Below, piece by piece: positions 1 to 64,000 of a stretch of DNA of 64,000 nucleotides. The translations under genes and the position numbers were made by a program. Where the stretch lies: the IMG/VR virus record IMGVR_UViG_3300042447_000416; one strand, given 5' to 3'. Source of the DNA: an uncultured virus (IMG/VR IMGVR_UViG_3300042447_000416) (lineage: Duplodnaviria; Heunggongvirae; Uroviricota; Caudoviricetes). Under the pieces are notes generated by a model that searched no databases, had not been told where the DNA came from, and saw only the letters and a program-made list of their open reading frames with translations. The stretch's first letter is position 1. Each line of letters begins with the position of its first letter.

Positions 1-1601
1 GTATATTGACTTACAGGTCCAGACCAGTTAGCAACTCTAACAGTATAGGTAGCGCCTTCTGTCAAACCACTTAACTGAATAGATGCAGGAGCACCATCAG
101 TGTTTAAGGTTTGTCCTTCATATGGATTTTCTGCATCTGGATCATCTGTTACTACTTGATAGAACCAAGTGTTTGCTGTATACCCTGCTGGTAATTCAGG
201 TGTAATTGTTACAGTAGTGCCAGCAATAATTGGTTCCGCAAGTACTGGAGCGGGAGTAGGAATGTTATTATTGATGGCAGATGTTAATTGACCTGCTTTA
301 GTGTTTAATGTTGATTGCAAAGAAGTCTTTGTTGATACCGCTGAGTTTACGGTATTGGTTAAAGATGTTGTATTAATTGCATTTATATTAGAAGTATTTG
401 TTGTATTTTGAGCAACGACTGGAGTAAGGCTTGAGTTTAATTGTGCAATAGTTGCATTTGCTGCATCAACTGCAGCTTGAACTGTTCCTGTGTTTGGATC
501 TACATATGGAGTAAATGCTGCACCTTGACTTATTTGTCCAGCAAAACTTGCTCCAACATTAGTATCTGTAATTGCAGTTACTGTTCCACCAGTTGTTTCT
601 CTATAATTAAATCTTGCTTGATTTGGTATTGGCCCATTAGCAGTTACATCTGCTATCCATGCTCCATTATTAGGATTAATATCAGCATTAAATCTAATTT
701 GAACCATTTGTGTAGAAGCATCCTGTTGCGGAAATGGGCGAAGGTCCCAAGCAATATCTAAACTTGTTCCAGTAGTTGCATAAGTAATACCTGTTCCTGT
801 ACTCCAAGTTGTCCAGTCCCAGCCAGCAATAGATACAGAAGGTGCTCCTGGTGTATCCCAATACACATGACCTTCATTTGTTCCAAATGTTATAGTTGCA
901 TTAGATCCGACATAAACATTGTTATAAACGGTGCCACCCATTTGCATTCCGAATGGAAGATTCATTTGAACACCAGCATCGTCTACTCCAGCAAGCACAT
1001 TTGTACTAGTTCCTATAGTTGCTTGTAAATTATTTACCGCAGTCTGAGCAGCATCAATGGCAAGGTTTGCTTGGGTTAGTTCGGTTTGAGCAGTTGCCTG
1101 TGCTGTAGAGGCTTCTGTTTTTGCTGCAACGGCTTCAGATATTGCTGTCTGAGCTTCTGTTATTTGTGTTGTTATATTATTTATAGCAGTGGTTGCAGTA
1201 GTTACTGTAGCCTTTGCATCTTGAACTACCTGAGAACTTTGATCTATTGGGGTAACAGATAAATCAACACTACTAATAGTATTAATAGCAGTTTGAACGT
1301 TTGTGATTTCTGAATTAGCCACAGATATCTTTGATGCCACCTCTGCTGTGACACCTTGGGCTTGGGAGTATTCAGTTTGTGCCTGTGTTATCTCCACTAT
1401 GGCATTGTTTGTGGCTGTAGTGGCTTGTCCAACCTCTGTGGTTGCGGTAGTAATAGCGTCATTAACTGCTTGTTGAGCTGGACTAACAACAACTTGTTCT
1501 TGCCCGCCATTATCTGTAGCCCACGCATAACTTGGTCCAATAAAAAAGAGCCAACCTGTAACAAACAGGCTAGCTAAAAAATATTTTAACTTTCTAGTCA
1601 A
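1..1601 (-). CDS. Exported protein, truncated by the window edge: signal peptide, Ala/Thr/Gln coiled coil, beta-rich domain, FN3-like domain
   Basis: Not in the ORF track; hand-translated at both ends. TTG at 1601 gives MTRKLKYFLASLFVTGWLFFIGPSYAWA; the same frame reads LSGLTEGATYTVRVANWSG (FN3-like) at the edge. Confidence 0.75.
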   Translation of the reverse strand, partial: MTRKLKYFLASLFVTGWLFFIGPSYAWATDNGGQEQVVVSPAQQAVNDAITTATTEVGQATTATNNAIVEITQAQTEYSQAQGVTAEVASKISVANSEITNVQTAINTISSVDLSVTPIDQSSQVVQDAKATVTTATTAINNITTQITEAQTAISEAVAAKTEASTAQATAQTELTQANLAIDAAQTAVNNLQATIGTSTNVLAGVDDAGVQMNLPFGMQMGGTVYNNVYVGSNATITFGTNEGHVYWDTPGAPSVSIAGWDWTTWSTGTGITYATTGTSLDIAWDLRPFPQQDASTQMVQIRFNADINPNNGAWIADVTANGPIPNQARFNYRETTGGTVTAITDTNVGASFAGQISQGAAFTPYVDPNTGTVQAAVDAANATIAQLNSSLTPVVAQNTTNTSNINAINTTSLTNTVNSAVSTKTSLQSTLNTKAGQLTSAINNNIPTPAPVLAEPIIAGTTVTITPELPAGYTANTWFYQVVTDDPDAENPYEGQTLNTDGAPASIQLSGLTEGATYTVRVANWSGPVSQY

Positions 1602-1667
1602 TTAGGATCCCCTAAGTAATGCAATACTTTTGCTTACTTAGTAATTATAACATAATTTTAGTTTAAA

Positions 1668-1856
1668 TTACTTAGGGTTATCTGTTTTGTAAAAACCATT
1701 TCCTTTAAACTTTATGCCAAAAGGACTAAAATGTCTAATCATTTTTGAATTGCATTCTTGACACAAATAACCTGGATCATCTTCTGATATAGATCTTGTT
1801 ACTGCAAGAAGTGCGTGTGCATCATCTTGATTACATTTATATTCGTATACTGGCAT
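1668..1856 (-). CDS. FmdB-family zinc-ribbon protein
   Basis: MPVYEYKC...CQEC...FKGNGFYKTD signature. Confidence 0.8.
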   Translation of the reverse strand: MPVYEYKCNQDDAHALLAVTRSISEDDPGYLCQECNSKMIRHFSPFGIKFKGNGFYKTDNPK

Positions 1857-2059
1857 TACTTTCTACCCCATTGAATCATATTCCAACCACGTTCGTGTGC
1901 ATAGTAGATAAATACTTTAACTACTGTTTCCCAAAACGCAATTGTTACAGAAAGTGAAGCATTCTTTGTTATAACATAAGCAACTGCAACAGATGACAAT
2001 GTTCCCCAAATGCGGTAACTTAATGCCTTAGTAAGCGATCTTGCTCTTGTTACTGTCAT
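1856..2059 (-). CDS. DUF2061-like small membrane protein
   Basis: RSLTKALSYR...YYAHERGW motif with two hydrophobic segments. Confidence 0.75.
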   Translation of the reverse strand: MTVTRARSLTKALSYRIWGTLSSVAVAYVITKNASLSVTIAFWETVVKVFIYYAHERGWNMIQWGRK

Positions 2060-2148
2060 TCACCGTCACCATATCCACCATACTTATGTGAAAAGTAAAT
2101 AAGAAATAATCCAAACAAAGATAAAGAAATTATTTCTAAAATGTTCAT
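2056..2148 (-). CDS. Small membrane peptide (30 aa)
   Basis: Hand-translated MNILEIISLSLFGLFLIYFSHKYGGYGDGE*; ATGA overlaps with both neighbours. Confidence 0.55.
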   Translation of the reverse strand: MNILEIISLSLFGLFLIYFSHKYGGYGDGE

Positions 2149-2906
2149 ATGCCCATCTCCTTGCGTTTTTGTGTAGCAGAAATAGCATGAATATCTGCCC
2201 CCAAATCTACTTGCTCAATCTTATATCCTACATCACGACCATATACGATGTTAGTAATGTTAGGAAGTCTTAATACCAATGCGCCATCCATAAATTCATC
2301 CTTAGCAATATACTCTTTAACCTGATCGAACTTAAGCGGATCTTTTTCACTTGTGTTGTATGTATTACGGACTCCAAGAAGAACTTGGTCTGTTCTCTTC
2401 CCCGCCTCTTTGTAAAGAGCGTGGTGGCCTTCGTGCCAAGGCTGGTATCTCCCTAGCATAAGTGTTGTTGGTGCAGACCAATCGTGTAATTCAAATGTTT
2501 TTATAAGAATGCTAGCCTTTTCATTTTGATCTAAATCATGGTTGCTAAATTTAAAGTCATATGCTTCTGGCTTTTCAAACATCCTGTTGGTGTCTTCAAA
2601 GCGACCCTCTGTAATAGTATCCATAAAGATCAAGATATCTGGCTTACCAAATGCCTGTCTGGTGCCTTCTGTGGGACACACAAAATCTACAATTACTGGA
2701 GCTACACCTTGCTTTGATATTAGTCTAGCCATTTCTCCCATACGACGAGATTGTTCTAGTCTATCTTCTGGAGTAAATCCTAGATCTGAGTTAACAGTTG
2801 CTCTTACTTCATCTGCATTAAAATGAATGGCGTTAATTCTTTCCTTTAAAGCTTTTGCCAACTCTGTCTTACCAGAACCTGGTAGCCCAATAATTTGAAT
2901 AATCAT
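2145..2906 (-). CDS. APS-kinase-like P-loop kinase fused to an HxGH nucleotidyltransferase domain
   Basis: GLPGSGKT P-loop and DLGF..EDR; C-terminal GRYQPWHEGH and ISATQKR; start moved to MIIQII. Confidence 0.8.
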   Translation of the reverse strand: MIIQIIGLPGSGKTELAKALKERINAIHFNADEVRATVNSDLGFTPEDRLEQSRRMGEMARLISKQGVAPVIVDFVCPTEGTRQAFGKPDILIFMDTITEGRFEDTNRMFEKPEAYDFKFSNHDLDQNEKASILIKTFELHDWSAPTTLMLGRYQPWHEGHHALYKEAGKRTDQVLLGVRNTYNTSEKDPLKFDQVKEYIAKDEFMDGALVLRLPNITNIVYGRDVGYKIEQVDLGADIHAISATQKRKEMGI

Positions 2907-2924
2907 ATCAATCTCTCTGTTAGT

Positions 2925-2952
2925 GAGCAGTTTAAGGACATACTCAGGTCTC
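2925..2952 (-). ncRNA. Candidate H-type pseudoknot motif, copy 1
   Basis: GAC-CUGAGUAU-GUC-CUUAAAC-UGCUC; covarying second copy at 5251-5283. Confidence 0.5.
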
Positions 2953-2956
2953 AATG

Positions 2957-3373
2957 TTATTTGATTTTTAAAATTTTAGGCTGTTTCTCTTTAGGTAGAT
3001 TTCTAATCATACGGATATTAAGCATTCCGTCTTTTAGCTCTACATTTGAAACTTCCATGTATTCACTTAATTCAAAGATTCTTGTGAACTTACGTGCAGC
3101 AATTCCTTTGTGAACTACCTCTGCATCTGTTACCTCTGTAATTTCACCTGTAATCCAAAGACTTCCGTCTTCAATTGATACAGTTAGATCTTCTCTTGTA
3201 AATCCAGCAACTGCCAGCGTAAGCTGATAGTTATCTTCGTCCAGCTTTAGCAAATCATAAGGCGGGAATGCTGTATTGTTTACTTTACTTAAGTTATTAA
3301 AACGTTCCAACTCTCGGTTGAAACCAATAAAAAATGGATCCTTAAACAGATCCATTGCAAATTGTGTTACCAT
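2957..3373 (-). CDS. hsp20: Small heat shock protein (Hsp20/IbpA-like)
   Basis: FPPYD, LAVAGF, HKGIAARKFTRIF, LKDGML alpha-crystallin motifs. Confidence 0.93.
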   Translation of the reverse strand: MVTQFAMDLFKDPFFIGFNRELERFNNLSKVNNTAFPPYDLLKLDEDNYQLTLAVAGFTREDLTVSIEDGSLWITGEITEVTDAEVVHKGIAARKFTRIFELSEYMEVSNVELKDGMLNIRMIRNLPKEKQPKILKIK

Positions 3374-3379
3374 TTTGTG

Positions 3380-3427
3380 CTCCTTTTAAGCGAGTTAAAT
3401 TAGTACCCCCATTTGGCAGGTACTAAT
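3380..3427 (-). promoter_or_regulatory. ROSE-like RNA thermometer leader of hsp20
   Basis: 5' hairpin ATTAGTACC/GGTACTAAT, then CTCGCTTAAAAGGAG with UCGCU pairing to the SD. Confidence 0.55.
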
Positions 3428-3430
3428 GTA

Positions 3431-4207
3431 TTATATCATTACCTTTGAAATTATGCTAGTCAATATCTTATCATAATACTTAGGGGTCAAATGATCATTG
3501 TATGCCATATTTATTGGTTTTTTAAATTGCATGTCTGGCTCTATCCATTCAGCATTAAGAATTTCAGAAATATTAATTGGTTCATCTAAACCAGAGGATA
3601 TGCACTTGCTCTTTAGTTTTTCAGTAAATTCTAAATGATAGGAATATCTATCTTCAAACTGTATTTCTGGGTCACTTGAGAAGACTGACCATTTTGTTGT
3701 TGCTACAACTAAAAATTGTGGCATAGGGTTTATAAATACTATTTTAGACTTTTTAAACTTTTTAATAGTTTTTTCTACATACGCATCAACAACTTGTTCG
3801 GTGTTTTTATAATTATTTAGATTGGTTTGAGGAAGCCAGTTTTTTATATCTATATATCCGTACCATGGCATAACAACACTATCTTTACTGTCCCATTGAG
3901 AAGTATAATCATAAAAATCATAATCTAGATTTAATGCAGATCTTCCTGGTGTGCTTGCTATGCTAATACTTTTGTCTTCAGATTCTATAGATGCTAGGCT
4001 ATAGGAAATTACATGAAAATCGTTATTGCCATTTGCATCTATATGATCAACAACTTCCTCGCATATGTTAAAATTTCTGCGAGTATAATCCTTTGGATTC
4101 ACATTTATAAACTTTTCGCTTGGCGCATATTTTTTATACATATTGTCAAATAGTACCTTAGACATTTTGCCAGCGTGTGAATCTCCTGTTATATATAAGG
4201 ACTTCAT
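3431..4207 (-). CDS. Hypothetical protein, possibly SGNH-hydrolase-like
   Basis: N-terminal LYITGDSH and C-terminal NDHL motifs only. Confidence 0.45.
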   Translation of the reverse strand: MKSLYITGDSHAGKMSKVLFDNMYKKYAPSEKFINVNPKDYTRRNFNICEEVVDHIDANGNNDFHVISYSLASIESEDKSISIASTPGRSALNLDYDFYDYTSQWDSKDSVVMPWYGYIDIKNWLPQTNLNNYKNTEQVVDAYVEKTIKKFKKSKIVFINPMPQFLVVATTKWSVFSSDPEIQFEDRYSYHLEFTEKLKSKCISSGLDEPINISEILNAEWIEPDMQFKKPINMAYNDHLTPKYYDKILTSIISKVMI

Positions 4208-4208
4208 G

Positions 4209-4616
4209 TTATTTTTTAGATTTAGACCTGGCTTTAGATAATGCCTCGAAGTCTTTAACCTTAGTGTCTCCTAGATACCCCCAGGCATATCCGTCGTTAA
4301 TCATTTTTTGATTTATTGAAATTTCTGATCCATCTAAAAATACCCACCCAAGAATTCTTCCGTATTTTTCAGATGAGTCCATTTTTTCTGTTTTAATTAC
4401 AACGGTTTTAGATGCATCAATTGCTTTTTTTAAGTACTCTTTAGACTCAAGGCCTAAAGCTTTTTCTATTTTATCTGTAGTACGACTTTCGGGGGTATCA
4501 ATTCCAGCTAATCTAACTCTTGAGCTAAAGGAAATGTCAAAGCCAAGGTCTATGTCCACATCAATAGTATCTCCATCAACAACCTTGCTTACTTTTTTTA
4601 CATAATATTCAAACAT
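4209..4616 (-). CDS. SNase/thermonuclease-family nuclease
   Basis: VVDGDTI, VRLAGIDTPE, KYGRILG, GYA. Confidence 0.9.
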   Translation of the reverse strand: MFEYYVKKVSKVVDGDTIDVDIDLGFDISFSSRVRLAGIDTPESRTTDKIEKALGLESKEYLKKAIDASKTVVIKTEKMDSSEKYGRILGWVFLDGSEISINQKMINDGYAWGYLGDTKVKDFEALSKARSKSKK

Positions 4617-4619
4617 GTT

Positions 4620-5231
4620 TTACTCCACGGGATTTTCATATAGATATGCAGAAGTTACAAATCTTTCACCTGAAATAAGAGTTTTAACACCATGCTCTAA
4701 ATTACTAGGGAATATTAATACCGAAGCCGTTTCTGGCTTTACAATTAAATTTAAATCAGGAAATTCTAATTCGCCGCCATCAAAATTTTCGTTAAACCAT
4801 AGAAGTGCTGTAAACGCTGGCTCAAGGCCAACTCCACCATCATTATGTGCAAACATAAATGACCCTTCTGTATATTTACGCACAACCATATTTTTTTGAT
4901 CTACCCAAGTACGTTCTGGCATCCAATTTATATCTATATTATTCTCAATTGGCGATGTAATATTTAAAGAAAGCCTTTCTTTATTTTTTTCAACATAATC
5001 TTCAAATACATTTTTAAATATAGCCATGACGTCATAATAATGACTCATATTTGGCCAAACAATCACAGCGGCGCCTTTAATTCCACTATGGCATTCTGTA
5101 CCATCTGGATTTAAACCATTTGTATATTCAAACCAATTGTTTTGTTCTTGTATTTTTTTTAACAATATAGAGATATTTTCATCTACATTTTTATAATACC
5201 AGATATCCTCCGTCAGCCTAACGTGTTCCAT
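4620..5231 (-). CDS. 2OG-Fe(II) oxygenase (P4H-like)
   Basis: HND, FDGGELEF, HGVK, R(F); SD AAGGAG. Confidence 0.85.
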   Translation of the reverse strand: MEHVRLTEDIWYYKNVDENISILLKKIQEQNNWFEYTNGLNPDGTECHSGIKGAAVIVWPNMSHYYDVMAIFKNVFEDYVEKNKERLSLNITSPIENNIDINWMPERTWVDQKNMVVRKYTEGSFMFAHNDGGVGLEPAFTALLWFNENFDGGELEFPDLNLIVKPETASVLIFPSNLEHGVKTLISGERFVTSAYLYENPVE

Positions 5232-5250
5232 TTTTCTCCTTTAAAATAAA

Positions 5251-5347
5251 GAGCAGTTTTTAAAAAGTCATGCTCAGGACTATGTCAGATATTTAACGTC
5301 GCTGTCTCCTCCGACAAATCTGCGACTCCCCGATGAAGGGGTGCAGA
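5251..5347 (-). ncRNA. Candidate structured RNA or leader containing pseudoknot motif copy 2
   Basis: GC-rich non-coding stretch behind TATAAT (5353-5358) with several possible pairings. Confidence 0.5.
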
Positions 5348-5361
5348 ATACTATTATACTA

Positions 5362-6405
5362 CTAAACCCTACTACCAGACTCTCTAGCAGAAGATGGGGA
5401 AACCTCTATATACTCCAAATTACTTTGAAATTCTTTTATATTAGGCGCACCTGAATATGTAAATGCGCTTCTTATATTATTCAATATATTGTATATGCCT
5501 TCTAATGCTGGGCCTTTAGGATTTACTTCACCAGTAACCCCTTCAAAGCTTATTATAGGATTTTTTACATCCTCTATCCCTTTTTCTTTTAATATATATT
5601 CCCTTGATGCCAATCCACTAAGATAATATTTCCCGTCTATGGATTCGCATTCGTTATGTCCAGCAAGCATCGATCCTAGCATAACAGCACTTGCACCAGC
5701 ACCCAAAGCCTTTACTATATCGCCAGAATTTTTAATACCGCCATCTGCAACTATTCCATTTACATAATCATTTTTTACATGTTCATAAATATTCATTATA
5801 GAGGCTAGCGTTGGCGCCCCAAAGCCCGTTACAAGCCTTGTAGTGCAGGCTGCGCCTCCTCCTATTCCTACACGTACAGAATCAGCTCCAGCATCCATTA
5901 GCATTTTGTATGCACCGTACGACGCTACATTTCCACACATTATATGTGTGCTAGATGGCACCATTGATCTTAAATCAGATACACAATCTGCTGCTAACTT
6001 TAAATGTCCATTTGCAACATCTAATAAAATAATCTTAATTCCTTTAGAAACAATTATATCTATTGTTTTGCAGTCATAAATATCTGCAGTAGTTATTGTT
6101 ATTCCAATTGTATTTTTGTTTATATCACAGGATTTTTTTAACTTTATGTCTAAATTTTCTGACCTACATGTCATTCCAATTGATCCAGATTTATTAAGTG
6201 CATAAAGCATTTCATAAGAAGATATGGAATCCATTGGAGCAGAAATAATAGGGCCATTAAGATTTAATATTGCATCTGGATTGTTTGGGTTGCCAATTTT
6301 TGTGGTCAGATCTATGTGCGATCTGCTTATTACTGGAGATGAATCATGAGGAATCAATAATATGTCGTCAAAACATAAACCATTAATTGAAGTATTTTTT
6401 TTCAT
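5362..6405 (-). CDS. IMP dehydrogenase / GMP reductase family protein without CBS domains
   Basis: FDDILL, SAPMD, DVANGH, GIGGGAACTTR catalytic loop, ADGGIKNSGDIVKAL, EGV. Confidence 0.9.
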   Translation of the reverse strand: MKKNTSINGLCFDDILLIPHDSSPVISRSHIDLTTKIGNPNNPDAILNLNGPIISAPMDSISSYEMLYALNKSGSIGMTCRSENLDIKLKKSCDINKNTIGITITTADIYDCKTIDIIVSKGIKIILLDVANGHLKLAADCVSDLRSMVPSSTHIMCGNVASYGAYKMLMDAGADSVRVGIGGGAACTTRLVTGFGAPTLASIMNIYEHVKNDYVNGIVADGGIKNSGDIVKALGAGASAVMLGSMLAGHNECESIDGKYYLSGLASREYILKEKGIEDVKNPIISFEGVTGEVNPKGPALEGIYNILNNIRSAFTYSGAPNIKEFQSNLEYIEVSPSSARESGSRV

Positions 6406-6415
6406 TGCTGGGCCT

Positions 6416-7102
6416 TTACTTTAATATTTTTACAGCTACTGCGTGTTCTGAATAAGCTATATACTTATAGTTTATTGAATTTTGTAAAACAAATTCTTGA
6501 AAAGCTTTATATTCGTGATTTCTCCAATTTGGATAACCAAAGTACTCATCGAATATAATTATTGTGTTTTCCCGAATTAAGTCATTTAAATTGCTTAATG
6601 CGTCAATGGTTGGGTCATACATGTCTGAGTCCATGTGAATTAAATCTATTCCTTCTTTAAAATTATTGTTTTTAAAAAATTCTGGGACAGTATCTTTGTA
6701 TAAGCCATTGTAAATAGTAACATTTTTTTTAACCGATGGACTTTTTCCATTTAAATTAAACATACCTTTAGCCAAATTCCAGCCAGACCAATCTTTGTCA
6801 AGTCCTAGGAAAGAATCGAAACCAAACACGGAAGCTTTAGGTAACTCCTTTGCAAAATAATTAATTGAATTACCAGACCAAACTCCAAATTCTACTACAA
6901 CCGCTTCGCTTTTGTTTTTTATTAAATTACAACAATATTTTCTTAAGTGTTCTCTATTCGAAAACATCATTGCTTCTTGCATTTTTTCTATAGCATAATT
7001 CGCCGAGTCTTTAGCTGCATGATGCAGTATTTGATACATTACTCCAGGGAAATTTTGTATCCCAAATTCATCTGCAGCTACAATATCTCTTTGAAATTCC
7101 AT
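6416..7102 (-). CDS. TylF/MycF-like class I SAM methyltransferase
   Basis: EFGVWSGNS, GFDSFLGL, IHMDSDMY, IIFDEY. Confidence 0.85.
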   Translation of the reverse strand: MEFQRDIVAADEFGIQNFPGVMYQILHHAAKDSANYAIEKMQEAMMFSNREHLRKYCCNLIKNKSEAVVVEFGVWSGNSINYFAKELPKASVFGFDSFLGLDKDWSGWNLAKGMFNLNGKSPSVKKNVTIYNGLYKDTVPEFFKNNNFKEGIDLIHMDSDMYDPTIDALSNLNDLIRENTIIIFDEYFGYPNWRNHEYKAFQEFVLQNSINYKYIAYSEHAVAVKILK

Positions 7103-7113
7103 AGAATATTACG

Positions 7114-7584
7114 TTAGTCCTTTAATGATTTCCATGGATTTGGCGGCAACTTAAGGCTTGATTCTAAGAACCAATTCCATTCCATATGTTTTTTAGTTGC
7201 TAAATTTAAATGTTCAAGCAATGAGAATTGTTTTTGTATCATAGCAAGTTCTGATAAAACCTTTAACTCTTCAATGACTTTTTTATTAATTGGAACCAAA
7301 TGCGTTGCCATTTCAACCCCACAGTACGTATCTGGCTTCACATTGCCAAGAGTTTGGTGATATGAAAATTCTTCTAATGTATATGGTGCTTCCGCTCCAA
7401 GCCTTCTTAACCATAATGATGTTTCCATCAAAATTTCGTCGGCAGTGAGATACATTTCTTTGTAGACAATTTGTGATTGTCTCATCAGTACAGATTCTGT
7501 ATTAAGATAAAAACCTTTTACCAAATTCATAAATACTACAGAATTAGATTGGAATGATTGTAAAGATTTAATTAATTGTTTCAT
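7114..7584 (-). CDS. Dps/ferritin-like protein with degenerate ferroxidase site
   Basis: Dps size and motifs LRRLGAEAP.TL.EF and H.EWNWFLES; HWN replaced by YLN. Confidence 0.6.
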   Translation of the reverse strand: MKQLIKSLQSFQSNSVVFMNLVKGFYLNTESVLMRQSQIVYKEMYLTADEILMETSLWLRRLGAEAPYTLEEFSYHQTLGNVKPDTYCGVEMATHLVPINKKVIEELKVLSELAMIQKQFSLLEHLNLATKKHMEWNWFLESSLKLPPNPWKSLKD

Positions 7585-7633
7585 AATATCAGTATACCAT
7601 TTTCTGTTATAAAATTGCTAGTGTTAGCAAATT

Positions 7634-7708
7634 TGGAGCCCCCCGTCAGGATTGAACTGACGACCTACGCATTACAAGTGCGTTGCTCTACCACTGAGCT
7701 AGAGAGGC
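7634..7708 (-). tRNA. tRNA-Thr(UGU)
   Basis: Full cloverleaf GCCTCTCTAGCTCAGTGGTAGAGC...CTTGTAA...GTTCAATC...CCA. Confidence 0.95.
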
Positions 7709-7713
7709 TTTTG

Positions 7714-7787
7714 TGCGACAGGTAGGACTCGAACCTACGATTACCGAATTATGAGTTCGGGGCTTTAACCAACTAAGCTACTGGCGC
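7714..7787 (-). tRNA. tRNA with CAU anticodon (probably Ile2, possibly elongator Met); CCA not encoded
   Basis: GCGCCAGTAGCTTAGTTGGTTAAAGC...CTCATAA...GTTCGAGTC; G1-C72 paired, so not fMet. Confidence 0.85.
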
Positions 7788-7807
7788 CTTAATTCAATTG
7801 TACTATA

Positions 7808-8044
7808 TTAATGCTGGCTGTCAATAACAGACTCTACTATTTGCTGTACATATTCAGAAAAATGTTTTCTTATATTGCCAGCTGGCCTCGAACCGTATGA
7901 CTCCCATATTCTTTTATATTCAATTACATTATCGTATGTTGTTGGACATAAAATAACTTTATTATATTTTTTTAGTGTTGTAGGAAGTGGTACGTGCTTT
8001 GTGCAACATTTACATTCCTTGGCTCTTTCTTGGTACTCGCTCAT
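7808..8044 (-). CDS. Hypothetical Cys-containing protein
   Basis: Coupled to the terminase stop; CKCC...CP. Confidence 0.6.
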   Translation of the reverse strand: MSEYQERAKECKCCTKHVPLPTTLKKYNKVILCPTTYDNVIEYKRIWESYGSRPAGNIRKHFSEYVQQIVESVIDSQH

Positions 8045-9843
8045 ATTATCTCCATATTTTCTATTGATCTTGCTAAACTTTCAGGCATCCTTGGTGCCCT
8101 AATCATGTTGTATACGTTTTCAACTTCGCCATCACTGACTCCAAAGTCATTGTCGTAACTCATAGAATCATAGTCATGAATTTTTATTTCTTCGTCTCTA
8201 CGCATTCTAGTTCTACTAATTGAATTATATACTGCTCCGCATACAGCATCTGCCAAATCCTTTGATCCTTTTCTTGGGTGGTCAACTTTATCTCTCATAA
8301 TTCTTAATTGAAGTAATTCGTCTATTAGTAGTGGTATATGTGGGCCAGATAATCTTTCTTCTAAAACAACCATTGCCATATCGTCATAGTGTTTTTTAGA
8401 TACTGAAAGAATTTCGGTATTAATACCGTATTTTTTTAATTGTTGCATCATGTCGTGGGAATTCCATCTATCAAATGTGCAAGTTTTTATATTAAACCCT
8501 CTTGTTCTTAAAGACAATATGTAGTCTTTTACTTCTGTAAAATCTACTGATTTGTCTGGAGTTGGAGTCCAAAATCTAACCGCATCAATGTTTACAATTG
8601 GAGCTGGTTGGGAGTATGTATCTGTTACCTTTATGTCAACCCATTTACTTACATGGCCCATTGCAACCGCACAATGATCGTGCTTTTGAGCTAAGTCTAC
8701 GTGTATAAAATAATCTTTTTCTAGGTCTGGCTTAAACCAATCTTCAAGTCTTCCAAATTTATCTACGGCTAGACCTGCTTGGTTAAAAGCCTTTTCAATT
8801 TTTTCTCTAGATTTAAAAAATGCATCTACGGCGTCTGATGGCATACAGGCAAATCTGCCAAGTGCATCTGGTGCATTTTTATGAAAAGCAACAGTAAAGT
8901 CTGTTATTTTTTTTGTTGGATTTACTTCCCATGTTGGTCTTTTGAGTGCAAATACTCTGGGGTAAACATAAGAAACTATATGATCTTCCTCCCAGGCTAC
9001 CTCAAACTCATTGCCTTCTGTGCCGTTTGGCAAGTCTTGATCTAATTTTAATATCTCTGTCCTAACAATTGTTTCTTTTTCCGCTATGACTGATTCATAA
9101 AATTTTTGTATTGGATCATTTTTAAATCTAGGAAAAGAAAGCAGGATCACCTTGCCCACATCTGGAAAACGTGAGTCAACTGATGCTCTATACATGTCAT
9201 ATATTGCATCGGCTGTTTTAGCCTGATCATGACCGCTAGTATTTTCTGTTGCAAATCCAGATATTTCGTCTAGAATTACTACCATAACGTTATATCCTTC
9301 CCAGGCTTCTCTTTCTGAGTGTCCAGAATGAACTGTTATAGATTTATCAAATTTAATTTCTGAAGCTTTGTCTGTATATTTACCAGCAAACCAAGGAGAG
9401 TTTTCAATTCTCATTTTAAATCCTTTAAAAAAAACATTATTAGCCTGCTGTGCGTTAATAGCAATATTTAATATGTCTATGGCATCTTTTGGCGGCTTTC
9501 CATAATATGCCGCTGGATCTTTAAGACACAATAACAAATAAACAATGTAAGCTACAGAAATTGTTGACGAGTAATCTTTTCCAGAGCCTTTACCCAACTG
9601 AGCAATAACCTCAACACATGTTTGATTAAACACATGTTTGCCTAATTCTTCTCCATAAAGCTTAATGAGAGTAGACTCTTTGTATATTTGAGAACTTTTT
9701 TCAATAAGCGTATATTGATTTTCTGAAAGTGGTGGTAGTCCCAAGTAATCTGGGCTTGTTACAAAAGTCCGTAGGTCTACTGGCTTTTGCTCAAACTCGT
9801 CTCCATCTAATATGTCTATGAACTCTGAAAAATCAAATGACAT
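8041..9843 (-). CDS. terL: Terminase large subunit
   Basis: GKGSGKD Walker A, VVILDE Walker B, HVDLAQKHD nuclease motif, DHP..GSKDLADA. Confidence 0.9.
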   Translation of the reverse strand: MSFDFSEFIDILDGDEFEQKPVDLRTFVTSPDYLGLPPLSENQYTLIEKSSQIYKESTLIKLYGEELGKHVFNQTCVEVIAQLGKGSGKDYSSTISVAYIVYLLLCLKDPAAYYGKPPKDAIDILNIAINAQQANNVFFKGFKMRIENSPWFAGKYTDKASEIKFDKSITVHSGHSEREAWEGYNVMVVILDEISGFATENTSGHDQAKTADAIYDMYRASVDSRFPDVGKVILLSFPRFKNDPIQKFYESVIAEKETIVRTEILKLDQDLPNGTEGNEFEVAWEEDHIVSYVYPRVFALKRPTWEVNPTKKITDFTVAFHKNAPDALGRFACMPSDAVDAFFKSREKIEKAFNQAGLAVDKFGRLEDWFKPDLEKDYFIHVDLAQKHDHCAVAMGHVSKWVDIKVTDTYSQPAPIVNIDAVRFWTPTPDKSVDFTEVKDYILSLRTRGFNIKTCTFDRWNSHDMMQQLKKYGINTEILSVSKKHYDDMAMVVLEERLSGPHIPLLIDELLQLRIMRDKVDHPRKGSKDLADAVCGAVYNSISRTRMRRDEEIKIHDYDSMSYDNDFGVSDGEVENVYNMIRAPRMPESLARSIENMEII

Positions 9844-10374
9844 TTAAGCCTCTTGAGATATTATAATAGGCTCTACGATTCCAGTAATCTGAGACAATCT
9901 TTTAGCAACTTCTACTTTACAGTGATTGCAGCTAGATGTAACTTCTTTTAATATGCCAACTAGCATATCTTGCTTTTTTTCATTTTCTAATATTTGCGAT
10001 GCAATTTCATTATTTTCAAGAACTCCTACTGACTGCAACATTGCGATTCTTTTGCCTTCTATGTCTGCAATTAGTTTTAATGTTCCAGACTTTACGTTAA
10101 GTTGGCCTTGAGTGTCTGCATCCTCTACTGTTTTCCATGCCTCTTTAATTAATATATCATAGTGTTGGTCTGCTCCAAGAAGGGCTTCTCTAGCACGTTC
10201 TCTAACATTAGTATCATTGTGGACCACAGACTTCCACTCATCAATATACTCTAAAACATCTTTTCTGTTCATACCAGTTATGGTGGCAATTTGTGTAGCT
10301 GAATTACCCTTTAACAACTCTGAAACAACTTTATTCATTTTGTCAAAGTGGATGGATGGCTCTATTTCTGTCAT
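9844..10374 (-). CDS. HTH plus coiled-coil protein, probable terminase small subunit
   Basis: N-terminal HTH (SATQIATITGMNRKDV); abuts terL. Confidence 0.6.
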   Translation of the reverse strand: MTEIEPSIHFDKMNKVVSELLKGNSATQIATITGMNRKDVLEYIDEWKSVVHNDTNVRERAREALLGADQHYDILIKEAWKTVEDADTQGQLNVKSGTLKLIADIEGKRIAMLQSVGVLENNEIASQILENEKKQDMLVGILKEVTSSCNHCKVEVAKRLSQITGIVEPIIISQEA

Positions 10375-10380
10375 TAAATG

Positions 10381-10409
10381 ATTATACTTCTAGTCAACCA
10401 AAATGTCAA
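10381..10409 (-). promoter_or_regulatory. Consensus sigmaA/sigma70 promoter, leaderless start
   Basis: TTGACA-17 nt-TATAAT-6 nt-ATG. Confidence 0.8.
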
Positions 10410-10556
10410 TTAACGCCTAGGTTTTATACCAAATTTTTCTATATATCTCTGTATAGTCATGGCTGATACACCACATTCCCTAGATATTTCTACAATAGTC
10501 TTTTTCTGAATATTATATCTATTATAAAGCCAGTCTTTATTTTGATAAAGTTTCAT
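10410..10556 (-). CDS. Small HTH DNA-binding protein (48 aa)
   Basis: Hand-translated MKLYQNKDWLYNRYNIQKKTIVEISRECGVSAMTIQRYIEKFGI. Confidence 0.75.
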   Translation of the reverse strand: MKLYQNKDWLYNRYNIQKKTIVEISRECGVSAMTIQRYIEKFGIKPRR

Positions 10557-11119
10557 CGTTGCGTCAGGACCTTATTAGCGTAATGGGCAATTCCAAATGA
10601 ATCTGCTACATCAAAATCTGATATTGACAGGCTGTACTTATTATTAAAGTAATCCGCCGTTCTTTGCTTTCTCATATTCCTTAATTGATTTTTATACCAT
10701 GAGTCTGCATATCCTGGATTAGATAATCTTATTGCCGATTTTTCTTCTTTAGTAGGATTCTTATTACCAATATAGGCCTGCCATGAAGTTGGAGCAATTG
10801 TTATAACCTTAGCTCCAGTTGACATAAGCTCTGCAATAACAACCCCGTACACATAAGATAGTTTTATAACAGCATCTGCTGATCTAACTAAAACTGCTCC
10901 TTCAACTGCGATATAATCTGCTTGCAATTCATCTAACATTACACTCATCTTAATTTTTGCATCGTAAATTTTTTCATAAATATCATTTCCAGATAGGTTA
11001 ATTTTGCCCCACTTTAATGGCACGTCATTTTCCATAAGGCAAAAAGCTATTGAGTTTGTAGATGCATCAATACCAAGCACTTTAGATGCTCTAGTCTTTA
11101 CTAAACTAGCCAATGTCAT
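10553..11119 (-). CDS. RuvC-like Holliday junction resolvase
   Basis: VLGIDAS, IAVE, DVADSFGIA. Confidence 0.85.
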   Translation of the reverse strand: MTLASLVKTRASKVLGIDASTNSIAFCLMENDVPLKWGKINLSGNDIYEKIYDAKIKMSVMLDELQADYIAVEGAVLVRSADAVIKLSYVYGVVIAELMSTGAKVITIAPTSWQAYIGNKNPTKEEKSAIRLSNPGYADSWYKNQLRNMRKQRTADYFNNKYSLSISDFDVADSFGIAHYANKVLTQR

Positions 11120-11384
11120 CTATTATACCCATTAAATATTTTTTATCTTTAAAGCGTTTAGATTTTATGCATTTCGAGCAATACATTTCTGTATTGTATC
11201 TGCTTAAAAATCCTGGACATCCCTTGCATTTTCTTGGAGCGCCATTCTTAATAGCTTTTTTTTCGTAATATTTTTGCATAATTCTTTTATTGGTTGCAAC
11301 TCTGCAGCATTCGTCAGAACAATACTTTTGATTATGTGTCTTAGGGTTAAAATCTTTAGCACATTCAATACTAAAACATTTCAT
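11106..11384 (-). CDS. Cys-rich zinc-finger protein
   Basis: C....C, YCSDEC, CKGC, CSKC. Confidence 0.7.
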   Translation of the reverse strand: MKCFSIECAKDFNPKTHNQKYCSDECCRVATNKRIMQKYYEKKAIKNGAPRKCKGCPGFLSRYNTEMYCSKCIKSKRFKDKKYLMGIIDDIG

Positions 11385-12172
11385 TGTTTAGCAACTCTCA
11401 TTAAATCAATTTCAACTGTTCCAGGATTAGATCCTTTTGCCCAGCATTCTTTCTTTACTGGACAATATGTGCAAGGAAGTTTATATTTGGTTGCGCCTTC
11501 AGGACGTTTTGGCAAATCTCCTTCTTTAAAATTATCCCAAACATCTCTCATCCATTGAAATGCATCCTCAATTATTTTCTTGTTTTTATCATTCATAGAA
11601 ATTGGGATTATTAATATCTCTTGAGTATTCTTATTTTCATACAAGAAGAAACCTTCTTTGGCATTCTTTAGCTTCATATATGTTAGTAGCTGAAGCATAT
11701 GATTAGGAGAAGATTTCATTTCAGCTTGCCTTGTATCCCAAACTTCTTGCTTGGCTGTTTTGATTTCACCGATAACCGTCTCGCCATCATACTCCATAAT
11801 TAAATCTATAAAGCCTCTAATAGGGGGATACTCATTTACGATCTCTTCTTCTTCCGCTTTCCACTCAGGCATAGTCTTAATAAGACTCTGTAGTCTTTCA
11901 TGAGCCTGTGTGCCCTGGGCCATGTTTGCCACAGCAACAGCATCATTCTCATCAATAAAGACAGCCCCAGTAAATGCCATATACCAGTATCTTGGACATG
12001 TACCATGCCCGTAACCTAGTAAGCTTGGGCTAAAAGACTTCTTTGTGGTGTCTCCATCTGGACGTTTTGTATTTCTATAAGATTCGTCAAGAAGCTGGGC
12101 AAACTTTTCTGGGTCAAAGAAATTCCCAACATGCTTTTTAAATTTAAGGTTCTTTACTATATCTCTACCCAT
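11381..12172 (-). CDS. Cas4/RecB-like PD-(D/E)XK exonuclease
   Basis: CPR, GFID, GEIKT, Q...Y, CTYCPVKKEC Fe-S cysteines. Confidence 0.85.
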   Translation of the reverse strand: MGRDIVKNLKFKKHVGNFFDPEKFAQLLDESYRNTKRPDGDTTKKSFSPSLLGYGHGTCPRYWYMAFTGAVFIDENDAVAVANMAQGTQAHERLQSLIKTMPEWKAEEEEIVNEYPPIRGFIDLIMEYDGETVIGEIKTAKQEVWDTRQAEMKSSPNHMLQLLTYMKLKNAKEGFFLYENKNTQEILIIPISMNDKNKKIIEDAFQWMRDVWDNFKEGDLPKRPEGATKYKLPCTYCPVKKECWAKGSNPGTVEIDLMRVAKQ

Positions 12173-12662
12173 TGTTTGGCACCCACATTTTTTCTTTTCC
12201 TTTGTTGTGATATCTAGCCATAACAAACAGTAGGTCTGATAGACGATTTAAATATTTAGCAATGTTTGGATTAATATTTTCTATTTTCCAAACTTCACGC
12301 TCTGCTCTTCTAACGATAGTTCTTGCATTATGCAATGCTCCAGTAGGCAAAACAAAAGATCTAAGTGGCTCTAGGTATTCATTATAGTCATCAATTACAT
12401 TCTCTAAATATATAATCCTGTTTTCAGATATTTTTATTGTTTCGGCACCTGCAAGCTCTGCGCCAAGGTCAAATAGGTCGCTTTGAACTCTTTCGATAAC
12501 GTCATTATATTCATCGATTGCCATTCCAATAGCAGAGTTAGCCTCATCTACGGCGCCGATGGCTTCCATGATAGGGCTAGTCTTAGAAACTCTATCGTTG
12601 TTGGCATTAGACGTTTGGCCATCATCACCTGTTTTGGTATAAATCTTACTTAGTATTACCAT
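12165..12662 (-). CDS. pduO: PduO-type cob(I)alamin adenosyltransferase
   Basis: KIYTKTGDDG, GAVDEANS, LFDLGAEL, RRAER, YLNRLSDLLF. Confidence 0.92.
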   Translation of the reverse strand: MVILSKIYTKTGDDGQTSNANNDRVSKTSPIMEAIGAVDEANSAIGMAIDEYNDVIERVQSDLFDLGAELAGAETIKISENRIIYLENVIDDYNEYLEPLRSFVLPTGALHNARTIVRRAEREVWKIENINPNIAKYLNRLSDLLFVMARYHNKGKEKMWVPNNG

Positions 12663-12808
12663 CAGTGTCCCTTTATCGCTCTCCAAATATCAATTCCAAT
12701 TTTATTAACAATATACATTATGAATAACGTAACTGCTAGCTGAATTGCATACTCTATAGATATTTTGTTTTTTGTTTTATTTGGCTTATCCAATAAATTT
12801 AAGGCCAT
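12662..12808 (-). CDS. Small membrane protein (48 aa)
   Basis: Hand-translated; one hydrophobic helix; stop overlaps the pduO start. Confidence 0.55.
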   Translation of the reverse strand: MALNLLDKPNKTKNKISIEYAIQLAVTLFIMYIVNKIGIDIWRAIKGH

Positions 12809-13248
12809 CTCAATTCCCCATCACTTGAAAAAACCAACCCTATACTGTCACCAGCGTACAAGGTTGTTTCATTAATTGCTTTTTCTGCCCAGCCCCACTC
12901 ATTTCTTGGGAAAAGAAGAACCTGCTTCTTTTTTATAATTACTGCCCAGTATGCATCTTCAGGAGGCATCTCACTACAAGATTCCTCTTTGCTTGAAGGA
13001 AGATTGTTTAACCTACATAATACTGCATCTCCGTATTTAACGGTTCCCTCTGTACTGTATCCAGATTGTTTTATAAAATCTAATGCATTTATATTGTCTT
13101 GCTCTATGCATTCGTTAAATTTATTTTGTTTGGTAAGAGATCCATAGTCTACATATAGATTTATGCAAGAAGGCTTTACTACAAACGCTTGTATCGTAAA
13201 TGCAAAAGAAACTGCTACAAATAACGATATGATTATTCTGTTTTTCAT
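12799..13248 (-). CDS. Exported DUF4430 / transcobalamin-C-terminal-like protein
   Basis: Signal peptide; VDYG, ALD, LCRLNNLP, AYWA, WGWAEKAI...L..GDSIG pattern. Confidence 0.5.
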   Translation of the reverse strand: MKNRIIISLFVAVSFAFTIQAFVVKPSCINLYVDYGSLTKQNKFNECIEQDNINALDFIKQSGYSTEGTVKYGDAVLCRLNNLPSSKEESCSEMPPEDAYWAVIIKKKQVLLFPRNEWGWAEKAINETTLYAGDSIGLVFSSDGELRWP

Positions 13249-13583
13249 GAGTTATATCTAACTACGTATTTAAGTGCATCTACAAGTTTGTCGATGGACT
13301 CTTTTACTGAATAGTAAATATTTTTCTTGTTGTTGTTTACTGTGCCAGCTTTGTCTTTAGCAATTGTTGAATATACTGAAGCAAGTACCGCAAATTTAGT
13401 AGACATGGCCTGAAGCTCCATAATTAAATGCGGGGCTTTTGCAGAAGGAACATCTGGATTCAGCAAAAGCTTTACAACAATAGCCAGAGCCTTGTCTAAG
13501 TGCTCATCCTGCATAAACTCATGCAGATCATTAAACTCAGTTATATTACTAATGAGTTCAAGTGTATTCTTGTCCTCTGTCAT
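13245..13583 (-). CDS. Hypothetical helical protein
   Basis: Translationally coupled ORF. Confidence 0.65.
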   Translation of the reverse strand: MTEDKNTLELISNITEFNDLHEFMQDEHLDKALAIVVKLLLNPDVPSAKAPHLIMELQAMSTKFAVLASVYSTIAKDKAGTVNNNKKNIYYSVKESIDKLVDALKYVVRYNS

Positions 13584-13678
13584 TTTTTAATCCTCTTATC
13601 TAATTTGTCTATAAATAAACCTAATGGGTAGCCAACTAAAAATCCTATTGCTATACCGCTAAGCAAAAACATTTCCAT
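13580..13678 (-). CDS. Small membrane peptide (32 aa)
   Basis: Hand-translated MEMFLLSGIAIGFLVGYPLGLFIDKLDKRIKK*; coupled on both sides. Confidence 0.6.
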   Translation of the reverse strand: MEMFLLSGIAIGFLVGYPLGLFIDKLDKRIKK

Positions 13679-14373
13679 TACTTATTATCCTTTTCATAGT
13701 TTACGTTTAGCCTTATTTTATCTACTTCATGTTTTCCTATTGTTTTGCCTGTATGATCAATTCCCCTTTTATACATCCTGGGCCTAATACCTTCAGAATT
13801 TTTTTCTTTTAAATAACTCATATATTCTTCACTATCTTGAATTTTTTCAAATGGCCACTTAGAATTTTTAATATTAAAGCTTGAGCCCTGTATCGATCCA
13901 ATTGATATTGGAAGTACGCATGCTATATTTGTTCCAGCTGGCACAAAATATTCTTTATTGGGAGTATCAAGTTTCCAAACAATAGTAAATGTACCAGTAA
14001 ATACTGATGTAGACAATATTGTACTTAAAACTTGTGCTCCGTCCAGATACTCATTTGGAACTGGCATTGTGAGCATACTAGTATTTTCATCGGTTTTAAA
14101 TATTAAATTGGTGGTAAAACTTACTGTTCCCTCTCCTCTACCGACCCAAATATTTTCTTTACCAATAATGCCAACTGCTCCGTCGTGTTTAGAGCCATCC
14201 CAAATAAAAGATATGTCGTGTTCAAAATAAATACCGTATCCTAAAGTATTTGCCATTGCTATTGGATGGCAATTATAAACATATGAATGCATCCAGTCTC
14301 TTTGAAGCTCTAGTGGTCTAATTTTTGCTGTTGGGAAAGATGTGTCATCTATATAAACATCTACGCTATGCAT
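13678..14373 (-). CDS. DUF6065-like protein, paralog of 56954-57682
   Basis: RDWM, CHPIAMANTLGY, DISFIWDG. Confidence 0.7.
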   Translation of the reverse strand: MHSVDVYIDDTSFPTAKIRPLELQRDWMHSYVYNCHPIAMANTLGYGIYFEHDISFIWDGSKHDGAVGIIGKENIWVGRGEGTVSFTTNLIFKTDENTSMLTMPVPNEYLDGAQVLSTILSTSVFTGTFTIVWKLDTPNKEYFVPAGTNIACVLPISIGSIQGSSFNIKNSKWPFEKIQDSEEYMSYLKEKNSEGIRPRMYKRGIDHTGKTIGKHEVDKIRLNVNYEKDNK

Positions 14374-14671
14374 TATTATCCTCCCAGCATTTAATTAATT
14401 CTTCTAAAATTGCCCACTCTATTATACCAAGTCGGACTTTGCTTTCTTTACCTATAATAATTTTTAAGGCTGGGTGCATATCTCTATTTACTTTAAATGT
14501 ATCTGTACAGATCTTAGACCAAACTTCTTTATTCAATGTAAATGTAGATCCCGCCTCCTTATAATCAACTAAAAATTGATTCCACTGAGCATCACCTTTT
14601 TGGTAATCTCCTCGCCCGCTATTTTTTTGTGCTTTAGCACTATCTCTTTTTACTTCGGCTCTTTCAGACAT
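14366..14671 (-). CDS. PD-(D/E)XK resolvase-like nuclease
   Basis: NSGRG..KGDA...LVDYKE. Confidence 0.65.
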   Translation of the reverse strand: MSERAEVKRDSAKAQKNSGRGDYQKGDAQWNQFLVDYKEAGSTFTLNKEVWSKICTDTFKVNRDMHPALKIIIGKESKVRLGIIEWAILEELIKCWEDNNA

Positions 14672-14674
14672 TTA

Positions 14675-15520
14675 CTAGCCTTTAACTTCTATAAGGTTAG
14701 ATGGGATAGACAGCTTTATGGTTTGTAAATCTTTTTCTACATAAGATTCTTCTGTATTAACATTATTTAAATTGTCTTGTCCAAGTGTTATGTCGTATTG
14801 TTTTTTCCACTCGATTTCGTCTTTAACATCAGAATCAATAAACGCTCTTAAAAAATACCTATCTGATTTACTAAATGGTTTTACTCCGTGATAAAATGGT
14901 TCTGTTGACGGCATTATAACGGCATCTCCAGGCATAGGCTTATACATGTATGTGTTATTTGATATAGAATCGTATACACAAATTTCCCCTCCGTCATAAT
15001 TATTATTTAAATAAAAATTAACAGTAGCAACGTGCCTCTTTGTTTTTGTTTCCCCAGGTACTGGCAATTCGTCTACATGGTATTCCATGATTAATCCAGA
15101 AGGGTTTACCTTTCCTTGAAAACCTACGTCATATCTAAAAAAATCAATCCAGTATTTTTTGTTTGTATCTTTTAACAATTCCCAATCTTTTATAAATAAG
15201 GGCCATATTCCATTTTCTTTTCCAAACTCATTAAGATAGTCTTTTCTAATAAAATTCATACATTCATTTATTTCTAGTATGTATTCTTTTTCTAGATTGA
15301 GAAATGTATTGGTTCCAGGATCTATAGTATCTAAAAGACTAAAGTCTGCGTCTCTTCTAAATCCTTGACCATACCAGCCTCTCCATTCATTAAAGAAAGA
15401 AATTTCTCTACTGTCCTGCAACAAATCAATTATTTCTTTGCTGTTTTTAAATATGTTTTTATATATTACAATTTGTGGAGCCACTACAATTTTTTTTATA
15501 GAGCTGAAGTCCGTATTCAA
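14675..15520 (-). CDS. 2OG-Fe(II) oxygenase, paralog of 55384-56283
   Basis: YHVD, YDGGEI, PSTEPFYHGVK, RYF; probable TTG start at 15520. Confidence 0.85.
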   Translation of the reverse strand: MNTDFSSIKKIVVAPQIVIYKNIFKNSKEIIDLLQDSREISFFNEWRGWYGQGFRRDADFSLLDTIDPGTNTFLNLEKEYILEINECMNFIRKDYLNEFGKENGIWPLFIKDWELLKDTNKKYWIDFFRYDVGFQGKVNPSGLIMEYHVDELPVPGETKTKRHVATVNFYLNNNYDGGEICVYDSISNNTYMYKPMPGDAVIMPSTEPFYHGVKPFSKSDRYFLRAFIDSDVKDEIEWKKQYDITLGQDNLNNVNTEESYVEKDLQTIKLSIPSNLIEVKG

Positions 15521-15521
15521 T

Positions 15522-15710
15522 CTACCCCACCCTAACTTCGTTTTCATGTCCATCAGGACATTCCCATGCAAGGACCATAGAATCTGGATCCCAAAAAGAT
15601 TCTTCTGCATTCTTATCACACTTAGAACATGGTTTTACTCCATGGATAGACTCTAAGTTTTGTTTAACAACTACCTGTGGTTTATTAATAAACTCGTTAA
15701 GATTTGGCAT
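15522..15710 (-). CDS. Small zinc-ribbon protein
   Basis: CSKC...CPDGH. Confidence 0.65.
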   Translation of the reverse strand: MPNLNEFINKPQVVVKQNLESIHGVKPCSKCDKNAEESFWDPDSMVLAWECPDGHENEVRVG

Positions 15711-16701
15711 TAATTTCCTCAATCAAGGCGCCAGCAACTTTTGGGTTATCTCTAAGGTATGCTATTGCTTTAGCTCTGCCCTGAAAACGCTCTTTATTAA
15801 TTGTGTACCATGCTCCGCCTTTTTCTACTAAACCGTACATTTCTGCAACATCTAGCGTTTCACCAATACGATCAACTCCTAAAGACTCTCCTTGGTAGTA
15901 AAAATCGTATTGTCCTGAAAGGTTAGGGGGGCCGAGCTTGTTGTAATCAATAATCCAATTGACTGGTCTCCCGACACGCTGTTCAATAATTTTGTCCCCG
16001 ACTTGAACGCCAGCTTTGATAGCATTAGCTTCAGCTTCTGAAGACCAGAGTTTGATAACGGTACTAGAGAAAAATTTAACTGCCATTCCTCCTGTTGGGA
16101 TGTGTGAAGCATGCATTGACCCAAACTGATTTCTTTGTTGGGAGATAAGAACAAGTAGTGTGTTTTTGTTTGCATAATTTAACATTTTGACTGCGTGAGT
16201 CATATCCTTTGCTTCTGCGCCGATTTGCTTTGTGTCTTGCAAATCTTTCATTTCATTTCCATCTTTTTCAAAATATATACCAGGAAGCAAGGCAGAGATA
16301 GAGTCTACAACAATTACATCTACGCCAGCCTCCATTAGCTTTACACCAACGTCTACCATGTCATTTACTGTTTTAGCTTGAGAATAAATAAGGGAAGACG
16401 AATCTACTCCCAGCTGCTCTGCCCAAGATTGGTCATAAGATGCTTCTGAATCAATCCATGCACAAGTTTTGCCTTCTTGTTGCGCTAGCGCTATCATTTG
16501 TAAACAAAAAGAAGATTTGCCAGCAGACTTATTACCCCAAACTAATATTTGTCTTCCATATCCCAAGCCACCTTTTAAAGCAACATTTAATCCTATGCTG
16601 GGAGTCAATTGTTTATGAACTTGAACATTTTGTGCAGACTGGACTCTTGCACGTGTTTTGGGGTCTAACTTTGACATTATATCTTCTAGGGAAATAGTCA
16701 T
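15697..16701 (-). CDS. recA: RecA/UvsX-like recombinase
   Basis: GNKSAGKS, IDSE, VIVVDS, TGG.AVKFF, KGGAWY. Confidence 0.93.
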   Translation of the reverse strand: MTISLEDIMSKLDPKTRARVQSAQNVQVHKQLTPSIGLNVALKGGLGYGRQILVWGNKSAGKSSFCLQMIALAQQEGKTCAWIDSEASYDQSWAEQLGVDSSSLIYSQAKTVNDMVDVGVKLMEAGVDVIVVDSISALLPGIYFEKDGNEMKDLQDTKQIGAEAKDMTHAVKMLNYANKNTLLVLISQQRNQFGSMHASHIPTGGMAVKFFSSTVIKLWSSEAEANAIKAGVQVGDKIIEQRVGRPVNWIIDYNKLGPPNLSGQYDFYYQGESLGVDRIGETLDVAEMYGLVEKGGAWYTINKERFQGRAKAIAYLRDNPKVAGALIEEINAKS

Positions 16702-16764
16702 TTATATTCTTTCTTCTCTCTACTAGTATACCATTTAAATCAGGGTCTGTGAAGCCCGATAGAA

Positions 16765-16962
16765 TTAATCTTTTTGCTTAAGCTTAAATGTAAATGTCTG
16801 ATCATCTTCATTATAATCTACTTGTAACTCTTTGTCTTCATTAGCTGCCTTTAAAAATTTTTCAACTGGTAAAGAAAGTTCTCCAAGGCTTTCAATTGCG
16901 GCAACAAGTATTTTAGTAATGTTTAGTTGTGCATAAACATCTTCTATTTTTATATCACTCAT
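16765..16962 (-). CDS. Hypothetical protein
   Basis: ATGA-coupled to dnaE. Confidence 0.6.
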   Translation of the reverse strand: MSDIKIEDVYAQLNITKILVAAIESLGELSLPVEKFLKAANEDKELQVDYNEDDQTFTFKLKQKD

Positions 16963-19900
16963 TTTATTTCCTTTACATTCATAGTTCCATCGTCTAGTTT
17001 TGATAGAACAACCCTACATTTCATTCCCTCACGCATTTTTGCAAGGGTCATTTTATACATAGTTGGAAAAGCAATTGCTCTTGTCAACTCTTTATTTCTA
17101 TTTGACAACACTATGTGGCTCATAGTTTTGCCTGCCTTTGTTACATATGGGGTAAAGTTTACAACTATATATTCGTCTTCTTCTAAGTCATATTCTTTAC
17201 GATATAGGTAATCTACAAACATATCGTTTGATGAGGGGTCTATATCTGAAACCTTTATGTATCTTGCAATTCTATTATCTCCAACAAGAATAAAGTACAT
17301 CTGGCCTACTTCAATTTGTGTTTGCTCATTATGAAAGAGCCCTATTGAACCAGTCTCATCTACAATCTCTACTCTTGCCCAACCTGTTCCACGTTTAATT
17401 CCCTTTACCATTCCAAACATAACAAACGATCCTAGGTCATCAAACTCTTCAATTGGTCTAGCCTGAGCTTTAACTCTTGGGGGAATACCTTCTAAATTAA
17501 ATGTTGGTATACCCAGATACTCATAATAATTATCTTTTTCATTTCCACTTCTAGGATTATCTTTAAACGCTGCAGCACCAATTGCATTAAGTGAACTAAT
17601 TGCTCTACTATTTATACCGCTTCCTTTAGCAGAAGAAATAGAAATAAAATGATTGTAGTCAATATAAGGTCTACTGTCAATAATTTTATTTGCGATGTTA
17701 TCAGATATAAATTTAACTTCAGATAATCCAAATCGAATTGCATTTTCTTGAAGTGAAAAATCAAGACCTGATTCATTAATGTGAGGCAGCAGTACCTTTA
17801 ATCCTAAGCGTTTAGCCTCAATTAAATATTCCGTCCTAGCATCTTTATCATTTTCGTTTTTAAGAATTGAAAACATGAACTCAAGCGGATAATAAAACTT
17901 AAGCCAAGCAGTATAATAACTAAGCATAGAGTAAGCAACGGCATGAGAACGATTAAAAGAATAACCAGCATGCGCTTCAAAATCGTGCCAGAGCGCCTCT
18001 GCCTTTTTCTTAGTAATGTGTTTTGAAGCCCCAATAACAAACCTATCTTTGAACTGGTCAAATTCTTTTGCATCTTTTTTCTTTCCAATAATCTTGCGGA
18101 CCTTATCAGCCTCTGCCCAAGTCATACCGCCCAAGTGTACGCATGCCTGCATAACTTGTTCTTGATATATGATAACACCATAAGTGTTCTCGGTAAACGG
18201 CTTCATAATTGTATGCATATAATCTACAGCCTCATTGCCGTGTTTACGTTTAATATATGCAGCACCAACTGTATTCATGGCTCCTGGCCTTACAAGTGCA
18301 TTAGATGCGACTAGGTCCTCAAACTTATCTGTTCCCATTTTAATAAGAAGATTAGTGTATGGTGTTGCTTCAGCTTGGAATACACCCTTAGTAAATCCTT
18401 CACTAAGCATTTTATAAACTTCTGGATCATCAAGCGTCATGTTCGATAAAATGATATCTTTGCCTGTCCTAGATTTAATTGATTTAAGAGTATCAGAAAT
18501 TACAGACAAGGTCTTAAGTCCTAGTGCATCTAGTTTGATAAGACCTATATCTGCAACCGTATCCATATCGTATGCAACGACAGGAATTCTTCCTGATACT
18601 TTGTCTTGTGCGTCTTCTCTTGATTCAACAGGAGCATAATTTCTCAAATCATCTTTTGCCACTACAACACCTGCAGCGTGTACTCCAACGGATCTAATTC
18701 TTCCACGCAATCTGTCTGCAAGCCAAACTACTTCTGGGTATTTAACTCTAAATTCTTTTGTATTCGGGGAAGAAATAAAGTCTTCAAAAGTGTCAATTGA
18801 TTTCATTGCACGATTAACTTCTTGAAGTGGGACCATAAAAATTCTTGCTGCGTCTCTAATTACACCCTTATCTTTAAAGTAAGTGTATGTAGAAATAGAC
18901 GCAACGTGTTTAAACTTTTTCTTTAAATAATCTTTAACCTCTTTACGACGACGGTCTTCAAAATCAGTATCAATATCTGGAAAGTCATTACGTTCTGGAT
19001 TAATAAAACGGAAGAACAATAAATCGTACTCTATTGGGTCCACATCAGTAATTCCTAATGTGTAACAAACTAAAGATCCAGCTGCTGAACCACGGCCAGG
19101 ACCGACCATAATATTATTTTCTTTAGCCCAGTTAATCATATCTGCTACCACTAAAAAATATGATGCAAAAGATTTGTTTCTAATTACTTCTAATTCTTCC
19201 ATTAATCTTTGCTCATACACATCATTGCCTAGCCAGCCGTCTGTTAAACGTAGCCTTTCTAGGCCCTGGAAGGCCATCTCAGCCAGTTTCTGGTCGGCAT
19301 TGGTCTTGGGTACAGGGAGTAGGTCTAAACCACTGTTAAAATCGTATTCTTCAATTTTGTCAGATATCTCAATAGTATTATCATATATATCTGTACGAGT
19401 AATATCAGCCTTATTAAAATCTGCTTCAATCTCTTCTCTAGACTGAATAAACAAATTATAGTCTTGGAAAGAAATTCTACGGTCTGGGTATAGATAGTTA
19501 AATCTTTCCATCATGTCTTTAATGTTGCGTGACATTTCAAAGTCTGAGTCTTTGTCAATTTTAGGAGATGTGGATAAGATAAGTAGTGCTTCTTCTAGTA
19601 TTCTATCTTCTTCTTTGGCAAAGTGGGCATCTCCTGTTGCTACCGCCTTAATGCCAAGTTCATCTGCAAGATCTAGTAGCTTTGCATTTATTTCTGGCGG
19701 GTTGTGAGACTGTACCTCAACATAAAAGTCTTCAGAAAAAGTTTTCTTAAAATTTTGTAAAAGAAGTTTGGCCTCTCCAAATTCTCCTTTTTCAATAGCC
19801 TTAGACATAAGACCATTGAGACATCCAGAAAGTACAATGATACCTTCACTATATTCATTTAATATCTCCCTATCAATACGTGGTTTATGATAGAAACCTT

Positions 19901-20240
19901 CGTTCCAAGCAAGCTCCTGCAATATATTAATATTCTCCAGCCCCTTTTTATTTTTCGCTAGCAAAATAATATGGTTATAGGCCTGAATAGATTTATCGGT
20001 TTTAGATGATCTATCAAATCTATCGGTTGGAGATATGTACGCCTCAACACCAAGAATTGGCTTAATGCCAGTTTCCTTTGCGGCAATTTGCATATCTCTA
20101 TGTGAAGAGAGAGTGCCATGGTCTGTAATTGCAATCGCAGTTTGTCCAGCATCTAACGCCGCTTGACATAATTCTTTAGGTGAATTTAGTCCATCCATTA
20201 ATGAATAGTATGAATGAACGTGGAGATGTGTAAAACTCAT
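16959..20240 (-). CDS. dnaE: DNA polymerase III alpha subunit
   Basis: PHP HLHVHSYYSLMDG, GRGSAAGS, PDIDTDF, YSFNRSH. Confidence 0.97.
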   Translation of the reverse strand: MSFTHLHVHSYYSLMDGLNSPKELCQAALDAGQTAIAITDHGTLSSHRDMQIAAKETGIKPILGVEAYISPTDRFDRSSKTDKSIQAYNHIILLAKNKKGLENINILQELAWNEGFYHKPRIDREILNEYSEGIIVLSGCLNGLMSKAIEKGEFGEAKLLLQNFKKTFSEDFYVEVQSHNPPEINAKLLDLADELGIKAVATGDAHFAKEEDRILEEALLILSTSPKIDKDSDFEMSRNIKDMMERFNYLYPDRRISFQDYNLFIQSREEIEADFNKADITRTDIYDNTIEISDKIEEYDFNSGLDLLPVPKTNADQKLAEMAFQGLERLRLTDGWLGNDVYEQRLMEELEVIRNKSFASYFLVVADMINWAKENNIMVGPGRGSAAGSLVCYTLGITDVDPIEYDLLFFRFINPERNDFPDIDTDFEDRRRKEVKDYLKKKFKHVASISTYTYFKDKGVIRDAARIFMVPLQEVNRAMKSIDTFEDFISSPNTKEFRVKYPEVVWLADRLRGRIRSVGVHAAGVVVAKDDLRNYAPVESREDAQDKVSGRIPVVAYDMDTVADIGLIKLDALGLKTLSVISDTLKSIKSRTGKDIILSNMTLDDPEVYKMLSEGFTKGVFQAEATPYTNLLIKMGTDKFEDLVASNALVRPGAMNTVGAAYIKRKHGNEAVDYMHTIMKPFTENTYGVIIYQEQVMQACVHLGGMTWAEADKVRKIIGKKKDAKEFDQFKDRFVIGASKHITKKKAEALWHDFEAHAGYSFNRSHAVAYSMLSYYTAWLKFYYPLEFMFSILKNENDKDARTEYLIEAKRLGLKVLLPHINESGLDFSLQENAIRFGLSEVKFISDNIANKIIDSRPYIDYNHFISISSAKGSGINSRAISSLNAIGAAAFKDNPRSGNEKDNYYEYLGIPTFNLEGIPPRVKAQARPIEEFDDLGSFVMFGMVKGIKRGTGWARVEIVDETGSIGLFHNEQTQIEVGQMYFILVGDNRIARYIKVSDIDPSSNDMFVDYLYRKEYDLEEDEYIVVNFTPYVTKAGKTMSHIVLSNRNKELTRAIAFPTMYKMTLAKMREGMKCRVVLSKLDDGTMNVKEIK

Positions 20241-20446
20241 TAATATCCGCCCATGCATTCGTTTCTTGTATGATAAAGTCTTATCTTAATCATAGTTTTT
20301 TTGTTTGGTGCGTAAAGCTTTTCTCCGCAACATGCAGTTTTTAAATACCATTCTTTTGTAAAGAAATCGTACAGCATGCCTTTATAGTGTTTATATTTAT
20401 TAGCAACAAATGTCTCAAATGGGTCTGGGATTTCATATGTTAGCAT
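20240..20446 (-). CDS. Hypothetical protein, probably leaderless
   Basis: TAGAAT-6 nt-ATG; stop overlaps the dnaE start. Confidence 0.65.
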   Translation of the reverse strand: MLTYEIPDPFETFVANKYKHYKGMLYDFFTKEWYLKTACCGEKLYAPNKKTMIKIRLYHTRNECMGGY

Positions 20447-20461
20447 AATGTTATTCTACTA

Positions 20462-20494
20462 AATAAAGCAGGGGCAGTCAATAGACTGCCCCTG
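20462..20494 (-). terminator. Intrinsic terminator after the SSB gene
   Basis: CAGGGGCAGTC/GACTGCCCCTG stem followed by CTTTATTT. Confidence 0.8.
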
Positions 20495-20505
20495 ACTATA
20501 AATAG

Positions 20506-21177
20506 TTACCAGACTAAATTGCTGTCTGAAGCAGAAGACTCTTCTTGATTTCCACCTTCGCCCATGTAGAAAGATTCTTGCTCTGCATAGGTAACGTGAC
20601 GAACTGCAGTCTTTTCTAGGTCATATAATTCTAAACTAGAAAAATCAAATGGAGCTTCATCCTTACCTAATGGAATAATCGTGTAGCTTGTGTCTGTCTT
20701 TGAACCGTTACGCTTAATTCTCCACATCAAGTTTGTGATGCTTCCCATTTCGCCAGCATATTCAATTAAGGTAGGTGTGATTGTCTTGCCACTTGTTCCT
20801 TGTGAAAGAATTGCTACATAAGGCTCTTCTTTGCCATCGTCTACCAAGACGTTAATGTACAAACGAGTTCTGGCTTTCCAGCCAGCTTTTGGATCCTTGC
20901 GATGTTGTTCATTTGCCCAGTCACGTCCTTCTGTCTCCATTGTATCTAGAGCCTTGCGACGGTAATCTTTTGGATTTGTGTGCTCTAATGCAATAAACCC
21001 ACAACCAAGCTTGTCATCATATGTTGGTGAATCAGGATCTAGTTCTTGCAAGAAACGAACTTTTACGCTTTCTCCATCCTCAATCTTTAACCAACGGCCT
21101 TTATTTTCATCCCCACCACTGTAGGTAGGCTTATCTAGTGCTTTGTTTAAGTCTTTTAGACCTTTTACGATACTCAT
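20506..21177 (-). CDS. Single-stranded DNA-binding protein (gp32-like)
   Basis: LKIEDGESVKVRFL, IKRNG..TDTSY, acidic tail ending in W; replication context. Confidence 0.7.
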   Translation of the reverse strand: MSIVKGLKDLNKALDKPTYSGGDENKGRWLKIEDGESVKVRFLQELDPDSPTYDDKLGCGFIALEHTNPKDYRRKALDTMETEGRDWANEQHRKDPKAGWKARTRLYINVLVDDGKEEPYVAILSQGTSGKTITPTLIEYAGEMGSITNLMWRIKRNGSKTDTSYTIIPLGKDEAPFDFSSLELYDLEKTAVRHVTYAEQESFYMGEGGNQEESSASDSNLVW

Positions 21178-21231
21178 TGTATCTCCTTTTTATATAGTTG
21201 ACGGTATAAATCCATCTGTTGTTTTAGTATA

Positions 21232-22227
21232 TCATATCCATGAGCGATATTCAATATCTGATACGGATTTTTTTATGCATGTTTTTATTTCTTCTTCGGT
21301 TAAATCTCCAGCATCCTTAGCCTTATTTGGGTATATTTCACGATATCCAAAAGAAGCCCAAGAAATATCTTTGTTGCGTAGCTTACTAGAAATAGATTTA
21401 CCTAACTCTCTGCCAGCTTCATCAGCATCAGTCATAATAATTATCTTATTAAAATGTCTGTTTAATAAAGACTGCTGTTCATTAGATAAAAATCCTCCCA
21501 GTGTAGCAACAACATTTGGAAAGCCCGCTTGGTGAATTCTTATTGCATCAAAATTAGATTCGCAAACTATTACTTGGTCACCAATTTTCTTAGCCCTGTG
21601 AATATTAAATAGAGTTTTGCTCTTAGGCAAGTTTGTGCTATTTTTAAAAGACTTGCCCTCAATAGACCTTCCGACTATTCCAATTGGAATTCCATCTGGG
21701 CTATGAACTGGAGTAACAACCATATTCATTGATGGCGAATAGCCAAGACCAAAGTGTTTCATAGACTCTACGCTAATACCTCTAGACTCTAAATAGGTTC
21801 TGGCATTACCGTTACCAGCAAGATCGGAATGAAGTCTATCTAATGTTTCTTGTGAAAATTTATCAAAAGATGGTTTTTCTGAAAGCATTTCTTCCATTAG
21901 GCTATCAAAATTATTTAACGATTCAGTTTCTTTAGCCGCAATTAATCTTAACGCTTGAAAGTCATTCTTATCCATAGTACGTTTAATTAAATCAATTAAA
22001 GTTCCAGTTTCCCCACATGCAGGATTAAAGCATATAAATGCCCCAGATGTTTGGCTTACGCTAAAACTAGACGTATGCCTATTAGAATGAAATGGACAGT
22101 AGCATAGGAAATCATTGCCTGTTGCGCCAACAATATTAAGTCCTATTTCAGCTAAGACTGATTTAATATGGCTTGGGGCGTAGTCCTTGGTATCAATTTG
22201 TTTTGAGTTATACCCTCGAATTGCCAT
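21232..22227 (-). CDS. dnaG: DNA primase
   Basis: CPFH zinc finger, TOPRIM CESNFDA and DADEAG. Confidence 0.92.
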   Translation of the reverse strand: MAIRGYNSKQIDTKDYAPSHIKSVLAEIGLNIVGATGNDFLCYCPFHSNRHTSSFSVSQTSGAFICFNPACGETGTLIDLIKRTMDKNDFQALRLIAAKETESLNNFDSLMEEMLSEKPSFDKFSQETLDRLHSDLAGNGNARTYLESRGISVESMKHFGLGYSPSMNMVVTPVHSPDGIPIGIVGRSIEGKSFKNSTNLPKSKTLFNIHRAKKIGDQVIVCESNFDAIRIHQAGFPNVVATLGGFLSNEQQSLLNRHFNKIIIMTDADEAGRELGKSISSKLRNKDISWASFGYREIYPNKAKDAGDLTEEEIKTCIKKSVSDIEYRSWI

Positions 22228-22454
22228 GCTTTCTTCCTTCCCACATATATCCCGTGAAGAGTCATTAAGAATCTCCATGTTGCTCCAGTAAACTCTATTG
22301 AAAAAGCTGGATCAATATCTAATACTCTTACGTATCCTTTACCACGCATATCTTGTATTAATAAGTTTTCGTACTGAGGTCTTAAGCTTATAATCTGACT
22401 ATCGTCATTAAACTCTACCTCAATTTGAAACCTTTTAATTCTTTTGTGCGTCAT
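22152..22454 (-). CDS. Hypothetical protein
   Basis: ORF between helicase and primase. Confidence 0.6.
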   Translation of the reverse strand: MTHKRIKRFQIEVEFNDDSQIISLRPQYENLLIQDMRGKGYVRVLDIDPAFSIEFTGATWRFLMTLHGIYVGRKKAWQFEGITQNKLIPRTTPQAILNQS

Positions 22455-23682
22455 TTGCAAACGGATTTTCGTAAATCTCTTTGACAATACCCCTGTTAAT
22501 ATCCCAATCTAGGAATACACCGAAGTCGTGTCCGTGTCTATTTTTTCTAGAAACAATTTCGATCATGTCTGTGCCCTTGTACTTATGAATAGCCATAGCC
22601 ATGTCTGCATCGTATTCAATTGCTTTTGACCAAGCAACTTGACTCATCATAGGAGGGTTATCTTGGTCTGTAATATCGTCTGCTGTAGCAGCAGTAATAT
22701 CAATAATAGGAATATTATTCCTTACTGCTAAATTTTTAAATTCACGAGAAATATTCATATTGCGCTCTGTAGGAGCCTTTGAATTATTATTATCAGTAAA
22801 CAACTGATGATAATCAAGAATAACAATGTCTGGCTTGTGTTGATCTATCTTAGCCTGAATAGCATTTGGAGTTACATTACCAGAGCCTTCATTTGATACT
22901 AAAATAAACTTATTCTTGTCTACAAATTTTTTCCCCGACCAGGTTCTAAAATCGTCAATATTAATATCACCCTTTGCAAAATCGCTAGCCTTAAATAAAC
23001 CTGAGCCAAGCATTGTATAAATTCTGTCACGCATATTTTCTGGTGTCATTTCAAGAGAAACAATCATAGGCTTAAATCCCTGCTCCCATGCCTTGCAGGC
23101 AAGGTAGGATGTAAACCATGTCTTTCCTTTCCCTGGCCAGCCAATAGCCACTATAAGGTGTCCTGGAGCCATTCCAGTGGGGTATGCAAGGTCAATTGAC
23201 TGGAACCCAGTCTTAATGCCTGGAGAACCTCCCATCTCGGCTGTACGGGCCTTTAGAGCCTCTAAATGCTTAATTGCTTTATCTGCATCAGTTATATCTA
23301 GGTCACGGACATTATTCGTATATTTATTTAAGCTAGAAAGCTGGGACTGAAGTTCGGCAATAACCCTAGAAGCGACATCTTCTTTAAGCATTGATCCGCC
23401 ACGAATTAAAATACTTTTTAGTCTGCTAGATAAGAATTCATTCTTTAGGTTATCTAGGTAATATGCAGTCTCTGCAGTTGCATTTAGGTCTGGCTCAAAG
23501 TCTTTAAACTTTTCTTGTAGGATTCCAATTTCTGGTATAGCCTTAAACTTATTATAATAAGACTTTAGACCATCCCAAACATCTCCGTGAGAGGTAAATA
23601 GCTCATCAACATTTTCTGCCATAACAGTGCTTATATCTTTATTCTTGCATATAGCAGAAATTAGTGTTGCTTCTGTATTCAT
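22435..23682 (-). CDS. dnaB: DnaB-like replicative helicase
   Basis: GWPGKGKT, SLEM, ILDY, IEYDAD, KNRHG. Confidence 0.93.
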   Translation of the reverse strand: MNTEATLISAICKNKDISTVMAENVDELFTSHGDVWDGLKSYYNKFKAIPEIGILQEKFKDFEPDLNATAETAYYLDNLKNEFLSSRLKSILIRGGSMLKEDVASRVIAELQSQLSSLNKYTNNVRDLDITDADKAIKHLEALKARTAEMGGSPGIKTGFQSIDLAYPTGMAPGHLIVAIGWPGKGKTWFTSYLACKAWEQGFKPMIVSLEMTPENMRDRIYTMLGSGLFKASDFAKGDINIDDFRTWSGKKFVDKNKFILVSNEGSGNVTPNAIQAKIDQHKPDIVILDYHQLFTDNNNSKAPTERNMNISREFKNLAVRNNIPIIDITAATADDITDQDNPPMMSQVAWSKAIEYDADMAMAIHKYKGTDMIEIVSRKNRHGHDFGVFLDWDINRGIVKEIYENPFANDAQKN

Positions 23683-23999
23683 AGCCCGCCCTCTTCCACC
23701 ATCTTTTTAGTAGACTCTCGCAGTAGTCGGCGTGTCTCAATATCCTTTTGTAACTCTATTCTAGCATTTTCCATTTTATCAAAGTTATAATAAAAGAATT
23801 GTAGTGGGTGCCCTGTTTTTTCTAGGCTAAAATAATAATTCAACAAGTCATTTGCCTTATGAAATCCTACGCTATCAATTACATCCTGCATGGCCCATTT
23901 TTCTCTAAATTTATTTAATACAGGAAGCCTGCCATATCTTTCTTTATAAAGATTTTGGTAATTTGTCATAAGGATATATGGCTCTCTGTTATTTGCCAC
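23679..23999 (-). CDS. Hypothetical protein
   Basis: Coupled ORF upstream of the helicase. Confidence 0.6.
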   Translation of the reverse strand: MANNREPYILMTNYQNLYKERYGRLPVLNKFREKWAMQDVIDSVGFHKANDLLNYYFSLEKTGHPLQFFYYNFDKMENARIELQKDIETRRLLRESTKKMVEEGGL

Positions 24000-24192
24000 T
24001 TTTCAGCTCTTTCTCTATTTCACCAATTTTTTCAATTAGCTTTTTTTCTACAAATTGGTAAACTCTTTCCGTAGCAATATCAACTGTTTCTCCAGAACGG
24101 GCATCATCTTCTATGCCAACATTTATCCTGATGCTTTCATAATTACCAAGATTTCTGGTAAAAGAAAGATCAACCTTTACTCTTGTTGTCAT
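23989..24192 (-). CDS. Hypothetical protein
   Basis: TRNLGNYESIRI motif; coupled ORF. Confidence 0.65.
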   Translation of the reverse strand: MTTRVKVDLSFTRNLGNYESIRINVGIEDDARSGETVDIATERVYQFVEKKLIEKIGEIEKELKSGK

Positions 24193-24302
24193 TTATGCTC
24201 CGCCTTCTTATGTCTAGTTAATGTATCGCTGGCAAATATTCCCCAGCGAACTTCTATATCCCGTTTACAAATATCACAGGTAGCTAACCTACTTTTTTCC
24301 AT
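24189..24302 (-). CDS. Tiny C2H2-type zinc-finger protein (37 aa)
   Basis: Hand-translated MEKSRLATCDICKRDIEVRWGIFASDTLTRHKKAEHK*. Confidence 0.6.
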   Translation of the reverse strand: MEKSRLATCDICKRDIEVRWGIFASDTLTRHKKAEHK

Positions 24303-24420
24303 CTTCTACCTTCTTTATTATAACGGGGCCGTTCTTAGAATTCCACTCCTCAACTTCTTTTTCTCTTTTACGTTTTTTAGAAGCACCAGTCTCAAGTGTA
24401 TATATTGCGTTGTAACTCAT
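24289..24420 (-). CDS. Small basic protein (43 aa)
   Basis: Hand-translated MSYNAIYTLETGASKKRKREKEVEEWNSKNGPVIIKKVEDGKK*. Confidence 0.5.
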   Translation of the reverse strand: MSYNAIYTLETGASKKRKREKEVEEWNSKNGPVIIKKVEDGKK

Positions 24421-24422
24421 TA

Positions 24423-24560
24423 TTACGCCTTCCATACTGCAGTAAACTCAAACTTACTAATACATTTAACGCAAATGGCAAAAATATCTGGCTGCATAAT
24501 AACTGGATACACCTTAGCTTTTGCACCTAAATTCCTACCGCATTCTTCACAAGAATTCAT
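24423..24560 (-). CDS. Small C4 zinc-finger protein (45 aa)
   Basis: Hand-translated MNSCEECGRNL...ICVKCISKFEFTAVWKA*. Confidence 0.6.
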   Translation of the reverse strand: MNSCEECGRNLGAKAKVYPVIMQPDIFAICVKCISKFEFTAVWKA

Positions 24561-25042
24561 TACTCCGCCTTCCATACTGGTACAAAGCCATCAACGGTCT
24601 TAGTATACAATATAAAGCTGTGTTTGAGAAGGGCCAATAATTCTGCCTTAGACGGAACATTTTTAGAATGCCCTGCCTCTAATATATATTGATGTAAATC
24701 TAATATATCTTTATCGCTAAACATATACTTATACCAAACATCTTCTGAAGCACTACCTATAGGATAAATTTTTTGTGGAGATTTAATTTTTCCTTCTAGA
24801 ATATATTCTTGTATCGTAACCCTATGTTTATTTAACATTGAGGCAACCTGAACAATACTATACGCACTGCCCATATTTTTATCTACTTCTGAATATGGGT
24901 AAAGCATTCTTTTCTTATCTAAATACGACCAAGCAATTAGTTGATCTTTAGCTCTAGATAAGCTAAGAGTCTTGTGTATTTTTTCGTTTAAGAAGAAATA
25001 CCGTACTTCTTTGAGTGATTTTCTTCTAGTGTCTCTAGCCAT
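24560..25042 (-). CDS. HTH (MerR/excisionase-like) DNA-binding protein
   Basis: YSIVQVASMLNKHRVTIQEYILEGKI. Confidence 0.65.
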   Translation of the reverse strand: MARDTRRKSLKEVRYFFLNEKIHKTLSLSRAKDQLIAWSYLDKKRMLYPYSEVDKNMGSAYSIVQVASMLNKHRVTIQEYILEGKIKSPQKIYPIGSASEDVWYKYMFSDKDILDLHQYILEAGHSKNVPSKAELLALLKHSFILYTKTVDGFVPVWKAE

Positions 25043-25176
25043 TTGCCCATCTTATTTGTACTTTTATTCATCATCCAGCGCTTGCCGCACATGATGCAAA
25101 ACAATTCCATATGCATTTTTTGAGAAAATACTCTGTCTACAAATACTCTCCCACCGCATTTATTGCATTTAATCAT
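24988..25176 (-). CDS. Zinc-ribbon protein
   Basis: CNKCGG...CIMCG. Confidence 0.7.
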   Translation of the reverse strand: MIKCNKCGGRVFVDRVFSQKMHMELFCIMCGKRWMMNKSTNKMGKWLETLEENHSKKYGISS

Positions 25177-25988
25177 ACCTGAAATAACTTTCCATCTACT
25201 ACACAAGTATAATCTGGAGATACGTGTATCATATTAACGTGTGGATACTTTCCATTTTCAATATGAGCTATTGCAAATCCTTTTTGCCAGTCATGATGCT
25301 GTGTATATTTCATACCTGGACCCTTTTCATCACACATGTGGCCAATCTCATACCCACGTAAAGTTTCTCCTTTGCCTTTATTTCTAAGCTCGTAAGTAAC
25401 CATGTGTGAAGCAATCCTATGAGAATGACCTCTAATTAAAGACACCTGCATATCTTCCATATCTTTTCTAACAGATCCAGTTGCTGCAATAGACATTCCA
25501 TGATGAACATGTATATCTCCAAAACGGCGCTCTGGCAATTCGTTATAATAAATATAATCGTAGCCCAATGAATCTAAACTCCATAGAGCTTCTGGTGTTA
25601 CATGCTTTGCATATTCAGGTATTTTTTTATCTAGATAATCAAAAATTCTAATATCATGGTTTCCTAGTGCTGAGAACAGCTGGGAGTCTGGAAGCATTTT
25701 TCTTGTTCTTTCATAAAATTCTCTAGCGCCGCTTGCTTCAATCTTCATATCTTTTAGCATTAGCTCTAAATCATTTGTCACGTCATCATTCTTATATGCC
25801 TTTAAAAATTCTGTCGGTTTGCCATCTGTATATTTACTATAACAGGCTTGATCGTCTGTGTCACCAAGGTAATCGACAACGTCTGGCTTAAACCATTTCA
25901 TAACTTTAAACCAAAGCTCGATCATCTTGTCGTCCTGATATGGAAATTGCTGATCTGAGGACAGCATCCATTTTAAGTCGTTAGTCAT
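25173..25988 (-). CDS. Calcineurin-like metallophosphoesterase
   Basis: SD.Q, LGD..D, GNHD, HHG, GHSH. Confidence 0.88.
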   Translation of the reverse strand: MTNDLKWMLSSDQQFPYQDDKMIELWFKVMKWFKPDVVDYLGDTDDQACYSKYTDGKPTEFLKAYKNDDVTNDLELMLKDMKIEASGAREFYERTRKMLPDSQLFSALGNHDIRIFDYLDKKIPEYAKHVTPEALWSLDSLGYDYIYYNELPERRFGDIHVHHGMSIAATGSVRKDMEDMQVSLIRGHSHRIASHMVTYELRNKGKGETLRGYEIGHMCDEKGPGMKYTQHHDWQKGFAIAHIENGKYPHVNMIHVSPDYTCVVDGKLFQV

Positions 25989-26006
25989 TGTTTACCTTAA
26001 TGTCAG

Positions 26007-26071
26007 TAGGCCATGAATATTCATGGCCTATAGTCTAAATCAAATTGTAGCATAGTGCTACATATTGTCAA
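26007..26071 (-). promoter_or_regulatory. sigmaA-type promoter of the replication operon with two palindromes
   Basis: TTGACA-16 nt-TACAAT; TGTAGCA-N3-TGCTACA over the -10; perfect 24-bp palindrome at 26007-26030. Confidence 0.65.
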
Positions 26072-26074
26072 TAC

Positions 26075-26500
26075 CTAAGTCGTGCTACAAGCAATCCAAT
26101 TTACGTAAAGACTTCCGCTAGCACTGGCGCCTACATTCTGCATTTGTATTGAAAACCCTGTAGTGGATGCAGCAGTCACTATTGGCTGAAACTTATTAAC
26201 TAATATTGCACTAGCTGAAGGTTGCCAAATCGTACACACGATATTTGGCTGAGCATCAAAATCCCTTTTAAATTTTACTGCGGTAACTGTCTTTCCGTCT
26301 TTATTGGCAGTAATTTTCAGTCTGCCAGACTCAATTTGTGTTTGAACACTCGACCCAGGAGGTGGTGTTGAGCTGCCACTATCGTTAATAGAATTTGATA
26401 AACTATTTATTATATTTATATTAGACACAATGTTGGACAATAACTCTGATGTTATTGGATCCCCTGGATTTACAGGCATTGGTTGCAATTGTTCAGCCAT
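26075..26500 (-). CDS. Minor tail protein with H-type-lectin-like C-terminal domain
   Basis: VKFKRDF...PNIVCT, TTGFSI, VNWIA. Confidence 0.6.
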   Translation of the reverse strand: MAEQLQPMPVNPGDPITSELLSNIVSNINIINSLSNSINDSGSSTPPPGSSVQTQIESGRLKITANKDGKTVTAVKFKRDFDAQPNIVCTIWQPSASAILVNKFQPIVTAASTTGFSIQMQNVGASASGSLYVNWIACSTT

Positions 26501-26502
26501 TT

Positions 26503-26664
26503 TTACTCCTTTGGTTTTTCCTTTGGTGCCTCTAGTTCTTGAATTTTTAATGACAACTGAGTAATCTCGGCACGAAGAACAGCAATACTTGTCTCATATT
26601 GTGAGACAATTTCTCCAATACGTTGCTGTAATGCTGTTACAATTAATTCTAATCTATTATCCAT
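26503..26664 (-). CDS. Small coiled-coil protein (53 aa)
   Basis: Hand-translated MDNRLELIVTALQQRIGEIVSQYETSIAVLRAEITQL... Confidence 0.7.
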   Translation of the reverse strand: MDNRLELIVTALQQRIGEIVSQYETSIAVLRAEITQLSLKIQELEAPKEKPKE

Positions 26665-29192
26665 TATATACCCTTCAGTGTATTTACTTCTTGTTGTAAT
26701 GATTCTACCATATTTGACAATTCTTGTATAGCTTTGGTTAGCGGTGAAATAAATTCTTCATAAACCAAAGCCTGGCTAGACTCTGGATCATCCTTGTCGG
26801 CTAGCGTCCAAAAAGCTGCTGAGTCATATATACCTGATTGGTCTAAAGCTTCTTTTACTTCTTGAGCTACAAACCCGTAATGATTTCTTAATCCTGGGTC
26901 ATTCAAATTTGGCTCAGTTATTGGCTTATCAGAATTTTCATGTAATATTTGGTTACCGTCTTCATCTATAACTGGCTTAACGGATCTTGAATTCAGTTTG
27001 TATTTTCTTGGATTCAATTTTTTAATAAAATCTAGGCCTAGATCTGAAACCTGTATGTTATTTTTATTTCTATTATCTGAGCTTACGTTTGGACTATTTA
27101 TTAAAAATACGTTTCTCCATCTAAGGTTAAAAGGGGAGCTTACAAATCCGAGTGAAGCGTCGTCAGTATAATACGGATACCAATTTGAAAGAGTTCCAGC
27201 TGATCCCGCAGACATCATGTTTATAGCATTTACTGCTAAAGCCTCAATCGAGGTACCAGTTCGTATAGACTTTGTTTTAAAATAATAAGAATTAGTCAAT
27301 GATCCAACTGTAATGGTTGGGGTTGTAATAGCTACACTTGCACCAATTGTTCCAGCAGTAATTTTATCTGCGTTGATATTAAATGCTGAAATAAAAGTTG
27401 AAACAACTGCATCTGAAGATATTGTTCCAGCTGTTATTTTACCTCCGCTAATTGTAGTTGTTGTAGTAGAACTGTTAATGCTATTAACAATTGCATCCCT
27501 GTTAAAACTACTAGATGGTAAAGCGGCATCTGCCGTTGCTTTTGCAGCCTGAGCAGCAATTTTTGCGGTATTGGCATCTGATGCAGCAGTTGTTGCGGTG
27601 GTAGAAACAGTAGTTAACTGTGTAGATGTTGCGTACCCAGAAATACTTGAGCCCGCTCCAAAAACTGCACCTGTCGCATAAAGAGTTCCATCAGATTTAA
27701 TTTTAAACTTTGCGTTTGCATCTGGTGTATTGTTGCCAGCCCACATAAGAAATGTGTCGCTACCAGAAACTTCTGTTCCTAAATAAATACTATTTTGTGC
27801 ACTTGCCCCAACTTGTATTTTGCCATTACCAGTGCTATCTAATATAATATTGTTTTTAGAAAAAGTATTATCTCCCAATGCCCAACCAGCAATACTTCCA
27901 CCATTTGCGGTTATAGTTCCTGTTGCAGCAGATATAGTTACAGACTTTGTGCCATTAGCAACTTTAAGTCCTGTTGAGTTTAATGCAAATCCATTGCCTG
28001 TTAAGTTTCCAGTTGTAGCATCAATTGTTCCGCTATATATAGATGCTCCAGTTGTAGACATAAATATATTACCGCTAAACTGCCCACCTCTAGCTGTTAT
28101 GTTACCATCTACAGCAAATGTAGAGCCGTCCCACAAAAGGTAGTTTGAGGTTGACCCTCCAACTTTAAGTCTGGCACTGTTTGCTGCATTAATATACCAA
28201 TAGTTGCTGGCATCAAAATATAAACCTTTATTTGTTGCAACTGATCCCACCCCTACTCCAAATTCAAAATCTCCGCCCTTAATAAAATTTGTTACTGATG
28301 GAGTTCCAGTAACCGTAACATCTGGTCCAGATGTATACAAAGAAGATGTATTATTATATTCATCATATGTAGCAACTGCTATTTTATAGGTTGAGCCAAT
28401 TACTAATCCAGCAAGTTTATATGTTGTTCCAGTTCCTGGAGAATCGACATAAGAATAAGTGGCTCCGCTATCATTACTAAATCTAATTCTATATCCTCTT
28501 ATGCCACCTCCCGTTACTGCTGGCCAAGATATGTTTGCGTAAGCATTGAATCCCAAGTATCCAGATGTATCAATTCCACTTTCAGTAGTCACGGAAGTTA
28601 CGTTTGCTGGTCCAGTTGTATCTACAACAATTGGGTCTATTGCTTTGAATGGGCCAAAAGAAACACTTTTCTTTCTATAATCTTGATCTCGTGTGTCAAC
28701 TCTTATCCACCTGTTTGCCGTATTTGAAACAAGTATGGTTGCAGAATTTCCGTTCCCATTCCAAACTAAATATTCTTCTCCTGCAAATGCTCCAGTTAAA
28801 CTTTCGTATATTTGTATATCAATAAGCCATTTGTTTGCAACCAAAGCTTTATCTATTAAAGTCCAGTTTACTCCATAAGAAAGAAGTGAAGGTGTTACAA
28901 CAAGGTTGGTAACTGGCTGAGTTAAATCAGGAGTTTGTAGCGTAAATACAAAGTTTGGGGACCTAGTTCCAGGAATAAGGTTTGAAGCATTATTTGGATC
29001 AGAGTATAAATACGAAAATGAGAATTGATATTTACCATTCATTACAACATTTAATCCTGATTTTTTAACAGTAAAGGAATCTGCGCTTTTTGTATTGGCC
29101 GCTGTAGCCGCTTCTGCATTTGTTTTGCTTAAGTCTGCTGGTATATATCTTCCACTTACTGGATCATATCTGCCTGGGGAATATTTATCCAT
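26664..29192 (-). CDS. Tail fibre/spike with FN3 domain and C-terminal S74 intramolecular chaperone
   Basis: FN3 (L..GSTYKIAV); SDNRNKNNI...HYGFVAQEV plus terminal coiled coil. Confidence 0.85.
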   Translation of the reverse strand: MDKYSPGRYDPVSGRYIPADLSKTNAEAATAANTKSADSFTVKKSGLNVVMNGKYQFSFSYLYSDPNNASNLIPGTRSPNFVFTLQTPDLTQPVTNLVVTPSLLSYGVNWTLIDKALVANKWLIDIQIYESLTGAFAGEEYLVWNGNGNSATILVSNTANRWIRVDTRDQDYRKKSVSFGPFKAIDPIVVDTTGPANVTSVTTESGIDTSGYLGFNAYANISWPAVTGGGIRGYRIRFSNDSGATYSYVDSPGTGTTYKLAGLVIGSTYKIAVATYDEYNNTSSLYTSGPDVTVTGTPSVTNFIKGGDFEFGVGVGSVATNKGLYFDASNYWYINAANSARLKVGGSTSNYLLWDGSTFAVDGNITARGGQFSGNIFMSTTGASIYSGTIDATTGNLTGNGFALNSTGLKVANGTKSVTISAATGTITANGGSIAGWALGDNTFSKNNIILDSTGNGKIQVGASAQNSIYLGTEVSGSDTFLMWAGNNTPDANAKFKIKSDGTLYATGAVFGAGSSISGYATSTQLTTVSTTATTAASDANTAKIAAQAAKATADAALPSSSFNRDAIVNSINSSTTTTTISGGKITAGTISSDAVVSTFISAFNINADKITAGTIGASVAITTPTITVGSLTNSYYFKTKSIRTGTSIEALAVNAINMMSAGSAGTLSNWYPYYTDDASLGFVSSPFNLRWRNVFLINSPNVSSDNRNKNNIQVSDLGLDFIKKLNPRKYKLNSRSVKPVIDEDGNQILHENSDKPITEPNLNDPGLRNHYGFVAQEVKEALDQSGIYDSAAFWTLADKDDPESSQALVYEEFISPLTKAIQELSNMVESLQQEVNTLKGI

Positions 29193-30079
29193 TATAAAAA
29201 TCCTAAGTCTATCTTATATTCAATGTCCATTTCTATTCCAAGTGTTTTAACTAATGGGGTAGACAAGACTGATCTACTAATTAAACCATATTGGCTATTA
29301 TATCTGTCTTCATCATTTAATCTTAGCCCGTCTAATAAAACATTTGTAGCCCCTGAAACCTTAGCCTTAGCCCCTATTTCTATTATAGTAATTTGAGAAA
29401 AGTCTGTTGCTCCAGCGGATGAAAATGTAGAGTTAAATAGGCTAGATAACTTAAGTGATAAAATTTTATGTCCTATAGACGTTGTTGCTGCAAATCTTAT
29501 TTCTTTATAATTGGTTGGTGAGCTATAAAATCTAACATAAATATAATCTAGGTTTAAATCTGTTTGATAAAAAGCAAGGGAAATTGAATCATCCACTCCG
29601 TATCCAGCAAGATCAAAAACGGTGTCTAGGCTGTATGATTTTGATTGATTGCTTGCTGCGGTAATAGAAAAATATGAAGAGCCTATTCTGGGAGTTGGAG
29701 TTGAAACTGATATTGGCTGTTCACCATTTGAATCTTTCCAGCTTGTTGTGTTTTCAAAAGAAGATATGTATTTAGATGAATAGTCTGTATTTTGCAAAAA
29801 CCCAGTAGGGAAAATTCCAATTTCTGATATTATTCCTTCAACATCTGTTGGTAGGGTGGTCTTATAAACTACGGAATATGTTGTTACTCCATTTGTTGTA
29901 TTTGTTTGTATGTCAGAACTTCCAAGGAAAACTCCTGATCGATAAAATTCAAATTGCATGTCTGAGTCATTTACAGTTGGGGCTTGAGACCCTATTCCTA
30001 CTGCAATGTCTTTTTGATTAAAATTAAGTCCGCTTGCCAAATAAGATGTTATAAACCTTTTACCAAATTTTGTTATCAT
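29192..30079 (-). CDS. Minor tail / baseplate protein
   Basis: MITKFGK...IAVGIG...ISEIG; tail context. Confidence 0.6.
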   Translation of the reverse strand: MITKFGKRFITSYLASGLNFNQKDIAVGIGSQAPTVNDSDMQFEFYRSGVFLGSSDIQTNTTNGVTTYSVVYKTTLPTDVEGIISEIGIFPTGFLQNTDYSSKYISSFENTTSWKDSNGEQPISVSTPTPRIGSSYFSITAASNQSKSYSLDTVFDLAGYGVDDSISLAFYQTDLNLDYIYVRFYSSPTNYKEIRFAATTSIGHKILSLKLSSLFNSTFSSAGATDFSQITIIEIGAKAKVSGATNVLLDGLRLNDEDRYNSQYGLISRSVLSTPLVKTLGIEMDIEYKIDLGFL

Positions 30080-30486
30080 ATTATCATTACTCCCTTTACA
30101 ATCTCTCCAACACTATTTTTAACTTCAAAAGTAACTCTAAGCAGCCTATTATTATTCCCATCGTAATATATTTCTGGATCGGTTATTGTTTGGCCAGAAG
30201 AATATCTTTTTCCAGTTGTTCCAATTAAAACTATGTCCTCTAAATTTGGGGCATCCGAAGTATCTATTGGTTCATCTGGTGCGGTATCATCATCGTCATC
30301 TTCAACGTCTCCATTATCACCTGGAGATGAAGCAACATATGTTTTATCTACTTTATTAGTGTATATATTTACAATATCATATTGATCGCTTTTTAATACG
30401 TCAATTAGGGGTGAGTCTTGGGGTAGCTGGACTTTAACTCCACCAGCAATTTGCGACTTTCCTATTCTTGGTTTTTTTGTAGCCAT
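30076..30486 (-). CDS. Hypothetical tail-region protein, probably leaderless
   Basis: TGGTAGAAT-6 nt-ATG; acidic stretch. Confidence 0.6.
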   Translation of the reverse strand: MATKKPRIGKSQIAGGVKVQLPQDSPLIDVLKSDQYDIVNIYTNKVDKTYVASSPGDNGDVEDDDDDTAPDEPIDTSDAPNLEDIVLIGTTGKRYSSGQTITDPEIYYDGNNNRLLRVTFEVKNSVGEIVKGVMII

Positions 30487-30506
30487 ATTAAGATTCTACC
30501 ATTTCA

Positions 30507-33500
30507 TTAAACATAAATCGACCTACAAGTAAGTTTTGTAGACGGGGCTTGGCTATAACCCTGCTCAATATCCAAAACAATATATTTACCAGCCGTTTGC
30601 CCAGTATCTTCAGTTGAATAAATCATATTATTTGGATATGATATTTCAACTACATCTCCCGTTTCAATAATAGGGTTTGGGAAAACGTCTATTTGAATAA
30701 CTGTTTGTTGCTTAGACCATTGAGTTCTCATCCATTTAGAAAGCTCTTTAGCTTCAGATTCTTTTTGTATCCACATAGATTCAAATGCTACTTGCTCATC
30801 ATTTTTAGTTGCAGATAAATCTGGATCAAGATACTCGAACGGGTCTAGGGGAGCTACTGTTTCTCCTACTACGATAAAGCTTTTTTGACCACCGTCTGCT
30901 AAATCAACAAATGCTCCTGTGTTATTTAAAATATAAGCATCAATTCCAAATGAGTTTGCATCGTACCCAAGTAGAGTTACGTTGGGGTTTAATATTATTT
31001 GAGGGTATTTAACAAAACCTGGTCTTGTTGCATACCTGGTTGATATTTTTTTAATTTCTCTGGCTACTGGCCCAAATTCTTTTATCCATGGACTCGATAA
31101 AGTAGAGGCAGATCCAATAGCAATAAAGTCGCCAAACACATTTTTTAGTTCCGTGGCAGAACCAACGTATGAGCCGTAATTGTCATAAGAATAAGATCCA
31201 GTAAAATCTTCTTTCTTTAATGAAGCTATATATGCATAGTCAAATGCTGATTCACCTTGTATGCCAATTAATGCAATTTTGTTGCCCATTGTTGTGGCTG
31301 CAGAATCAGTTGCTGTTATTACGGCATTGTTAAATTTAATTTTAAATATTCTTTGACCTGTTGTTGCTTGAGAAACTCTTACGTCTACTCTATAAAATTC
31401 TCCTCCAGATACTCCAGTAATTGATGCCTCTTCTGTCTTTTGAGTATCAGAAACTGGTGTCTCTACTCCGTTAACTATTTTAAATAGTTGTACATCTCTA
31501 TAATTCAATCCTTTGTTTGCTACGTTTTGAGAAGTTCCAATTTTTAAAATATAGCCGTTTAAATTATTGGCGTCAAGACCAATGCCTAGTCCAGCAGAAA
31601 CAAACTGTTCCCCAGTAACTCTTCCATTGCTACCTTTAGCAAGCTTAAAGAATAAAGCTGTTCCAATTGAAAAATATTTTTGTGATGTAAAATTAACATC
31701 TGGATTAATTGAAGCGCAATAGTATTCTTTAGATGCCGTGGGTGCAACTATTGTAAGCAAGGATCTAGATATTAAAGAACCTGATCCATCTGTTTGTCTT
31801 AATGAAAATACTGATTGATCTTCAACATTTGTTTTTGCAGACAAGTTTAGTTTAGATCCTGTCCATTGATTTTTTAATTCGTCAATATTTACTGAGTGGC
31901 TATCGCCTACACCGATGCCTTTACCAGTTGCATTAAATGCATTTCTTTCTTTAATTCTATATCTTAGGGTAGGCTTAAAAGAATTTATCTTGCTTTCCCC
32001 AAGAAATTTAGCAATGTCTGAGTCTGACGTTATCCATTTCTTTATAACTGTATTTGGTGCAGATAGAGGTTCATATTGAAATTCAATTGCATCATATTCA
32101 ATTATTTCATTGTTTATTAAAAAATACCCAGCTTTATTATAAAAAGATGTATCTGCTAAGTCGCTGTAAATACTAATTGGAGACAAGGATACAACTCCTT
32201 TGTCGGCATTTGTTTCGGCTGGTGCCGTTGCCAATAAAGTAGTTTGTAACGCAGCTGCACCAATTGCGGCTGGCGGAGAAACATAAAGGTTGTCTGATGA
32301 GCCCTGATAGTTTGTGCTAATAATCGGAGTGTAAATTACTTTTACTGCCTTAACAGAAGGAACTGTTTCTTTGGTTAAAGATATTATGTTAGGAATATTA
32401 ACCCCCTTAGATTCACTTCTAAACTTAAATCCAGATGTCCTTGTTGGATCAAACAAATAATCTCTAGGATAAAACTGCAGAATATCATTATTATCAAATG
32501 TTGCTATCATCTGTGTGTCTCTACATAGATCTTGAATGTGTTGCCATACAGTTTTTGTGTCTTCTGTAAACCAGTACAAAGGGACTATGGTGGCGGAGTC
32601 AACTTTATTTGCATCCCCCTTGCCATAAGTATTAAAGTTGTACCCAGTAAATCCTACGCTATCTAAAAGCCTTCTTATGATTGCTTGTGATGGAGCATTT
32701 TGAATTACAATATCTGGAGCTAGTATTTCTTGTAGAAATTTTGCTCCGTCTAATCCCTGTATGTCGATGTCTCCAAATTCAGACAAAGTGAATGAGTCTA
32801 TGTAAAATACACCCTGTGGAATAACATCATCTCCTATTTTATTAAATGGAGAAACTTTTACATTCTTATATAGGTTAATGTTGTCTTTGTTAAATGGCAT
32901 TGTTTTATCATACTCAATACCCCTTTTATCGTAGCCCTCAAGCGACATAGATAAGGCATTTGAAGTTACAGATCCAACTGGAACAATACCAGATGAGTCA
33001 TCGGATGAGGTTTTTGAAACTTGAAAAGAAACTATTCTATTTGACACATCTTGTATATATCTGGCTCCGACCTCTATTATTCCAAGATACGAGTTGGCAA
33101 CACTGATTGTATTAACAGTGACAATAATCTTTTTAATATTTACTGGGGCCGACGGAGTTGTAAATTTTGTCGTTGACCATGAGGATCCATTCCAATATAA
33201 TTGAAACACTCCATTGTCTGGAACAACTCCATTTGTAGATATTGTTGTTTCTGTACCAGCGTGATCTTGTATTTTAATAGACCATGTAGATGGCTTAGAG
33301 TAAGAAGTTTCAAATTTAACAAGTATGGTATTAGTAACAGCAGTTTTTGATATTGGATAATCTACAGTAAAACTAAAATTACTTAATGTTGTGCCGCCAG
33401 ATTTAGGTGAAACCCAAAACTTGTATTGATTTTTAGGACTAGAAAAATAAGTTCTTACTGGAAGATCTGAAGAAACGTTATATTTTGGTATGCTATTTGT

Positions 33501-33770
33501 AACATTTGGGTTTAATATAAAATAATTAATTCCTGCTGCCGAAGGTCTTCTTGGGTCTATTATGCTGGTTAATGGAAATAATTTTTTAAATGGCTGATAT
33601 GTTTTACCAGTAATTGGGTCTGTTTGAGTTGCAGTTTCAGCTGGTGTAGCCGTAACAGATGCATTTAAAATTAAATCGTTCATATTATATTCTAGCCAGC
33701 ATCCGCCTGACATTGAATATGAAGCAGATGTATTTAGTTTATCTAGAGTTGTTTGGCTTACTGATTGCAT
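30507..33770 (-). CDS. Large minor tail / tail-tip protein
   Basis: Second gene after the tape measure; C-terminal NPIIETGDVV hub motif. Confidence 0.75.
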   Translation of the reverse strand: MQSVSQTTLDKLNTSASYSMSGGCWLEYNMNDLILNASVTATPAETATQTDPITGKTYQPFKKLFPLTSIIDPRRPSAAGINYFILNPNVTNSIPKYNVSSDLPVRTYFSSPKNQYKFWVSPKSGGTTLSNFSFTVDYPISKTAVTNTILVKFETSYSKPSTWSIKIQDHAGTETTISTNGVVPDNGVFQLYWNGSSWSTTKFTTPSAPVNIKKIIVTVNTISVANSYLGIIEVGARYIQDVSNRIVSFQVSKTSSDDSSGIVPVGSVTSNALSMSLEGYDKRGIEYDKTMPFNKDNINLYKNVKVSPFNKIGDDVIPQGVFYIDSFTLSEFGDIDIQGLDGAKFLQEILAPDIVIQNAPSQAIIRRLLDSVGFTGYNFNTYGKGDANKVDSATIVPLYWFTEDTKTVWQHIQDLCRDTQMIATFDNNDILQFYPRDYLFDPTRTSGFKFRSESKGVNIPNIISLTKETVPSVKAVKVIYTPIISTNYQGSSDNLYVSPPAAIGAAALQTTLLATAPAETNADKGVVSLSPISIYSDLADTSFYNKAGYFLINNEIIEYDAIEFQYEPLSAPNTVIKKWITSDSDIAKFLGESKINSFKPTLRYRIKERNAFNATGKGIGVGDSHSVNIDELKNQWTGSKLNLSAKTNVEDQSVFSLRQTDGSGSLISRSLLTIVAPTASKEYYCASINPDVNFTSQKYFSIGTALFFKLAKGSNGRVTGEQFVSAGLGIGLDANNLNGYILKIGTSQNVANKGLNYRDVQLFKIVNGVETPVSDTQKTEEASITGVSGGEFYRVDVRVSQATTGQRIFKIKFNNAVITATDSAATTMGNKIALIGIQGESAFDYAYIASLKKEDFTGSYSYDNYGSYVGSATELKNVFGDFIAIGSASTLSSPWIKEFGPVAREIKKISTRYATRPGFVKYPQIILNPNVTLLGYDANSFGIDAYILNNTGAFVDLADGGQKSFIVVGETVAPLDPFEYLDPDLSATKNDEQVAFESMWIQKESEAKELSKWMRTQWSKQQTVIQIDVFPNPIIETGDVVEISYPNNMIYSTEDTGQTAGKYIVLDIEQGYSQAPSTKLTCRSIYV

Positions 33771-34219
33771 TATACTTCTTCCAGCGAAATACTTACATCC
33801 CAAAATGCCTGTGCTGCATCCGCCGTTTTTTCCTTTACATTTCTTTTGATCATATTAAATGAGCATGAAGTAAAGCTTGCGGCAAAATCTTCGGTTCTGG
33901 CTGAGTTATAGGCTATTCTTACATTAAATGTTCCTTGGCCCTTAGCACTTAAATAAAATGCTTTTATATCTTCTGCTCCCCAGCCTGCATCTACGGTCAT
34001 GGTGGAATATGACGGAACCATGCTCCAGGAGGTGGATATGTTCTTCTTATCGGCTATAAACAGCTTTCTAAGGCTTCCATTGGCCATCCTAGAGGTCTGC
34101 TCAAAGCGTTGTACATCTACGGATATTGGGGACCTATTATGTTCAGTTAATTTTTGCCATACGCTATTAGCATCTTGTATAAACAATGCTGAGCCGACTG
34201 GTAATACTAAAGCTGCCAT
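33770..34219 (-). CDS. Distal-tail-like minor tail protein
   Basis: Follows the tape measure; RMANGSLR, VSISLEEV. Confidence 0.7.
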   Translation of the reverse strand: MAALVLPVGSALFIQDANSVWQKLTEHNRSPISVDVQRFEQTSRMANGSLRKLFIADKKNISTSWSMVPSYSTMTVDAGWGAEDIKAFYLSAKGQGTFNVRIAYNSARTEDFAASFTSCSFNMIKRNVKEKTADAAQAFWDVSISLEEV

Positions 34220-37200
34220 TATATATTCTTCCCTTGTCCAACCATTTTAACATTAACTTTAGCCTTTTGTCCAATAACAACTTCTGCTTTTTTAATAATC
34301 ATATTTGATAATGCCTCAACATCCATTCCATCAGATGCGTATATGTTTTGATTTACAACATATGATGCTCCAATTGCTCCATCGCCTTTTACATTATATG
34401 ACCTCTTGTCAAAGCTATATCTTGGAGATGCGGCAGCCAATGTATTCATAACATCGTTTGGCATAATATTGGCACGATTTTTTAAGTGAACAAACTCTGG
34501 TCCCTTTTCTCCAACAAGATACATTCCGCTAGCGCCACCCTGTACGCCAGCAGCAGCTTTACCCATGAAAACAATATTTCCATTTGTTTTGCTCTTGCCA
34601 TACCTTTGACCATTCCAAATAAAGGTCTCACCTATTTGTAGGTCTTGGTTATTTGCAATTGATCTTCTAGCCTGTGCATTTAAAACCTTTGTCTTAACTC
34701 CATTAAATTCTTTTTCTTCCATTGCATTTGAATAATTTCCTGAAACAGCAATATCTTTTCTTAATGCTGGCTTGCCATTTACACCCTTTACCGCATCTAC
34801 AACATCTTTAAGAGATGCTCCGCCTTTAATGCTATTTGCAAGTGCTTCATTTACAGCAGATCCCGCTCCCGATTTTGCCAATATGCTTAGTGCATTTGCT
34901 TGTGGAGAAACTGGAATTTTATTAGTTACTACTTTTCCACCTTCATAATTTGAATACTCGGTGTATCTTGGCATTTTTTCGCCAGTAGCAGCTTCTACTG
35001 CAGCTACTAATCCTGCTGCTGCTTCTTTATTTGTTTTAACATAATCTTCTACAGATTTACCAGCAGCTTGTGCATTACCATAAAGCGCAGTCATGGAGTT
35101 ATTAACTTTGTCTATTGCTGCAATTGCTTCAGCTTGTTTTTTGCGGTACGAATCTAGACTTTCTCCAGCAAGTGCTGCGCTATCTGCAAGGTCCTGTTGT
35201 TTATTTCCAAGAGCTTCGATGGCGGCCTTAAGAGGTGCATTTGCTGCTTCAGTTGCCTTATCAATAGCTTTTGATTGCGACTCTGTTTGTTGTTGACTTG
35301 TTAATGATTCTAAATCAAGTCTAAGCTCTTGAGACTTTTGAGTATCTCCAGTTGCTTCAGCATTTTGCATTGCAAGTCTAGTCTTTTCAATTTGTCTGCC
35401 AAGATCCGCATCTGCTTGTGCGGCAGATAATGCTTTCTTTCTAGCTTCTGCCAGTTTATTATTTGCTTCAATTTGCTTGTTAAGTGAAGACAACTTATCT
35501 CTATCAGATATTTGCTGTGAAACTGTTTGTCCCTTTAGTGCTTTTGTATAAGACTTAATCTTATCTTCTAGCTTAGCAAGTGCACTATATTGTTTCGATA
35601 GAAGCCCGTCTTTGCTTGAATTTGTTGCCACTACAGATGTATTTATAGCTGCAAATGAATCGGCAATTAATTTTGTTTGTGCAGCATTTAATTGAGAAAG
35701 ATCTCCAGTAAATCCTTGCGCCTGCAGCCTAATCTTTTCCCACACACTTACAACCGTATCAGATCCATTAATCATTTTCTTAACCTCTGGATTTGTTTTG
35801 GCCATTTCATCAACTGTTCCCTGAGTAATTACTGCCCCAGCTTCTTTTGATTTATTTATTTGATCAAGCATTATTTTTTCAGCTTCTGCATAACTGAGAG
35901 ACTTTGTTTTTCCAGTTAAATCTTTTGCTACTAGTCTTTCTCTCTTTGCGATTAAATCATTAATTCCAGTCTCGGTAGCCATAAGAGCTGTGTTTAATGA
36001 TGCTGCTTTTTCTTTATTTCCTTGGTCTTTTGTATCAGCCCCAAAACTTGTAACTGCAGAAACTGCAGCAGTTTGAGGATCTGTAATTGCTTTAAATGCT
36101 GCATTGCCAAGTGTTGCAGTAATTGATTGGTCTTTCTTATTTGAAAGCTGAAGCATTGTATATACTTTCTTGGTTGCTTCTTCTGCAGACATCCCAGCAG
36201 CAATTAACTGCTCTTTAATTCTTCGAACTGCATCTGGAACCTTATTAGATGGCTGTCTATCTAGTGCCTTAATCTGTTCACCAAATGTTTCTTTTACTTC
36301 AATCTTTAATTTTTTGTATTCTGCAATAGTCATTTGGAATGGAGTTCCGCCATCCTTCATGCTTTCGTAAATTAATTTATTTGCATCAGCTAAATCTTTT
36401 GCGTCTTGTATAGTATCTTTAATTTTTAAACCAAAGTCTGTGAATCTAAGTCCAGCTTTTTTAGCTGCTTCTGCGGTTAAACCAAATGTAGCTATATTAA
36501 GAGTTTGTCCTTCTTTATAATTTTTCCATGCTTTGTAACCAGCAATTACTGCTACTGTTACCGCTGCTAATGGTGCAACTAGTCCTGCTGCTGCTGCTGC
36601 AGTTGCGCCAAATCCTGCAGAAGCTAATCCTGCTGTTGCTGCGCTGGCCGCTGCACGTTTTGTGATCATTCCACCAATTTTTGGAAGAAGCATTTGGCCA
36701 CCCATCATTCCAGCCATGCTACCCATCATTGCGCCATTTTGACCACCAAGTTTTCCACCTATTGCTCCACCTGCTGCCATTCCGCCCATCATACCAACCA
36801 TGTTTGCGCCAGCACCTTGACCAAACTCTGGATTTAATCCTTTTGTCTTTAAGTATTGTATTGGGTGCATAATTGCTGCTGTTGAGTATGCGGCATTAGT
36901 TTTAAATGAACTAGCCATTCTTGCAGCACGATCTTCTTTTCCACCTGGGAATGCTCCTGGTACTCCAGCAACTAATATTTCAGAACCACCACGTTTGTAA
37001 GACGAACCAATGGATTTAGCTGCTGATGTTATAGAGTTTGCATATAATTTTGATCCGTCTACAAGTGATCTTATTGAATAAGATACCTGATCATTAATCA
37101 TTCTTGTGCTTGTTATTAATTTATTTGAGCCTGCTTTAAGAGAAGAAGCTATTGATGAGAAAGCAGAGTCTATAGATGAGCCTGCTCCTGATAAGGGAAG

Positions 37201-40200
37201 TTTTAATCCTGGTGCATAAGGGAAAGATCTTTGGCCCCCGTAAGATTTAGCTGCTTCAGCACGTGCTGCTTTTTCTGCAAGTTGTTCTGCACGTTTTGCT
37301 GGATTTCCACTAAGCCCATATGAGTCTTTATCATTCCTAATAACTCCGCCAATTTCATATCCTGGAATAATTTTTCCACTTTGAAGTGGTCTAAATATTT
37401 CTGGTCCTTTTTCTCCAACAACATAATTTTGTCCTGGAGATACTGGCCCACCCATTTCTCTATTTCCTCTAATATCAAATATTTTCTTTTTAAGCTCTTC
37501 TGTCATTGGGGTATTTTGTTTTGAATCCCAAGTTAAATATTTATTTTTTAATATGTCTTTATCTATTGGAGAAAGCTGTCTTATAATATTTCTGTCAGCA
37601 ATTAAATCATTAGCAGCCTGTCTAATAATTGAATCTAGTACGTCTGGCTCAAGACCATGCTTTAAAGCACCAGTCTTTGGATCTTTAACATATCCGTACG
37701 GCTTTTCTTTTGCCATAGCCGCTGCAAACTTGTCATAGAATAATTTTTGTGTATTTTTTCTTAAGCCAGAATTTGCAAATAATGTTTCTGCCATTCCTAT
37801 TGAAAGTGAGTTAACTCCCCATGGCGCTGACTCATACATACTAGGCTTAGGAGCTCCAGTTGGTCCAAATCCTGCACCAATTCTTCTCATAGCTAAGCCC
37901 TTTAAAACATTGCCAATTATTCCTCCGTTATTAAACTTAGGCATCATGTGTGCCAGTGCGGTAGGTTCTCCATTAATTTTTTCTATTCCATAATTACGAT
38001 ATGATCCCATGTACCGTGTACCATTGGCATCATTTGCTTCCATAAGTTTTGCTAAATCTGTTTTACCATATGGGTTTAAAGCAGTCTCTGCTTGAATTCC
38101 CCTAGCAACTGGGTCAGTTGAATGTGCTCTTCTTTGTCCTGGTACATTTAAGCTTTCTAAATATTCTTTTCTTAAACGAAGTTCTTTGGCTATTGAAAGG
38201 TATTCTTTGTGTTGAAGCCTTGACCATTCTGCTTCTCCAATTTTTCCAGTACCAGATAAACCAGAAACTATGTTTGTTCTAGCACGATCAGTTAATAGTG
38301 CTATTTTATCTGGAGGTACTTTGTTTACCTGTAAGAATCTGGTAAGTGAAGGTAAAGCCTGTTGAGATGAGCCATGCATTAAATCGCTTACAATGTCAGC
38401 TTTTTTAGCAGCACCATGAGAAAGAGCTGTATTAACACTTGCTCTTAATCTTCCGCCCCAATTTCCTACGAAATAATATTGCCTACTTAATTCTTTGGAT
38501 GACGATCTAAGCGCAGTTCCAAAAACACTGTCTTGGTATGCTCTAGCTTCTGCACCAGACAAAGACATATCTCTGCCTCGAAGCATTTCTCTTGAAAGCT
38601 TTGGATTACGCTTAAATAATTGTGCTAAAATTTTGCCCATTACTGCTGGGTTTATTGCTCCATAATTAGAGGTTGAAAGACTAATCTTTCCGCCACCCAT
38701 ATTTCCTGGAAGTGGTCTTCCGTTATTTGCTGCATCTACTGCTGCAAATAGTTCTGGATTGTCTTGAATTCCTGGACCAAATACTGTTTCTTGCGGTGTA
38801 AGAAGAGCAGTAATATTACCACTAGATTTTTTATGTGTTGAAGGAGCGGCTGCAACAAGTGCTGCATTTTTTGGATCTAAAGATGCTTCTTGATTTAATA
38901 CATATCCGCCCAATGGAACGCTACCCATTCTATCATCATACGAAATAGATGCAGGTCCGCTTACCCGAGTTTTATTTTGACCAAAGTCTTCAATTTTTCC
39001 GCCAGCATTAAATCTAGGTTTTGTTGTTTGAATACTATATCCTGCTCCAGAAGTTCTAACACCAAGACCACGGGCAATAGAATCTACAAGCTTAGAAGTG
39101 TCTGACTTATGGAAAAGCTCTTTCATATTTGACTTGCCAGCTGCGCTTACTACTGGCTGAGATGTGAGCGGTACCATCCCTAAGTTTATGCTTCTTGCTT
39201 GAGCCGTAGCTACACCCTGTGCTGTTTGAGCTAGCATAACTTCTACTTGTCGATTTAATGCAAATATCTTGGCTCTAGCTGCCTCTACTGTAATTTTACC
39301 AGCCTGTAATTGTTTAACAATTAATGCTGTTTCGTCTGCTGCCAAAGAAGTTATCTTTGTCATTTGTGGAAGTAATGCTTGATATGAATCTGATAGTGAT
39401 GCTGTTACTGTTCCAGTAGCAGCAATTTCAGTTTTAAGTAATGCTATTTCCGCCTTGGACTGCATTGCTAATGCTGCAGTCATAGAATGCCACTTAGCTG
39501 CTTCTGCTGCAACTATTCCATTTGAAACTCCATTAACTGAAGTAACTCCAGGAATCCTTGGAAGGTCATCACTCATGTATGTCTGTGGTGAATTTGAAAG
39601 TCTTAGGTTTACTGGCTTAGGCCCAGGAACAGTAGAGAATATTGTTTCGCCTGCCCTTTGTTCTGCAGTCTTTGATCCAGTTGGAATAACATGGGACATG
39701 TCTCTTGAATAAGATTTACCGACAAGTGGATTGTCTTTGTCTACAATTCTTCCTCCGCCTCGCATAACTGGATTACCAGCTATTGTAGACATGCTGTTGC
39801 TAGTTGCAACGGTAGATGACATTGCGCTCTGTTTTAATTTTTCAAATGATGCTGCTAATGTTAAAACTGCATCAGAAAATGTAGCTGCTGCCTTTGTGTC
39901 ACTGTAGAATGATTGCTCTACATTTTTTGCAGCAGATGATGCTGCCATTAATTCTGGAGTTAATAACTTAAATCCTGTCCCGCCCTTGCCAATGTTTTTA
40001 AGAGCAAGTATTCCTTTAATAATGTATCCAAAGAAGTTGGCAAGTACACCAGTTAACATAATAATAGGACCAGCAACTGCTGTAAGGCTTCCAATAAATC
40101 CTAATACTGCTTTAATTGGGCCAGGAAGGTTTCCAATAAACTTTACAATGCCGTCAATTGCATTTAATACAAATGTTCCAACTTTTAGGAACTGCTCTCC

Positions 40201-41718
40201 AATTACTGCTAAATCTGCCTTTACTGACTCTAATGCTCTTCTGTATTTACCAGATGCAGACTCAGTCATTGTTTTTAATTCTCGCTCAGATATGCTAGCA
40301 AGATCTTTTGTGCTGGCCTTCATCAAATCTAGTACCTGTAGTGTCTGGCTTCCTTCTTTTCCAAGGTTCTCAAATAGTGCGTTTATTCTTGCAAATTGAA
40401 ACTTACCAAATAGTTGTTCAATTGCTCTTGCTCTTTGTAATGGCTCAAGAGAATCTAATGAATCTTTCAGTGCCATAACTGTTCCAGTTAGATTGCCAGC
40501 ATTCTTTTCAACTATTCCGCCTAGATCAATGCCAAATCCCATGAACTGCTCTTTGGCAACCTTTGTTGGATTAATTATAGATGCTAATGCAGACTTTAAT
40601 GCGTTTGCTCCTTCTGAAGCATTAATACCACCTTCACGCATTGCAGTTAAATAAAGTGCAAGATCTTGTATGTCTCCGCCCAATGCTTTTACAACTGGAC
40701 CAGCTTTAGGAATTGCTTCTACTAAATCTGCAAGGCTTGTTGAAGTTTGGTTTTCTACTGAGTTTAAAAAGTCAATTGATTCTGCAAGCTCTTGTGAGTT
40801 TTGGCTAAATGCTGTTTGAATTGCAAGAGTAGCTTTCATTGCTTCTTGTCTATCAACTTCACCAAGTACTGCAAGTCTGGTTGTTTGTCTAGTAGATTCT
40901 AGAAGGTCTGCTCCTTCTTTTCCAGTTGCGGCAATGTCCGCAGCTAAACCAATCGTTTCTGTAAAGTTTGCGCCTAGGGTGGAAGCTAGCTCTCTAGACA
41001 ATGAAGAAACATCTTTTCTTACCTTTAATAAATCAGCAGCTGATGTTGCTGTTAATCCGCCATAAACCTTTGTAAGTCTTACAAGACCTTCGTCTGCTTC
41101 TTTAAATGCTTTTGCAGCAGCCATTCCAAACGCTGCTAGCGGTACAGTAAGTCCTACTGTAAGCTGTCTACCCGCCCATTGTGTATTTTTACCCCAGTTA
41201 ATAAGTTGGTTTGATCCATCCATCATTACCTTATTCATGATAGATAGTTCTTGTCTTAATAATGCAGACTTATTCTTGGTTACGTCTAGTCCAGATTGAA
41301 CCATTACGTTATATTGCATTAACCCTTGAGCATTTTTGCCTAGTGGTTGTATGATTGAGTTTTCAAGCATTACTTGCTGTTTAGCTAAGTCTCTAACTAA
41401 TGAGCTAGTTTTTTGTGTATGTCCTTGCCAGGTTCTAAAATATTGTCCTAGCTTCATTCTTCCGCTATCTAGGTTCTGTCCGAACTTAGATACGTCTGAG
41501 GTTAGTGTTACGAAGTGTCTGGCAAACTGGCCAGTGGAGCGCATGGTTTCGTCAAACTGACGATTCATTACTCCAACTTGGCTAGTTAAATTTTTATTTA
41601 AACCAATTGTTGTAGCTTGAAGTTTTAGAAGTTGGGAGGTCACCGCTTGTAACTGCGCTGTTAGGCTACTAAAATTAGCCGTCGCAGTTATGTTGGTAAC
41701 TATATTTTGATCTGCCAA
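34219..41718 (-). CDS. Tail tape measure protein (2499 aa)
   Basis: TP901-like core (EGGINASEGANALK), long Ala/Gly helices, VGEKGPE motifs; follows the chaperones. Confidence 0.93.
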   Translation of the reverse strand: MADQNIVTNITATANFSSLTAQLQAVTSQLLKLQATTIGLNKNLTSQVGVMNRQFDETMRSTGQFARHFVTLTSDVSKFGQNLDSGRMKLGQYFRTWQGHTQKTSSLVRDLAKQQVMLENSIIQPLGKNAQGLMQYNVMVQSGLDVTKNKSALLRQELSIMNKVMMDGSNQLINWGKNTQWAGRQLTVGLTVPLAAFGMAAAKAFKEADEGLVRLTKVYGGLTATSAADLLKVRKDVSSLSRELASTLGANFTETIGLAADIAATGKEGADLLESTRQTTRLAVLGEVDRQEAMKATLAIQTAFSQNSQELAESIDFLNSVENQTSTSLADLVEAIPKAGPVVKALGGDIQDLALYLTAMREGGINASEGANALKSALASIINPTKVAKEQFMGFGIDLGGIVEKNAGNLTGTVMALKDSLDSLEPLQRARAIEQLFGKFQFARINALFENLGKEGSQTLQVLDLMKASTKDLASISERELKTMTESASGKYRRALESVKADLAVIGEQFLKVGTFVLNAIDGIVKFIGNLPGPIKAVLGFIGSLTAVAGPIIMLTGVLANFFGYIIKGILALKNIGKGGTGFKLLTPELMAASSAAKNVEQSFYSDTKAAATFSDAVLTLAASFEKLKQSAMSSTVATSNSMSTIAGNPVMRGGGRIVDKDNPLVGKSYSRDMSHVIPTGSKTAEQRAGETIFSTVPGPKPVNLRLSNSPQTYMSDDLPRIPGVTSVNGVSNGIVAAEAAKWHSMTAALAMQSKAEIALLKTEIAATGTVTASLSDSYQALLPQMTKITSLAADETALIVKQLQAGKITVEAARAKIFALNRQVEVMLAQTAQGVATAQARSINLGMVPLTSQPVVSAAGKSNMKELFHKSDTSKLVDSIARGLGVRTSGAGYSIQTTKPRFNAGGKIEDFGQNKTRVSGPASISYDDRMGSVPLGGYVLNQEASLDPKNAALVAAAPSTHKKSSGNITALLTPQETVFGPGIQDNPELFAAVDAANNGRPLPGNMGGGKISLSTSNYGAINPAVMGKILAQLFKRNPKLSREMLRGRDMSLSGAEARAYQDSVFGTALRSSSKELSRQYYFVGNWGGRLRASVNTALSHGAAKKADIVSDLMHGSSQQALPSLTRFLQVNKVPPDKIALLTDRARTNIVSGLSGTGKIGEAEWSRLQHKEYLSIAKELRLRKEYLESLNVPGQRRAHSTDPVARGIQAETALNPYGKTDLAKLMEANDANGTRYMGSYRNYGIEKINGEPTALAHMMPKFNNGGIIGNVLKGLAMRRIGAGFGPTGAPKPSMYESAPWGVNSLSIGMAETLFANSGLRKNTQKLFYDKFAAAMAKEKPYGYVKDPKTGALKHGLEPDVLDSIIRQAANDLIADRNIIRQLSPIDKDILKNKYLTWDSKQNTPMTEELKKKIFDIRGNREMGGPVSPGQNYVVGEKGPEIFRPLQSGKIIPGYEIGGVIRNDKDSYGLSGNPAKRAEQLAEKAARAEAAKSYGGQRSFPYAPGLKLPLSGAGSSIDSAFSSIASSLKAGSNKLITSTRMINDQVSYSIRSLVDGSKLYANSITSAAKSIGSSYKRGGSEILVAGVPGAFPGGKEDRAARMASSFKTNAAYSTAAIMHPIQYLKTKGLNPEFGQGAGANMVGMMGGMAAGGAIGGKLGGQNGAMMGSMAGMMGGQMLLPKIGGMITKRAAASAATAGLASAGFGATAAAAAGLVAPLAAVTVAVIAGYKAWKNYKEGQTLNIATFGLTAEAAKKAGLRFTDFGLKIKDTIQDAKDLADANKLIYESMKDGGTPFQMTIAEYKKLKIEVKETFGEQIKALDRQPSNKVPDAVRRIKEQLIAAGMSAEEATKKVYTMLQLSNKKDQSITATLGNAAFKAITDPQTAAVSAVTSFGADTKDQGNKEKAASLNTALMATETGINDLIAKRERLVAKDLTGKTKSLSYAEAEKIMLDQINKSKEAGAVITQGTVDEMAKTNPEVKKMINGSDTVVSVWEKIRLQAQGFTGDLSQLNAAQTKLIADSFAAINTSVVATNSSKDGLLSKQYSALAKLEDKIKSYTKALKGQTVSQQISDRDKLSSLNKQIEANNKLAEARKKALSAAQADADLGRQIEKTRLAMQNAEATGDTQKSQELRLDLESLTSQQQTESQSKAIDKATEAANAPLKAAIEALGNKQQDLADSAALAGESLDSYRKKQAEAIAAIDKVNNSMTALYGNAQAAGKSVEDYVKTNKEAAAGLVAAVEAATGEKMPRYTEYSNYEGGKVVTNKIPVSPQANALSILAKSGAGSAVNEALANSIKGGASLKDVVDAVKGVNGKPALRKDIAVSGNYSNAMEEKEFNGVKTKVLNAQARRSIANNQDLQIGETFIWNGQRYGKSKTNGNIVFMGKAAAGVQGGASGMYLVGEKGPEFVHLKNRANIMPNDVMNTLAAASPRYSFDKRSYNVKGDGAIGASYVVNQNIYASDGMDVEALSNMIIKKAEVVIGQKAKVNVKMVGQGKNI

Positions 41719-41722
41719 CTAC

Positions 41723-42091
41723 CTACTCCTTTTTGTATCCGAGTCCCGCTCCGATACCAAACCCTGCTTCTGAAGCAAACTGACCTTGTAGTGAAACAAC
41801 ATCGGATGCATCTGCAGTTATTCCAAGAGCCTTTCTTCTTACATCTTCAAAGCTCTTGCTTTCTTCTTGTTCTTCGGCGCCATCAAGTTCTACGCCTTGT
41901 ATTGCGGCCAAAAACTTTCTTTTTTCTGATTCAGACTTTTGCATAGATTTAAAAGTTTGAATCAATTCTGGCATTGAAAGGTTGTCTTCCAATTCCTCGT
42001 AATTCTTATAGTTTCCTATTAGAAATACTTCTCCTTCTAATGCAGCTAGATCTAGTTCTGACCAGCTAGAACCGCTGCTGCTAGCAAATTT
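41723..42091 (-). CDS. Tail assembly chaperone C-terminal (-1 frameshift) extension
   Basis: -1 frame open from the A AAT TTG site to 41723. Confidence 0.7.
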   Translation of the reverse strand, partial: KFASSSGSSWSELDLAALEGEVFLIGNYKNYEELEDNLSMPELIQTFKSMQKSESEKRKFLAAIQGVELDGAEEQEESKSFEDVRRKALGITADASDVVSLQGQFASEAGFGIGAGLGYKKE

Positions 42092-42384
42092 GGATCGTCC
42101 ATCTTAATGCCACCGCAAACTTCAAGGATGCGATTAATTGTTGGAACATCAAGAGTATCCTCAAATGCGTCTCTATTTTTTACCAAATCTGGAAGCTGCT
42201 TCTCTAGTGCTACTGCACAAGCATCGATTAGGATGGTTAGCGTCTCATCTTCTGTAGTTACTTCTGCTGTCTTTGCAATAGCTGCCATAAACTTTCTAAG
42301 CTCTTTAATTGTTAAAGGCTTTAACTTTACGGTTGCGCCATTTTGTAGTTGAATCTCTTCTACATCATATACTGTTGTTGCCAA
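42052..42384 (-). CDS. Tail assembly chaperone
   Basis: Between tail tube and tape measure; TTG start with GGAGGA SD; DPN near the end. Confidence 0.8.
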   Translation of the reverse strand: MATTVYDVEEIQLQNGATVKLKPLTIKELRKFMAAIAKTAEVTTEDETLTILIDACAVALEKQLPDLVKNRDAFEDTLDVPTINRILEVCGGIKMDDPNLLAAAVLAGQN

Positions 42385-42447
42385 TTTAAATCCTCCTAGG
42401 ATCTCGTCTTAATTATTGTATCATATCAGAATTACCAATACAATGAT

Positions 42448-42477
42448 AAAACCCCCCTAATTTCTTAGGGGGGTTTT
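42448..42477. terminator. Intrinsic terminator (possibly bidirectional) after the tail tube gene
   Basis: AAAACCCCCCTAA/TTAGGGGGGTTTT. Confidence 0.8.
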
Positions 42478-42499
42478 ACTAATTAATAAGAATTAATTA

Positions 42500-43234
42500 T
42501 TATGCGTGGGTTGAAATGATACGGTCAATAATTAGTCCGTATTCCTGACCTACCTTGATGCCGTCTGGAAGCAAACGGAATGTTACTGGGAATGTTGATG
42601 CTGCGTTACGAGCCAAAGAGAACTGTGACTGTTGTACAGAAAGAACACGACGTGCATAATATACACGCTCAGCAATCAAACCTAGTGTACCGTCAGATGC
42701 TGCTGTACCACCTTGTGGTGCTGCACCGACTGCAACTAATTGACGCTCATTTGGAGCTGCTCCTAGAGCACCTGCCTCAAGACCAAGTGTGCTCTTTGCA
42801 GCAGCAGCTGTTCCTGAATTTGATAAAGTTGATGTTCCTTGACCAAATACGGCTAGAATGTTCTCAAGAGTACCTTCTGCCATTTCTGTTGCGATCATAA
42901 CTTCCATTGACTCCTTGAAAAGCTTTGCTGTATCAAGAAGCTGATCTACTGTTACTGAACCGTATGATGGGTTGTAAGTAATTTGAAGACCGTTGTTTGT
43001 GTAACCTACGTTACGGAATTTGTTTGTTGCATCTGCATTTAGAGTTTCTGTATAAGACTTTCCTGCTGTCTTAACTGCTGGGGTTCCAGTTGAAGTTTCG
43101 TTTTCGAAAGCTACACCTGCTGCTGAACCTGGCTCCATGTTTTCTACATATCCTGATGTTGTGATGTCTTTAGTAGACAAAAAGAGCGGTGAAGCTCCAA
43201 CAAGAATATTTTTAGCATTGTTATACTTTGCCAT
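42500..43234 (-). CDS. Major tail tube protein
   Basis: NILVGA, VGYTNNG, VDQ, FPVTFRLL; SD AGGAGG; terminator follows. Confidence 0.85.
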   Translation of the reverse strand: MAKYNNAKNILVGASPLFLSTKDITTSGYVENMEPGSAAGVAFENETSTGTPAVKTAGKSYTETLNADATNKFRNVGYTNNGLQITYNPSYGSVTVDQLLDTAKLFKESMEVMIATEMAEGTLENILAVFGQGTSTLSNSGTAAAAKSTLGLEAGALGAAPNERQLVAVGAAPQGGTAASDGTLGLIAERVYYARRVLSVQQSQFSLARNAASTFPVTFRLLPDGIKVGQEYGLIIDRIISTHA

Positions 43235-43357
43235 GCTGTACTACCTCCTGTTAAATAAATATATATATATATTGACTTACTGTAAATCTTTAAATCAAGC
43301 TGGCTAGGCTCATTTCCTCTTGGTATAATTTTATCTTACAATCAACTAAAAGGCAAA

Positions 43358-43864
43358 CTAATCAAATCTACCGTTTGGACCTACTGTTCTGGAGTATTTG
43401 ACTTCTAGTATTACGTCGGCGGCTAGAAAGCCTGCAAGCTCCTCAGATGGCTCTGTAGGAGACATGTCTACAATTAAGGTATTGTGAAATATTATTTTGT
43501 CTGTAGATCTTGACCTGTTTAGGTCTCTGGCAGAATCGTCCATTCTCCTGAATACGTCCATCATCATATTTCTAATGGCATTTATTTCGGCGTGGTCTAC
43601 TGAGTAGATTGTAAATGATATCTTTTCGCAACATATCATCCAGTTCTCTTCGTATGTGCTACCTATCTTGTCATAAACAATATGGGTCTTACCGCTTAAA
43701 AATTGGCTCATTTCTGGAGCTTGCTGAACTGGAATAATTGGAATTATTGATTCGCCTAAATTGTCGCTATAATATGAGTTAGGATCTACTAGGCTATTGA
43801 GTATAAGTTCTTGCCATAAGTGTTTTCTAATTTCATACATTGCATCTATATTATAATTTACCAT
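43358..43864 (-). CDS. Tail terminator-like protein
   Basis: Position and size only. Confidence 0.55.
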   Translation of the reverse strand: MVNYNIDAMYEIRKHLWQELILNSLVDPNSYYSDNLGESIIPIIPVQQAPEMSQFLSGKTHIVYDKIGSTYEENWMICCEKISFTIYSVDHAEINAIRNMMMDVFRRMDDSARDLNRSRSTDKIIFHNTLIVDMSPTEPSEELAGFLAADVILEVKYSRTVGPNGRFD

Positions 43865-44658
43865 TATGCTGCTCCTCCAAATTGTTCAGTTAATGCTGAG
43901 TCCGCCTGTAGTCTAATTGTACCTGGACTAAAAGAATAACGCACCTTGGATATAGAAGAAGGAACCCTCATTGCTTTTTCAAATTTGGATCCGAATATAT
44001 TTTGAAATCCAGACGCTTTTATAGAATGAGATACCATAGGTCCACTAAAATATCTGCTATATGCAAGATTGAATTGATTAGTAGATGCTCTACCGCCTGG
44101 GCTTCTTACTGTAACTGACTTACCCTTTGGCATAAATACAACTTCTCCATCAATTTCAAATACCAGCCTTTCAGCTGATTTTGGTCTGATTGTAATTGGC
44201 ATACCTTTTTCCATTACCGCAGCTTTATTTGCAAAAACGTATCTGCTCTTCTGTTTTCTATTTTTTGTAGGCACGGAAGATTTAGATAATTTTAAATCAT
44301 AATTAATTTTAAATGAAAGTCCAACTGAATCCATTCTATTTAGTTTAAATAATCTACCAGCAGTTTGCCCAGTTTTATTCCATTCATATACATGGTGTAA
44401 TGATTTTGGCTTTGTACGAGCTTGTGAGTCTATGAATAAACCAAAGTCCTGATCTATCTGGTTAAATATTGTAGTTTTAAAAAGTCTTTGAAAGGACTTA
44501 TTTGCCGTAAGCTTTGCTGCTACATTTGCCTGGTAATATAAAAATGCAGATATCTGTGCTACGTTACTATCTTTAACAACTCCAGCAGCAGATGAACCGA
44601 CCATTAATCTTTCTAGGCCAGACGCCGCTTGTAGTAGTGCTACTCCGTTAGTCTCCAA
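43864..44658 (-). CDS. Neck / tail-completion protein
   Basis: Position; LHHVYEW motif. Confidence 0.5.
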   Translation of the reverse strand: METNGVALLQAASGLERLMVGSSAAGVVKDSNVAQISAFLYYQANVAAKLTANKSFQRLFKTTIFNQIDQDFGLFIDSQARTKPKSLHHVYEWNKTGQTAGRLFKLNRMDSVGLSFKINYDLKLSKSSVPTKNRKQKSRYVFANKAAVMEKGMPITIRPKSAERLVFEIDGEVVFMPKGKSVTVRSPGGRASTNQFNLAYSRYFSGPMVSHSIKASGFQNIFGSKFEKAMRVPSSISKVRYSFSPGTIRLQADSALTEQFGGAA

Positions 44659-45076
44659 TTATCTGGTTCTCCGACCTTTTGGCAATTGAGTTATATGCCA
44701 TAAGTGTTCCAAACGGATCTGTAATTGGTGTTGAGCTTACTATCTCAAAAACTGTGGGTGTATCATTTGGGTAATTCAATTCATACCATATTACATTATT
44801 AGATGAATCTTTAATGTTAGTTATCTTTTGTCTATATGTAATTGGTGTTTGTGTTCTAATTTCTATAGTTTGAGTGTTTTCATATTTAATTGATATAGAC
44901 CTATTGTCTCCGCTTCTTGCAGAAGATGAGTTAGATATAATTCCTTTTGCAAAACAAGGGAGTGTCTTTTCATATATCCAAGACTTTTTAATGGCACCAG
45001 TATTTGGGTCCTGATAATCTTCTTGCATATATATATCTACTTTCATATTGAAAATAGAATCGACCAGATTGTTCAT
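44648..45076 (-). CDS. Head closure / stopper-like protein
   Basis: Position and beta-rich 142 aa. Confidence 0.55.
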   Translation of the reverse strand: MNNLVDSIFNMKVDIYMQEDYQDPNTGAIKKSWIYEKTLPCFAKGIISNSSSARSGDNRSISIKYENTQTIEIRTQTPITYRQKITNIKDSSNNVIWYELNYPNDTPTVFEIVSSTPITDPFGTLMAYNSIAKRSENQIIGD

Positions 45077-45077
45077 G

Positions 45078-46058
45078 TTAAATAACTACCATCTTATTTG
45101 TAACGTATGGCAGCAATAGCTGGTCTGCATAGTTATTTCCTGTGCCGCTAAATGCTGATGTGTCGTATTGGAACTGCCAGTCAAATGTTTGTATGCTCTT
45201 TATGTATTTATTGCGCCACTCTTTGTCTTTAGAAAAAAAGTCTCTCATTAATTCTATACATGCAAGCTCTACTTCGTCTGGAACATTATCCCAGCCATAT
45301 CTACCAGCAACTCTGTATGTTCCGCCATTTACAAATATACCTCTTCCGCTATCATTAATGCTTGGAGGAATCATGCCATTTGCGTAATACACTACATTGT
45401 CTAAAGCGTTTGATCTATCCACTCTTAACCCAAATCCACTTTCAGATATGGAAACTGGCATGTTTAAATTATTAATACTGTTAATGGTGTCAACCAAAAG
45501 CATGTCATTTAAATAAAGCTCGTGTAACTGGTTAATTTTTTGAGGCAATGGCAGGACGTCTGCTCCAGTTGAATAAACAATATTTACATCATCATATAAA
45601 TGGAACTGCTGTCCAGTATAATTTTCAATTAATTTTCTAGCATATCGCTCTGCAGCAACTAGGTCAGCAAATGTTTTATAATTTGGGTCAGACTGATCAA
45701 ATCCAAACCCTAATGCATCTGCTGCCTGAGTTAAATCTGCGTATGGAGTTACAACAAAAATCTTATGCTCTTTTGTTACTAACTGTCCGTCAACCTGATA
45801 TTCCCATACTAGCTTTAATGATCTAGGTCTGTTTGTAAGAGTCAGTGGCGGGTATACGCTGTATACTCCAAAGTCTGTGTCTACTTCTTCTGCTGTTTGT
45901 GTGTGTAGAATAGTGACTGGATTAATAGATGGAGCAACTGCTGGGTCTTCAGTTATGTCATAAAACTTAACTGTTGGAAGTGAATCTGCTCTAGATATGC
46001 CGCCTTTCCAAAAGACTCTTTGCTTTACTGGAGCATTTGTTCCTACTATAATTTCCAT
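45078..46058 (-). CDS. Head-to-tail adaptor
   Basis: IENYTGQ, GRYGWDNVP.EVELA, D.LL.PY. Confidence 0.75.
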   Translation of the reverse strand: MEIIVGTNAPVKQRVFWKGGISRADSLPTVKFYDITEDPAVAPSINPVTILHTQTAEEVDTDFGVYSVYPPLTLTNRPRSLKLVWEYQVDGQLVTKEHKIFVVTPYADLTQAADALGFGFDQSDPNYKTFADLVAAERYARKLIENYTGQQFHLYDDVNIVYSTGADVLPLPQKINQLHELYLNDMLLVDTINSINNLNMPVSISESGFGLRVDRSNALDNVVYYANGMIPPSINDSGRGIFVNGGTYRVAGRYGWDNVPDEVELACIELMRDFFSKDKEWRNKYIKSIQTFDWQFQYDTSAFSGTGNNYADQLLLPYVTNKMVVI

Positions 46059-46073
46059 TTTGTGTTGTTAAGA

Positions 46074-46469
46074 TTAGCCGTAATAATCCTGTACTTCTTT
46101 TGGTGTGGCTAAACGAAACCCCTCCTCTATATCAAAAATTTCTTGAGCAGAATCTTTGTGCATTGCTACAAATGGGTGTTCTTGTGTAAAAGTGTGGCCC
46201 AAAATATCATACCTAAAGTTTGCTCTTGTCATTCTAACTAGTACAGTATCTTCTGTACGCTCTGCCTTTGGATCAAATACTGGAAGGACTTCAATTTCCT
46301 CTTTTGCATCTTCTATATCTTTTAGTGTCTTGGCATACAGTTCGTATGTAACACCCTCTTCTGATAATGCTGCGATTATGTCTTGCTTATTCTTAAGTCC
46401 TTCTGTTTCAACTGCAAAATCTTCTGCAATTGCTTTTAGTTCTCCGACCTTTAATGTGTCAAAAGACAT
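46074..46469 (-). CDS. Hypothetical protein with N-terminal helix-extended-helix (Rho-N-like) motif
   Basis: LKVGELKAIA....E.GLKNKQDII. Confidence 0.55.
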   Translation of the reverse strand: MSFDTLKVGELKAIAEDFAVETEGLKNKQDIIAALSEEGVTYELYAKTLKDIEDAKEEIEVLPVFDPKAERTEDTVLVRMTRANFRYDILGHTFTQEHPFVAMHKDSAQEIFDIEEGFRLATPKEVQDYYG

Positions 46470-46521
46470 TTATTACTCCTTTTTCTAGGTAAATCCATTA
46501 TAGCATTGTATAATTAAAATG

Positions 46522-46547
46522 AAAAGCCCCCAAAATTAATTGGGGGC
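46522..46547 (-). terminator. Intrinsic terminator after the major capsid gene
   Basis: GCCCCCAA/TTGGGGGC followed by TTTT. Confidence 0.8.
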
Positions 46548-46568
46548 CTCTCTGAGATTAATTCCTAA

Positions 46569-47621
46569 TTAGGAAGCAACCTTAACGTTCTTTACAACTA
46601 CCCAAGCGTCTGCCTGCTCGATTTGAACGCCAACACGAGTATACATTGTGTACTCGATTGAGTCCTTACGTGGCCAGAAGAAGCGGTAAACTGTTACGTC
46701 ACGCTTTACACCAATTACCACGTTGTTAGGGAATGTCAAGTGGACATCTCCGTGTGATCCTGATGGACTTGCGTATGTACCAGTTTGTGTCTCTGGAAGA
46801 AGTGGAACTTCAACGATTGGAATACCAAATGCGTATGGAGCTACATATCCTGCAGGACCTCCTAGAACAGGAACATCACCACGGATAATGCCAGAGGCAA
46901 TATCTTGTGGAGTAACGTTCTGAACGTTCTGTGAGTTAGAGTATAAGTAATCTTGGATCAAGTTTGATCCTGCAAGGAAGCGAAGGTCTGTACGACGTTG
47001 CTTGTACTTACGTGGAAGAGCCTTAAGTGCTGAGTTGAATACTGCACGGGAGATATTAGCTCCTGCTGCATCTACTACACGACCAGAGGTCTTAGCTTTC
47101 TTTACAACACCATTAAATGACTTGTAAAGAGCATCGGTTGTTAGAGATTCGTCACCGTTAAGAATAACATCTTCGATGTCATTTCCTGCTTGTGTCGCCA
47201 TCAAACGTGCAATGTGATCTTCTAGATCTGCACCCTCGATGTTATCTTCTAGTGATTCTGTTGAAAGCTCCCAGTCCATGCGTAGCTTCTTTGTTGTTAA
47301 AGAGATCTTTGAGAAAGTTACAGCTGAGTTAACACCTGTATTGTCTCCTTCGGATGCAAGCTTAACAAGCTTCTCTCCTACTGACATACGATCAATTTCT
47401 GTTGTGTCTGACTTCATTCGAACTGTACGTGCGACTTTTCCAATTACGGTTGAATCGAACATATAGTCTAGGAAGCGAGCTGATTGTTCTGGATTAAGAA
47501 GACCACCGTTGCCAGCCTCAGCTGCTACGTGTGTTCCACTTGTTGCTCCAGTTGATGATGCGAATCCAGCTGTAGCTGTTGTGCCTGCTGCGATTGCTTT
47601 TTCTAATGTTTCATTACTCAT
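46569..47621 (-). CDS. Major capsid protein (HK97 fold)
   Basis: GGLLNPEQ, ELSTESLEDNIEG, FGIPIVEV; position after the protease. Confidence 0.92.
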   Translation of the reverse strand: MSNETLEKAIAAGTTATAGFASSTGATSGTHVAAEAGNGGLLNPEQSARFLDYMFDSTVIGKVARTVRMKSDTTEIDRMSVGEKLVKLASEGDNTGVNSAVTFSKISLTTKKLRMDWELSTESLEDNIEGADLEDHIARLMATQAGNDIEDVILNGDESLTTDALYKSFNGVVKKAKTSGRVVDAAGANISRAVFNSALKALPRKYKQRRTDLRFLAGSNLIQDYLYSNSQNVQNVTPQDIASGIIRGDVPVLGGPAGYVAPYAFGIPIVEVPLLPETQTGTYASPSGSHGDVHLTFPNNVVIGVKRDVTVYRFFWPRKDSIEYTMYTRVGVQIEQADAWVVVKNVKVAS

Positions 47622-47637
47622 TTTTATTTCACCTACC

Positions 47638-48981
47638 CTAGTTAAATATTTCGTTTACGGAACCGAGGAAAGAACCGTTCCATTTTGATTTGTTTACTGC
47701 TGGTACAACAGACCCGCCAAGGTCTGAGGACTTTTTAATTGCTGTATCGCCTTCTACGGCATCTACACGCTTTTGAACACCATCAATGGTGCCCTTTATT
47801 TCTGTGACAGCGGCACTAAGTGCACTGTGCTTTTCTGCTAACTCTGTAATTTGAGCATTTACGCCCTTGCTAAAAGTCTCTACAGTTTCTTTGATTTCTG
47901 AAACCTGTGCTGCATTTGCCTCTGTAGCCTTGCTAAGAGTATCTGCAAAGAATCCCTTTAGGTCTACTAACATTTTTGCAAAATCAGGTTCTTCAACTGC
48001 AGCTTCTGCTTGAGGAGCATCAACTGACTTAAAGACATCTACAGAAGCAGAGCCTGCATCTTCCACTGAGTTATCAGCGTTTGGTGCATCTTCGACTGCA
48101 GGTGCATCAGATGCCACTACGGTCTCTTCAACGATTGCTGTTTCTGCAGTTACTACTGTTGAATCTTCAGCTGTTACGTTTAGTTTTTCCACTTCATTAC
48201 CTCCTTGTACGTTAACCTGTTTTGCTATTGTTTGTATTCCAGGTAACGGAACTCTTGACTTCTTAAATGAAGCAAGAATCTTATCTATCTCTTTTGATTT
48301 GTTTATGTCTGAGCTTTCGACCCATCCAATTAGCGTAGCTTCTTTTCCAGTAACTGGAGAAGAATACGTTTTGTCTGTCGAGATAAAAACAGAATCGCTT
48401 TCTTCGCAATAAAAAATATTTTCTGTAACTACATCTGCTGCCATACCTTTAAATACAAGTTGGCCGTTCATTTTTTCTATTGAAATAATATTGCACATTT
48501 CGTTTGCTGGAGAATCAACAATTGATAATTCAATTAAATCGTAATCTTTAATAAATCTTACAGTTTCTCCTGTTGCTTTATTCATTTCATTATCTGACTC
48601 TTTAATTTTTCCGCCAATTGAAAAACCTGAAAGTGTTCCGTCAAGAACTTTCTCCCATGTATCTTGTGCACCTTTAGAGATATATGATGTTACATAAACT
48701 CCATTATAAAATTCTTTTGATTTTTGATCGTAATATGTTTCTGGTTTAAAAGAAACTACTTTGCCTACAGCTAGTGGCTGATGCATCTCTCTAAGATTGC
48801 CTCTAAAACTTTCAAATGCTTTCAGGCTTGCTTCTGCTGTTACAACATCACCTGTTTGATCTACATTGTCTAATGTAGCAAATCCAGAAACAGTTCTATT
48901 CTCCCTATTCACTTTTGTGAACGGGACAGCTAAATGAATGTTTTGGCCGTCGGTGGACCACTGGGCTTTTTCAATGTTCAT
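47638..48981 (-). CDS. Prohead protease with acidic/coiled-coil scaffold-like C-terminus
   Basis: REMH, GFSIGG, ELSIVDSPAN. Confidence 0.88.
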   Translation of the reverse strand: MNIEKAQWSTDGQNIHLAVPFTKVNRENRTVSGFATLDNVDQTGDVVTAEASLKAFESFRGNLREMHQPLAVGKVVSFKPETYYDQKSKEFYNGVYVTSYISKGAQDTWEKVLDGTLSGFSIGGKIKESDNEMNKATGETVRFIKDYDLIELSIVDSPANEMCNIISIEKMNGQLVFKGMAADVVTENIFYCEESDSVFISTDKTYSSPVTGKEATLIGWVESSDINKSKEIDKILASFKKSRVPLPGIQTIAKQVNVQGGNEVEKLNVTAEDSTVVTAETAIVEETVVASDAPAVEDAPNADNSVEDAGSASVDVFKSVDAPQAEAAVEEPDFAKMLVDLKGFFADTLSKATEANAAQVSEIKETVETFSKGVNAQITELAEKHSALSAAVTEIKGTIDGVQKRVDAVEGDTAIKKSSDLGGSVVPAVNKSKWNGSFLGSVNEIFN

Positions 48982-49034
48982 ATGCTTAATTTTAATGGTT
49001 TATCTACTATAAAGCAAATAGCAGTTGATTAGGG

Positions 49035-50618
49035 TTAGTCAACCCTTTTTCCGTCACCCTTTGCATTTCTGCCTTCTCCGACTTTATCGGAAGATGCGGC
49101 AGATCTTTCTGAATCCCTAGCCCTAGTTTTGCCAGCAGTTGCTTTTTGATCAGCTGCTTGCTGTGGCTTTAATTCAACCATTTCATCTCCACCGTCAACA
49201 GGAATCATTCCTTTTCTAATTCTAACTTCATTAGGCGTAATTACCTGCATTCTTAAATATCTTTCGTCTATTTGAGACTGAGTATCTTCGTCAGTTAAGG
49301 TCAACTCTTCAAATTTAATTTTTAATGCATCTGTTTTTTCTTCAATTATTGAATTAATTCTTTTTTCAAGTCTCATTTGAGCTGGACGGCAAACCTGCTC
49401 TTTAAATGTTTTATCTGCATCCCTGGCATTTGCCAAAGACACGCCTTCTGGAACACCAATTTTATTAATTGGAACTCTGTGTGCCAATAGAATTTCATCT
49501 CTATTTGATTGTCTATAAATATTAAATGAGGACTCTTGGGCACCAGCTTCAACTGGCTCCATTTTAAATTCAACTTTATTGTCTTGAGTGTCGGCTGGCA
49601 GAGGGATATATAGTGATCTATGGTTTTTACCCTTTAGTCCAACCTGGAAAAATTCAAGCAATTTTCTTTCTGACTCTGGAGAAAGCTTTGCTCCCTTTAC
49701 GGTAATAATATATCTTGGGACAGCTTTGTTTTCAAAATAGTCTAAGTTATATCTTCCAGCAAATTCATTTCCAGCAAGCGACATCTGGGCTGCCACAATA
49801 TCTGGGATTCCGTAATAGTTATTCATTGGAGTGTATTTCTTTAAATGAATAATTTCGTTTGGCCTATCTTCTGAATCACCAATTGGATTAATGGTTTCTG
49901 TGTCTCCAAAATTTCTAAAGAATACAGCCTTTCCATAAAGCAATTGCATAAATCCATCTCTAAGTCTTCTTACACGCATGGTTTTTGATGGTATATGTCC
50001 AATATACCCAATGTCTCCACCTGTGGTTCTACCAATTTCAAGGTACCCGTTGCCAGTTGCCTCTAAGTCTGTATAAGCCTTTATTAATGTTTCGGTAAAC
50101 GTATCTTCTTGATTTGTTGCATCTAGCCAGTCTTGAAGATCTTGCTTTAATTTATTTAATTTTCTACGAGCTCTATCTAGTTGCTTATCATCTGTTATTG
50201 CATCAATTGCATCATTTGTTTTTCTTGTTTCCATAAAAGAATATCCGAGACCAACAATGTTTGCTACCTTAGCATTAATGGCTGCGTAGTTGTATGTTGA
50301 AACTTCATATATTTGAGAAAGGTATTCTAAATTATATACTGGCTGTACAAGGTCAAACATTGCATATCCAGTAACTGCTGATTGTAATAGATTTTGCTGT
50401 GTCGCTGCACCATCTTTACCAGTAAATGATTTTGAAAAATCTCTATTTACTTTTCTTTTAAAATTTGTTCCAAGGCCTCTTACTTTTTTAAGGTCATCAA
50501 TACCAATTGCAAATGGGTCTACGTGTTCTTTTTCTTTCTTAAATGAGAATAAGTCTGAGCTATTTTTAACAGATACTTCGTATGCATCTTCTGGTCCGTC
50601 TTCTAAAAATTGTGTCAT
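49035..50618 (-). CDS. Portal protein
   Basis: GNGYLE, EIIHLK, YYGIP, YFENKAVP, ITPNEVR. Confidence 0.92.
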   Translation of the reverse strand: MTQFLEDGPEDAYEVSVKNSSDLFSFKKEKEHVDPFAIGIDDLKKVRGLGTNFKRKVNRDFSKSFTGKDGAATQQNLLQSAVTGYAMFDLVQPVYNLEYLSQIYEVSTYNYAAINAKVANIVGLGYSFMETRKTNDAIDAITDDKQLDRARRKLNKLKQDLQDWLDATNQEDTFTETLIKAYTDLEATGNGYLEIGRTTGGDIGYIGHIPSKTMRVRRLRDGFMQLLYGKAVFFRNFGDTETINPIGDSEDRPNEIIHLKKYTPMNNYYGIPDIVAAQMSLAGNEFAGRYNLDYFENKAVPRYIITVKGAKLSPESERKLLEFFQVGLKGKNHRSLYIPLPADTQDNKVEFKMEPVEAGAQESSFNIYRQSNRDEILLAHRVPINKIGVPEGVSLANARDADKTFKEQVCRPAQMRLEKRINSIIEEKTDALKIKFEELTLTDEDTQSQIDERYLRMQVITPNEVRIRKGMIPVDGGDEMVELKPQQAADQKATAGKTRARDSERSAASSDKVGEGRNAKGDGKRVD

Positions 50619-50953
50619 TTTACAGCTCCCCCTCTTAACATTGAATCTTTATACTCTCCAATATCTAATGGATCTGGAGTAAGACCCCATTTAAGCCTTT
50701 CGTTTTGATGCTCAAACTCTTCGTCATCAATTTTTCTTCTACCTGAAAGAAACTTAGGTTGACCTTCGTTAATTCCATAATGTCTAACAGAATCTGCGAG
50801 TGCGGCGATTTTAGATCTGTTACCTTTAGTTGATGTTATAGAAAGGAAATTGCCATCATCGTCGCCGATCCATCGGCCATCTGGCATTTCCCATACGTAT
50901 ATGCCTAGACGTGTCTCTTCAATAACTTGACTTTTTTGATTTAAGATTTCCAT
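50615..50953 (-). CDS. Hypothetical protein
   Basis: ATGA-coupled to the portal gene. Confidence 0.65.
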   Translation of the reverse strand: MEILNQKSQVIEETRLGIYVWEMPDGRWIGDDDGNFLSITSTKGNRSKIAALADSVRHYGINEGQPKFLSGRRKIDDEEFEHQNERLKWGLTPDPLDIGEYKDSMLRGGAVK

Positions 50954-51034
50954 ATGTTAACCAGTTTACCATTATTCTCAACAAAAGTCCATCTTCTGTA
51001 CCAGTCTATGACAATATTTTAAAAATATTGCAGG

Positions 51035-52840
51035 CTAGACGTCAAAAGATCTTGTGAAGTAGGCTGTGTTGTCTAGGCCAGTAGCACTTTCTGAGAAAGT
51101 TATACCTGGGTCTTGTACGGTAAATGAATTTTCTGAGCAATACAGCTTATAATTCTTTAGAGCCTCTGGGGCCGTAAATGGGGTTTCATAAAATGCTAAA
51201 TTGCTATAGGTATTAGATCCACCATATTCCGACCCGCTCTGGTTCTGATTTAATTTAATATTTGTAGCGCCTGCGTTTAGTACTATTAAAATGTGATGAG
51301 ATACTCCGCTTAATAAAAATTGGGATACGTTGGTGGATGTAGTTCTATTTACTCCATTTACATATATTGCACTAATTCCATTTTTTGTTATTACTCCGCT
51401 ATTTGTCCAGCTTAGAGAAGCTGAGGCTGATGAGAATAAAATATTTTTTCCTTCTCTTGGAGTAAAAAACATCTCTATTGTTCTTGGATGTATTGGGAGG
51501 TCTACTGAAAAGCCGTAACCAGATTGCATAGTCAATCCATTATATTTATTTTGCATTCTTACTGGGTAGTTATAATAACCCAATGAATAGTCGTAGTCTG
51601 AATATATTTTGCCTCCACCATTATCAGAATAAAAATCTTTATTTGAATATAAGTCAATTTCTAATTTATCAAAGAAAGGGAGGTCAAAAGATGAATCTAG
51701 GGTAGTCATTGTTACACGAATGTCTAGTATTGGACCAGATAGGTCTTCATTTTTATTATAATATGGAAGAGCAGAATTGTTTTTACATACTACCCATGGC
51801 TGCCCTGGAACTTTAGCTTCTACTAAAATATTTTGTACATCTTGGCCATAAGATATTCTAGAAGAAACAATGTTTTCTGGGTTTGGCACATAAAGTCTTT
51901 CTTCAAATACAAAGGTTTTTGTTTCTACTAATTCTGTTTGGGCAAATTCTATTCTTTTATAAGTTGGATTATAATATGCATCTCCCGAAACTATAGAATC
52001 TAAAGATTTAGATCCAGGATATCTATATGAGACTGCTGGTTTTAAAAATACAGAATTTAATGAAAATAATATACCGTTTTTAGAATAAACAATTTGTGAA
52101 TATTTAGTCTCTTTATACCCAGCTAAATAATGTGCTAAAATTTTTGTGTCTTCTATTTCATAATTATATACTGCTGCTGAATCTACTAAAAATCTTTTAC
52201 CAGTATTTGCTGGACCAATTTTAGGAGTCATAACTGCATTTGTAAATTTAAAGCCTGCCGTAATAAATTTTTCAGAAGCCAGAGATCCGTTTATGTACAA
52301 AGATATTTTATCTTTAGAAAATATTCCCACTATATGCATTACTTTGGTCTTGGCCACTTTAGACCATACCTTTTCTTGATTTGTGCACTTAAATATTACA
52401 TTTTCATTTTTATAAAATAGGCCTATATTATTTGTTGCATCTCCAATGATTAAGTATTCTGATAGGTCAGAAGGATCTGGACTAAACCATATTTCAAATG
52501 CGAATGGATTGTCTGGGCTTTTAGAATTAGCAATCCCTAAAGCTTTTAAAGATAGATCAACGTTTTCATTAATTTCAGTTCCTCTAATACCAGATCCTAC
52601 TATTGGAATAACTTCCATATCCGAAGCATCTATCGCATAGCCTTCCATAGAATTTCCAGAATAGTCTACAATTGGAAGTCCGCTAACTGCTGCATATGAA
52701 ATTCCATTATCTTTTAAATCCTGATAGGTAGAATATAATGAAGTTAAGTTACTATATAGACCAGTCTCTCCAGAACGAACCTCATCTAACAAAAAAAATG
52801 CAAGTGGGTTATCTTTTAAGACAGTATATTTATATGACAT
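51035..52840 (-). CDS. LamG/concanavalin-A-like virion protein
   Basis: VLKDNPLAFFLLDE, FEIWF, HIVG, LYING, AVYN...ILAHY. Confidence 0.8.
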   Translation of the reverse strand: MSYKYTVLKDNPLAFFLLDEVRSGETGLYSNLTSLYSTYQDLKDNGISYAAVSGLPIVDYSGNSMEGYAIDASDMEVIPIVGSGIRGTEINENVDLSLKALGIANSKSPDNPFAFEIWFSPDPSDLSEYLIIGDATNNIGLFYKNENVIFKCTNQEKVWSKVAKTKVMHIVGIFSKDKISLYINGSLASEKFITAGFKFTNAVMTPKIGPANTGKRFLVDSAAVYNYEIEDTKILAHYLAGYKETKYSQIVYSKNGILFSLNSVFLKPAVSYRYPGSKSLDSIVSGDAYYNPTYKRIEFAQTELVETKTFVFEERLYVPNPENIVSSRISYGQDVQNILVEAKVPGQPWVVCKNNSALPYYNKNEDLSGPILDIRVTMTTLDSSFDLPFFDKLEIDLYSNKDFYSDNGGGKIYSDYDYSLGYYNYPVRMQNKYNGLTMQSGYGFSVDLPIHPRTIEMFFTPREGKNILFSSASASLSWTNSGVITKNGISAIYVNGVNRTTSTNVSQFLLSGVSHHILIVLNAGATNIKLNQNQSGSEYGGSNTYSNLAFYETPFTAPEALKNYKLYCSENSFTVQDPGITFSESATGLDNTAYFTRSFDV

Positions 52841-52843
52841 GTC

Positions 52844-53956
52844 TTACTTCTCTTCTAGGGCTTTGACTCTCGCTGTAAGCTCTTGTACTGCTTTAATTAA
52901 TGGTGATATAAATTGATCGTACCTAAGTCCTTGCATAGAATCTTCTTGTGACATATCCATTTTTACCCAACCAGCAAAATCCCCGACACCAGATTCATCT
53001 AAGGCTTGTTTTACTTCTTGGGCAATAAGTCCATAATGTGTTCTTGATCCAGGAATAGAAACTATGTCTCCTTCGACAACTTCTTTGCCGCCTTCAACGA
53101 ACTTATATTTTACGGGATTTAAATTATTTATAAAGTCAAGACCAAGCGGGGATGTAGCAATATCAGTTTTTAATCTTTCATCTGAAGTATTAATGGTTCC
53201 AGTATTAGAGTATATTGTTTTCCAAAATCTATTTGATGAAACTCCATTTGGTACATCTGTTGGCTGACCTATTGAATAAAGATTGTTTGCAAAAGGATAC
53301 CAGTTAGAATTTACTCCGTATCCAGAAGATGTTGGTATGTTTAAACTTATTGTTGTTGGAATTGGGTCAATTGTTGCGCTCTCTCCAGGAATACCTTGAG
53401 GTCCAGTTGCGCCAGTTGCGCCAGTTGCGCCTCTTGGTATTGTAAATGAAAAAATAGCATTTGCTGTTGTTCCAGTATTTGTTACCGAAGCATTTGTTCC
53501 AGCATTGCCAGTTGTGGTTGTTCCAACAGCTATTGTTGCTGGGCCTTGTGGACCTACTGGTCCTTGTATGCCTTGTGGACCTTGAGGGAGAACTAAATTT
53601 AATGTTTGTGAAGGGCTGGTTCCAGTTATTGTTGCACTAGCAGAACCTCCCTCAACAACCGTTCCAATATTTAAAACATTGGATGGGCCAGGGCCACCAA
53701 TAATTCCATCAACACCTCTTGGTAATGTTAAATTTAATATAGCATTAGATGCAGTTCCTACATTAACAACTGATGCTGGTGTAGCCGCACTAACAGTAGT
53801 TACTGTACCCACCGCTAACGTGCCTGAAGGGCCCTGTGGGCCTGGATTAGCGGCTATAAAGGTTGCAATGTCGGCACCAAGGTTTCCAAGGTCTCTAGGG
53901 ACGTCTGGGGTGTCTGTATAGTCTGGAAATCTCCAGCCATTTACTCCTGTACTCAT
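52844..53956 (-). CDS. Fibre protein with short collagen-like (Gly-X-Y) segments and S74 chaperone
   Basis: GPQGIQGPVGPQGP, GATGATGATGPQGIPG; SDERLK...HYGLIAQEV. Confidence 0.85.
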   Translation of the reverse strand: MSTGVNGWRFPDYTDTPDVPRDLGNLGADIATFIAANPGPQGPSGTLAVGTVTTVSAATPASVVNVGTASNAILNLTLPRGVDGIIGGPGPSNVLNIGTVVEGGSASATITGTSPSQTLNLVLPQGPQGIQGPVGPQGPATIAVGTTTTGNAGTNASVTNTGTTANAIFSFTIPRGATGATGATGPQGIPGESATIDPIPTTISLNIPTSSGYGVNSNWYPFANNLYSIGQPTDVPNGVSSNRFWKTIYSNTGTINTSDERLKTDIATSPLGLDFINNLNPVKYKFVEGGKEVVEGDIVSIPGSRTHYGLIAQEVKQALDESGVGDFAGWVKMDMSQEDSMQGLRYDQFISPLIKAVQELTARVKALEEK

Positions 53957-53976
53957 TTTTTTATTATACCACCTAT

Positions 53977-54627
53977 CTATTTAATATATATGTGTGCTGG
54001 GCTCATGTATCTAATGCCAGACACAATAGGCTTTACTTCGTGAATATATGGCTCTTGTGATGGGAACATTATTAGGCTTCCAGCTTTTGGTTTTATAGTA
54101 ACATTGTGATTTGGGAAACTAATTTCTCCACCCTCATAATCATCATTAACATATGCCACTAAAGAAAATGCTAAATCCTTGTTGCCATCCTGTCCATCAA
54201 AATGTGGGCCCATTGATTGTCCTTCATTCCAGGCTTTTATTGGTATGCGATCAAGACTTAAATTATATTTATTTCTATCTAATTTTCTAGCGTCTAAATA
54301 TCTATCAGTACACATTTGAAAGGCCATCAAAAAACTATTGGCAATATAAAGAGTTTTTTTATCTACTATATCTGATCCAGTAGTTGTTTTTAACGCAGAT
54401 CTATTTATTGTTTTTGTTTTACCATATACCAGACTAGAATCATTGCTTGCCGTCCAATTTTCCCATTTGGATATCCTGGAATACGACTCTGGCTCTTCGT
54501 CTATTTTGTCTATAAAATCTTTTAAATGTTCTGGAAAGCTTAATGCATTTTCCCAGTACCAGATATCTGTTCCCAAAATTTTAAGATCAAACATTATAAA
54601 CTGCTTAAACTCTACATTATTTTGCAT
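53977..54627 (-). CDS. 2OG-Fe(II) oxygenase (P4H-like)
   Basis: HFD, YEGGEI, HEVK, RY. Confidence 0.88.
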   Translation of the reverse strand: MQNNVEFKQFIMFDLKILGTDIWYWENALSFPEHLKDFIDKIDEEPESYSRISKWENWTASNDSSLVYGKTKTINRSALKTTTGSDIVDKKTLYIANSFLMAFQMCTDRYLDARKLDRNKYNLSLDRIPIKAWNEGQSMGPHFDGQDGNKDLAFSLVAYVNDDYEGGEISFPNHNVTIKPKAGSLIMFPSQEPYIHEVKPIVSGIRYMSPAHIYIK

Positions 54628-54628
54628 G

Positions 54629-55381
54629 TTAGCCCTCTACTTCTGATGCTGGATACACTTCTCCACGGGGGGTTATTCTTAATCCTTTATTTCTATAGTC
54701 TTCCCACTCAATAGCCTCATCTGCTTGCATTGCTCTAACCTCAGCAAGCTCTGCCGCCCAAGCATCTCTAACTTCTTGCGGGTAATCACTTTCTTCTCTA
54801 TCGTCCCAGAATGATCCTAGAGTATATCTAATAGATTTTTTAACTGTGGTAACTTCGTGCATGTTATGGAATCCTCCAGCAAATGTTACTAGAGTTCCAG
54901 TTTTTGGAACAATTGTTAATCCATGCTTAAAGTTTAAAATACCATCTTCAAAGTCATCGTTTAAATAAAGAAAGGTTGCATATCTACTTCTAGTAAATGC
55001 TCCTGAAACTCCATCATTAGAAGTATTGTCTGAGTGCATATTTGCAAAAGCTCCTGGTGCCCATCTTTGAGAGTGCCAGCTTATCTGCGACATTTGTGCT
55101 GAATCTTTTCCAGCCATATCTGCAGTAGCATCTATAACTCTTTGTCTAAGATCTACAAAAAAATCTCCTGGTAAGCCACAGGCAATTGTGTCTGGGTCAT
55201 TTAGCTCTGGAGTGCCTGATGAGTATGACTCATAAAATGAAATTGGCATCCACTTTAATTGTTCTTTTTCCATCTTAATAGCTAGAACATCAATAATTGA
55301 TTTACATTCATCTGGGGTTAAAAAATTGTCATATTGCACAATATCTGGCTTGTGTCTAGTTATAACCATATCTCTTTCCAT
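54629..55381 (-). CDS. 2OG-Fe(II) oxygenase (P4H-like)
   Basis: NFLTPDEC, HSD, YLNDDF, HEV, RY. Confidence 0.88.
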   Translation of the reverse strand: MERDMVITRHKPDIVQYDNFLTPDECKSIIDVLAIKMEKEQLKWMPISFYESYSSGTPELNDPDTIACGLPGDFFVDLRQRVIDATADMAGKDSAQMSQISWHSQRWAPGAFANMHSDNTSNDGVSGAFTRSRYATFLYLNDDFEDGILNFKHGLTIVPKTGTLVTFAGGFHNMHEVTTVKKSIRYTLGSFWDDREESDYPQEVRDAWAAELAEVRAMQADEAIEWEDYRNKGLRITPRGEVYPASEVEG

Positions 55382-55383
55382 AA

Positions 55384-56283
55384 TTACATCATTCCTTTTT
55401 CTGCTTTAGCATCAGATGGGACACCAAATTCTTTAGCATCAAATGGGACACCAAATTGTTTTTCATCATATGGGACACCAAATTGTTTTTCAACATGTTC
55501 CTCATATGTAACTGGAACTCCGTCATTAAAATAAACCATGTTTCTTTTATCATCGTATTCAATTCTTTGTTGCTCCATTTTTGCCCACTTGTAAGCACCA
55601 AATTTTCTTTGGTTTGCAAGCCATTCTTCTGTGCCATTATGAGGAGTCATTATAAAGTTTCTAACAAAAAATTTCTCATTGCTGTTAATTGTTTTTACCC
55701 CATGATAGTATGGCTCTGTTGATGGAAATACTAAAATATCTCCAGCCTTTGGCTTATGATTAATAAATTGCCCATCAATATAAAACTCTATATCTCCGCC
55801 ATCGTAATCATCATTAATATACATTGTGCAGGTAATTGAAAATTTCTCCCCAGGCATATCTTTTTGTGATGTTATGTGATCTGTATGATATTGCATTGTA
55901 AGCTTACTTTTAAGATTATCAACTCCTGCATGATATTTAGAATAAGATGATCCGCTAAAACGCCAGCCTTCTGGCAATTTTATATTGTGTCTTTCTATGT
56001 AGTCCGCTATAACCTTACTATATGCCGATTCAACTTCTTCAACGAATGCCTTTTCTTTAATAAACATTTCTGTAGATTGAATTTCTGCAGAAACTTCTCT
56101 CATATCTTTTTTCTGAGTATACGTTCCAAAATGGGCCCAAGGATCCCAGGTCTTTAAAAAATACTTTCCTTCTGAAGTTTTTTCTGAAGAATTCATGACT
56201 TCATATAGTTGTGCTGGATCTTTTAAAACATTTCTATAAACATCAACTTTTGGGTACAGTTCTATATAGTCTAATTGGCTCAT
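55384..56283 (-). CDS. 2OG-Fe(II) oxygenase (P4H-like)
   Basis: HTD, YDGGDI, HGVK, KFF. Confidence 0.88.
   Translation of the reverse strand: MSQLDYIELYPKVDVYRNVLKDPAQLYEVMNSSEKTSEGKYFLKTWDPWAHFGTYTQKKDMREVSAEIQSTEMFIKEKAFVEEVESAYSKVIADYIERHNIKLPEGWRFSGSSYSKYHAGVDNLKSKLTMQYHTDHITSQKDMPGEKFSITCTMYINDDYDGGDIEFYIDGQFINHKPKAGDILVFPSTEPYYHGVKTINSNEKFFVRNFIMTPHNGTEEWLANQRKFGAYKWAKMEQQRIEYDDKRNMVYFNDGVPVTYEEHVEKQFGVPYDEKQFGVPFDAKEFGVPSDAKAEKGMM
55405..55492. repeat. 27-bp tandem repeat, about 3 copies, encoding (E/A)K(Q/E)FGVPxD
   Basis: atgggacaccaaatt core seen three times at 27-bp spacing. Confidence 0.9.
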
Positions 56284-56957
56284 GGTTGTTTTTCTCCCGT
56301 ATGTTTTTGTATCGTCCAAAAGAATGGAGATGTAAATCTATTTCCAGAGATTACTGGACGTACTCCATGTGTATAATTCATATCACCTGGAAAAAAATAT
56401 GCTGCTCCTGCAACTGGCTGAAATTCAATTCCGTGCTGTGGGAAATATAATTCTCCGCCTTCATAGTCATCGTTAAAATAAAATAAGCCAGCCAAATCAT
56501 ACCAAGGAAAATCATTTGCTCTTCCTTTTTCTGGGCCAGAATGAAATTCTTTATCTGCATGCGGCTCTTGTCTGGCACCAACAGGCCATCTAACAATTGC
56601 TGGACCAGTTTCTTTTGCATCAACATTAAAAAATGCATCTACTTCTATTTTAAGTCTTGCTATCATGCTATAAATTAATTCTAATATCGATGGGTCTGAC
56701 GCCATTAAAGAATTGTAGGTGCAAACTCTATTTTCCCAAACTGTGTGGTCATATAAAACTAGGCCATCGGCATCTCTATGGGTTTCTGTTATGTCCCAAA
56801 TTTTATTATTAAGGGAAAAGTCCATCAATCTTTTACGCTCTTCTATTGTAAGGAAATCTTTTATTTCTACTATGTTATTTATGGAATTACCAAAAAATCC
56901 AGACGGAGTAATAGATTTTGGCTTTTGATCTTCTGTCCATTGGTTTGCTAGCTTCAT
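56280..56957 (-). CDS. 2OG-Fe(II) oxygenase (P4H-like)
   Basis: HAD, YEGGEL, HGV, RF. Confidence 0.88.
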   Translation of the reverse strand: MKLANQWTEDQKPKSITPSGFFGNSINNIVEIKDFLTIEERKRLMDFSLNNKIWDITETHRDADGLVLYDHTVWENRVCTYNSLMASDPSILELIYSMIARLKIEVDAFFNVDAKETGPAIVRWPVGARQEPHADKEFHSGPEKGRANDFPWYDLAGLFYFNDDYEGGELYFPQHGIEFQPVAGAAYFFPGDMNYTHGVRPVISGNRFTSPFFWTIQKHTGEKQP

Positions 56958-57682
56958 TTATCTATTATATCATTTCCCTTGTTTAATTCATGATTGACTT
57001 TAAGCCTAATAGCTTTTACTTGATGACCGCCTAGGACATTTTTAAGGTGATCTACAGCATCTCTATAAAAATTAGACCAAATTGCTTTTCTGTTTAAATC
57101 GTAAATAACATTAGAATACTCGTTAGAGTCAAATTTAGGGTCTGGCAAAGACTCTACTTTATCAAAATTTATTTCTGAGTTTTGTAAAGCCTCTAAATCT
57201 ATTGGTAGTATAGCAATTATTGGTGTTCCTGCTTTTATGGTAATAACTTCGTTTGGTTTAGTTATCATCCAGGCACATGGCAATTCTCCTCTAAAAAATG
57301 ATGTACTCATTAAGGTTGTAAAAGGAACGGCACCGTCAATGAATAAATTTGGAACTGGCATAGATAGAAGACTTAAATTTTCTTCAGTAGAAAACATTAG
57401 GCCCGTATTAAAACTTACTGTTCCATTAGCTCTACCAGAATAAGCATACTTTTCACCAGACAAAATTTTAACGTGATCTGGAGTGCTGTCTGTTACGCCA
57501 TCCCATATAAAAGATATATCTTCTGGAAAAGATATTCCCCAGCCAAGCTGGTTAGTGAGTCCTACTGGAAAACATTTATATGCATGAGATTCCCAAGTAT
57601 TATCCATCCAATCTCTTTTAATTGAAAGAGGAAAAACTTCTCCGTAACCATTTCTTATTGTATAGGCTTTAATTTTATGCAT
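56954..57682 (-). CDS. DUF6065-like protein
   Basis: RDWMD, AYKCFPVGLTNQLGW, AGTPI. Confidence 0.7.
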   Translation of the reverse strand: MHKIKAYTIRNGYGEVFPLSIKRDWMDNTWESHAYKCFPVGLTNQLGWGISFPEDISFIWDGVTDSTPDHVKILSGEKYAYSGRANGTVSFNTGLMFSTEENLSLLSMPVPNLFIDGAVPFTTLMSTSFFRGELPCAWMITKPNEVITIKAGTPIIAILPIDLEALQNSEINFDKVESLPDPKFDSNEYSNVIYDLNRKAIWSNFYRDAVDHLKNVLGGHQVKAIRLKVNHELNKGNDIIDK

Positions 57683-58388
57683 ACGAGTTTTTGCCAGTTT
57701 TTTCATCTTCTACTAACCATCTGGCTCGTGCTTCAAAAAATTCTTGTCTGTGAGCATGATCATTATAATCAAGCATTGTTACAATAGAAAACTTCATGCC
57801 ATCTTCTACTGGCATTGCTCTATGCGAAAATAGATAGGTAGATGGGAAAATATATAAATCGCCAGCTCTTGGCTTAATGTTTAGACCTAATTTAGGAAAA
57901 AATAAATTGCCTCCTGCATAATCGTCATTTACATAAGCAACTAATGATACTGTGGCACTATATGAAAATCCGTGGTCGGCATGCTCTTGGAAGTGTTGTC
58001 CTTTGCCGTATCTAATACAGTTCATAACTTCCCAATAATTCATCTTTACACTATATTTAGTACAATAATCTTGAACTGCTACATCCTGTGCTTTTTTTAA
58101 ATCAGACCATAAATCTGCAACTAGTTTCTGGGTTTCATTGACTGGATTAATTATCTCTCCAATTTTAATATCTTCACAGTCTCTATATGATGGTCTTTTT
58201 TCACTATACCCAACAAAACCAAATGTCCAACTGTATCTGGAATCTGCCTCTTTATCAGCAGAATTTCCTATTGCGTTTAATCTATTAATAACGTCTAAAT
58301 CTTTTTTAATTACATCTCTGTATACCCACACGCCTGGGAAAAGCTCTTCCTTTGAAGAAAATCCATATTGGTCATTTATAGTAGTCAT
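57675..58388 (-). CDS. 2OG-Fe(II) oxygenase (P4H-like), probably leaderless
   Basis: RYGKGQHFQEHAD, YAGGNL, HRA, KFS; TGATACAAT-6 nt-ATG. Confidence 0.88.
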   Translation of the reverse strand: MTTINDQYGFSSKEELFPGVWVYRDVIKKDLDVINRLNAIGNSADKEADSRYSWTFGFVGYSEKRPSYRDCEDIKIGEIINPVNETQKLVADLWSDLKKAQDVAVQDYCTKYSVKMNYWEVMNCIRYGKGQHFQEHADHGFSYSATVSLVAYVNDDYAGGNLFFPKLGLNIKPRAGDLYIFPSTYLFSHRAMPVEDGMKFSIVTMLDYNDHAHRQEFFEARARWLVEDEKTGKNSYA

Positions 58389-58427
58389 GCCTTTATTGTA
58401 TCATTTTGAATTTACAAATACAATAGC

Positions 58428-58462
58428 AAAAAGAGGGGGGCATTGTGTGCCACCCCTCTTTT
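58428..58462. terminator. Intrinsic terminator
   Basis: AAAAGAGGGG...CCCCTCTTTT. Confidence 0.75.
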
Positions 58463-58470
58463 ATAGATAT

Positions 58471-59676
58471 TTAAGCTATTACTAGGAAGGAATTAACGAT
58501 AAACCATGGATTTGGAGATGTTCTAACATCGTACACGGTAGATTCTGTTTCACTCTTTTCAACTGAGGTTACTGGAGTTCCTTGGACTAGTCCATTTGAA
58601 TCTACTCCTATGATTATTTCTCCTATCTCAATTTCTCCTGCATTCTTATAGGTAATACCATTTGAGGTTTTTACAAATAACGGCTGGGTTTCTGAGTAGT
58701 CTTTACCTCTGTAATTAAATCCAATTAGCTTTCCAGTTTTTTCTGTTATTGAAATAACTTCTGAATTTGTAAGCTTAACTGTTGATTCTAAATGTCCAGA
58801 TGTTTTATTTGCGGTTATAGATTCAAGATTAATATTAGAGTTATCAACTGTTATTACTTGATCTCCAATTTTAATATCTTTAGCTTTTACCCATCCAGTA
58901 TTGGTGAAAATAACTGATTCTGGTGATAAACACTTACCCTTAAATCCTGGTGGGGAAAAGAACCCTGGTGGGGCAAAGAACCCTGGTGGGGCAAAGAACC
59001 CTGGTGGGGCAAAGAACCCTGGTGGGGCAAAGAACCCTGGTGGAAAGAACGGTGGAAAGAACGGTGGAAAGAACGGTGCTTGAGTTGTAATTTCCGCTGT
59101 ATTTGCTGAAGCTGCTGACCGACCATTAGCATTATCTGCATAAACATTATAATACTGAGATGTATTAGCAGTATCATTGATGGTTATACTTAGGGATGCT
59201 GTATTTCCATTTGTTCCATCATTACCTGCAACATAGTAGTTAGTTATTGCGGATCCACCATTTGCTGGCTCTGTCCAAGTAATTGTGTTTTGGTTAACTC
59301 CTGCAGTTGCGATTGGGCTTTGTGGAGCTTGAGGTACGGTTGTTGCAGTAATGCTATTTGAGGCAGCAGATGCTGCACCAGTTCCTACTGCATTTGTTCC
59401 CGTTACCGTAAATGTATATGCTGTATTTGATTGTAAACCAGTTACAGATATTGGAGAAGATGCTCCTGAAGCAGTATACGATCCTGGAGAGGATGTTACT
59501 GTAAAGGATGTAGCAGCAGGTGAATTTGCTGGCAAAGAGAACGTTACGTCGGCCCGTCCATTGTTATATGCACGACCAGATGGTACGTTTGTTGCTGTTA
59601 CTGACTCTGGTGCCCGTGGCTCCAAAAAGTCATTTGATGCCTGTGCCTTTTTACCGAATTTCTTACCTACTGCCAT
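58471..59676 (-). CDS. Two FN3 domains, Pro/Phe-rich repeat and C-terminal Hint domain
   Basis: GLQSNTAYTFTV, W..P..GGSAIT.Y; (PPGFFA)n; CLSPESVIFT...IKIGDQV...VYDVRT...FIVN. Confidence 0.85.
   Translation of the reverse strand: MAVGKKFGKKAQASNDFLEPRAPESVTATNVPSGRAYNNGRADVTFSLPANSPAATSFTVTSSPGSYTASGASSPISVTGLQSNTAYTFTVTGTNAVGTGAASAASNSITATTVPQAPQSPIATAGVNQNTITWTEPANGGSAITNYYVAGNDGTNGNTASLSITINDTANTSQYYNVYADNANGRSAASANTAEITTQAPFFPPFFPPFFPPGFFAPPGFFAPPGFFAPPGFFAPPGFFSPPGFKGKCLSPESVIFTNTGWVKAKDIKIGDQVITVDNSNINLESITANKTSGHLESTVKLTNSEVISITEKTGKLIGFNYRGKDYSETQPLFVKTSNGITYKNAGEIEIGEIIIGVDSNGLVQGTPVTSVEKSETESTVYDVRTSPNPWFIVNSFLVIA
58946..59078. repeat. Coding tandem repeat of 18-bp and 12-bp units
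   Basis: ccctggtggggcaaagaa x4 exact plus a variant; ggtggaaagaac x3. Confidence 0.95.
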
Positions 59677-59709
59677 TTTGAATCTCCTTTTTAACTATTT
59701 AAATTTGTA

Positions 59710-61545
59710 TTACGCCATCAAGTCGCCGTAGACAACCCATGTATTTGCTGCTCTCTTAAAGAGAGTACAAGATGACCAGGTTGTACGAAGCTTTAGGCCA
59801 GGTGTTGCGTTAACTGTAACTGTTCCTGATACTGGGGCAATTGTTACTTGTCCAGCTCCAGTTTGAAGAATATCAATAGATGTTCCGATTGGGAAGTCTA
59901 GAGTTGCGTCTTCTGGTATTGTTAAGGTTAGAGGTGATCCTGATCCCATTTCGATTAGATCATCTCTTTCAGTTAGTGATGAAAGTGTATATGATGCTGT
60001 TTTTGCAACGATTGGTGTTAAAGAATCTACCTTTAATCCAAGGCTGGTTGTTACTGATGCTGCAAAGTTTGCGTCATCTCCAAGTGCTTGAGCAAGTTCA
60101 TCAAGTGTATTCATTGCTGCTGGTGCACCAGATATAAGTGCGCTTACCTGTGATGTTGCGTCTGCAATTGCTTCAGATTTTGCTGTTGCGATTGCTGAAG
60201 ACTGTGCTGTTGATACTGGCTTATTAGCATCAGAAGTATTGTCAACATTTCCAAGTCCAAGTGTTGCTGGTGTTACTGCTGCAACCTCTGACTTAAGTGC
60301 TAGAAGTGCTGTATCTGCAATTCCATGAACATTTGTAGTGTCTGCTTCATGGGCTGAAAGAGCGGTAGCTGCTGCTGTAATTTGTGTTTGAACTGATGAT
60401 GTAACTCCATCTAGGTATCCAATTTCTGTTGAAGAAACTGTACCAATTGATGTTGTACTTGGAAGAGTTACTGTACCAGTAAATGTTGGTGAGGCCAAAT
60501 CTGATTTAGCTGCAAGAGATGCACCTAGTCCAGAAATTTTGTCTTGGTGAATTGCTGCAGTAGCACTTACATGATCATTTGTAATTTGAAGATCTGCAAT
60601 TTTTTCTGCAGTTATTGCATCAACTGCAATTTTATCTGCAGTTACTGCACCATTTAGAATTTTTACTGTAGATATTGCATCGGTTGCTAAATCTGCTGTT
60701 TCTACAGAGCCTGCAGGAAGTGTTACTGATCCTGTTACTGTTAAGTTAGTTAAGCCGATATCTGTTGCTGTAAGGTTTCTAAGCTCAAGATCATCTAGGC
60801 CTCCTTGGCTAAAATTAATTGTAGTGGTTGGTGCATCGGTTACTCCTGTAAAGAGTTTCCATTTATTAGCAGATGCATCTCTTGCAAATCCTGTGTGATT
60901 AGCAACTCCATCATTGTGTTTAGCTACAAATCCTAGATCTAAAGCATTTCCTGCGTTGGTTGATGCTAATGCAATTAGTGGATCTTCTGTTGTAAAGTTA
61001 GCTGTATCTAATGTTACAGTTGTTCCATTAACAAAAAGATTTCCAGCTAATGTTAAATTTTCTCCTGATATGCTTCCACTTGTTGAAATATCTGTTGCTA
61101 GTCCTGTTAGCTTTAATTGTGCCTCTGGAACCTTAATGTTTCCATCAAGTGAAGCAACACCATTTGCTGATCCACGATCTGAATTCTCTAAGTATGTGCT
61201 TGCTGTTGAATTTGTAAGTCCAGTTACTGCTGCATCAACATAGGCTACTGTTGCTACTACTGCTGAATCTACAGAAATTGTAATTGTATTTGCGCCATCA
61301 TTATAAGTCTTTGTTAAACCTGCACCCATTGTAAGTGCTGTATTGATTGCGTCTTGTGAAATTTCTCCAATTTCAGGTGCATCTGCTGCTACGTAAGAAA
61401 GGGAATTCCATGCGGTGGATCCATCTCCAACTTTAATTTTTCTAGTGTTTGTTTCAACGCCTAGCTCTCCTGCTGCAAGTATTGGATTTACTCCAGACCA
61501 GTCTGTTGCTGATCCTCTTCGAACTTGAATTCTTACTGTTGACAT
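59710..61545 (-). CDS. Fibre-like virion protein with Mtd_N-like N-terminus
   Basis: RIQVRRG...W...NPILAAGELGVET...KVGDG..AWNSL; GLGNVDNTSD.NKP; LDELAQAL.DD. Confidence 0.8.
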   Translation of the reverse strand: MSTVRIQVRRGSATDWSGVNPILAAGELGVETNTRKIKVGDGSTAWNSLSYVAADAPEIGEISQDAINTALTMGAGLTKTYNDGANTITISVDSAVVATVAYVDAAVTGLTNSTASTYLENSDRGSANGVASLDGNIKVPEAQLKLTGLATDISTSGSISGENLTLAGNLFVNGTTVTLDTANFTTEDPLIALASTNAGNALDLGFVAKHNDGVANHTGFARDASANKWKLFTGVTDAPTTTINFSQGGLDDLELRNLTATDIGLTNLTVTGSVTLPAGSVETADLATDAISTVKILNGAVTADKIAVDAITAEKIADLQITNDHVSATAAIHQDKISGLGASLAAKSDLASPTFTGTVTLPSTTSIGTVSSTEIGYLDGVTSSVQTQITAAATALSAHEADTTNVHGIADTALLALKSEVAAVTPATLGLGNVDNTSDANKPVSTAQSSAIATAKSEAIADATSQVSALISGAPAAMNTLDELAQALGDDANFAASVTTSLGLKVDSLTPIVAKTASYTLSSLTERDDLIEMGSGSPLTLTIPEDATLDFPIGTSIDILQTGAGQVTIAPVSGTVTVNATPGLKLRTTWSSCTLFKRAANTWVVYGDLMA

Positions 61546-61593
61546 TTTTTCTCCCTTTGTTACTTTATATTAGATTATTATACCATTATTTAT

Positions 61594-62127
61594 TTATACT
61601 AAAGTGCCTGAATCAAAAGTTAATTCGTACACTAAAGTGTCTGGGTATCCACCATTTGCATATTTATTTGCCGATGTTGAAACCCCGTTGCCTTGAACTG
61701 TATATACTGGTTGACCATTGTAATCAATTGCAAGACCTATATCCATGAAGCTTATATCTGGGGTTGCTTCCCAGTCTACGTTTCCAGAATCAAAAACCAT
61801 TCCATAAGTTGGAGTTGATGGGCTTCCGCCATCAGCAAATTTAGTTGCTGTTGTAGATACCCCATTAGCTTGAATTGTATAGATTGGCTCACCATTGTAA
61901 TCAATTGCAAGACCTACGTCCATTAAATTGATCATTGTGTTTTCGTCTGGAACTTCTGAATTTAAAGCTATTGGCATCCATTGGCCATTTAGCTGAATTT
62001 GTAATTTGTTTGTTACGGTATCAAATCTTAAGGGAGTAGACCCTAATACAACATTAGACTCAAACGTAGCAGTGCCTGCGACATTTAGTCCATTCTTAAC
62101 TCTAAAATTCTTATTTACTGTTGCCAT
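61594..62127 (-). CDS. Virion-associated protein with duplicated C-terminal module
   Basis: KNFRVKNGL N-terminus; MD.GLAIDYNG...FDSG twice. Confidence 0.65.
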   Translation of the reverse strand: MATVNKNFRVKNGLNVAGTATFESNVVLGSTPLRFDTVTNKLQIQLNGQWMPIALNSEVPDENTMINLMDVGLAIDYNGEPIYTIQANGVSTTATKFADGGSPSTPTYGMVFDSGNVDWEATPDISFMDIGLAIDYNGQPVYTVQGNGVSTSANKYANGGYPDTLVYELTFDSGTLV

Positions 62128-62196
62128 TTAAGTTCACATATCCCCTAAGTGTTTTTTGTGGGGAGATTTCAGGCTCTCCCCAGGCCGTTTATTTAA

Positions 62197-63351
62197 TTAT
62201 TTAAGAAGTGTTCCAGATACTTTAACTGTTGAGTTATCTACTGGAGTTACTCTTATTCGTACATTTGAACCTGATACGTCTGCTGTGATAGTTCCTCTTG
62301 ATCCATTAGTTCCGACAATTGCATATTCTGTAACTGCTACATTGTCTGACGAGTCTAGTGTTATTAGAACCTCTGATACTTCATTGTGTGTTGCGTTGTC
62401 AATTTTAACAAGAACTTTGGCTGAGCGGTAGTCTGCCTTTGCCCACTCATAAGCTGTTCCAGCAACTGATGCTGTTCCAGATGATGAAGCTGCAAATTGC
62501 TTAGCTTGATCATTTACGTTTAATGCTGTAAATGCTGTTGTTCCGTTTTGCTGTGCTGTATTAGCGGCTGCTGCTGTTGCTTCTGCTGCTGCTTGCGCTG
62601 CGTTGGCCTTAGTTGTTGCGTCTGCTGCTGCAGTTGATACTGAAGCTGCGTCGCCTGATACTCTAAGTGCTGCTTCTGCTGCTATGTCTGTAGCAACTTG
62701 GGCTGAGGTAGCTTTTGTTGCAAGAGCTGTTGTAATAGTTGTTGTGTAATTAGCATCATCATTAATTGCTGCTGCTAATTCATTTAATGTATTAAGAAGG
62801 TCTGGTGCGCCATCTACTAATGTGCTTACTGCGCCAGAAATTGCTGTGTTACGATTTGAAACCTCTGTTGATATTGCAGATGAAAGAGCGGCTGCTGCTG
62901 TTGCTTCTGCTGCTGCTTGCGCTGCGTTAGCCTTTGTAGTTGCGTCTGCTGCTGCTGTAGCTACTGAAGCTGCGTCTCCTGATACTCTAAGTGCTGCTTC
63001 TGCTGCTACCTTAGTAGTTGCATCTGTTGCTGCAGCTGTAATTGCTGCAGATTGCGCTGCGTTAGCCTTTGTAGTTGCATCTGATGATGCTGCAGAAATT
63101 GCTGCAGACTGAGCAGATGAAGCTGATCCATAAGCGTCAAATACGTTAGCCTTTACTGTAAGATTGCCTGCACCATCGACTGCAAATGTTCCTGCGTCTA
63201 CGGATTTTACAAGAGTAGCACCGCCAACAAGGTTGAGGATGTAAGCATTTCCGCCTGTTTCTGTAAGTATATTTTGACCATTGATTGTACCTGTAGCACC
63301 CTCAACTATAAGGCCTGATTTAATTCTAAAGTTTTTTACTACTGTTGCCAT
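62197..63351 (-). CDS. Ala-rich coiled-coil fibre-like protein
   Basis: DATTKANAAQ repeats, LNTLNELAAAI.DD, C-terminal YRSAK beta domain. Confidence 0.75.
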   Translation of the reverse strand: MATVVKNFRIKSGLIVEGATGTINGQNILTETGGNAYILNLVGGATLVKSVDAGTFAVDGAGNLTVKANVFDAYGSASSAQSAAISAASSDATTKANAAQSAAITAAATDATTKVAAEAALRVSGDAASVATAAADATTKANAAQAAAEATAAAALSSAISTEVSNRNTAISGAVSTLVDGAPDLLNTLNELAAAINDDANYTTTITTALATKATSAQVATDIAAEAALRVSGDAASVSTAAADATTKANAAQAAAEATAAAANTAQQNGTTAFTALNVNDQAKQFAASSSGTASVAGTAYEWAKADYRSAKVLVKIDNATHNEVSEVLITLDSSDNVAVTEYAIVGTNGSRGTITADVSGSNVRIRVTPVDNSTVKVSGTLLK

Positions 63352-63381
63352 TTTATATGACTCCTCTTATTGCTTTTTTTG

Positions 63382-63939
63382 TTATGCTTTAAGCGTTGTT
63401 CTGATATATCTTACTGAGATAGAACCAGAAACAGGGGTGACTCTTAAACTAATTATACCTGAGTTTTCTTCAAAGGTATAAGAAAATAAACTAGTGTTTG
63501 TGTTTGAGATAATGTTTGATTCTGAAACCATTATGTCTGTTCCGTTATGAGAAACAAGAATTTCTGATGTATAAACATCGGAATTTTTTGTCACCTGAAT
63601 GTTATATTTAGCTGTTCTCCATACGCTCTTTGAAAAAGAGTCTACGTTTGTAGCGTTTTCAATACCATAGACTGCAAGGTCATTGTTGCCTTCTAATCCA
63701 AGAAGCTCTATAACGTTGTCTGTGCTATTGTCTAAATTGATTAACGTAGTTTCAATAGTAGATACTTTGTACGTCAGTGATGCAGGATCTGTTGAACCGT
63801 TTACACCAACTTTTGTTTCTAATGCTTCAATGGCATCATTTGCATTTATATGTTGCTGCGAATGAGATGGTGATGATAGCTCGTCGGAAGAATTAGGATT
63901 AACTAATTGATCTAAGCTAGATGGATAATTGGTGGCCAA
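63382..63939 (-). CDS. Virion-associated protein
   Basis: TNYPSSLD...NDAIEALE.KVG; C-terminal domain resembles that of 62197-63351. Confidence 0.65.
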   Translation of the reverse strand: MATNYPSSLDQLVNPNSSDELSSPSHSQQHINANDAIEALETKVGVNGSTDPASLTYKVSTIETTLINLDNSTDNVIELLGLEGNNDLAVYGIENATNVDSFSKSVWRTAKYNIQVTKNSDVYTSEILVSHNGTDIMVSESNIISNTNTSLFSYTFEENSGIISLRVTPVSGSISVRYIRTTLKA

Positions 63940-64000
63940 TTGACTACCCCCTATGTGTAATTATGTTGCTTAGATAATTATACCTTATTATTTTTTACAA

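Follow-up and report, generated by a model that had tools for sequence, protein, structure and literature searches.

What do the oxygenases encoded in the fibre region of this phage act on? The window, the whole stretch of 64,000 nucleotides that was analysed, comes from a complete 110-kb lake phage genome in which a WhiB gene is present; the host is probably an actinobacterium. Its - strand carries, in order, a protein with a Pro- and Phe-rich tail (PRE), five P4H-type 2OG-Fe(II) oxygenases together with a DUF6065 protein, a collagen-like fibre and then a LamG protein, all before the portal gene. A preliminary description interpreted this block as a repeat substrate accompanied by its tailoring enzymes, an interpretation that is partly supported here. 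The term 'RiPP-like' that it applied to the layout holds as an analogy only, PRE being a 401-aa fibre-region protein with no leader or recognition element shown.

The oxygenase array and its setting

The genes and the one signal discussed in this section are as follows.

59710..61545, - strand: 611-aa fibre protein with an Mtd_N domain (PF18454, 1e-14); context gene
58471..59676, - strand: PRE, 401-aa FN3-FN3/Pro-Phe tract/Hint protein (open reading frame; Pfam fn3 above cut-off)
58437..58456, - strand: terminator-like G+C hairpin and T run, between the PRE stop codon and the first oxygenase
57675..58388, - strand: oxygenase 1, 237 aa, P4H-type 2OG-Fe(II) oxygenase (PF13640, 7.4e-13; HAD...H...K intact)
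56954..57706, - strand: DUF6065 protein, 250 aa, dUTPase-like fold, invariant Cys45 (PF19541, 5e-29; structure model)
56280..56957, - strand: oxygenase 2, 225 aa (PF13640, 2.3e-7; HAD...H...R intact)
55384..56319, - strand: oxygenase 3, 311 aa (PF13640, 8e-9; HTD...H...K intact; C-terminal triple repeat, KQFGVPxDxK)
54629..55381, - strand: oxygenase 4, 250 aa (PF13640, 2.8e-7; HSD...H...R intact)
53977..54627, - strand: oxygenase 5, 216 aa (PF13640, 1.8e-11; HFD...H...R intact)
52844..53956, - strand: collagen-like fibre, 370 aa, with a C-terminal Peptidase_S74 self-cleaving chaperone domain (PF13884, 8.5e-14; tail-fibre PHROGs)
51035..52840, - strand: 601-aa LamG-domain protein (PF13385, 2.7e-12), between the collagen-like fibre and the portal block; context gene

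All the open reading frames listed in the preliminary description are present on the - strand at the positions claimed, and the block does lie within the virion gene region, with Mtd_N fibre genes before it and portal, prohead protease and capsid genes after it. Almost all relatives, too, have the Mtd_N fibre gene immediately before PRE. From oxygenase 1 through the LamG gene, neighbouring genes overlap or are separated by gaps of at most 20 bases, inside a structural operon that reaches the portal gene. The terminator proposed between PRE and the enzymes was found as a terminator-like hairpin (58456-58437), whereas the separate promoter was not recovered: the scan lists no - strand site there, and the best candidate in this gap, read by eye, is TTGTAT-17-TACAAT, with 8 of 12 positions matched. 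In relatives, an unvalidated scan places a hairpin downstream of PRE in 18 of 39 lineages, its sequence varying between them; in 9 of the 39, PRE lies within 16 bases of the next gene or overlaps it.

The description of the array as five divergent 2OG-Fe(II) oxygenases is confirmed, since each scores above the PF13640 cut-off, all five keep the HxD...H...K/R residues and their pairwise identity is 18-29%. Among solved structures, the profile of oxygenase 1 orthologs matches the Bacillus anthracis P4H best (3itq/5hv0, 3.6e-7), followed by the collagen lysyl hydroxylase LH3. The array enzymes belong to protein-hydroxylase families, an assignment that supports protein substrates.

The gene among the enzymes is indeed DUF6065-like (PF19541, E 5e-29), and its dUTPase-like fold and its remote kinship with Syn9 gp43 (hhalign 96%, E 4e-9) are new here. 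The best Foldseek match of the structure model (pLDDT 92) is the dUTPase 8hrv (E 6e-5), and in VIA-align, with a top Z of 11.1, all 13 chains at Z of at least 8 (ranks 1-13) are dUTPases or dUTPase-fold viral proteins. With this fold, the protein is not itself an oxygenase.

The Pro/Phe tract and the Hint domain of PRE

PRE consists of four parts.

59341..59598, - strand: first FN3 domain, about residues 27-112, bounds approximate (Pfam fn3 at residues 42-107, E 1.7e-8; titin and contactin FN3 alignments)
59080..59340, - strand: second FN3 domain, about residues 113-199, bounds approximate (phmmer alignments to titin FN3 units, residues 76-208)
58933..59079, - strand: Pro/Phe tract, 49 residues, 200-248 (translation; DNA tandem arrays)
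58474..58932, - strand: C-terminal Hint/bacterial-intein-like domain, residues 249-401, from Cys249 to the end ...NSFLVIA (profile match and alignment)

The two FN3 domains previously proposed are both recovered, the second because the titin FN3 alignments extend over residues 76-208. As had also been described, the repeat tract is fused directly to the Hint domain, which begins at Cys249. Its sequence, APFFPPFFPPFFPPGFF(APPGFF)x4 SPPGFKGK (residues 200-248), is laid out as APFF PPFF PPFF PPGFF (APPGFF)x4 SPPGF KGK and includes six Pro-Pro-Gly motifs. The underlying DNA repeats in tandem almost perfectly (18 bp x5.4, 98%, 58946-59043), with a second array at 59039-59078 (12 bp x3.3, 100%). PRE has no PHROG family and no tblastn match in cultured phages; its relatives were found in 196 of 212 pattern-matched IMG/VR stretches, and the best 80 of the 196 were kept. 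A second tract-Hint protein, of 730 aa and with a tail similar to that of PRE, is encoded just outside the window.

Searched on its own, the Hint domain sequence does not reach the Pfam cut-offs (Intein_splicing 1.7e-4, Hint_2 3.7e-3). When a profile of 20 diverse homologous tails was compared with solved structures, the bacterial intein-like (BIL) domain 2lwy of Clostridium thermocellum was matched first (E 7.3e-8) and inteins thereafter. Cleavage just before the first Cys, as suggested earlier, is plausible because all 50 homologous tails have Cys (44) or Ser (6) at position 1, and the window's domain keeps Cys1; less in keeping with that suggestion, its block-B His has become Gln (SxxQ), and it ends in ...VIA with neither a terminal His-Asn nor a C-extein. 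These two departures would also fit a domain that no longer cleaves and forms a structural or binding tip on a Pro/Phe stalk, swappable with the other tips of relatives, which is possible but doubtful. Of the 50 tails, 32 carry Gln and 9 carry Glu where block B would have His, the window's own tail being one of them; the Hint is absent from many PRE relatives, and a short ...FGSRFIRAY tip or a small Cys-rich domain forms the end of relatives instead. However, the position-1 nucleophile persists throughout homologous subtypes whose mutual identity is only 13-28%, the block-B His is dispensable in some natural inteins, and Hedgehog-type Hints need no terminal Asn for N-terminal cleavage.

In the preferred reading the Hint cleaves; it shares its position-1 nucleophile with BIL domains and Hedgehog-type Hints. 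Cleavage rather than splicing is expected, because no nucleophile follows the domain. BIL domains occur on variable surface-type proteins. In contrast to BIL and Hedgehog Hints, that of PRE ends the protein, has SxxQ instead of TxxH, lacks His-Asn and is preceded by a Pro/Phe tract, within a protein of a phage fibre region; it also has no sterol-recognition extension. By analogy, it may resemble the Peptidase_S74 domain of endosialidase-type phage fibres, which caps the C-terminus of the fibre protein and cleaves itself off, although S74, which uses a Ser-Lys dyad, is unrelated in fold and chemistry and a Hint stands in its place here. The S74 chaperone can serve as a working model for a removable C-terminal domain on a fibre-region protein.

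Co-variation of tract style and enzyme set

Scans that took PRE and DUF6065 as seeds gave 45 lineages. PRE with its FN3 part is found in 39 of them; two more have a tract-bearing open reading frame upstream of the array that is cut off by the contig end, three have too little upstream DNA to judge, and one has a second-site locus only. Between PRE and the portal block or locus end there is at least one P4H-like gene in 38 of the 39 lineages, the exception being L018, which has none in that interval. The order of tract protein and then enzymes is a widely conserved layout in related contigs.

Tract style and enzyme set match in all 42 thinned lineages with complete islands. PP-rich tracts accompany an array of 4-8 PF13640 genes (26 of 26), F-x-V-F-G or TPFGF tracts accompany one to three copies of a family termed XB (10 of 10), and FGAFG tracts accompany a DUF6065-like gene only (6 of 6). 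The fold of family XB is that of an oxygenase (model pLDDT 84.5), with 3bvc/2rg4 as the best matches (E 3e-7) and PHD2 next. Oxygenase-fold genes thus adjoin F-x-V-F-G tracts even though these are only 4-9% Pro, so the residue targeted may be other than Pro. Roughly 5-8 kb upstream lies a second tract protein, whose tract style agrees with that of PRE within one genome; in 4 of 25 lineages examined, an oxygenase of its own comes within the next three genes. Complete genomes of the PP type have 10, 12, 11, 8 and 7 P4H-like matches and those of the non-PP type 4, 4, 6 and 6, so that the island array is the part that differs.

On a tree of the PRE FN3 part, which belongs to the same gene as the tract, tract style and enzyme set change seven times, always together. 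The best tree gives five PP/non-PP and three FGAFG/FxVFG contrasts; the well-supported branches force one independent contrast of the former kind (sign test p = 1) and two of the latter (p = 0.5). An earlier, smaller lineage set formed a single clade. The match might require no functional link, because the genes are adjacent and could be exchanged as one DNA cassette.

Candidate substrates and related systems

Such cassette linkage, combined with shared descent, would account for the match if the oxygenases were accessory cargo in a fibre/portal gap that tolerates insertions, directed at host proteins, small molecules or secondary metabolites; this is a reading that we consider unlikely, though it deserves attention. 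Well-supported independent contrasts number only three, and a terminator-like hairpin follows PRE. The island of relatives also holds genes for B12 ribonucleotide reductase, cobalamin adenosyltransferase, a short-chain dehydrogenase, glutathione peroxidase, a luciferase-like monooxygenase and a radical-SAM protein. The window's genome has 5-6 further P4H-like genes, dispersed between those for AdoMet decarboxylase, sulfotransferase, peroxidase and replication, as well as a second DUF6065-oxygenase pair next to recA, where no tract protein is close by. The island cargo and the scattered genes are signs of a general accessory-gene site. Against this reading, the classes match in 42 of 42 lineages and all seven changes coincide on the best tree; one lineage (L210, six genes on the contig) keeps the array even after its relocation upstream of the fibre genes; the array, with its overlapping genes, is embedded in a late structural operon; and the closest solved relatives act on proteins.

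The tandem dioxygenase array of Synechococcus phage Syn9 (gp41-gp54; Iyer, Abhiman, de Souza and Aravind, Nucleic Acids Res 2010, PMC2938197) bears on both sides of this question. In the passages of that paper on the array, synthesis of secondary metabolites, rather than modification of virion proteins, is proposed, which favours accessory cargo; yet the Syn9 array, like the present one, directly follows fibre genes. Both phages encode several tandem, mutually divergent double-stranded beta-helix dioxygenases. An array protein is described there with a dUTPase-like fold and an invariant Cys, both of which the DUF6065 protein shares, and Syn9 gp43 is probably the protein meant (Iyer et al., 2010, PMC2938197). 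The fold and the kinship with gp43 therefore tie the present block to the tandem arrays described in 2010. The two differ in enzyme content: besides two tryptophan halogenases and a JmjC protein, the enzymes of Syn9 are mostly of the PF13759 type, whereas the array here is entirely PF13640. No halogenase appeared in a Pfam scan of the open reading frames of the window's genome (at least 90 aa outside the block), and no Pro/Phe tract in the 13 Syn9 proteins scanned (gp32-gp40, gp43, gp44, gp46 and gp47); the lack of a tract there counts against the tract as substrate.

The collagen-segment fibre noted after the enzymes is present, as a 370-aa protein with collagen-like triplets and Peptidase_S74. 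It is a possible second substrate; that it or other fibres of the block would be the main one, as in collagen prolyl hydroxylation, with PRE a mere neighbour, seems improbable. The fibre, which has Gly-X-Y stretches, is encoded 20 bases downstream of oxygenase 5, the best solved relative of oxygenase 1 is the B. anthracis P4H, which accepts collagen-like peptides, and 16 of the 19 complete PP-type islands contain the fibre. The remaining three (L136, L145 and L024), however, keep 4-7 oxygenases without it. Moreover, its Pro residues are mostly at the X position, and it shows just one or two X-Pro-Gly sites, where the PRE tract has six Pro-Pro-Gly; some 13 triplets seem few for five divergent enzymes; and a fibre substrate offers no account of an enzyme set that tracks tract style.

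Passages of Iyer et al. (2010, PMC2938197) also predict bacterial operons in which a beta-hydroxylase, a phytanoyl-CoA hydroxylase-like enzyme, a sulfotransferase and a PAPS synthetase would modify collagen-like/tail-collar proteins, a prediction that favours the fibre as substrate. The idea in common is hydroxylation followed by sulfation of low-complexity or fibre-type proteins encoded alongside the enzymes; those operons, being cellular, differ from the present block and are still predictions, whereas the candidate substrate here is a phage Pro/Phe tract with a Hint cap (Iyer et al., 2010, PMC2938197). In line with the predicted operons, an Asp/Asn beta-hydroxylase and a sulfotransferase directly follow PRE in relatives, one of which also has a PF11397 GlcNAc transferase; these additional enzymes likewise point to protein substrates. 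The window's genome encodes an APS-kinase-like protein and a sulfotransferase.

A virus-encoded P4H-type oxygenase beside virus-encoded Pro-rich repeat peptides has a parallel in Chlorella virus PBCV-1, whose prolyl 4-hydroxylase Eriksson et al. reportedly described in 1999 along with the virus's own Pro-rich repeats. The PBCV-1 enzyme (5c5t) is among the fold matches of family XB. Unlike the PBCV-1 and B. anthracis enzymes, those here are five divergent members of one array, in a phage of a bacterial host, and are known from sequence; the PBCV-1 repeat is Pro-Ala-Pro-Lys, and the candidate substrate here is Pro-Pro-x-Phe-Phe.

The explanation preferred here, that the PRE tract is hydroxylated by the five downstream oxygenases, with the Hint as a removable cap and the DUF6065 protein as an accessory, is given an even chance as a whole. 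PRE would be a late protein of the fibre block, probably positioned on the virion, whose two FN3 domains would carry the low-complexity Pro/Phe tail and whose C-terminal Hint would be removable. Cys249 would probably attack the Lys248-Cys249 bond, upon which the Hint would leave and mature PRE would end in ...PPGFKGK. The five different P4H-type enzymes would hydroxylate this tail, presumably at Pro, in the infected cell before assembly, and would probably also act on the tail of the 730-aa tract-Hint protein outside the window. The Pro/Phe tail is thus a testable candidate target for a common phage enzyme class.

Gene order and architecture of the tract protein

The preliminary description had placed a protein of two FN3 domains, a Pro/Phe tract and a Hint domain (PRE, the candidate substrate) together with five oxygenases, a DUF6065 gene and a collagen-like fibre, and this block is present as described. 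The virus record comprises 109,968 bases with a completeness rating of 100%, of which the window covers 25398-89397, and the genes of the whole region lie on the - strand.

Genes of the block and its flanks in transcription order (window coordinates, strand, feature)
59710-61545, -, 611-aa fibre protein with an Mtd_N domain, first in transcription order
58471-59676, -, PRE, 401 aa, after the Mtd_N fibre gene
82 bases, spacer between PRE and oxygenase 1
57675-58388, -, oxygenase 1 (PF13640)
56954-57706, -, DUF6065 gene (PF19541)
56280-56957, -, oxygenase 2 (PF13640)
55384-56319, -, oxygenase 3 (PF13640)
54629-55381, -, oxygenase 4 (PF13640)
53977-54627, -, oxygenase 5 (PF13640)
52844-53956, -, 370-aa collagen-like fibre with a Peptidase_S74 domain
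after the collagen-like fibre, -, LamG protein, then a 112-aa protein, then portal, prohead protease and capsid genes

From oxygenase 1 through the LamG gene, neighbours overlap or are separated by gaps of at most 20 bases, which puts the array within the late structural operon. The terminator reported between PRE and the enzymes was recovered as a hairpin with a T run (58456-58437, -), whereas no separate promoter before oxygenase 1 passed the scan threshold. G+C hairpins of varied sequence follow PRE in 18 of 39 lineages in an unvalidated scan of the best 80 of 196 and best 80 of 211 confirmed stretches; 12 lineages with a gap of more than 25 bases have none, and in nine others the gap is at most 16 bases or the genes overlap. 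Such a hairpin would be consistent with attenuation, in which structural protein would be made in quantity and enzyme sparingly.

The phage encodes WhiB, which suggests an actinobacterial host, as excerpts of one study tie WhiB to Actinobacteria (PMC10611076). Its prohead protease is 45% identical to counterparts in ~130-kb Streptomyces phages. Near-identical DNA occurs in 18 lake-water metagenome runs. In a lake metatranscriptome (two runs, one study), contigs ~95% identical to PRE span 58487-59853 and cover the array only in patches; these contigs can neither rank genes nor show transcript ends, DNA carry-over is possible, and the thin enzyme cover carries no weight. Among 50,697 cultured-phage records, tblastn found no relatives of PRE and, at 1e-3, none of DUF6065, and the sole blastn match of the whole block is 54 bases of cyanophage P-SSP2.

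One FN3 unit of PRE scores above the Pfam cut-off and the second was recognized from titin alignments. The tract that follows (residues 200-248) reads APFFPPFFPPFFPPGFF(APPGFF)x4SPPGFKGK, and its DNA consists of near-perfect tandem arrays of 18-bp and 12-bp units. In PRE relatives, a Phe-rich tract always comes after the FN3 part, and the C-terminal tip varies: it may be uncapped (ending ...PPTFGSRFIRAY), a small Cys-rich domain, or a Hint domain of several subtypes. Judged from these sequences, the tips appear interchangeable. In five homologs (L020, L058, L066, L071 and L072), a 40-60-residue domain with 6-10 Cys directly follows the tract in place of the Hint.

The Hint domain occupies residues 249-401 and, as a single sequence, falls under the Pfam cut-offs. 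A profile built from 20 diverse homologous tails matched the BIL domain 2lwy best among solved structures (7.3e-8), followed by at least 10 inteins, and this similarity places the PRE C-terminus, as a predicted member, in the Hint superfamily near BIL domains. An intein was considered and rejected: the window's Hint ends in ...NSFLVIA, with neither a terminal His-Asn nor a C-extein starting with Cys, Ser or Thr, and the subtypes that keep His-Asn continue with Lys, Arg or Tyr and only a few residues, none a nucleophile. Hedgehog-type Hog proteins carry a sterol- or adduct-recognition region after the Hint, whereas in PRE the Hint alignment extends to the last residue. The domain is consequently a BIL/Hedgehog-style module for which cleavage at the N-terminal junction is the most that could be expected. 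Position 1 is Cys249 in the window and, among 50 distinct tails from 24 lineages, Cys in 44 and Ser in 6; this invariant nucleophile argues for cleavage. Block B calls for caution, since Thr-x-x-His is replaced by Ser-Glu-Thr-Gln in the window, and the His position holds His in 9 of the 50 tails, Gln in 32 (the window's protein among these) and Glu in 9. On balance, a self-removing cap is somewhat favoured. Literature searches on bacterial intein-like or Hint domains in phage tail fibers returned nothing on a PRE-type system; the phiCbK paper describes inteins in terminase and ribonucleotide reductase.

A second tract-Hint protein of 730 aa is encoded ~520 bases past the window's end (genome 89918-92110, -; loci L155 and L158:921-3110), after another Mtd_N fibre gene. 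Its C-terminus comprises a Cys-rich stretch, a Pro/Phe tract and a Hint 50-55% identical to that of the window. In relatives this protein has 725-1142 aa, sometimes with its own oxygenase next. It was detected in 16 of 25 lineages examined, with the tract style of the same genome's PRE except in L012, and an oxygenase of its own lies within three genes after it in 4 of the 25. Many lineages also have a conserved pair of small ORFs (76 and 79 aa; genome 89410-89882, -) after the second tract-Hint protein.

Oxygenases, DUF6065 and the Syn9-type array

All five oxygenases are intact P4H-like enzymes, as had been proposed, scoring 31.9-49.7 bits against the PF13640 cut-off of 27 with every catalytic residue present. 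Their iron-binding motifs are HAD, HAD, HTD, HSD and HFD, each with a distal His and, in 5/5, a Lys or Arg ten residues after it; pairwise identity is 18-29%. The ortholog profile of oxygenase 1 matched Bacillus anthracis prolyl 4-hydroxylase (3itq/5hv0) at 3.6e-7, the next match being LH3 collagen lysyl hydroxylase at ~5e-3. Peptidyl-proline hydroxylation is thus a candidate activity of the array, by similarity to the B. anthracis enzyme only. Oxygenase 3 ends in three 11-residue units, KQFGVPYDE, KQFGVPFDA and KEFGVPSDA (55384-55500, -), and its orthologs range from 271 to 311 aa.

The window's genome holds 10 PF13640 matches, plus an eleventh from a separate scan, and only five of these are array members. 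Complete genomes of non-PP relatives contain 4, 4, 6 and 6 such genes, versus 10, 12, 11, 8 and 7 in PP-type genomes; these counts indicate a background of about five P4H-like genes, the island array being the varying part. Searches on prolyl 4-hydroxylase or hydroxyproline in phage tail fibers returned no phage tract proteins in the titles and abstract openings of the papers listed, and those on 2OG-Fe oxygenases in actinobacterial or freshwater WhiB phages returned nothing on a PRE-type system. Excerpts of a Baltic Sea virome study (PMC9301287) term viral prolyl 4-hydroxylase "cryptic" in its role.

The DUF6065 product scores 101.9 bits against the PF19541 cut-off of 26.6, and its family has an invariant Cys. 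The predicted model (pLDDT 92) has 8hrv as its best Foldseek match (E 6e-5, TM 0.64 on target), and VIA-align superposes 121 residues at Z 11.1 and rmsd 4.8. All 13 chains with Z of at least 8 are dUTPases or dUTPase-fold viral proteins; rows with Z of at least 6 are mostly dUTPases and dCTP deaminases with a few viral proteins, after which Z drops to 4.0 or less. According to this model, the fold is that of the dUTPase/dCTP deaminase superfamily. Identity to dUTPases is 10-16%, and phmmer found no match among solved dUTPases. A hidden oxygenase was rejected, as hhalign against the oxygenase alignment gave 0.2% and the predicted fold is dUTPase-like. No paper was found under the name DUF6065.

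Beside recA, in the replication module (window 13678-15619, -), the phage has another DUF6065-like gene (231 aa, Pfam 8e-22) paired with a 314-aa P4H-like oxygenase, and no Pro/Phe tract protein occurs near this pair. The XA family is a distant DUF6065 relative (hhalign 81%). By-eye counts in non-PP lineages found an XA gene after PRE in 11 of 12 viewed cases with a Hint cap and none in 7 of 7 where PRE ends right after the tract (loci compared: L028, L064, L186, L191, L197 and L201 versus L017, L018, L022, L166, L168, L171, L172 and L205). PP-type lineages show no such pattern.

Excerpts of an earlier survey describe ten dioxygenases clustered in tandem in cyanophage Syn9 (Iyer et al., 2010, PMC2938197). 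The window resembles it in having tandem divergent dioxygenases, five in a row at 18-29% identity. Both arrays also include a protein with a dUTPase fold and a conserved Cys, the window's predicted counterpart being DUF6065. Syn9 gp43 is remotely related to DUF6065 (hhalign 96%, E 4e-9, 165 columns), a kinship missed by Pfam at E 0.01, and the Syn9 array (gp41-gp54) directly follows fibre genes gp32-gp39. This kinship and the shared position after fibre genes make the block a variant of a known but unexplained phage array type, with DUF6065 as its common dUTPase-fold accessory. The two differ in that both tryptophan halogenases are found in Syn9, whereas no PF04820 match occurs among the window and genome proteins scanned. 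A Pro/Phe tract was absent from the 13 Syn9 proteins scanned (gp32-gp40, gp43, gp44, gp46 and gp47). Between the fibre genes and the array, Syn9 gp36 is 35% Gly; in the stretch NC_008296 18000-48000 (L160), gp36 lies at 10856-11806 and gp43 at 18055-18843.

Co-variation of tract and enzymes

Scans seeded with PRE and DUF6065 gave 153 loci (from the best 80 of 196 and best 80 of 211 confirmed stretches), which fall into 45 lineages. Within this set, 38 of 39 lineages with an FN3-bearing PRE have at least one P4H-like gene downstream, counted between PRE and the portal block or locus end, in agreement with the expected co-occurrence; the exception is L018. In two more lineages, a tract-bearing ORF that runs off the contig end precedes the array; the remainder are three with less than 1.2 kb upstream and one second-site locus.

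In this first pass, five Pro-poor lineages have 0-2 island PF13640 genes and 34 PP-rich lineages have 3-8. The Pro-poor group forms a single clade in the FN3-part tree and so provides one independent contrast. A tempting reading, that Pro-poor lineages are without oxygenases, was discarded: genes of ~200 aa (the XB family) adjoin PRE in 4 of the 5, and their model has a predicted oxygenase fold (pLDDT 84.5; best 3bvc/2rg4, E 3e-7, TM 0.65; then PHD2). Pfam gave nothing useful for XB even at E 5, and its oxygenase fold is known from the model alone. The idea that oxygenase presence tracks Pro content failed likewise among non-PP lineages, where F-x-V-F-G tracts at 4-9% Pro keep XB genes; the modified residue need not, then, be proline.

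Because the first set gave one independent pair, a second pass was started from a Pro-poor relative. This third scan (best 80 of 186) brought the collection to 84 distinct PRE proteins and 49 complete islands, of which 42 were kept after thinning; 35 incomplete islands and 7 near-duplicates were left out. Across the 42 lineages, PP-rich tracts come with a PF13640 array (26/26), F-x-V-F-G or TPFGF tracts with XB and 0-2 PF13640 genes (10/10), and FGAFG tracts with XA only (6/6). The array of the PP-type lineage L210 has six genes on the contig and, instead of lying downstream, precedes the fibre genes.

In the best tree, which was built from the FN3 part of PRE and hence from the same gene as the tract, tract and enzyme class each switch seven times, always jointly. 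Branches with SH-aLRT of at least 95 force one PP/non-PP pair and two FGAFG/FxVFG pairs, against five and three in the best tree; all contrast pairs are concordant, in counts too few to reach significance. The pattern is true, and few well-supported independent events lie beneath it. Since tract and enzymes are adjacent, exchange of a single tract-plus-enzyme cassette would give the same pattern.

Candidate substrates and a possible tailoring pathway

The preliminary interpretation stands in part: the layout and the co-variation pattern support it, and the RiPP label is at most an analogy. A RiPP precursor is a short peptide with a leader, whereas the candidate substrate here has 401 aa and two FN3 domains.

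Relatives' islands also hold B12 ribonucleotide reductase, cobalamin adenosyltransferase, short-chain dehydrogenase, glutathione peroxidase, luciferase-like monooxygenase, methyltransferases and a radical-SAM/SPASM enzyme. These genes indicate that the island is also a general accessory-gene site. In L024, L139, L142 and L146, the close next gene after PRE codes for a sulfotransferase and the one behind it for an Asp/Asn beta-hydroxylase. A GlcNAc transferase of PF11397, a family that Pfam describes by the enzyme acting on hydroxylated Skp1, is found in one relative, and the window's genome carries genes for an APS-kinase-like protein and a sulfotransferase. PRE overlaps the next gene or lies within 16 bases of it in 9 of 39 lineages (best 80 of 196 and best 80 of 211). 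Together, the array inside the late operon, this close spacing, the accompanying sulfotransferase, beta-hydroxylase, GlcNAc transferase and APS-kinase-like genes and the position of the Syn9 array favour a protein of the fibre block as substrate.

Among the fibre-block proteins, the collagen-like fibre is a weaker candidate than the tract: of 19 PP-type complete islands, 3 lack it, and its X-Pro-Gly sites are few. An 878-aa "extensin-like" protein was rejected as an extra substrate (its Pfam score is 34 bits where the cut-off is 105, and its repeat unit is VDTEP, as (VDTEP)n). It spans window 3-1601 and upstream sequence (genome 24362-26998, -) and contains a hydrophobic segment at the N-terminus, an FN3-like part and ~14 VDTEP copies. 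The PRE tract is the best available candidate substrate of the oxygenases, and the chances that it is one are evenly balanced.

The phage's redox and tailoring toolkit is unusually rich. Besides the two sulfation-type genes, it includes a 687-aa haem peroxidase-family protein (PF00141), glutathione peroxidase, a radical-SAM/SPASM enzyme, AdoMet decarboxylase and two TylF-type methyltransferases (sites of the set: window 2145-2954; genome 6043-6618, 10123-12186, 7352-7810, 14553-15554 and 4352-4756).

In its fullest form, the proposal is a dedicated multi-enzyme pathway that would chemically modify the low-complexity tail carried by a virion appendage. The oxygenase set would be matched to the repeat chemistry of the tail, and relatives' tails might additionally be sulfated or glycosylated. 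The Hint cap would then turn the tail end into a thioester, resolved by hydrolysis or by covalent attachment to another molecule, and the resulting fibre tip, modified and sticky, would serve adsorption. That all these steps hold together is improbable.

Few "auxiliary" genes of aquatic phages are commoner than those for P4H-type 2OG oxygenases, and although tandem arrays have been seen in cyanophages since 2010, we know of no substrate for them. Pro/Phe tracts such as (PPGFFA)n offer a concrete, synthesisable substrate candidate, and relatives with other tract styles and other enzyme sets provide natural controls. If the link holds, it would give the DUF6065/Syn9 gp43 family a context, place the Hint among the self-removing caps known from phage fibres, and mean that bacteriophage virion proteins undergo enzymatic post-translational tailoring.
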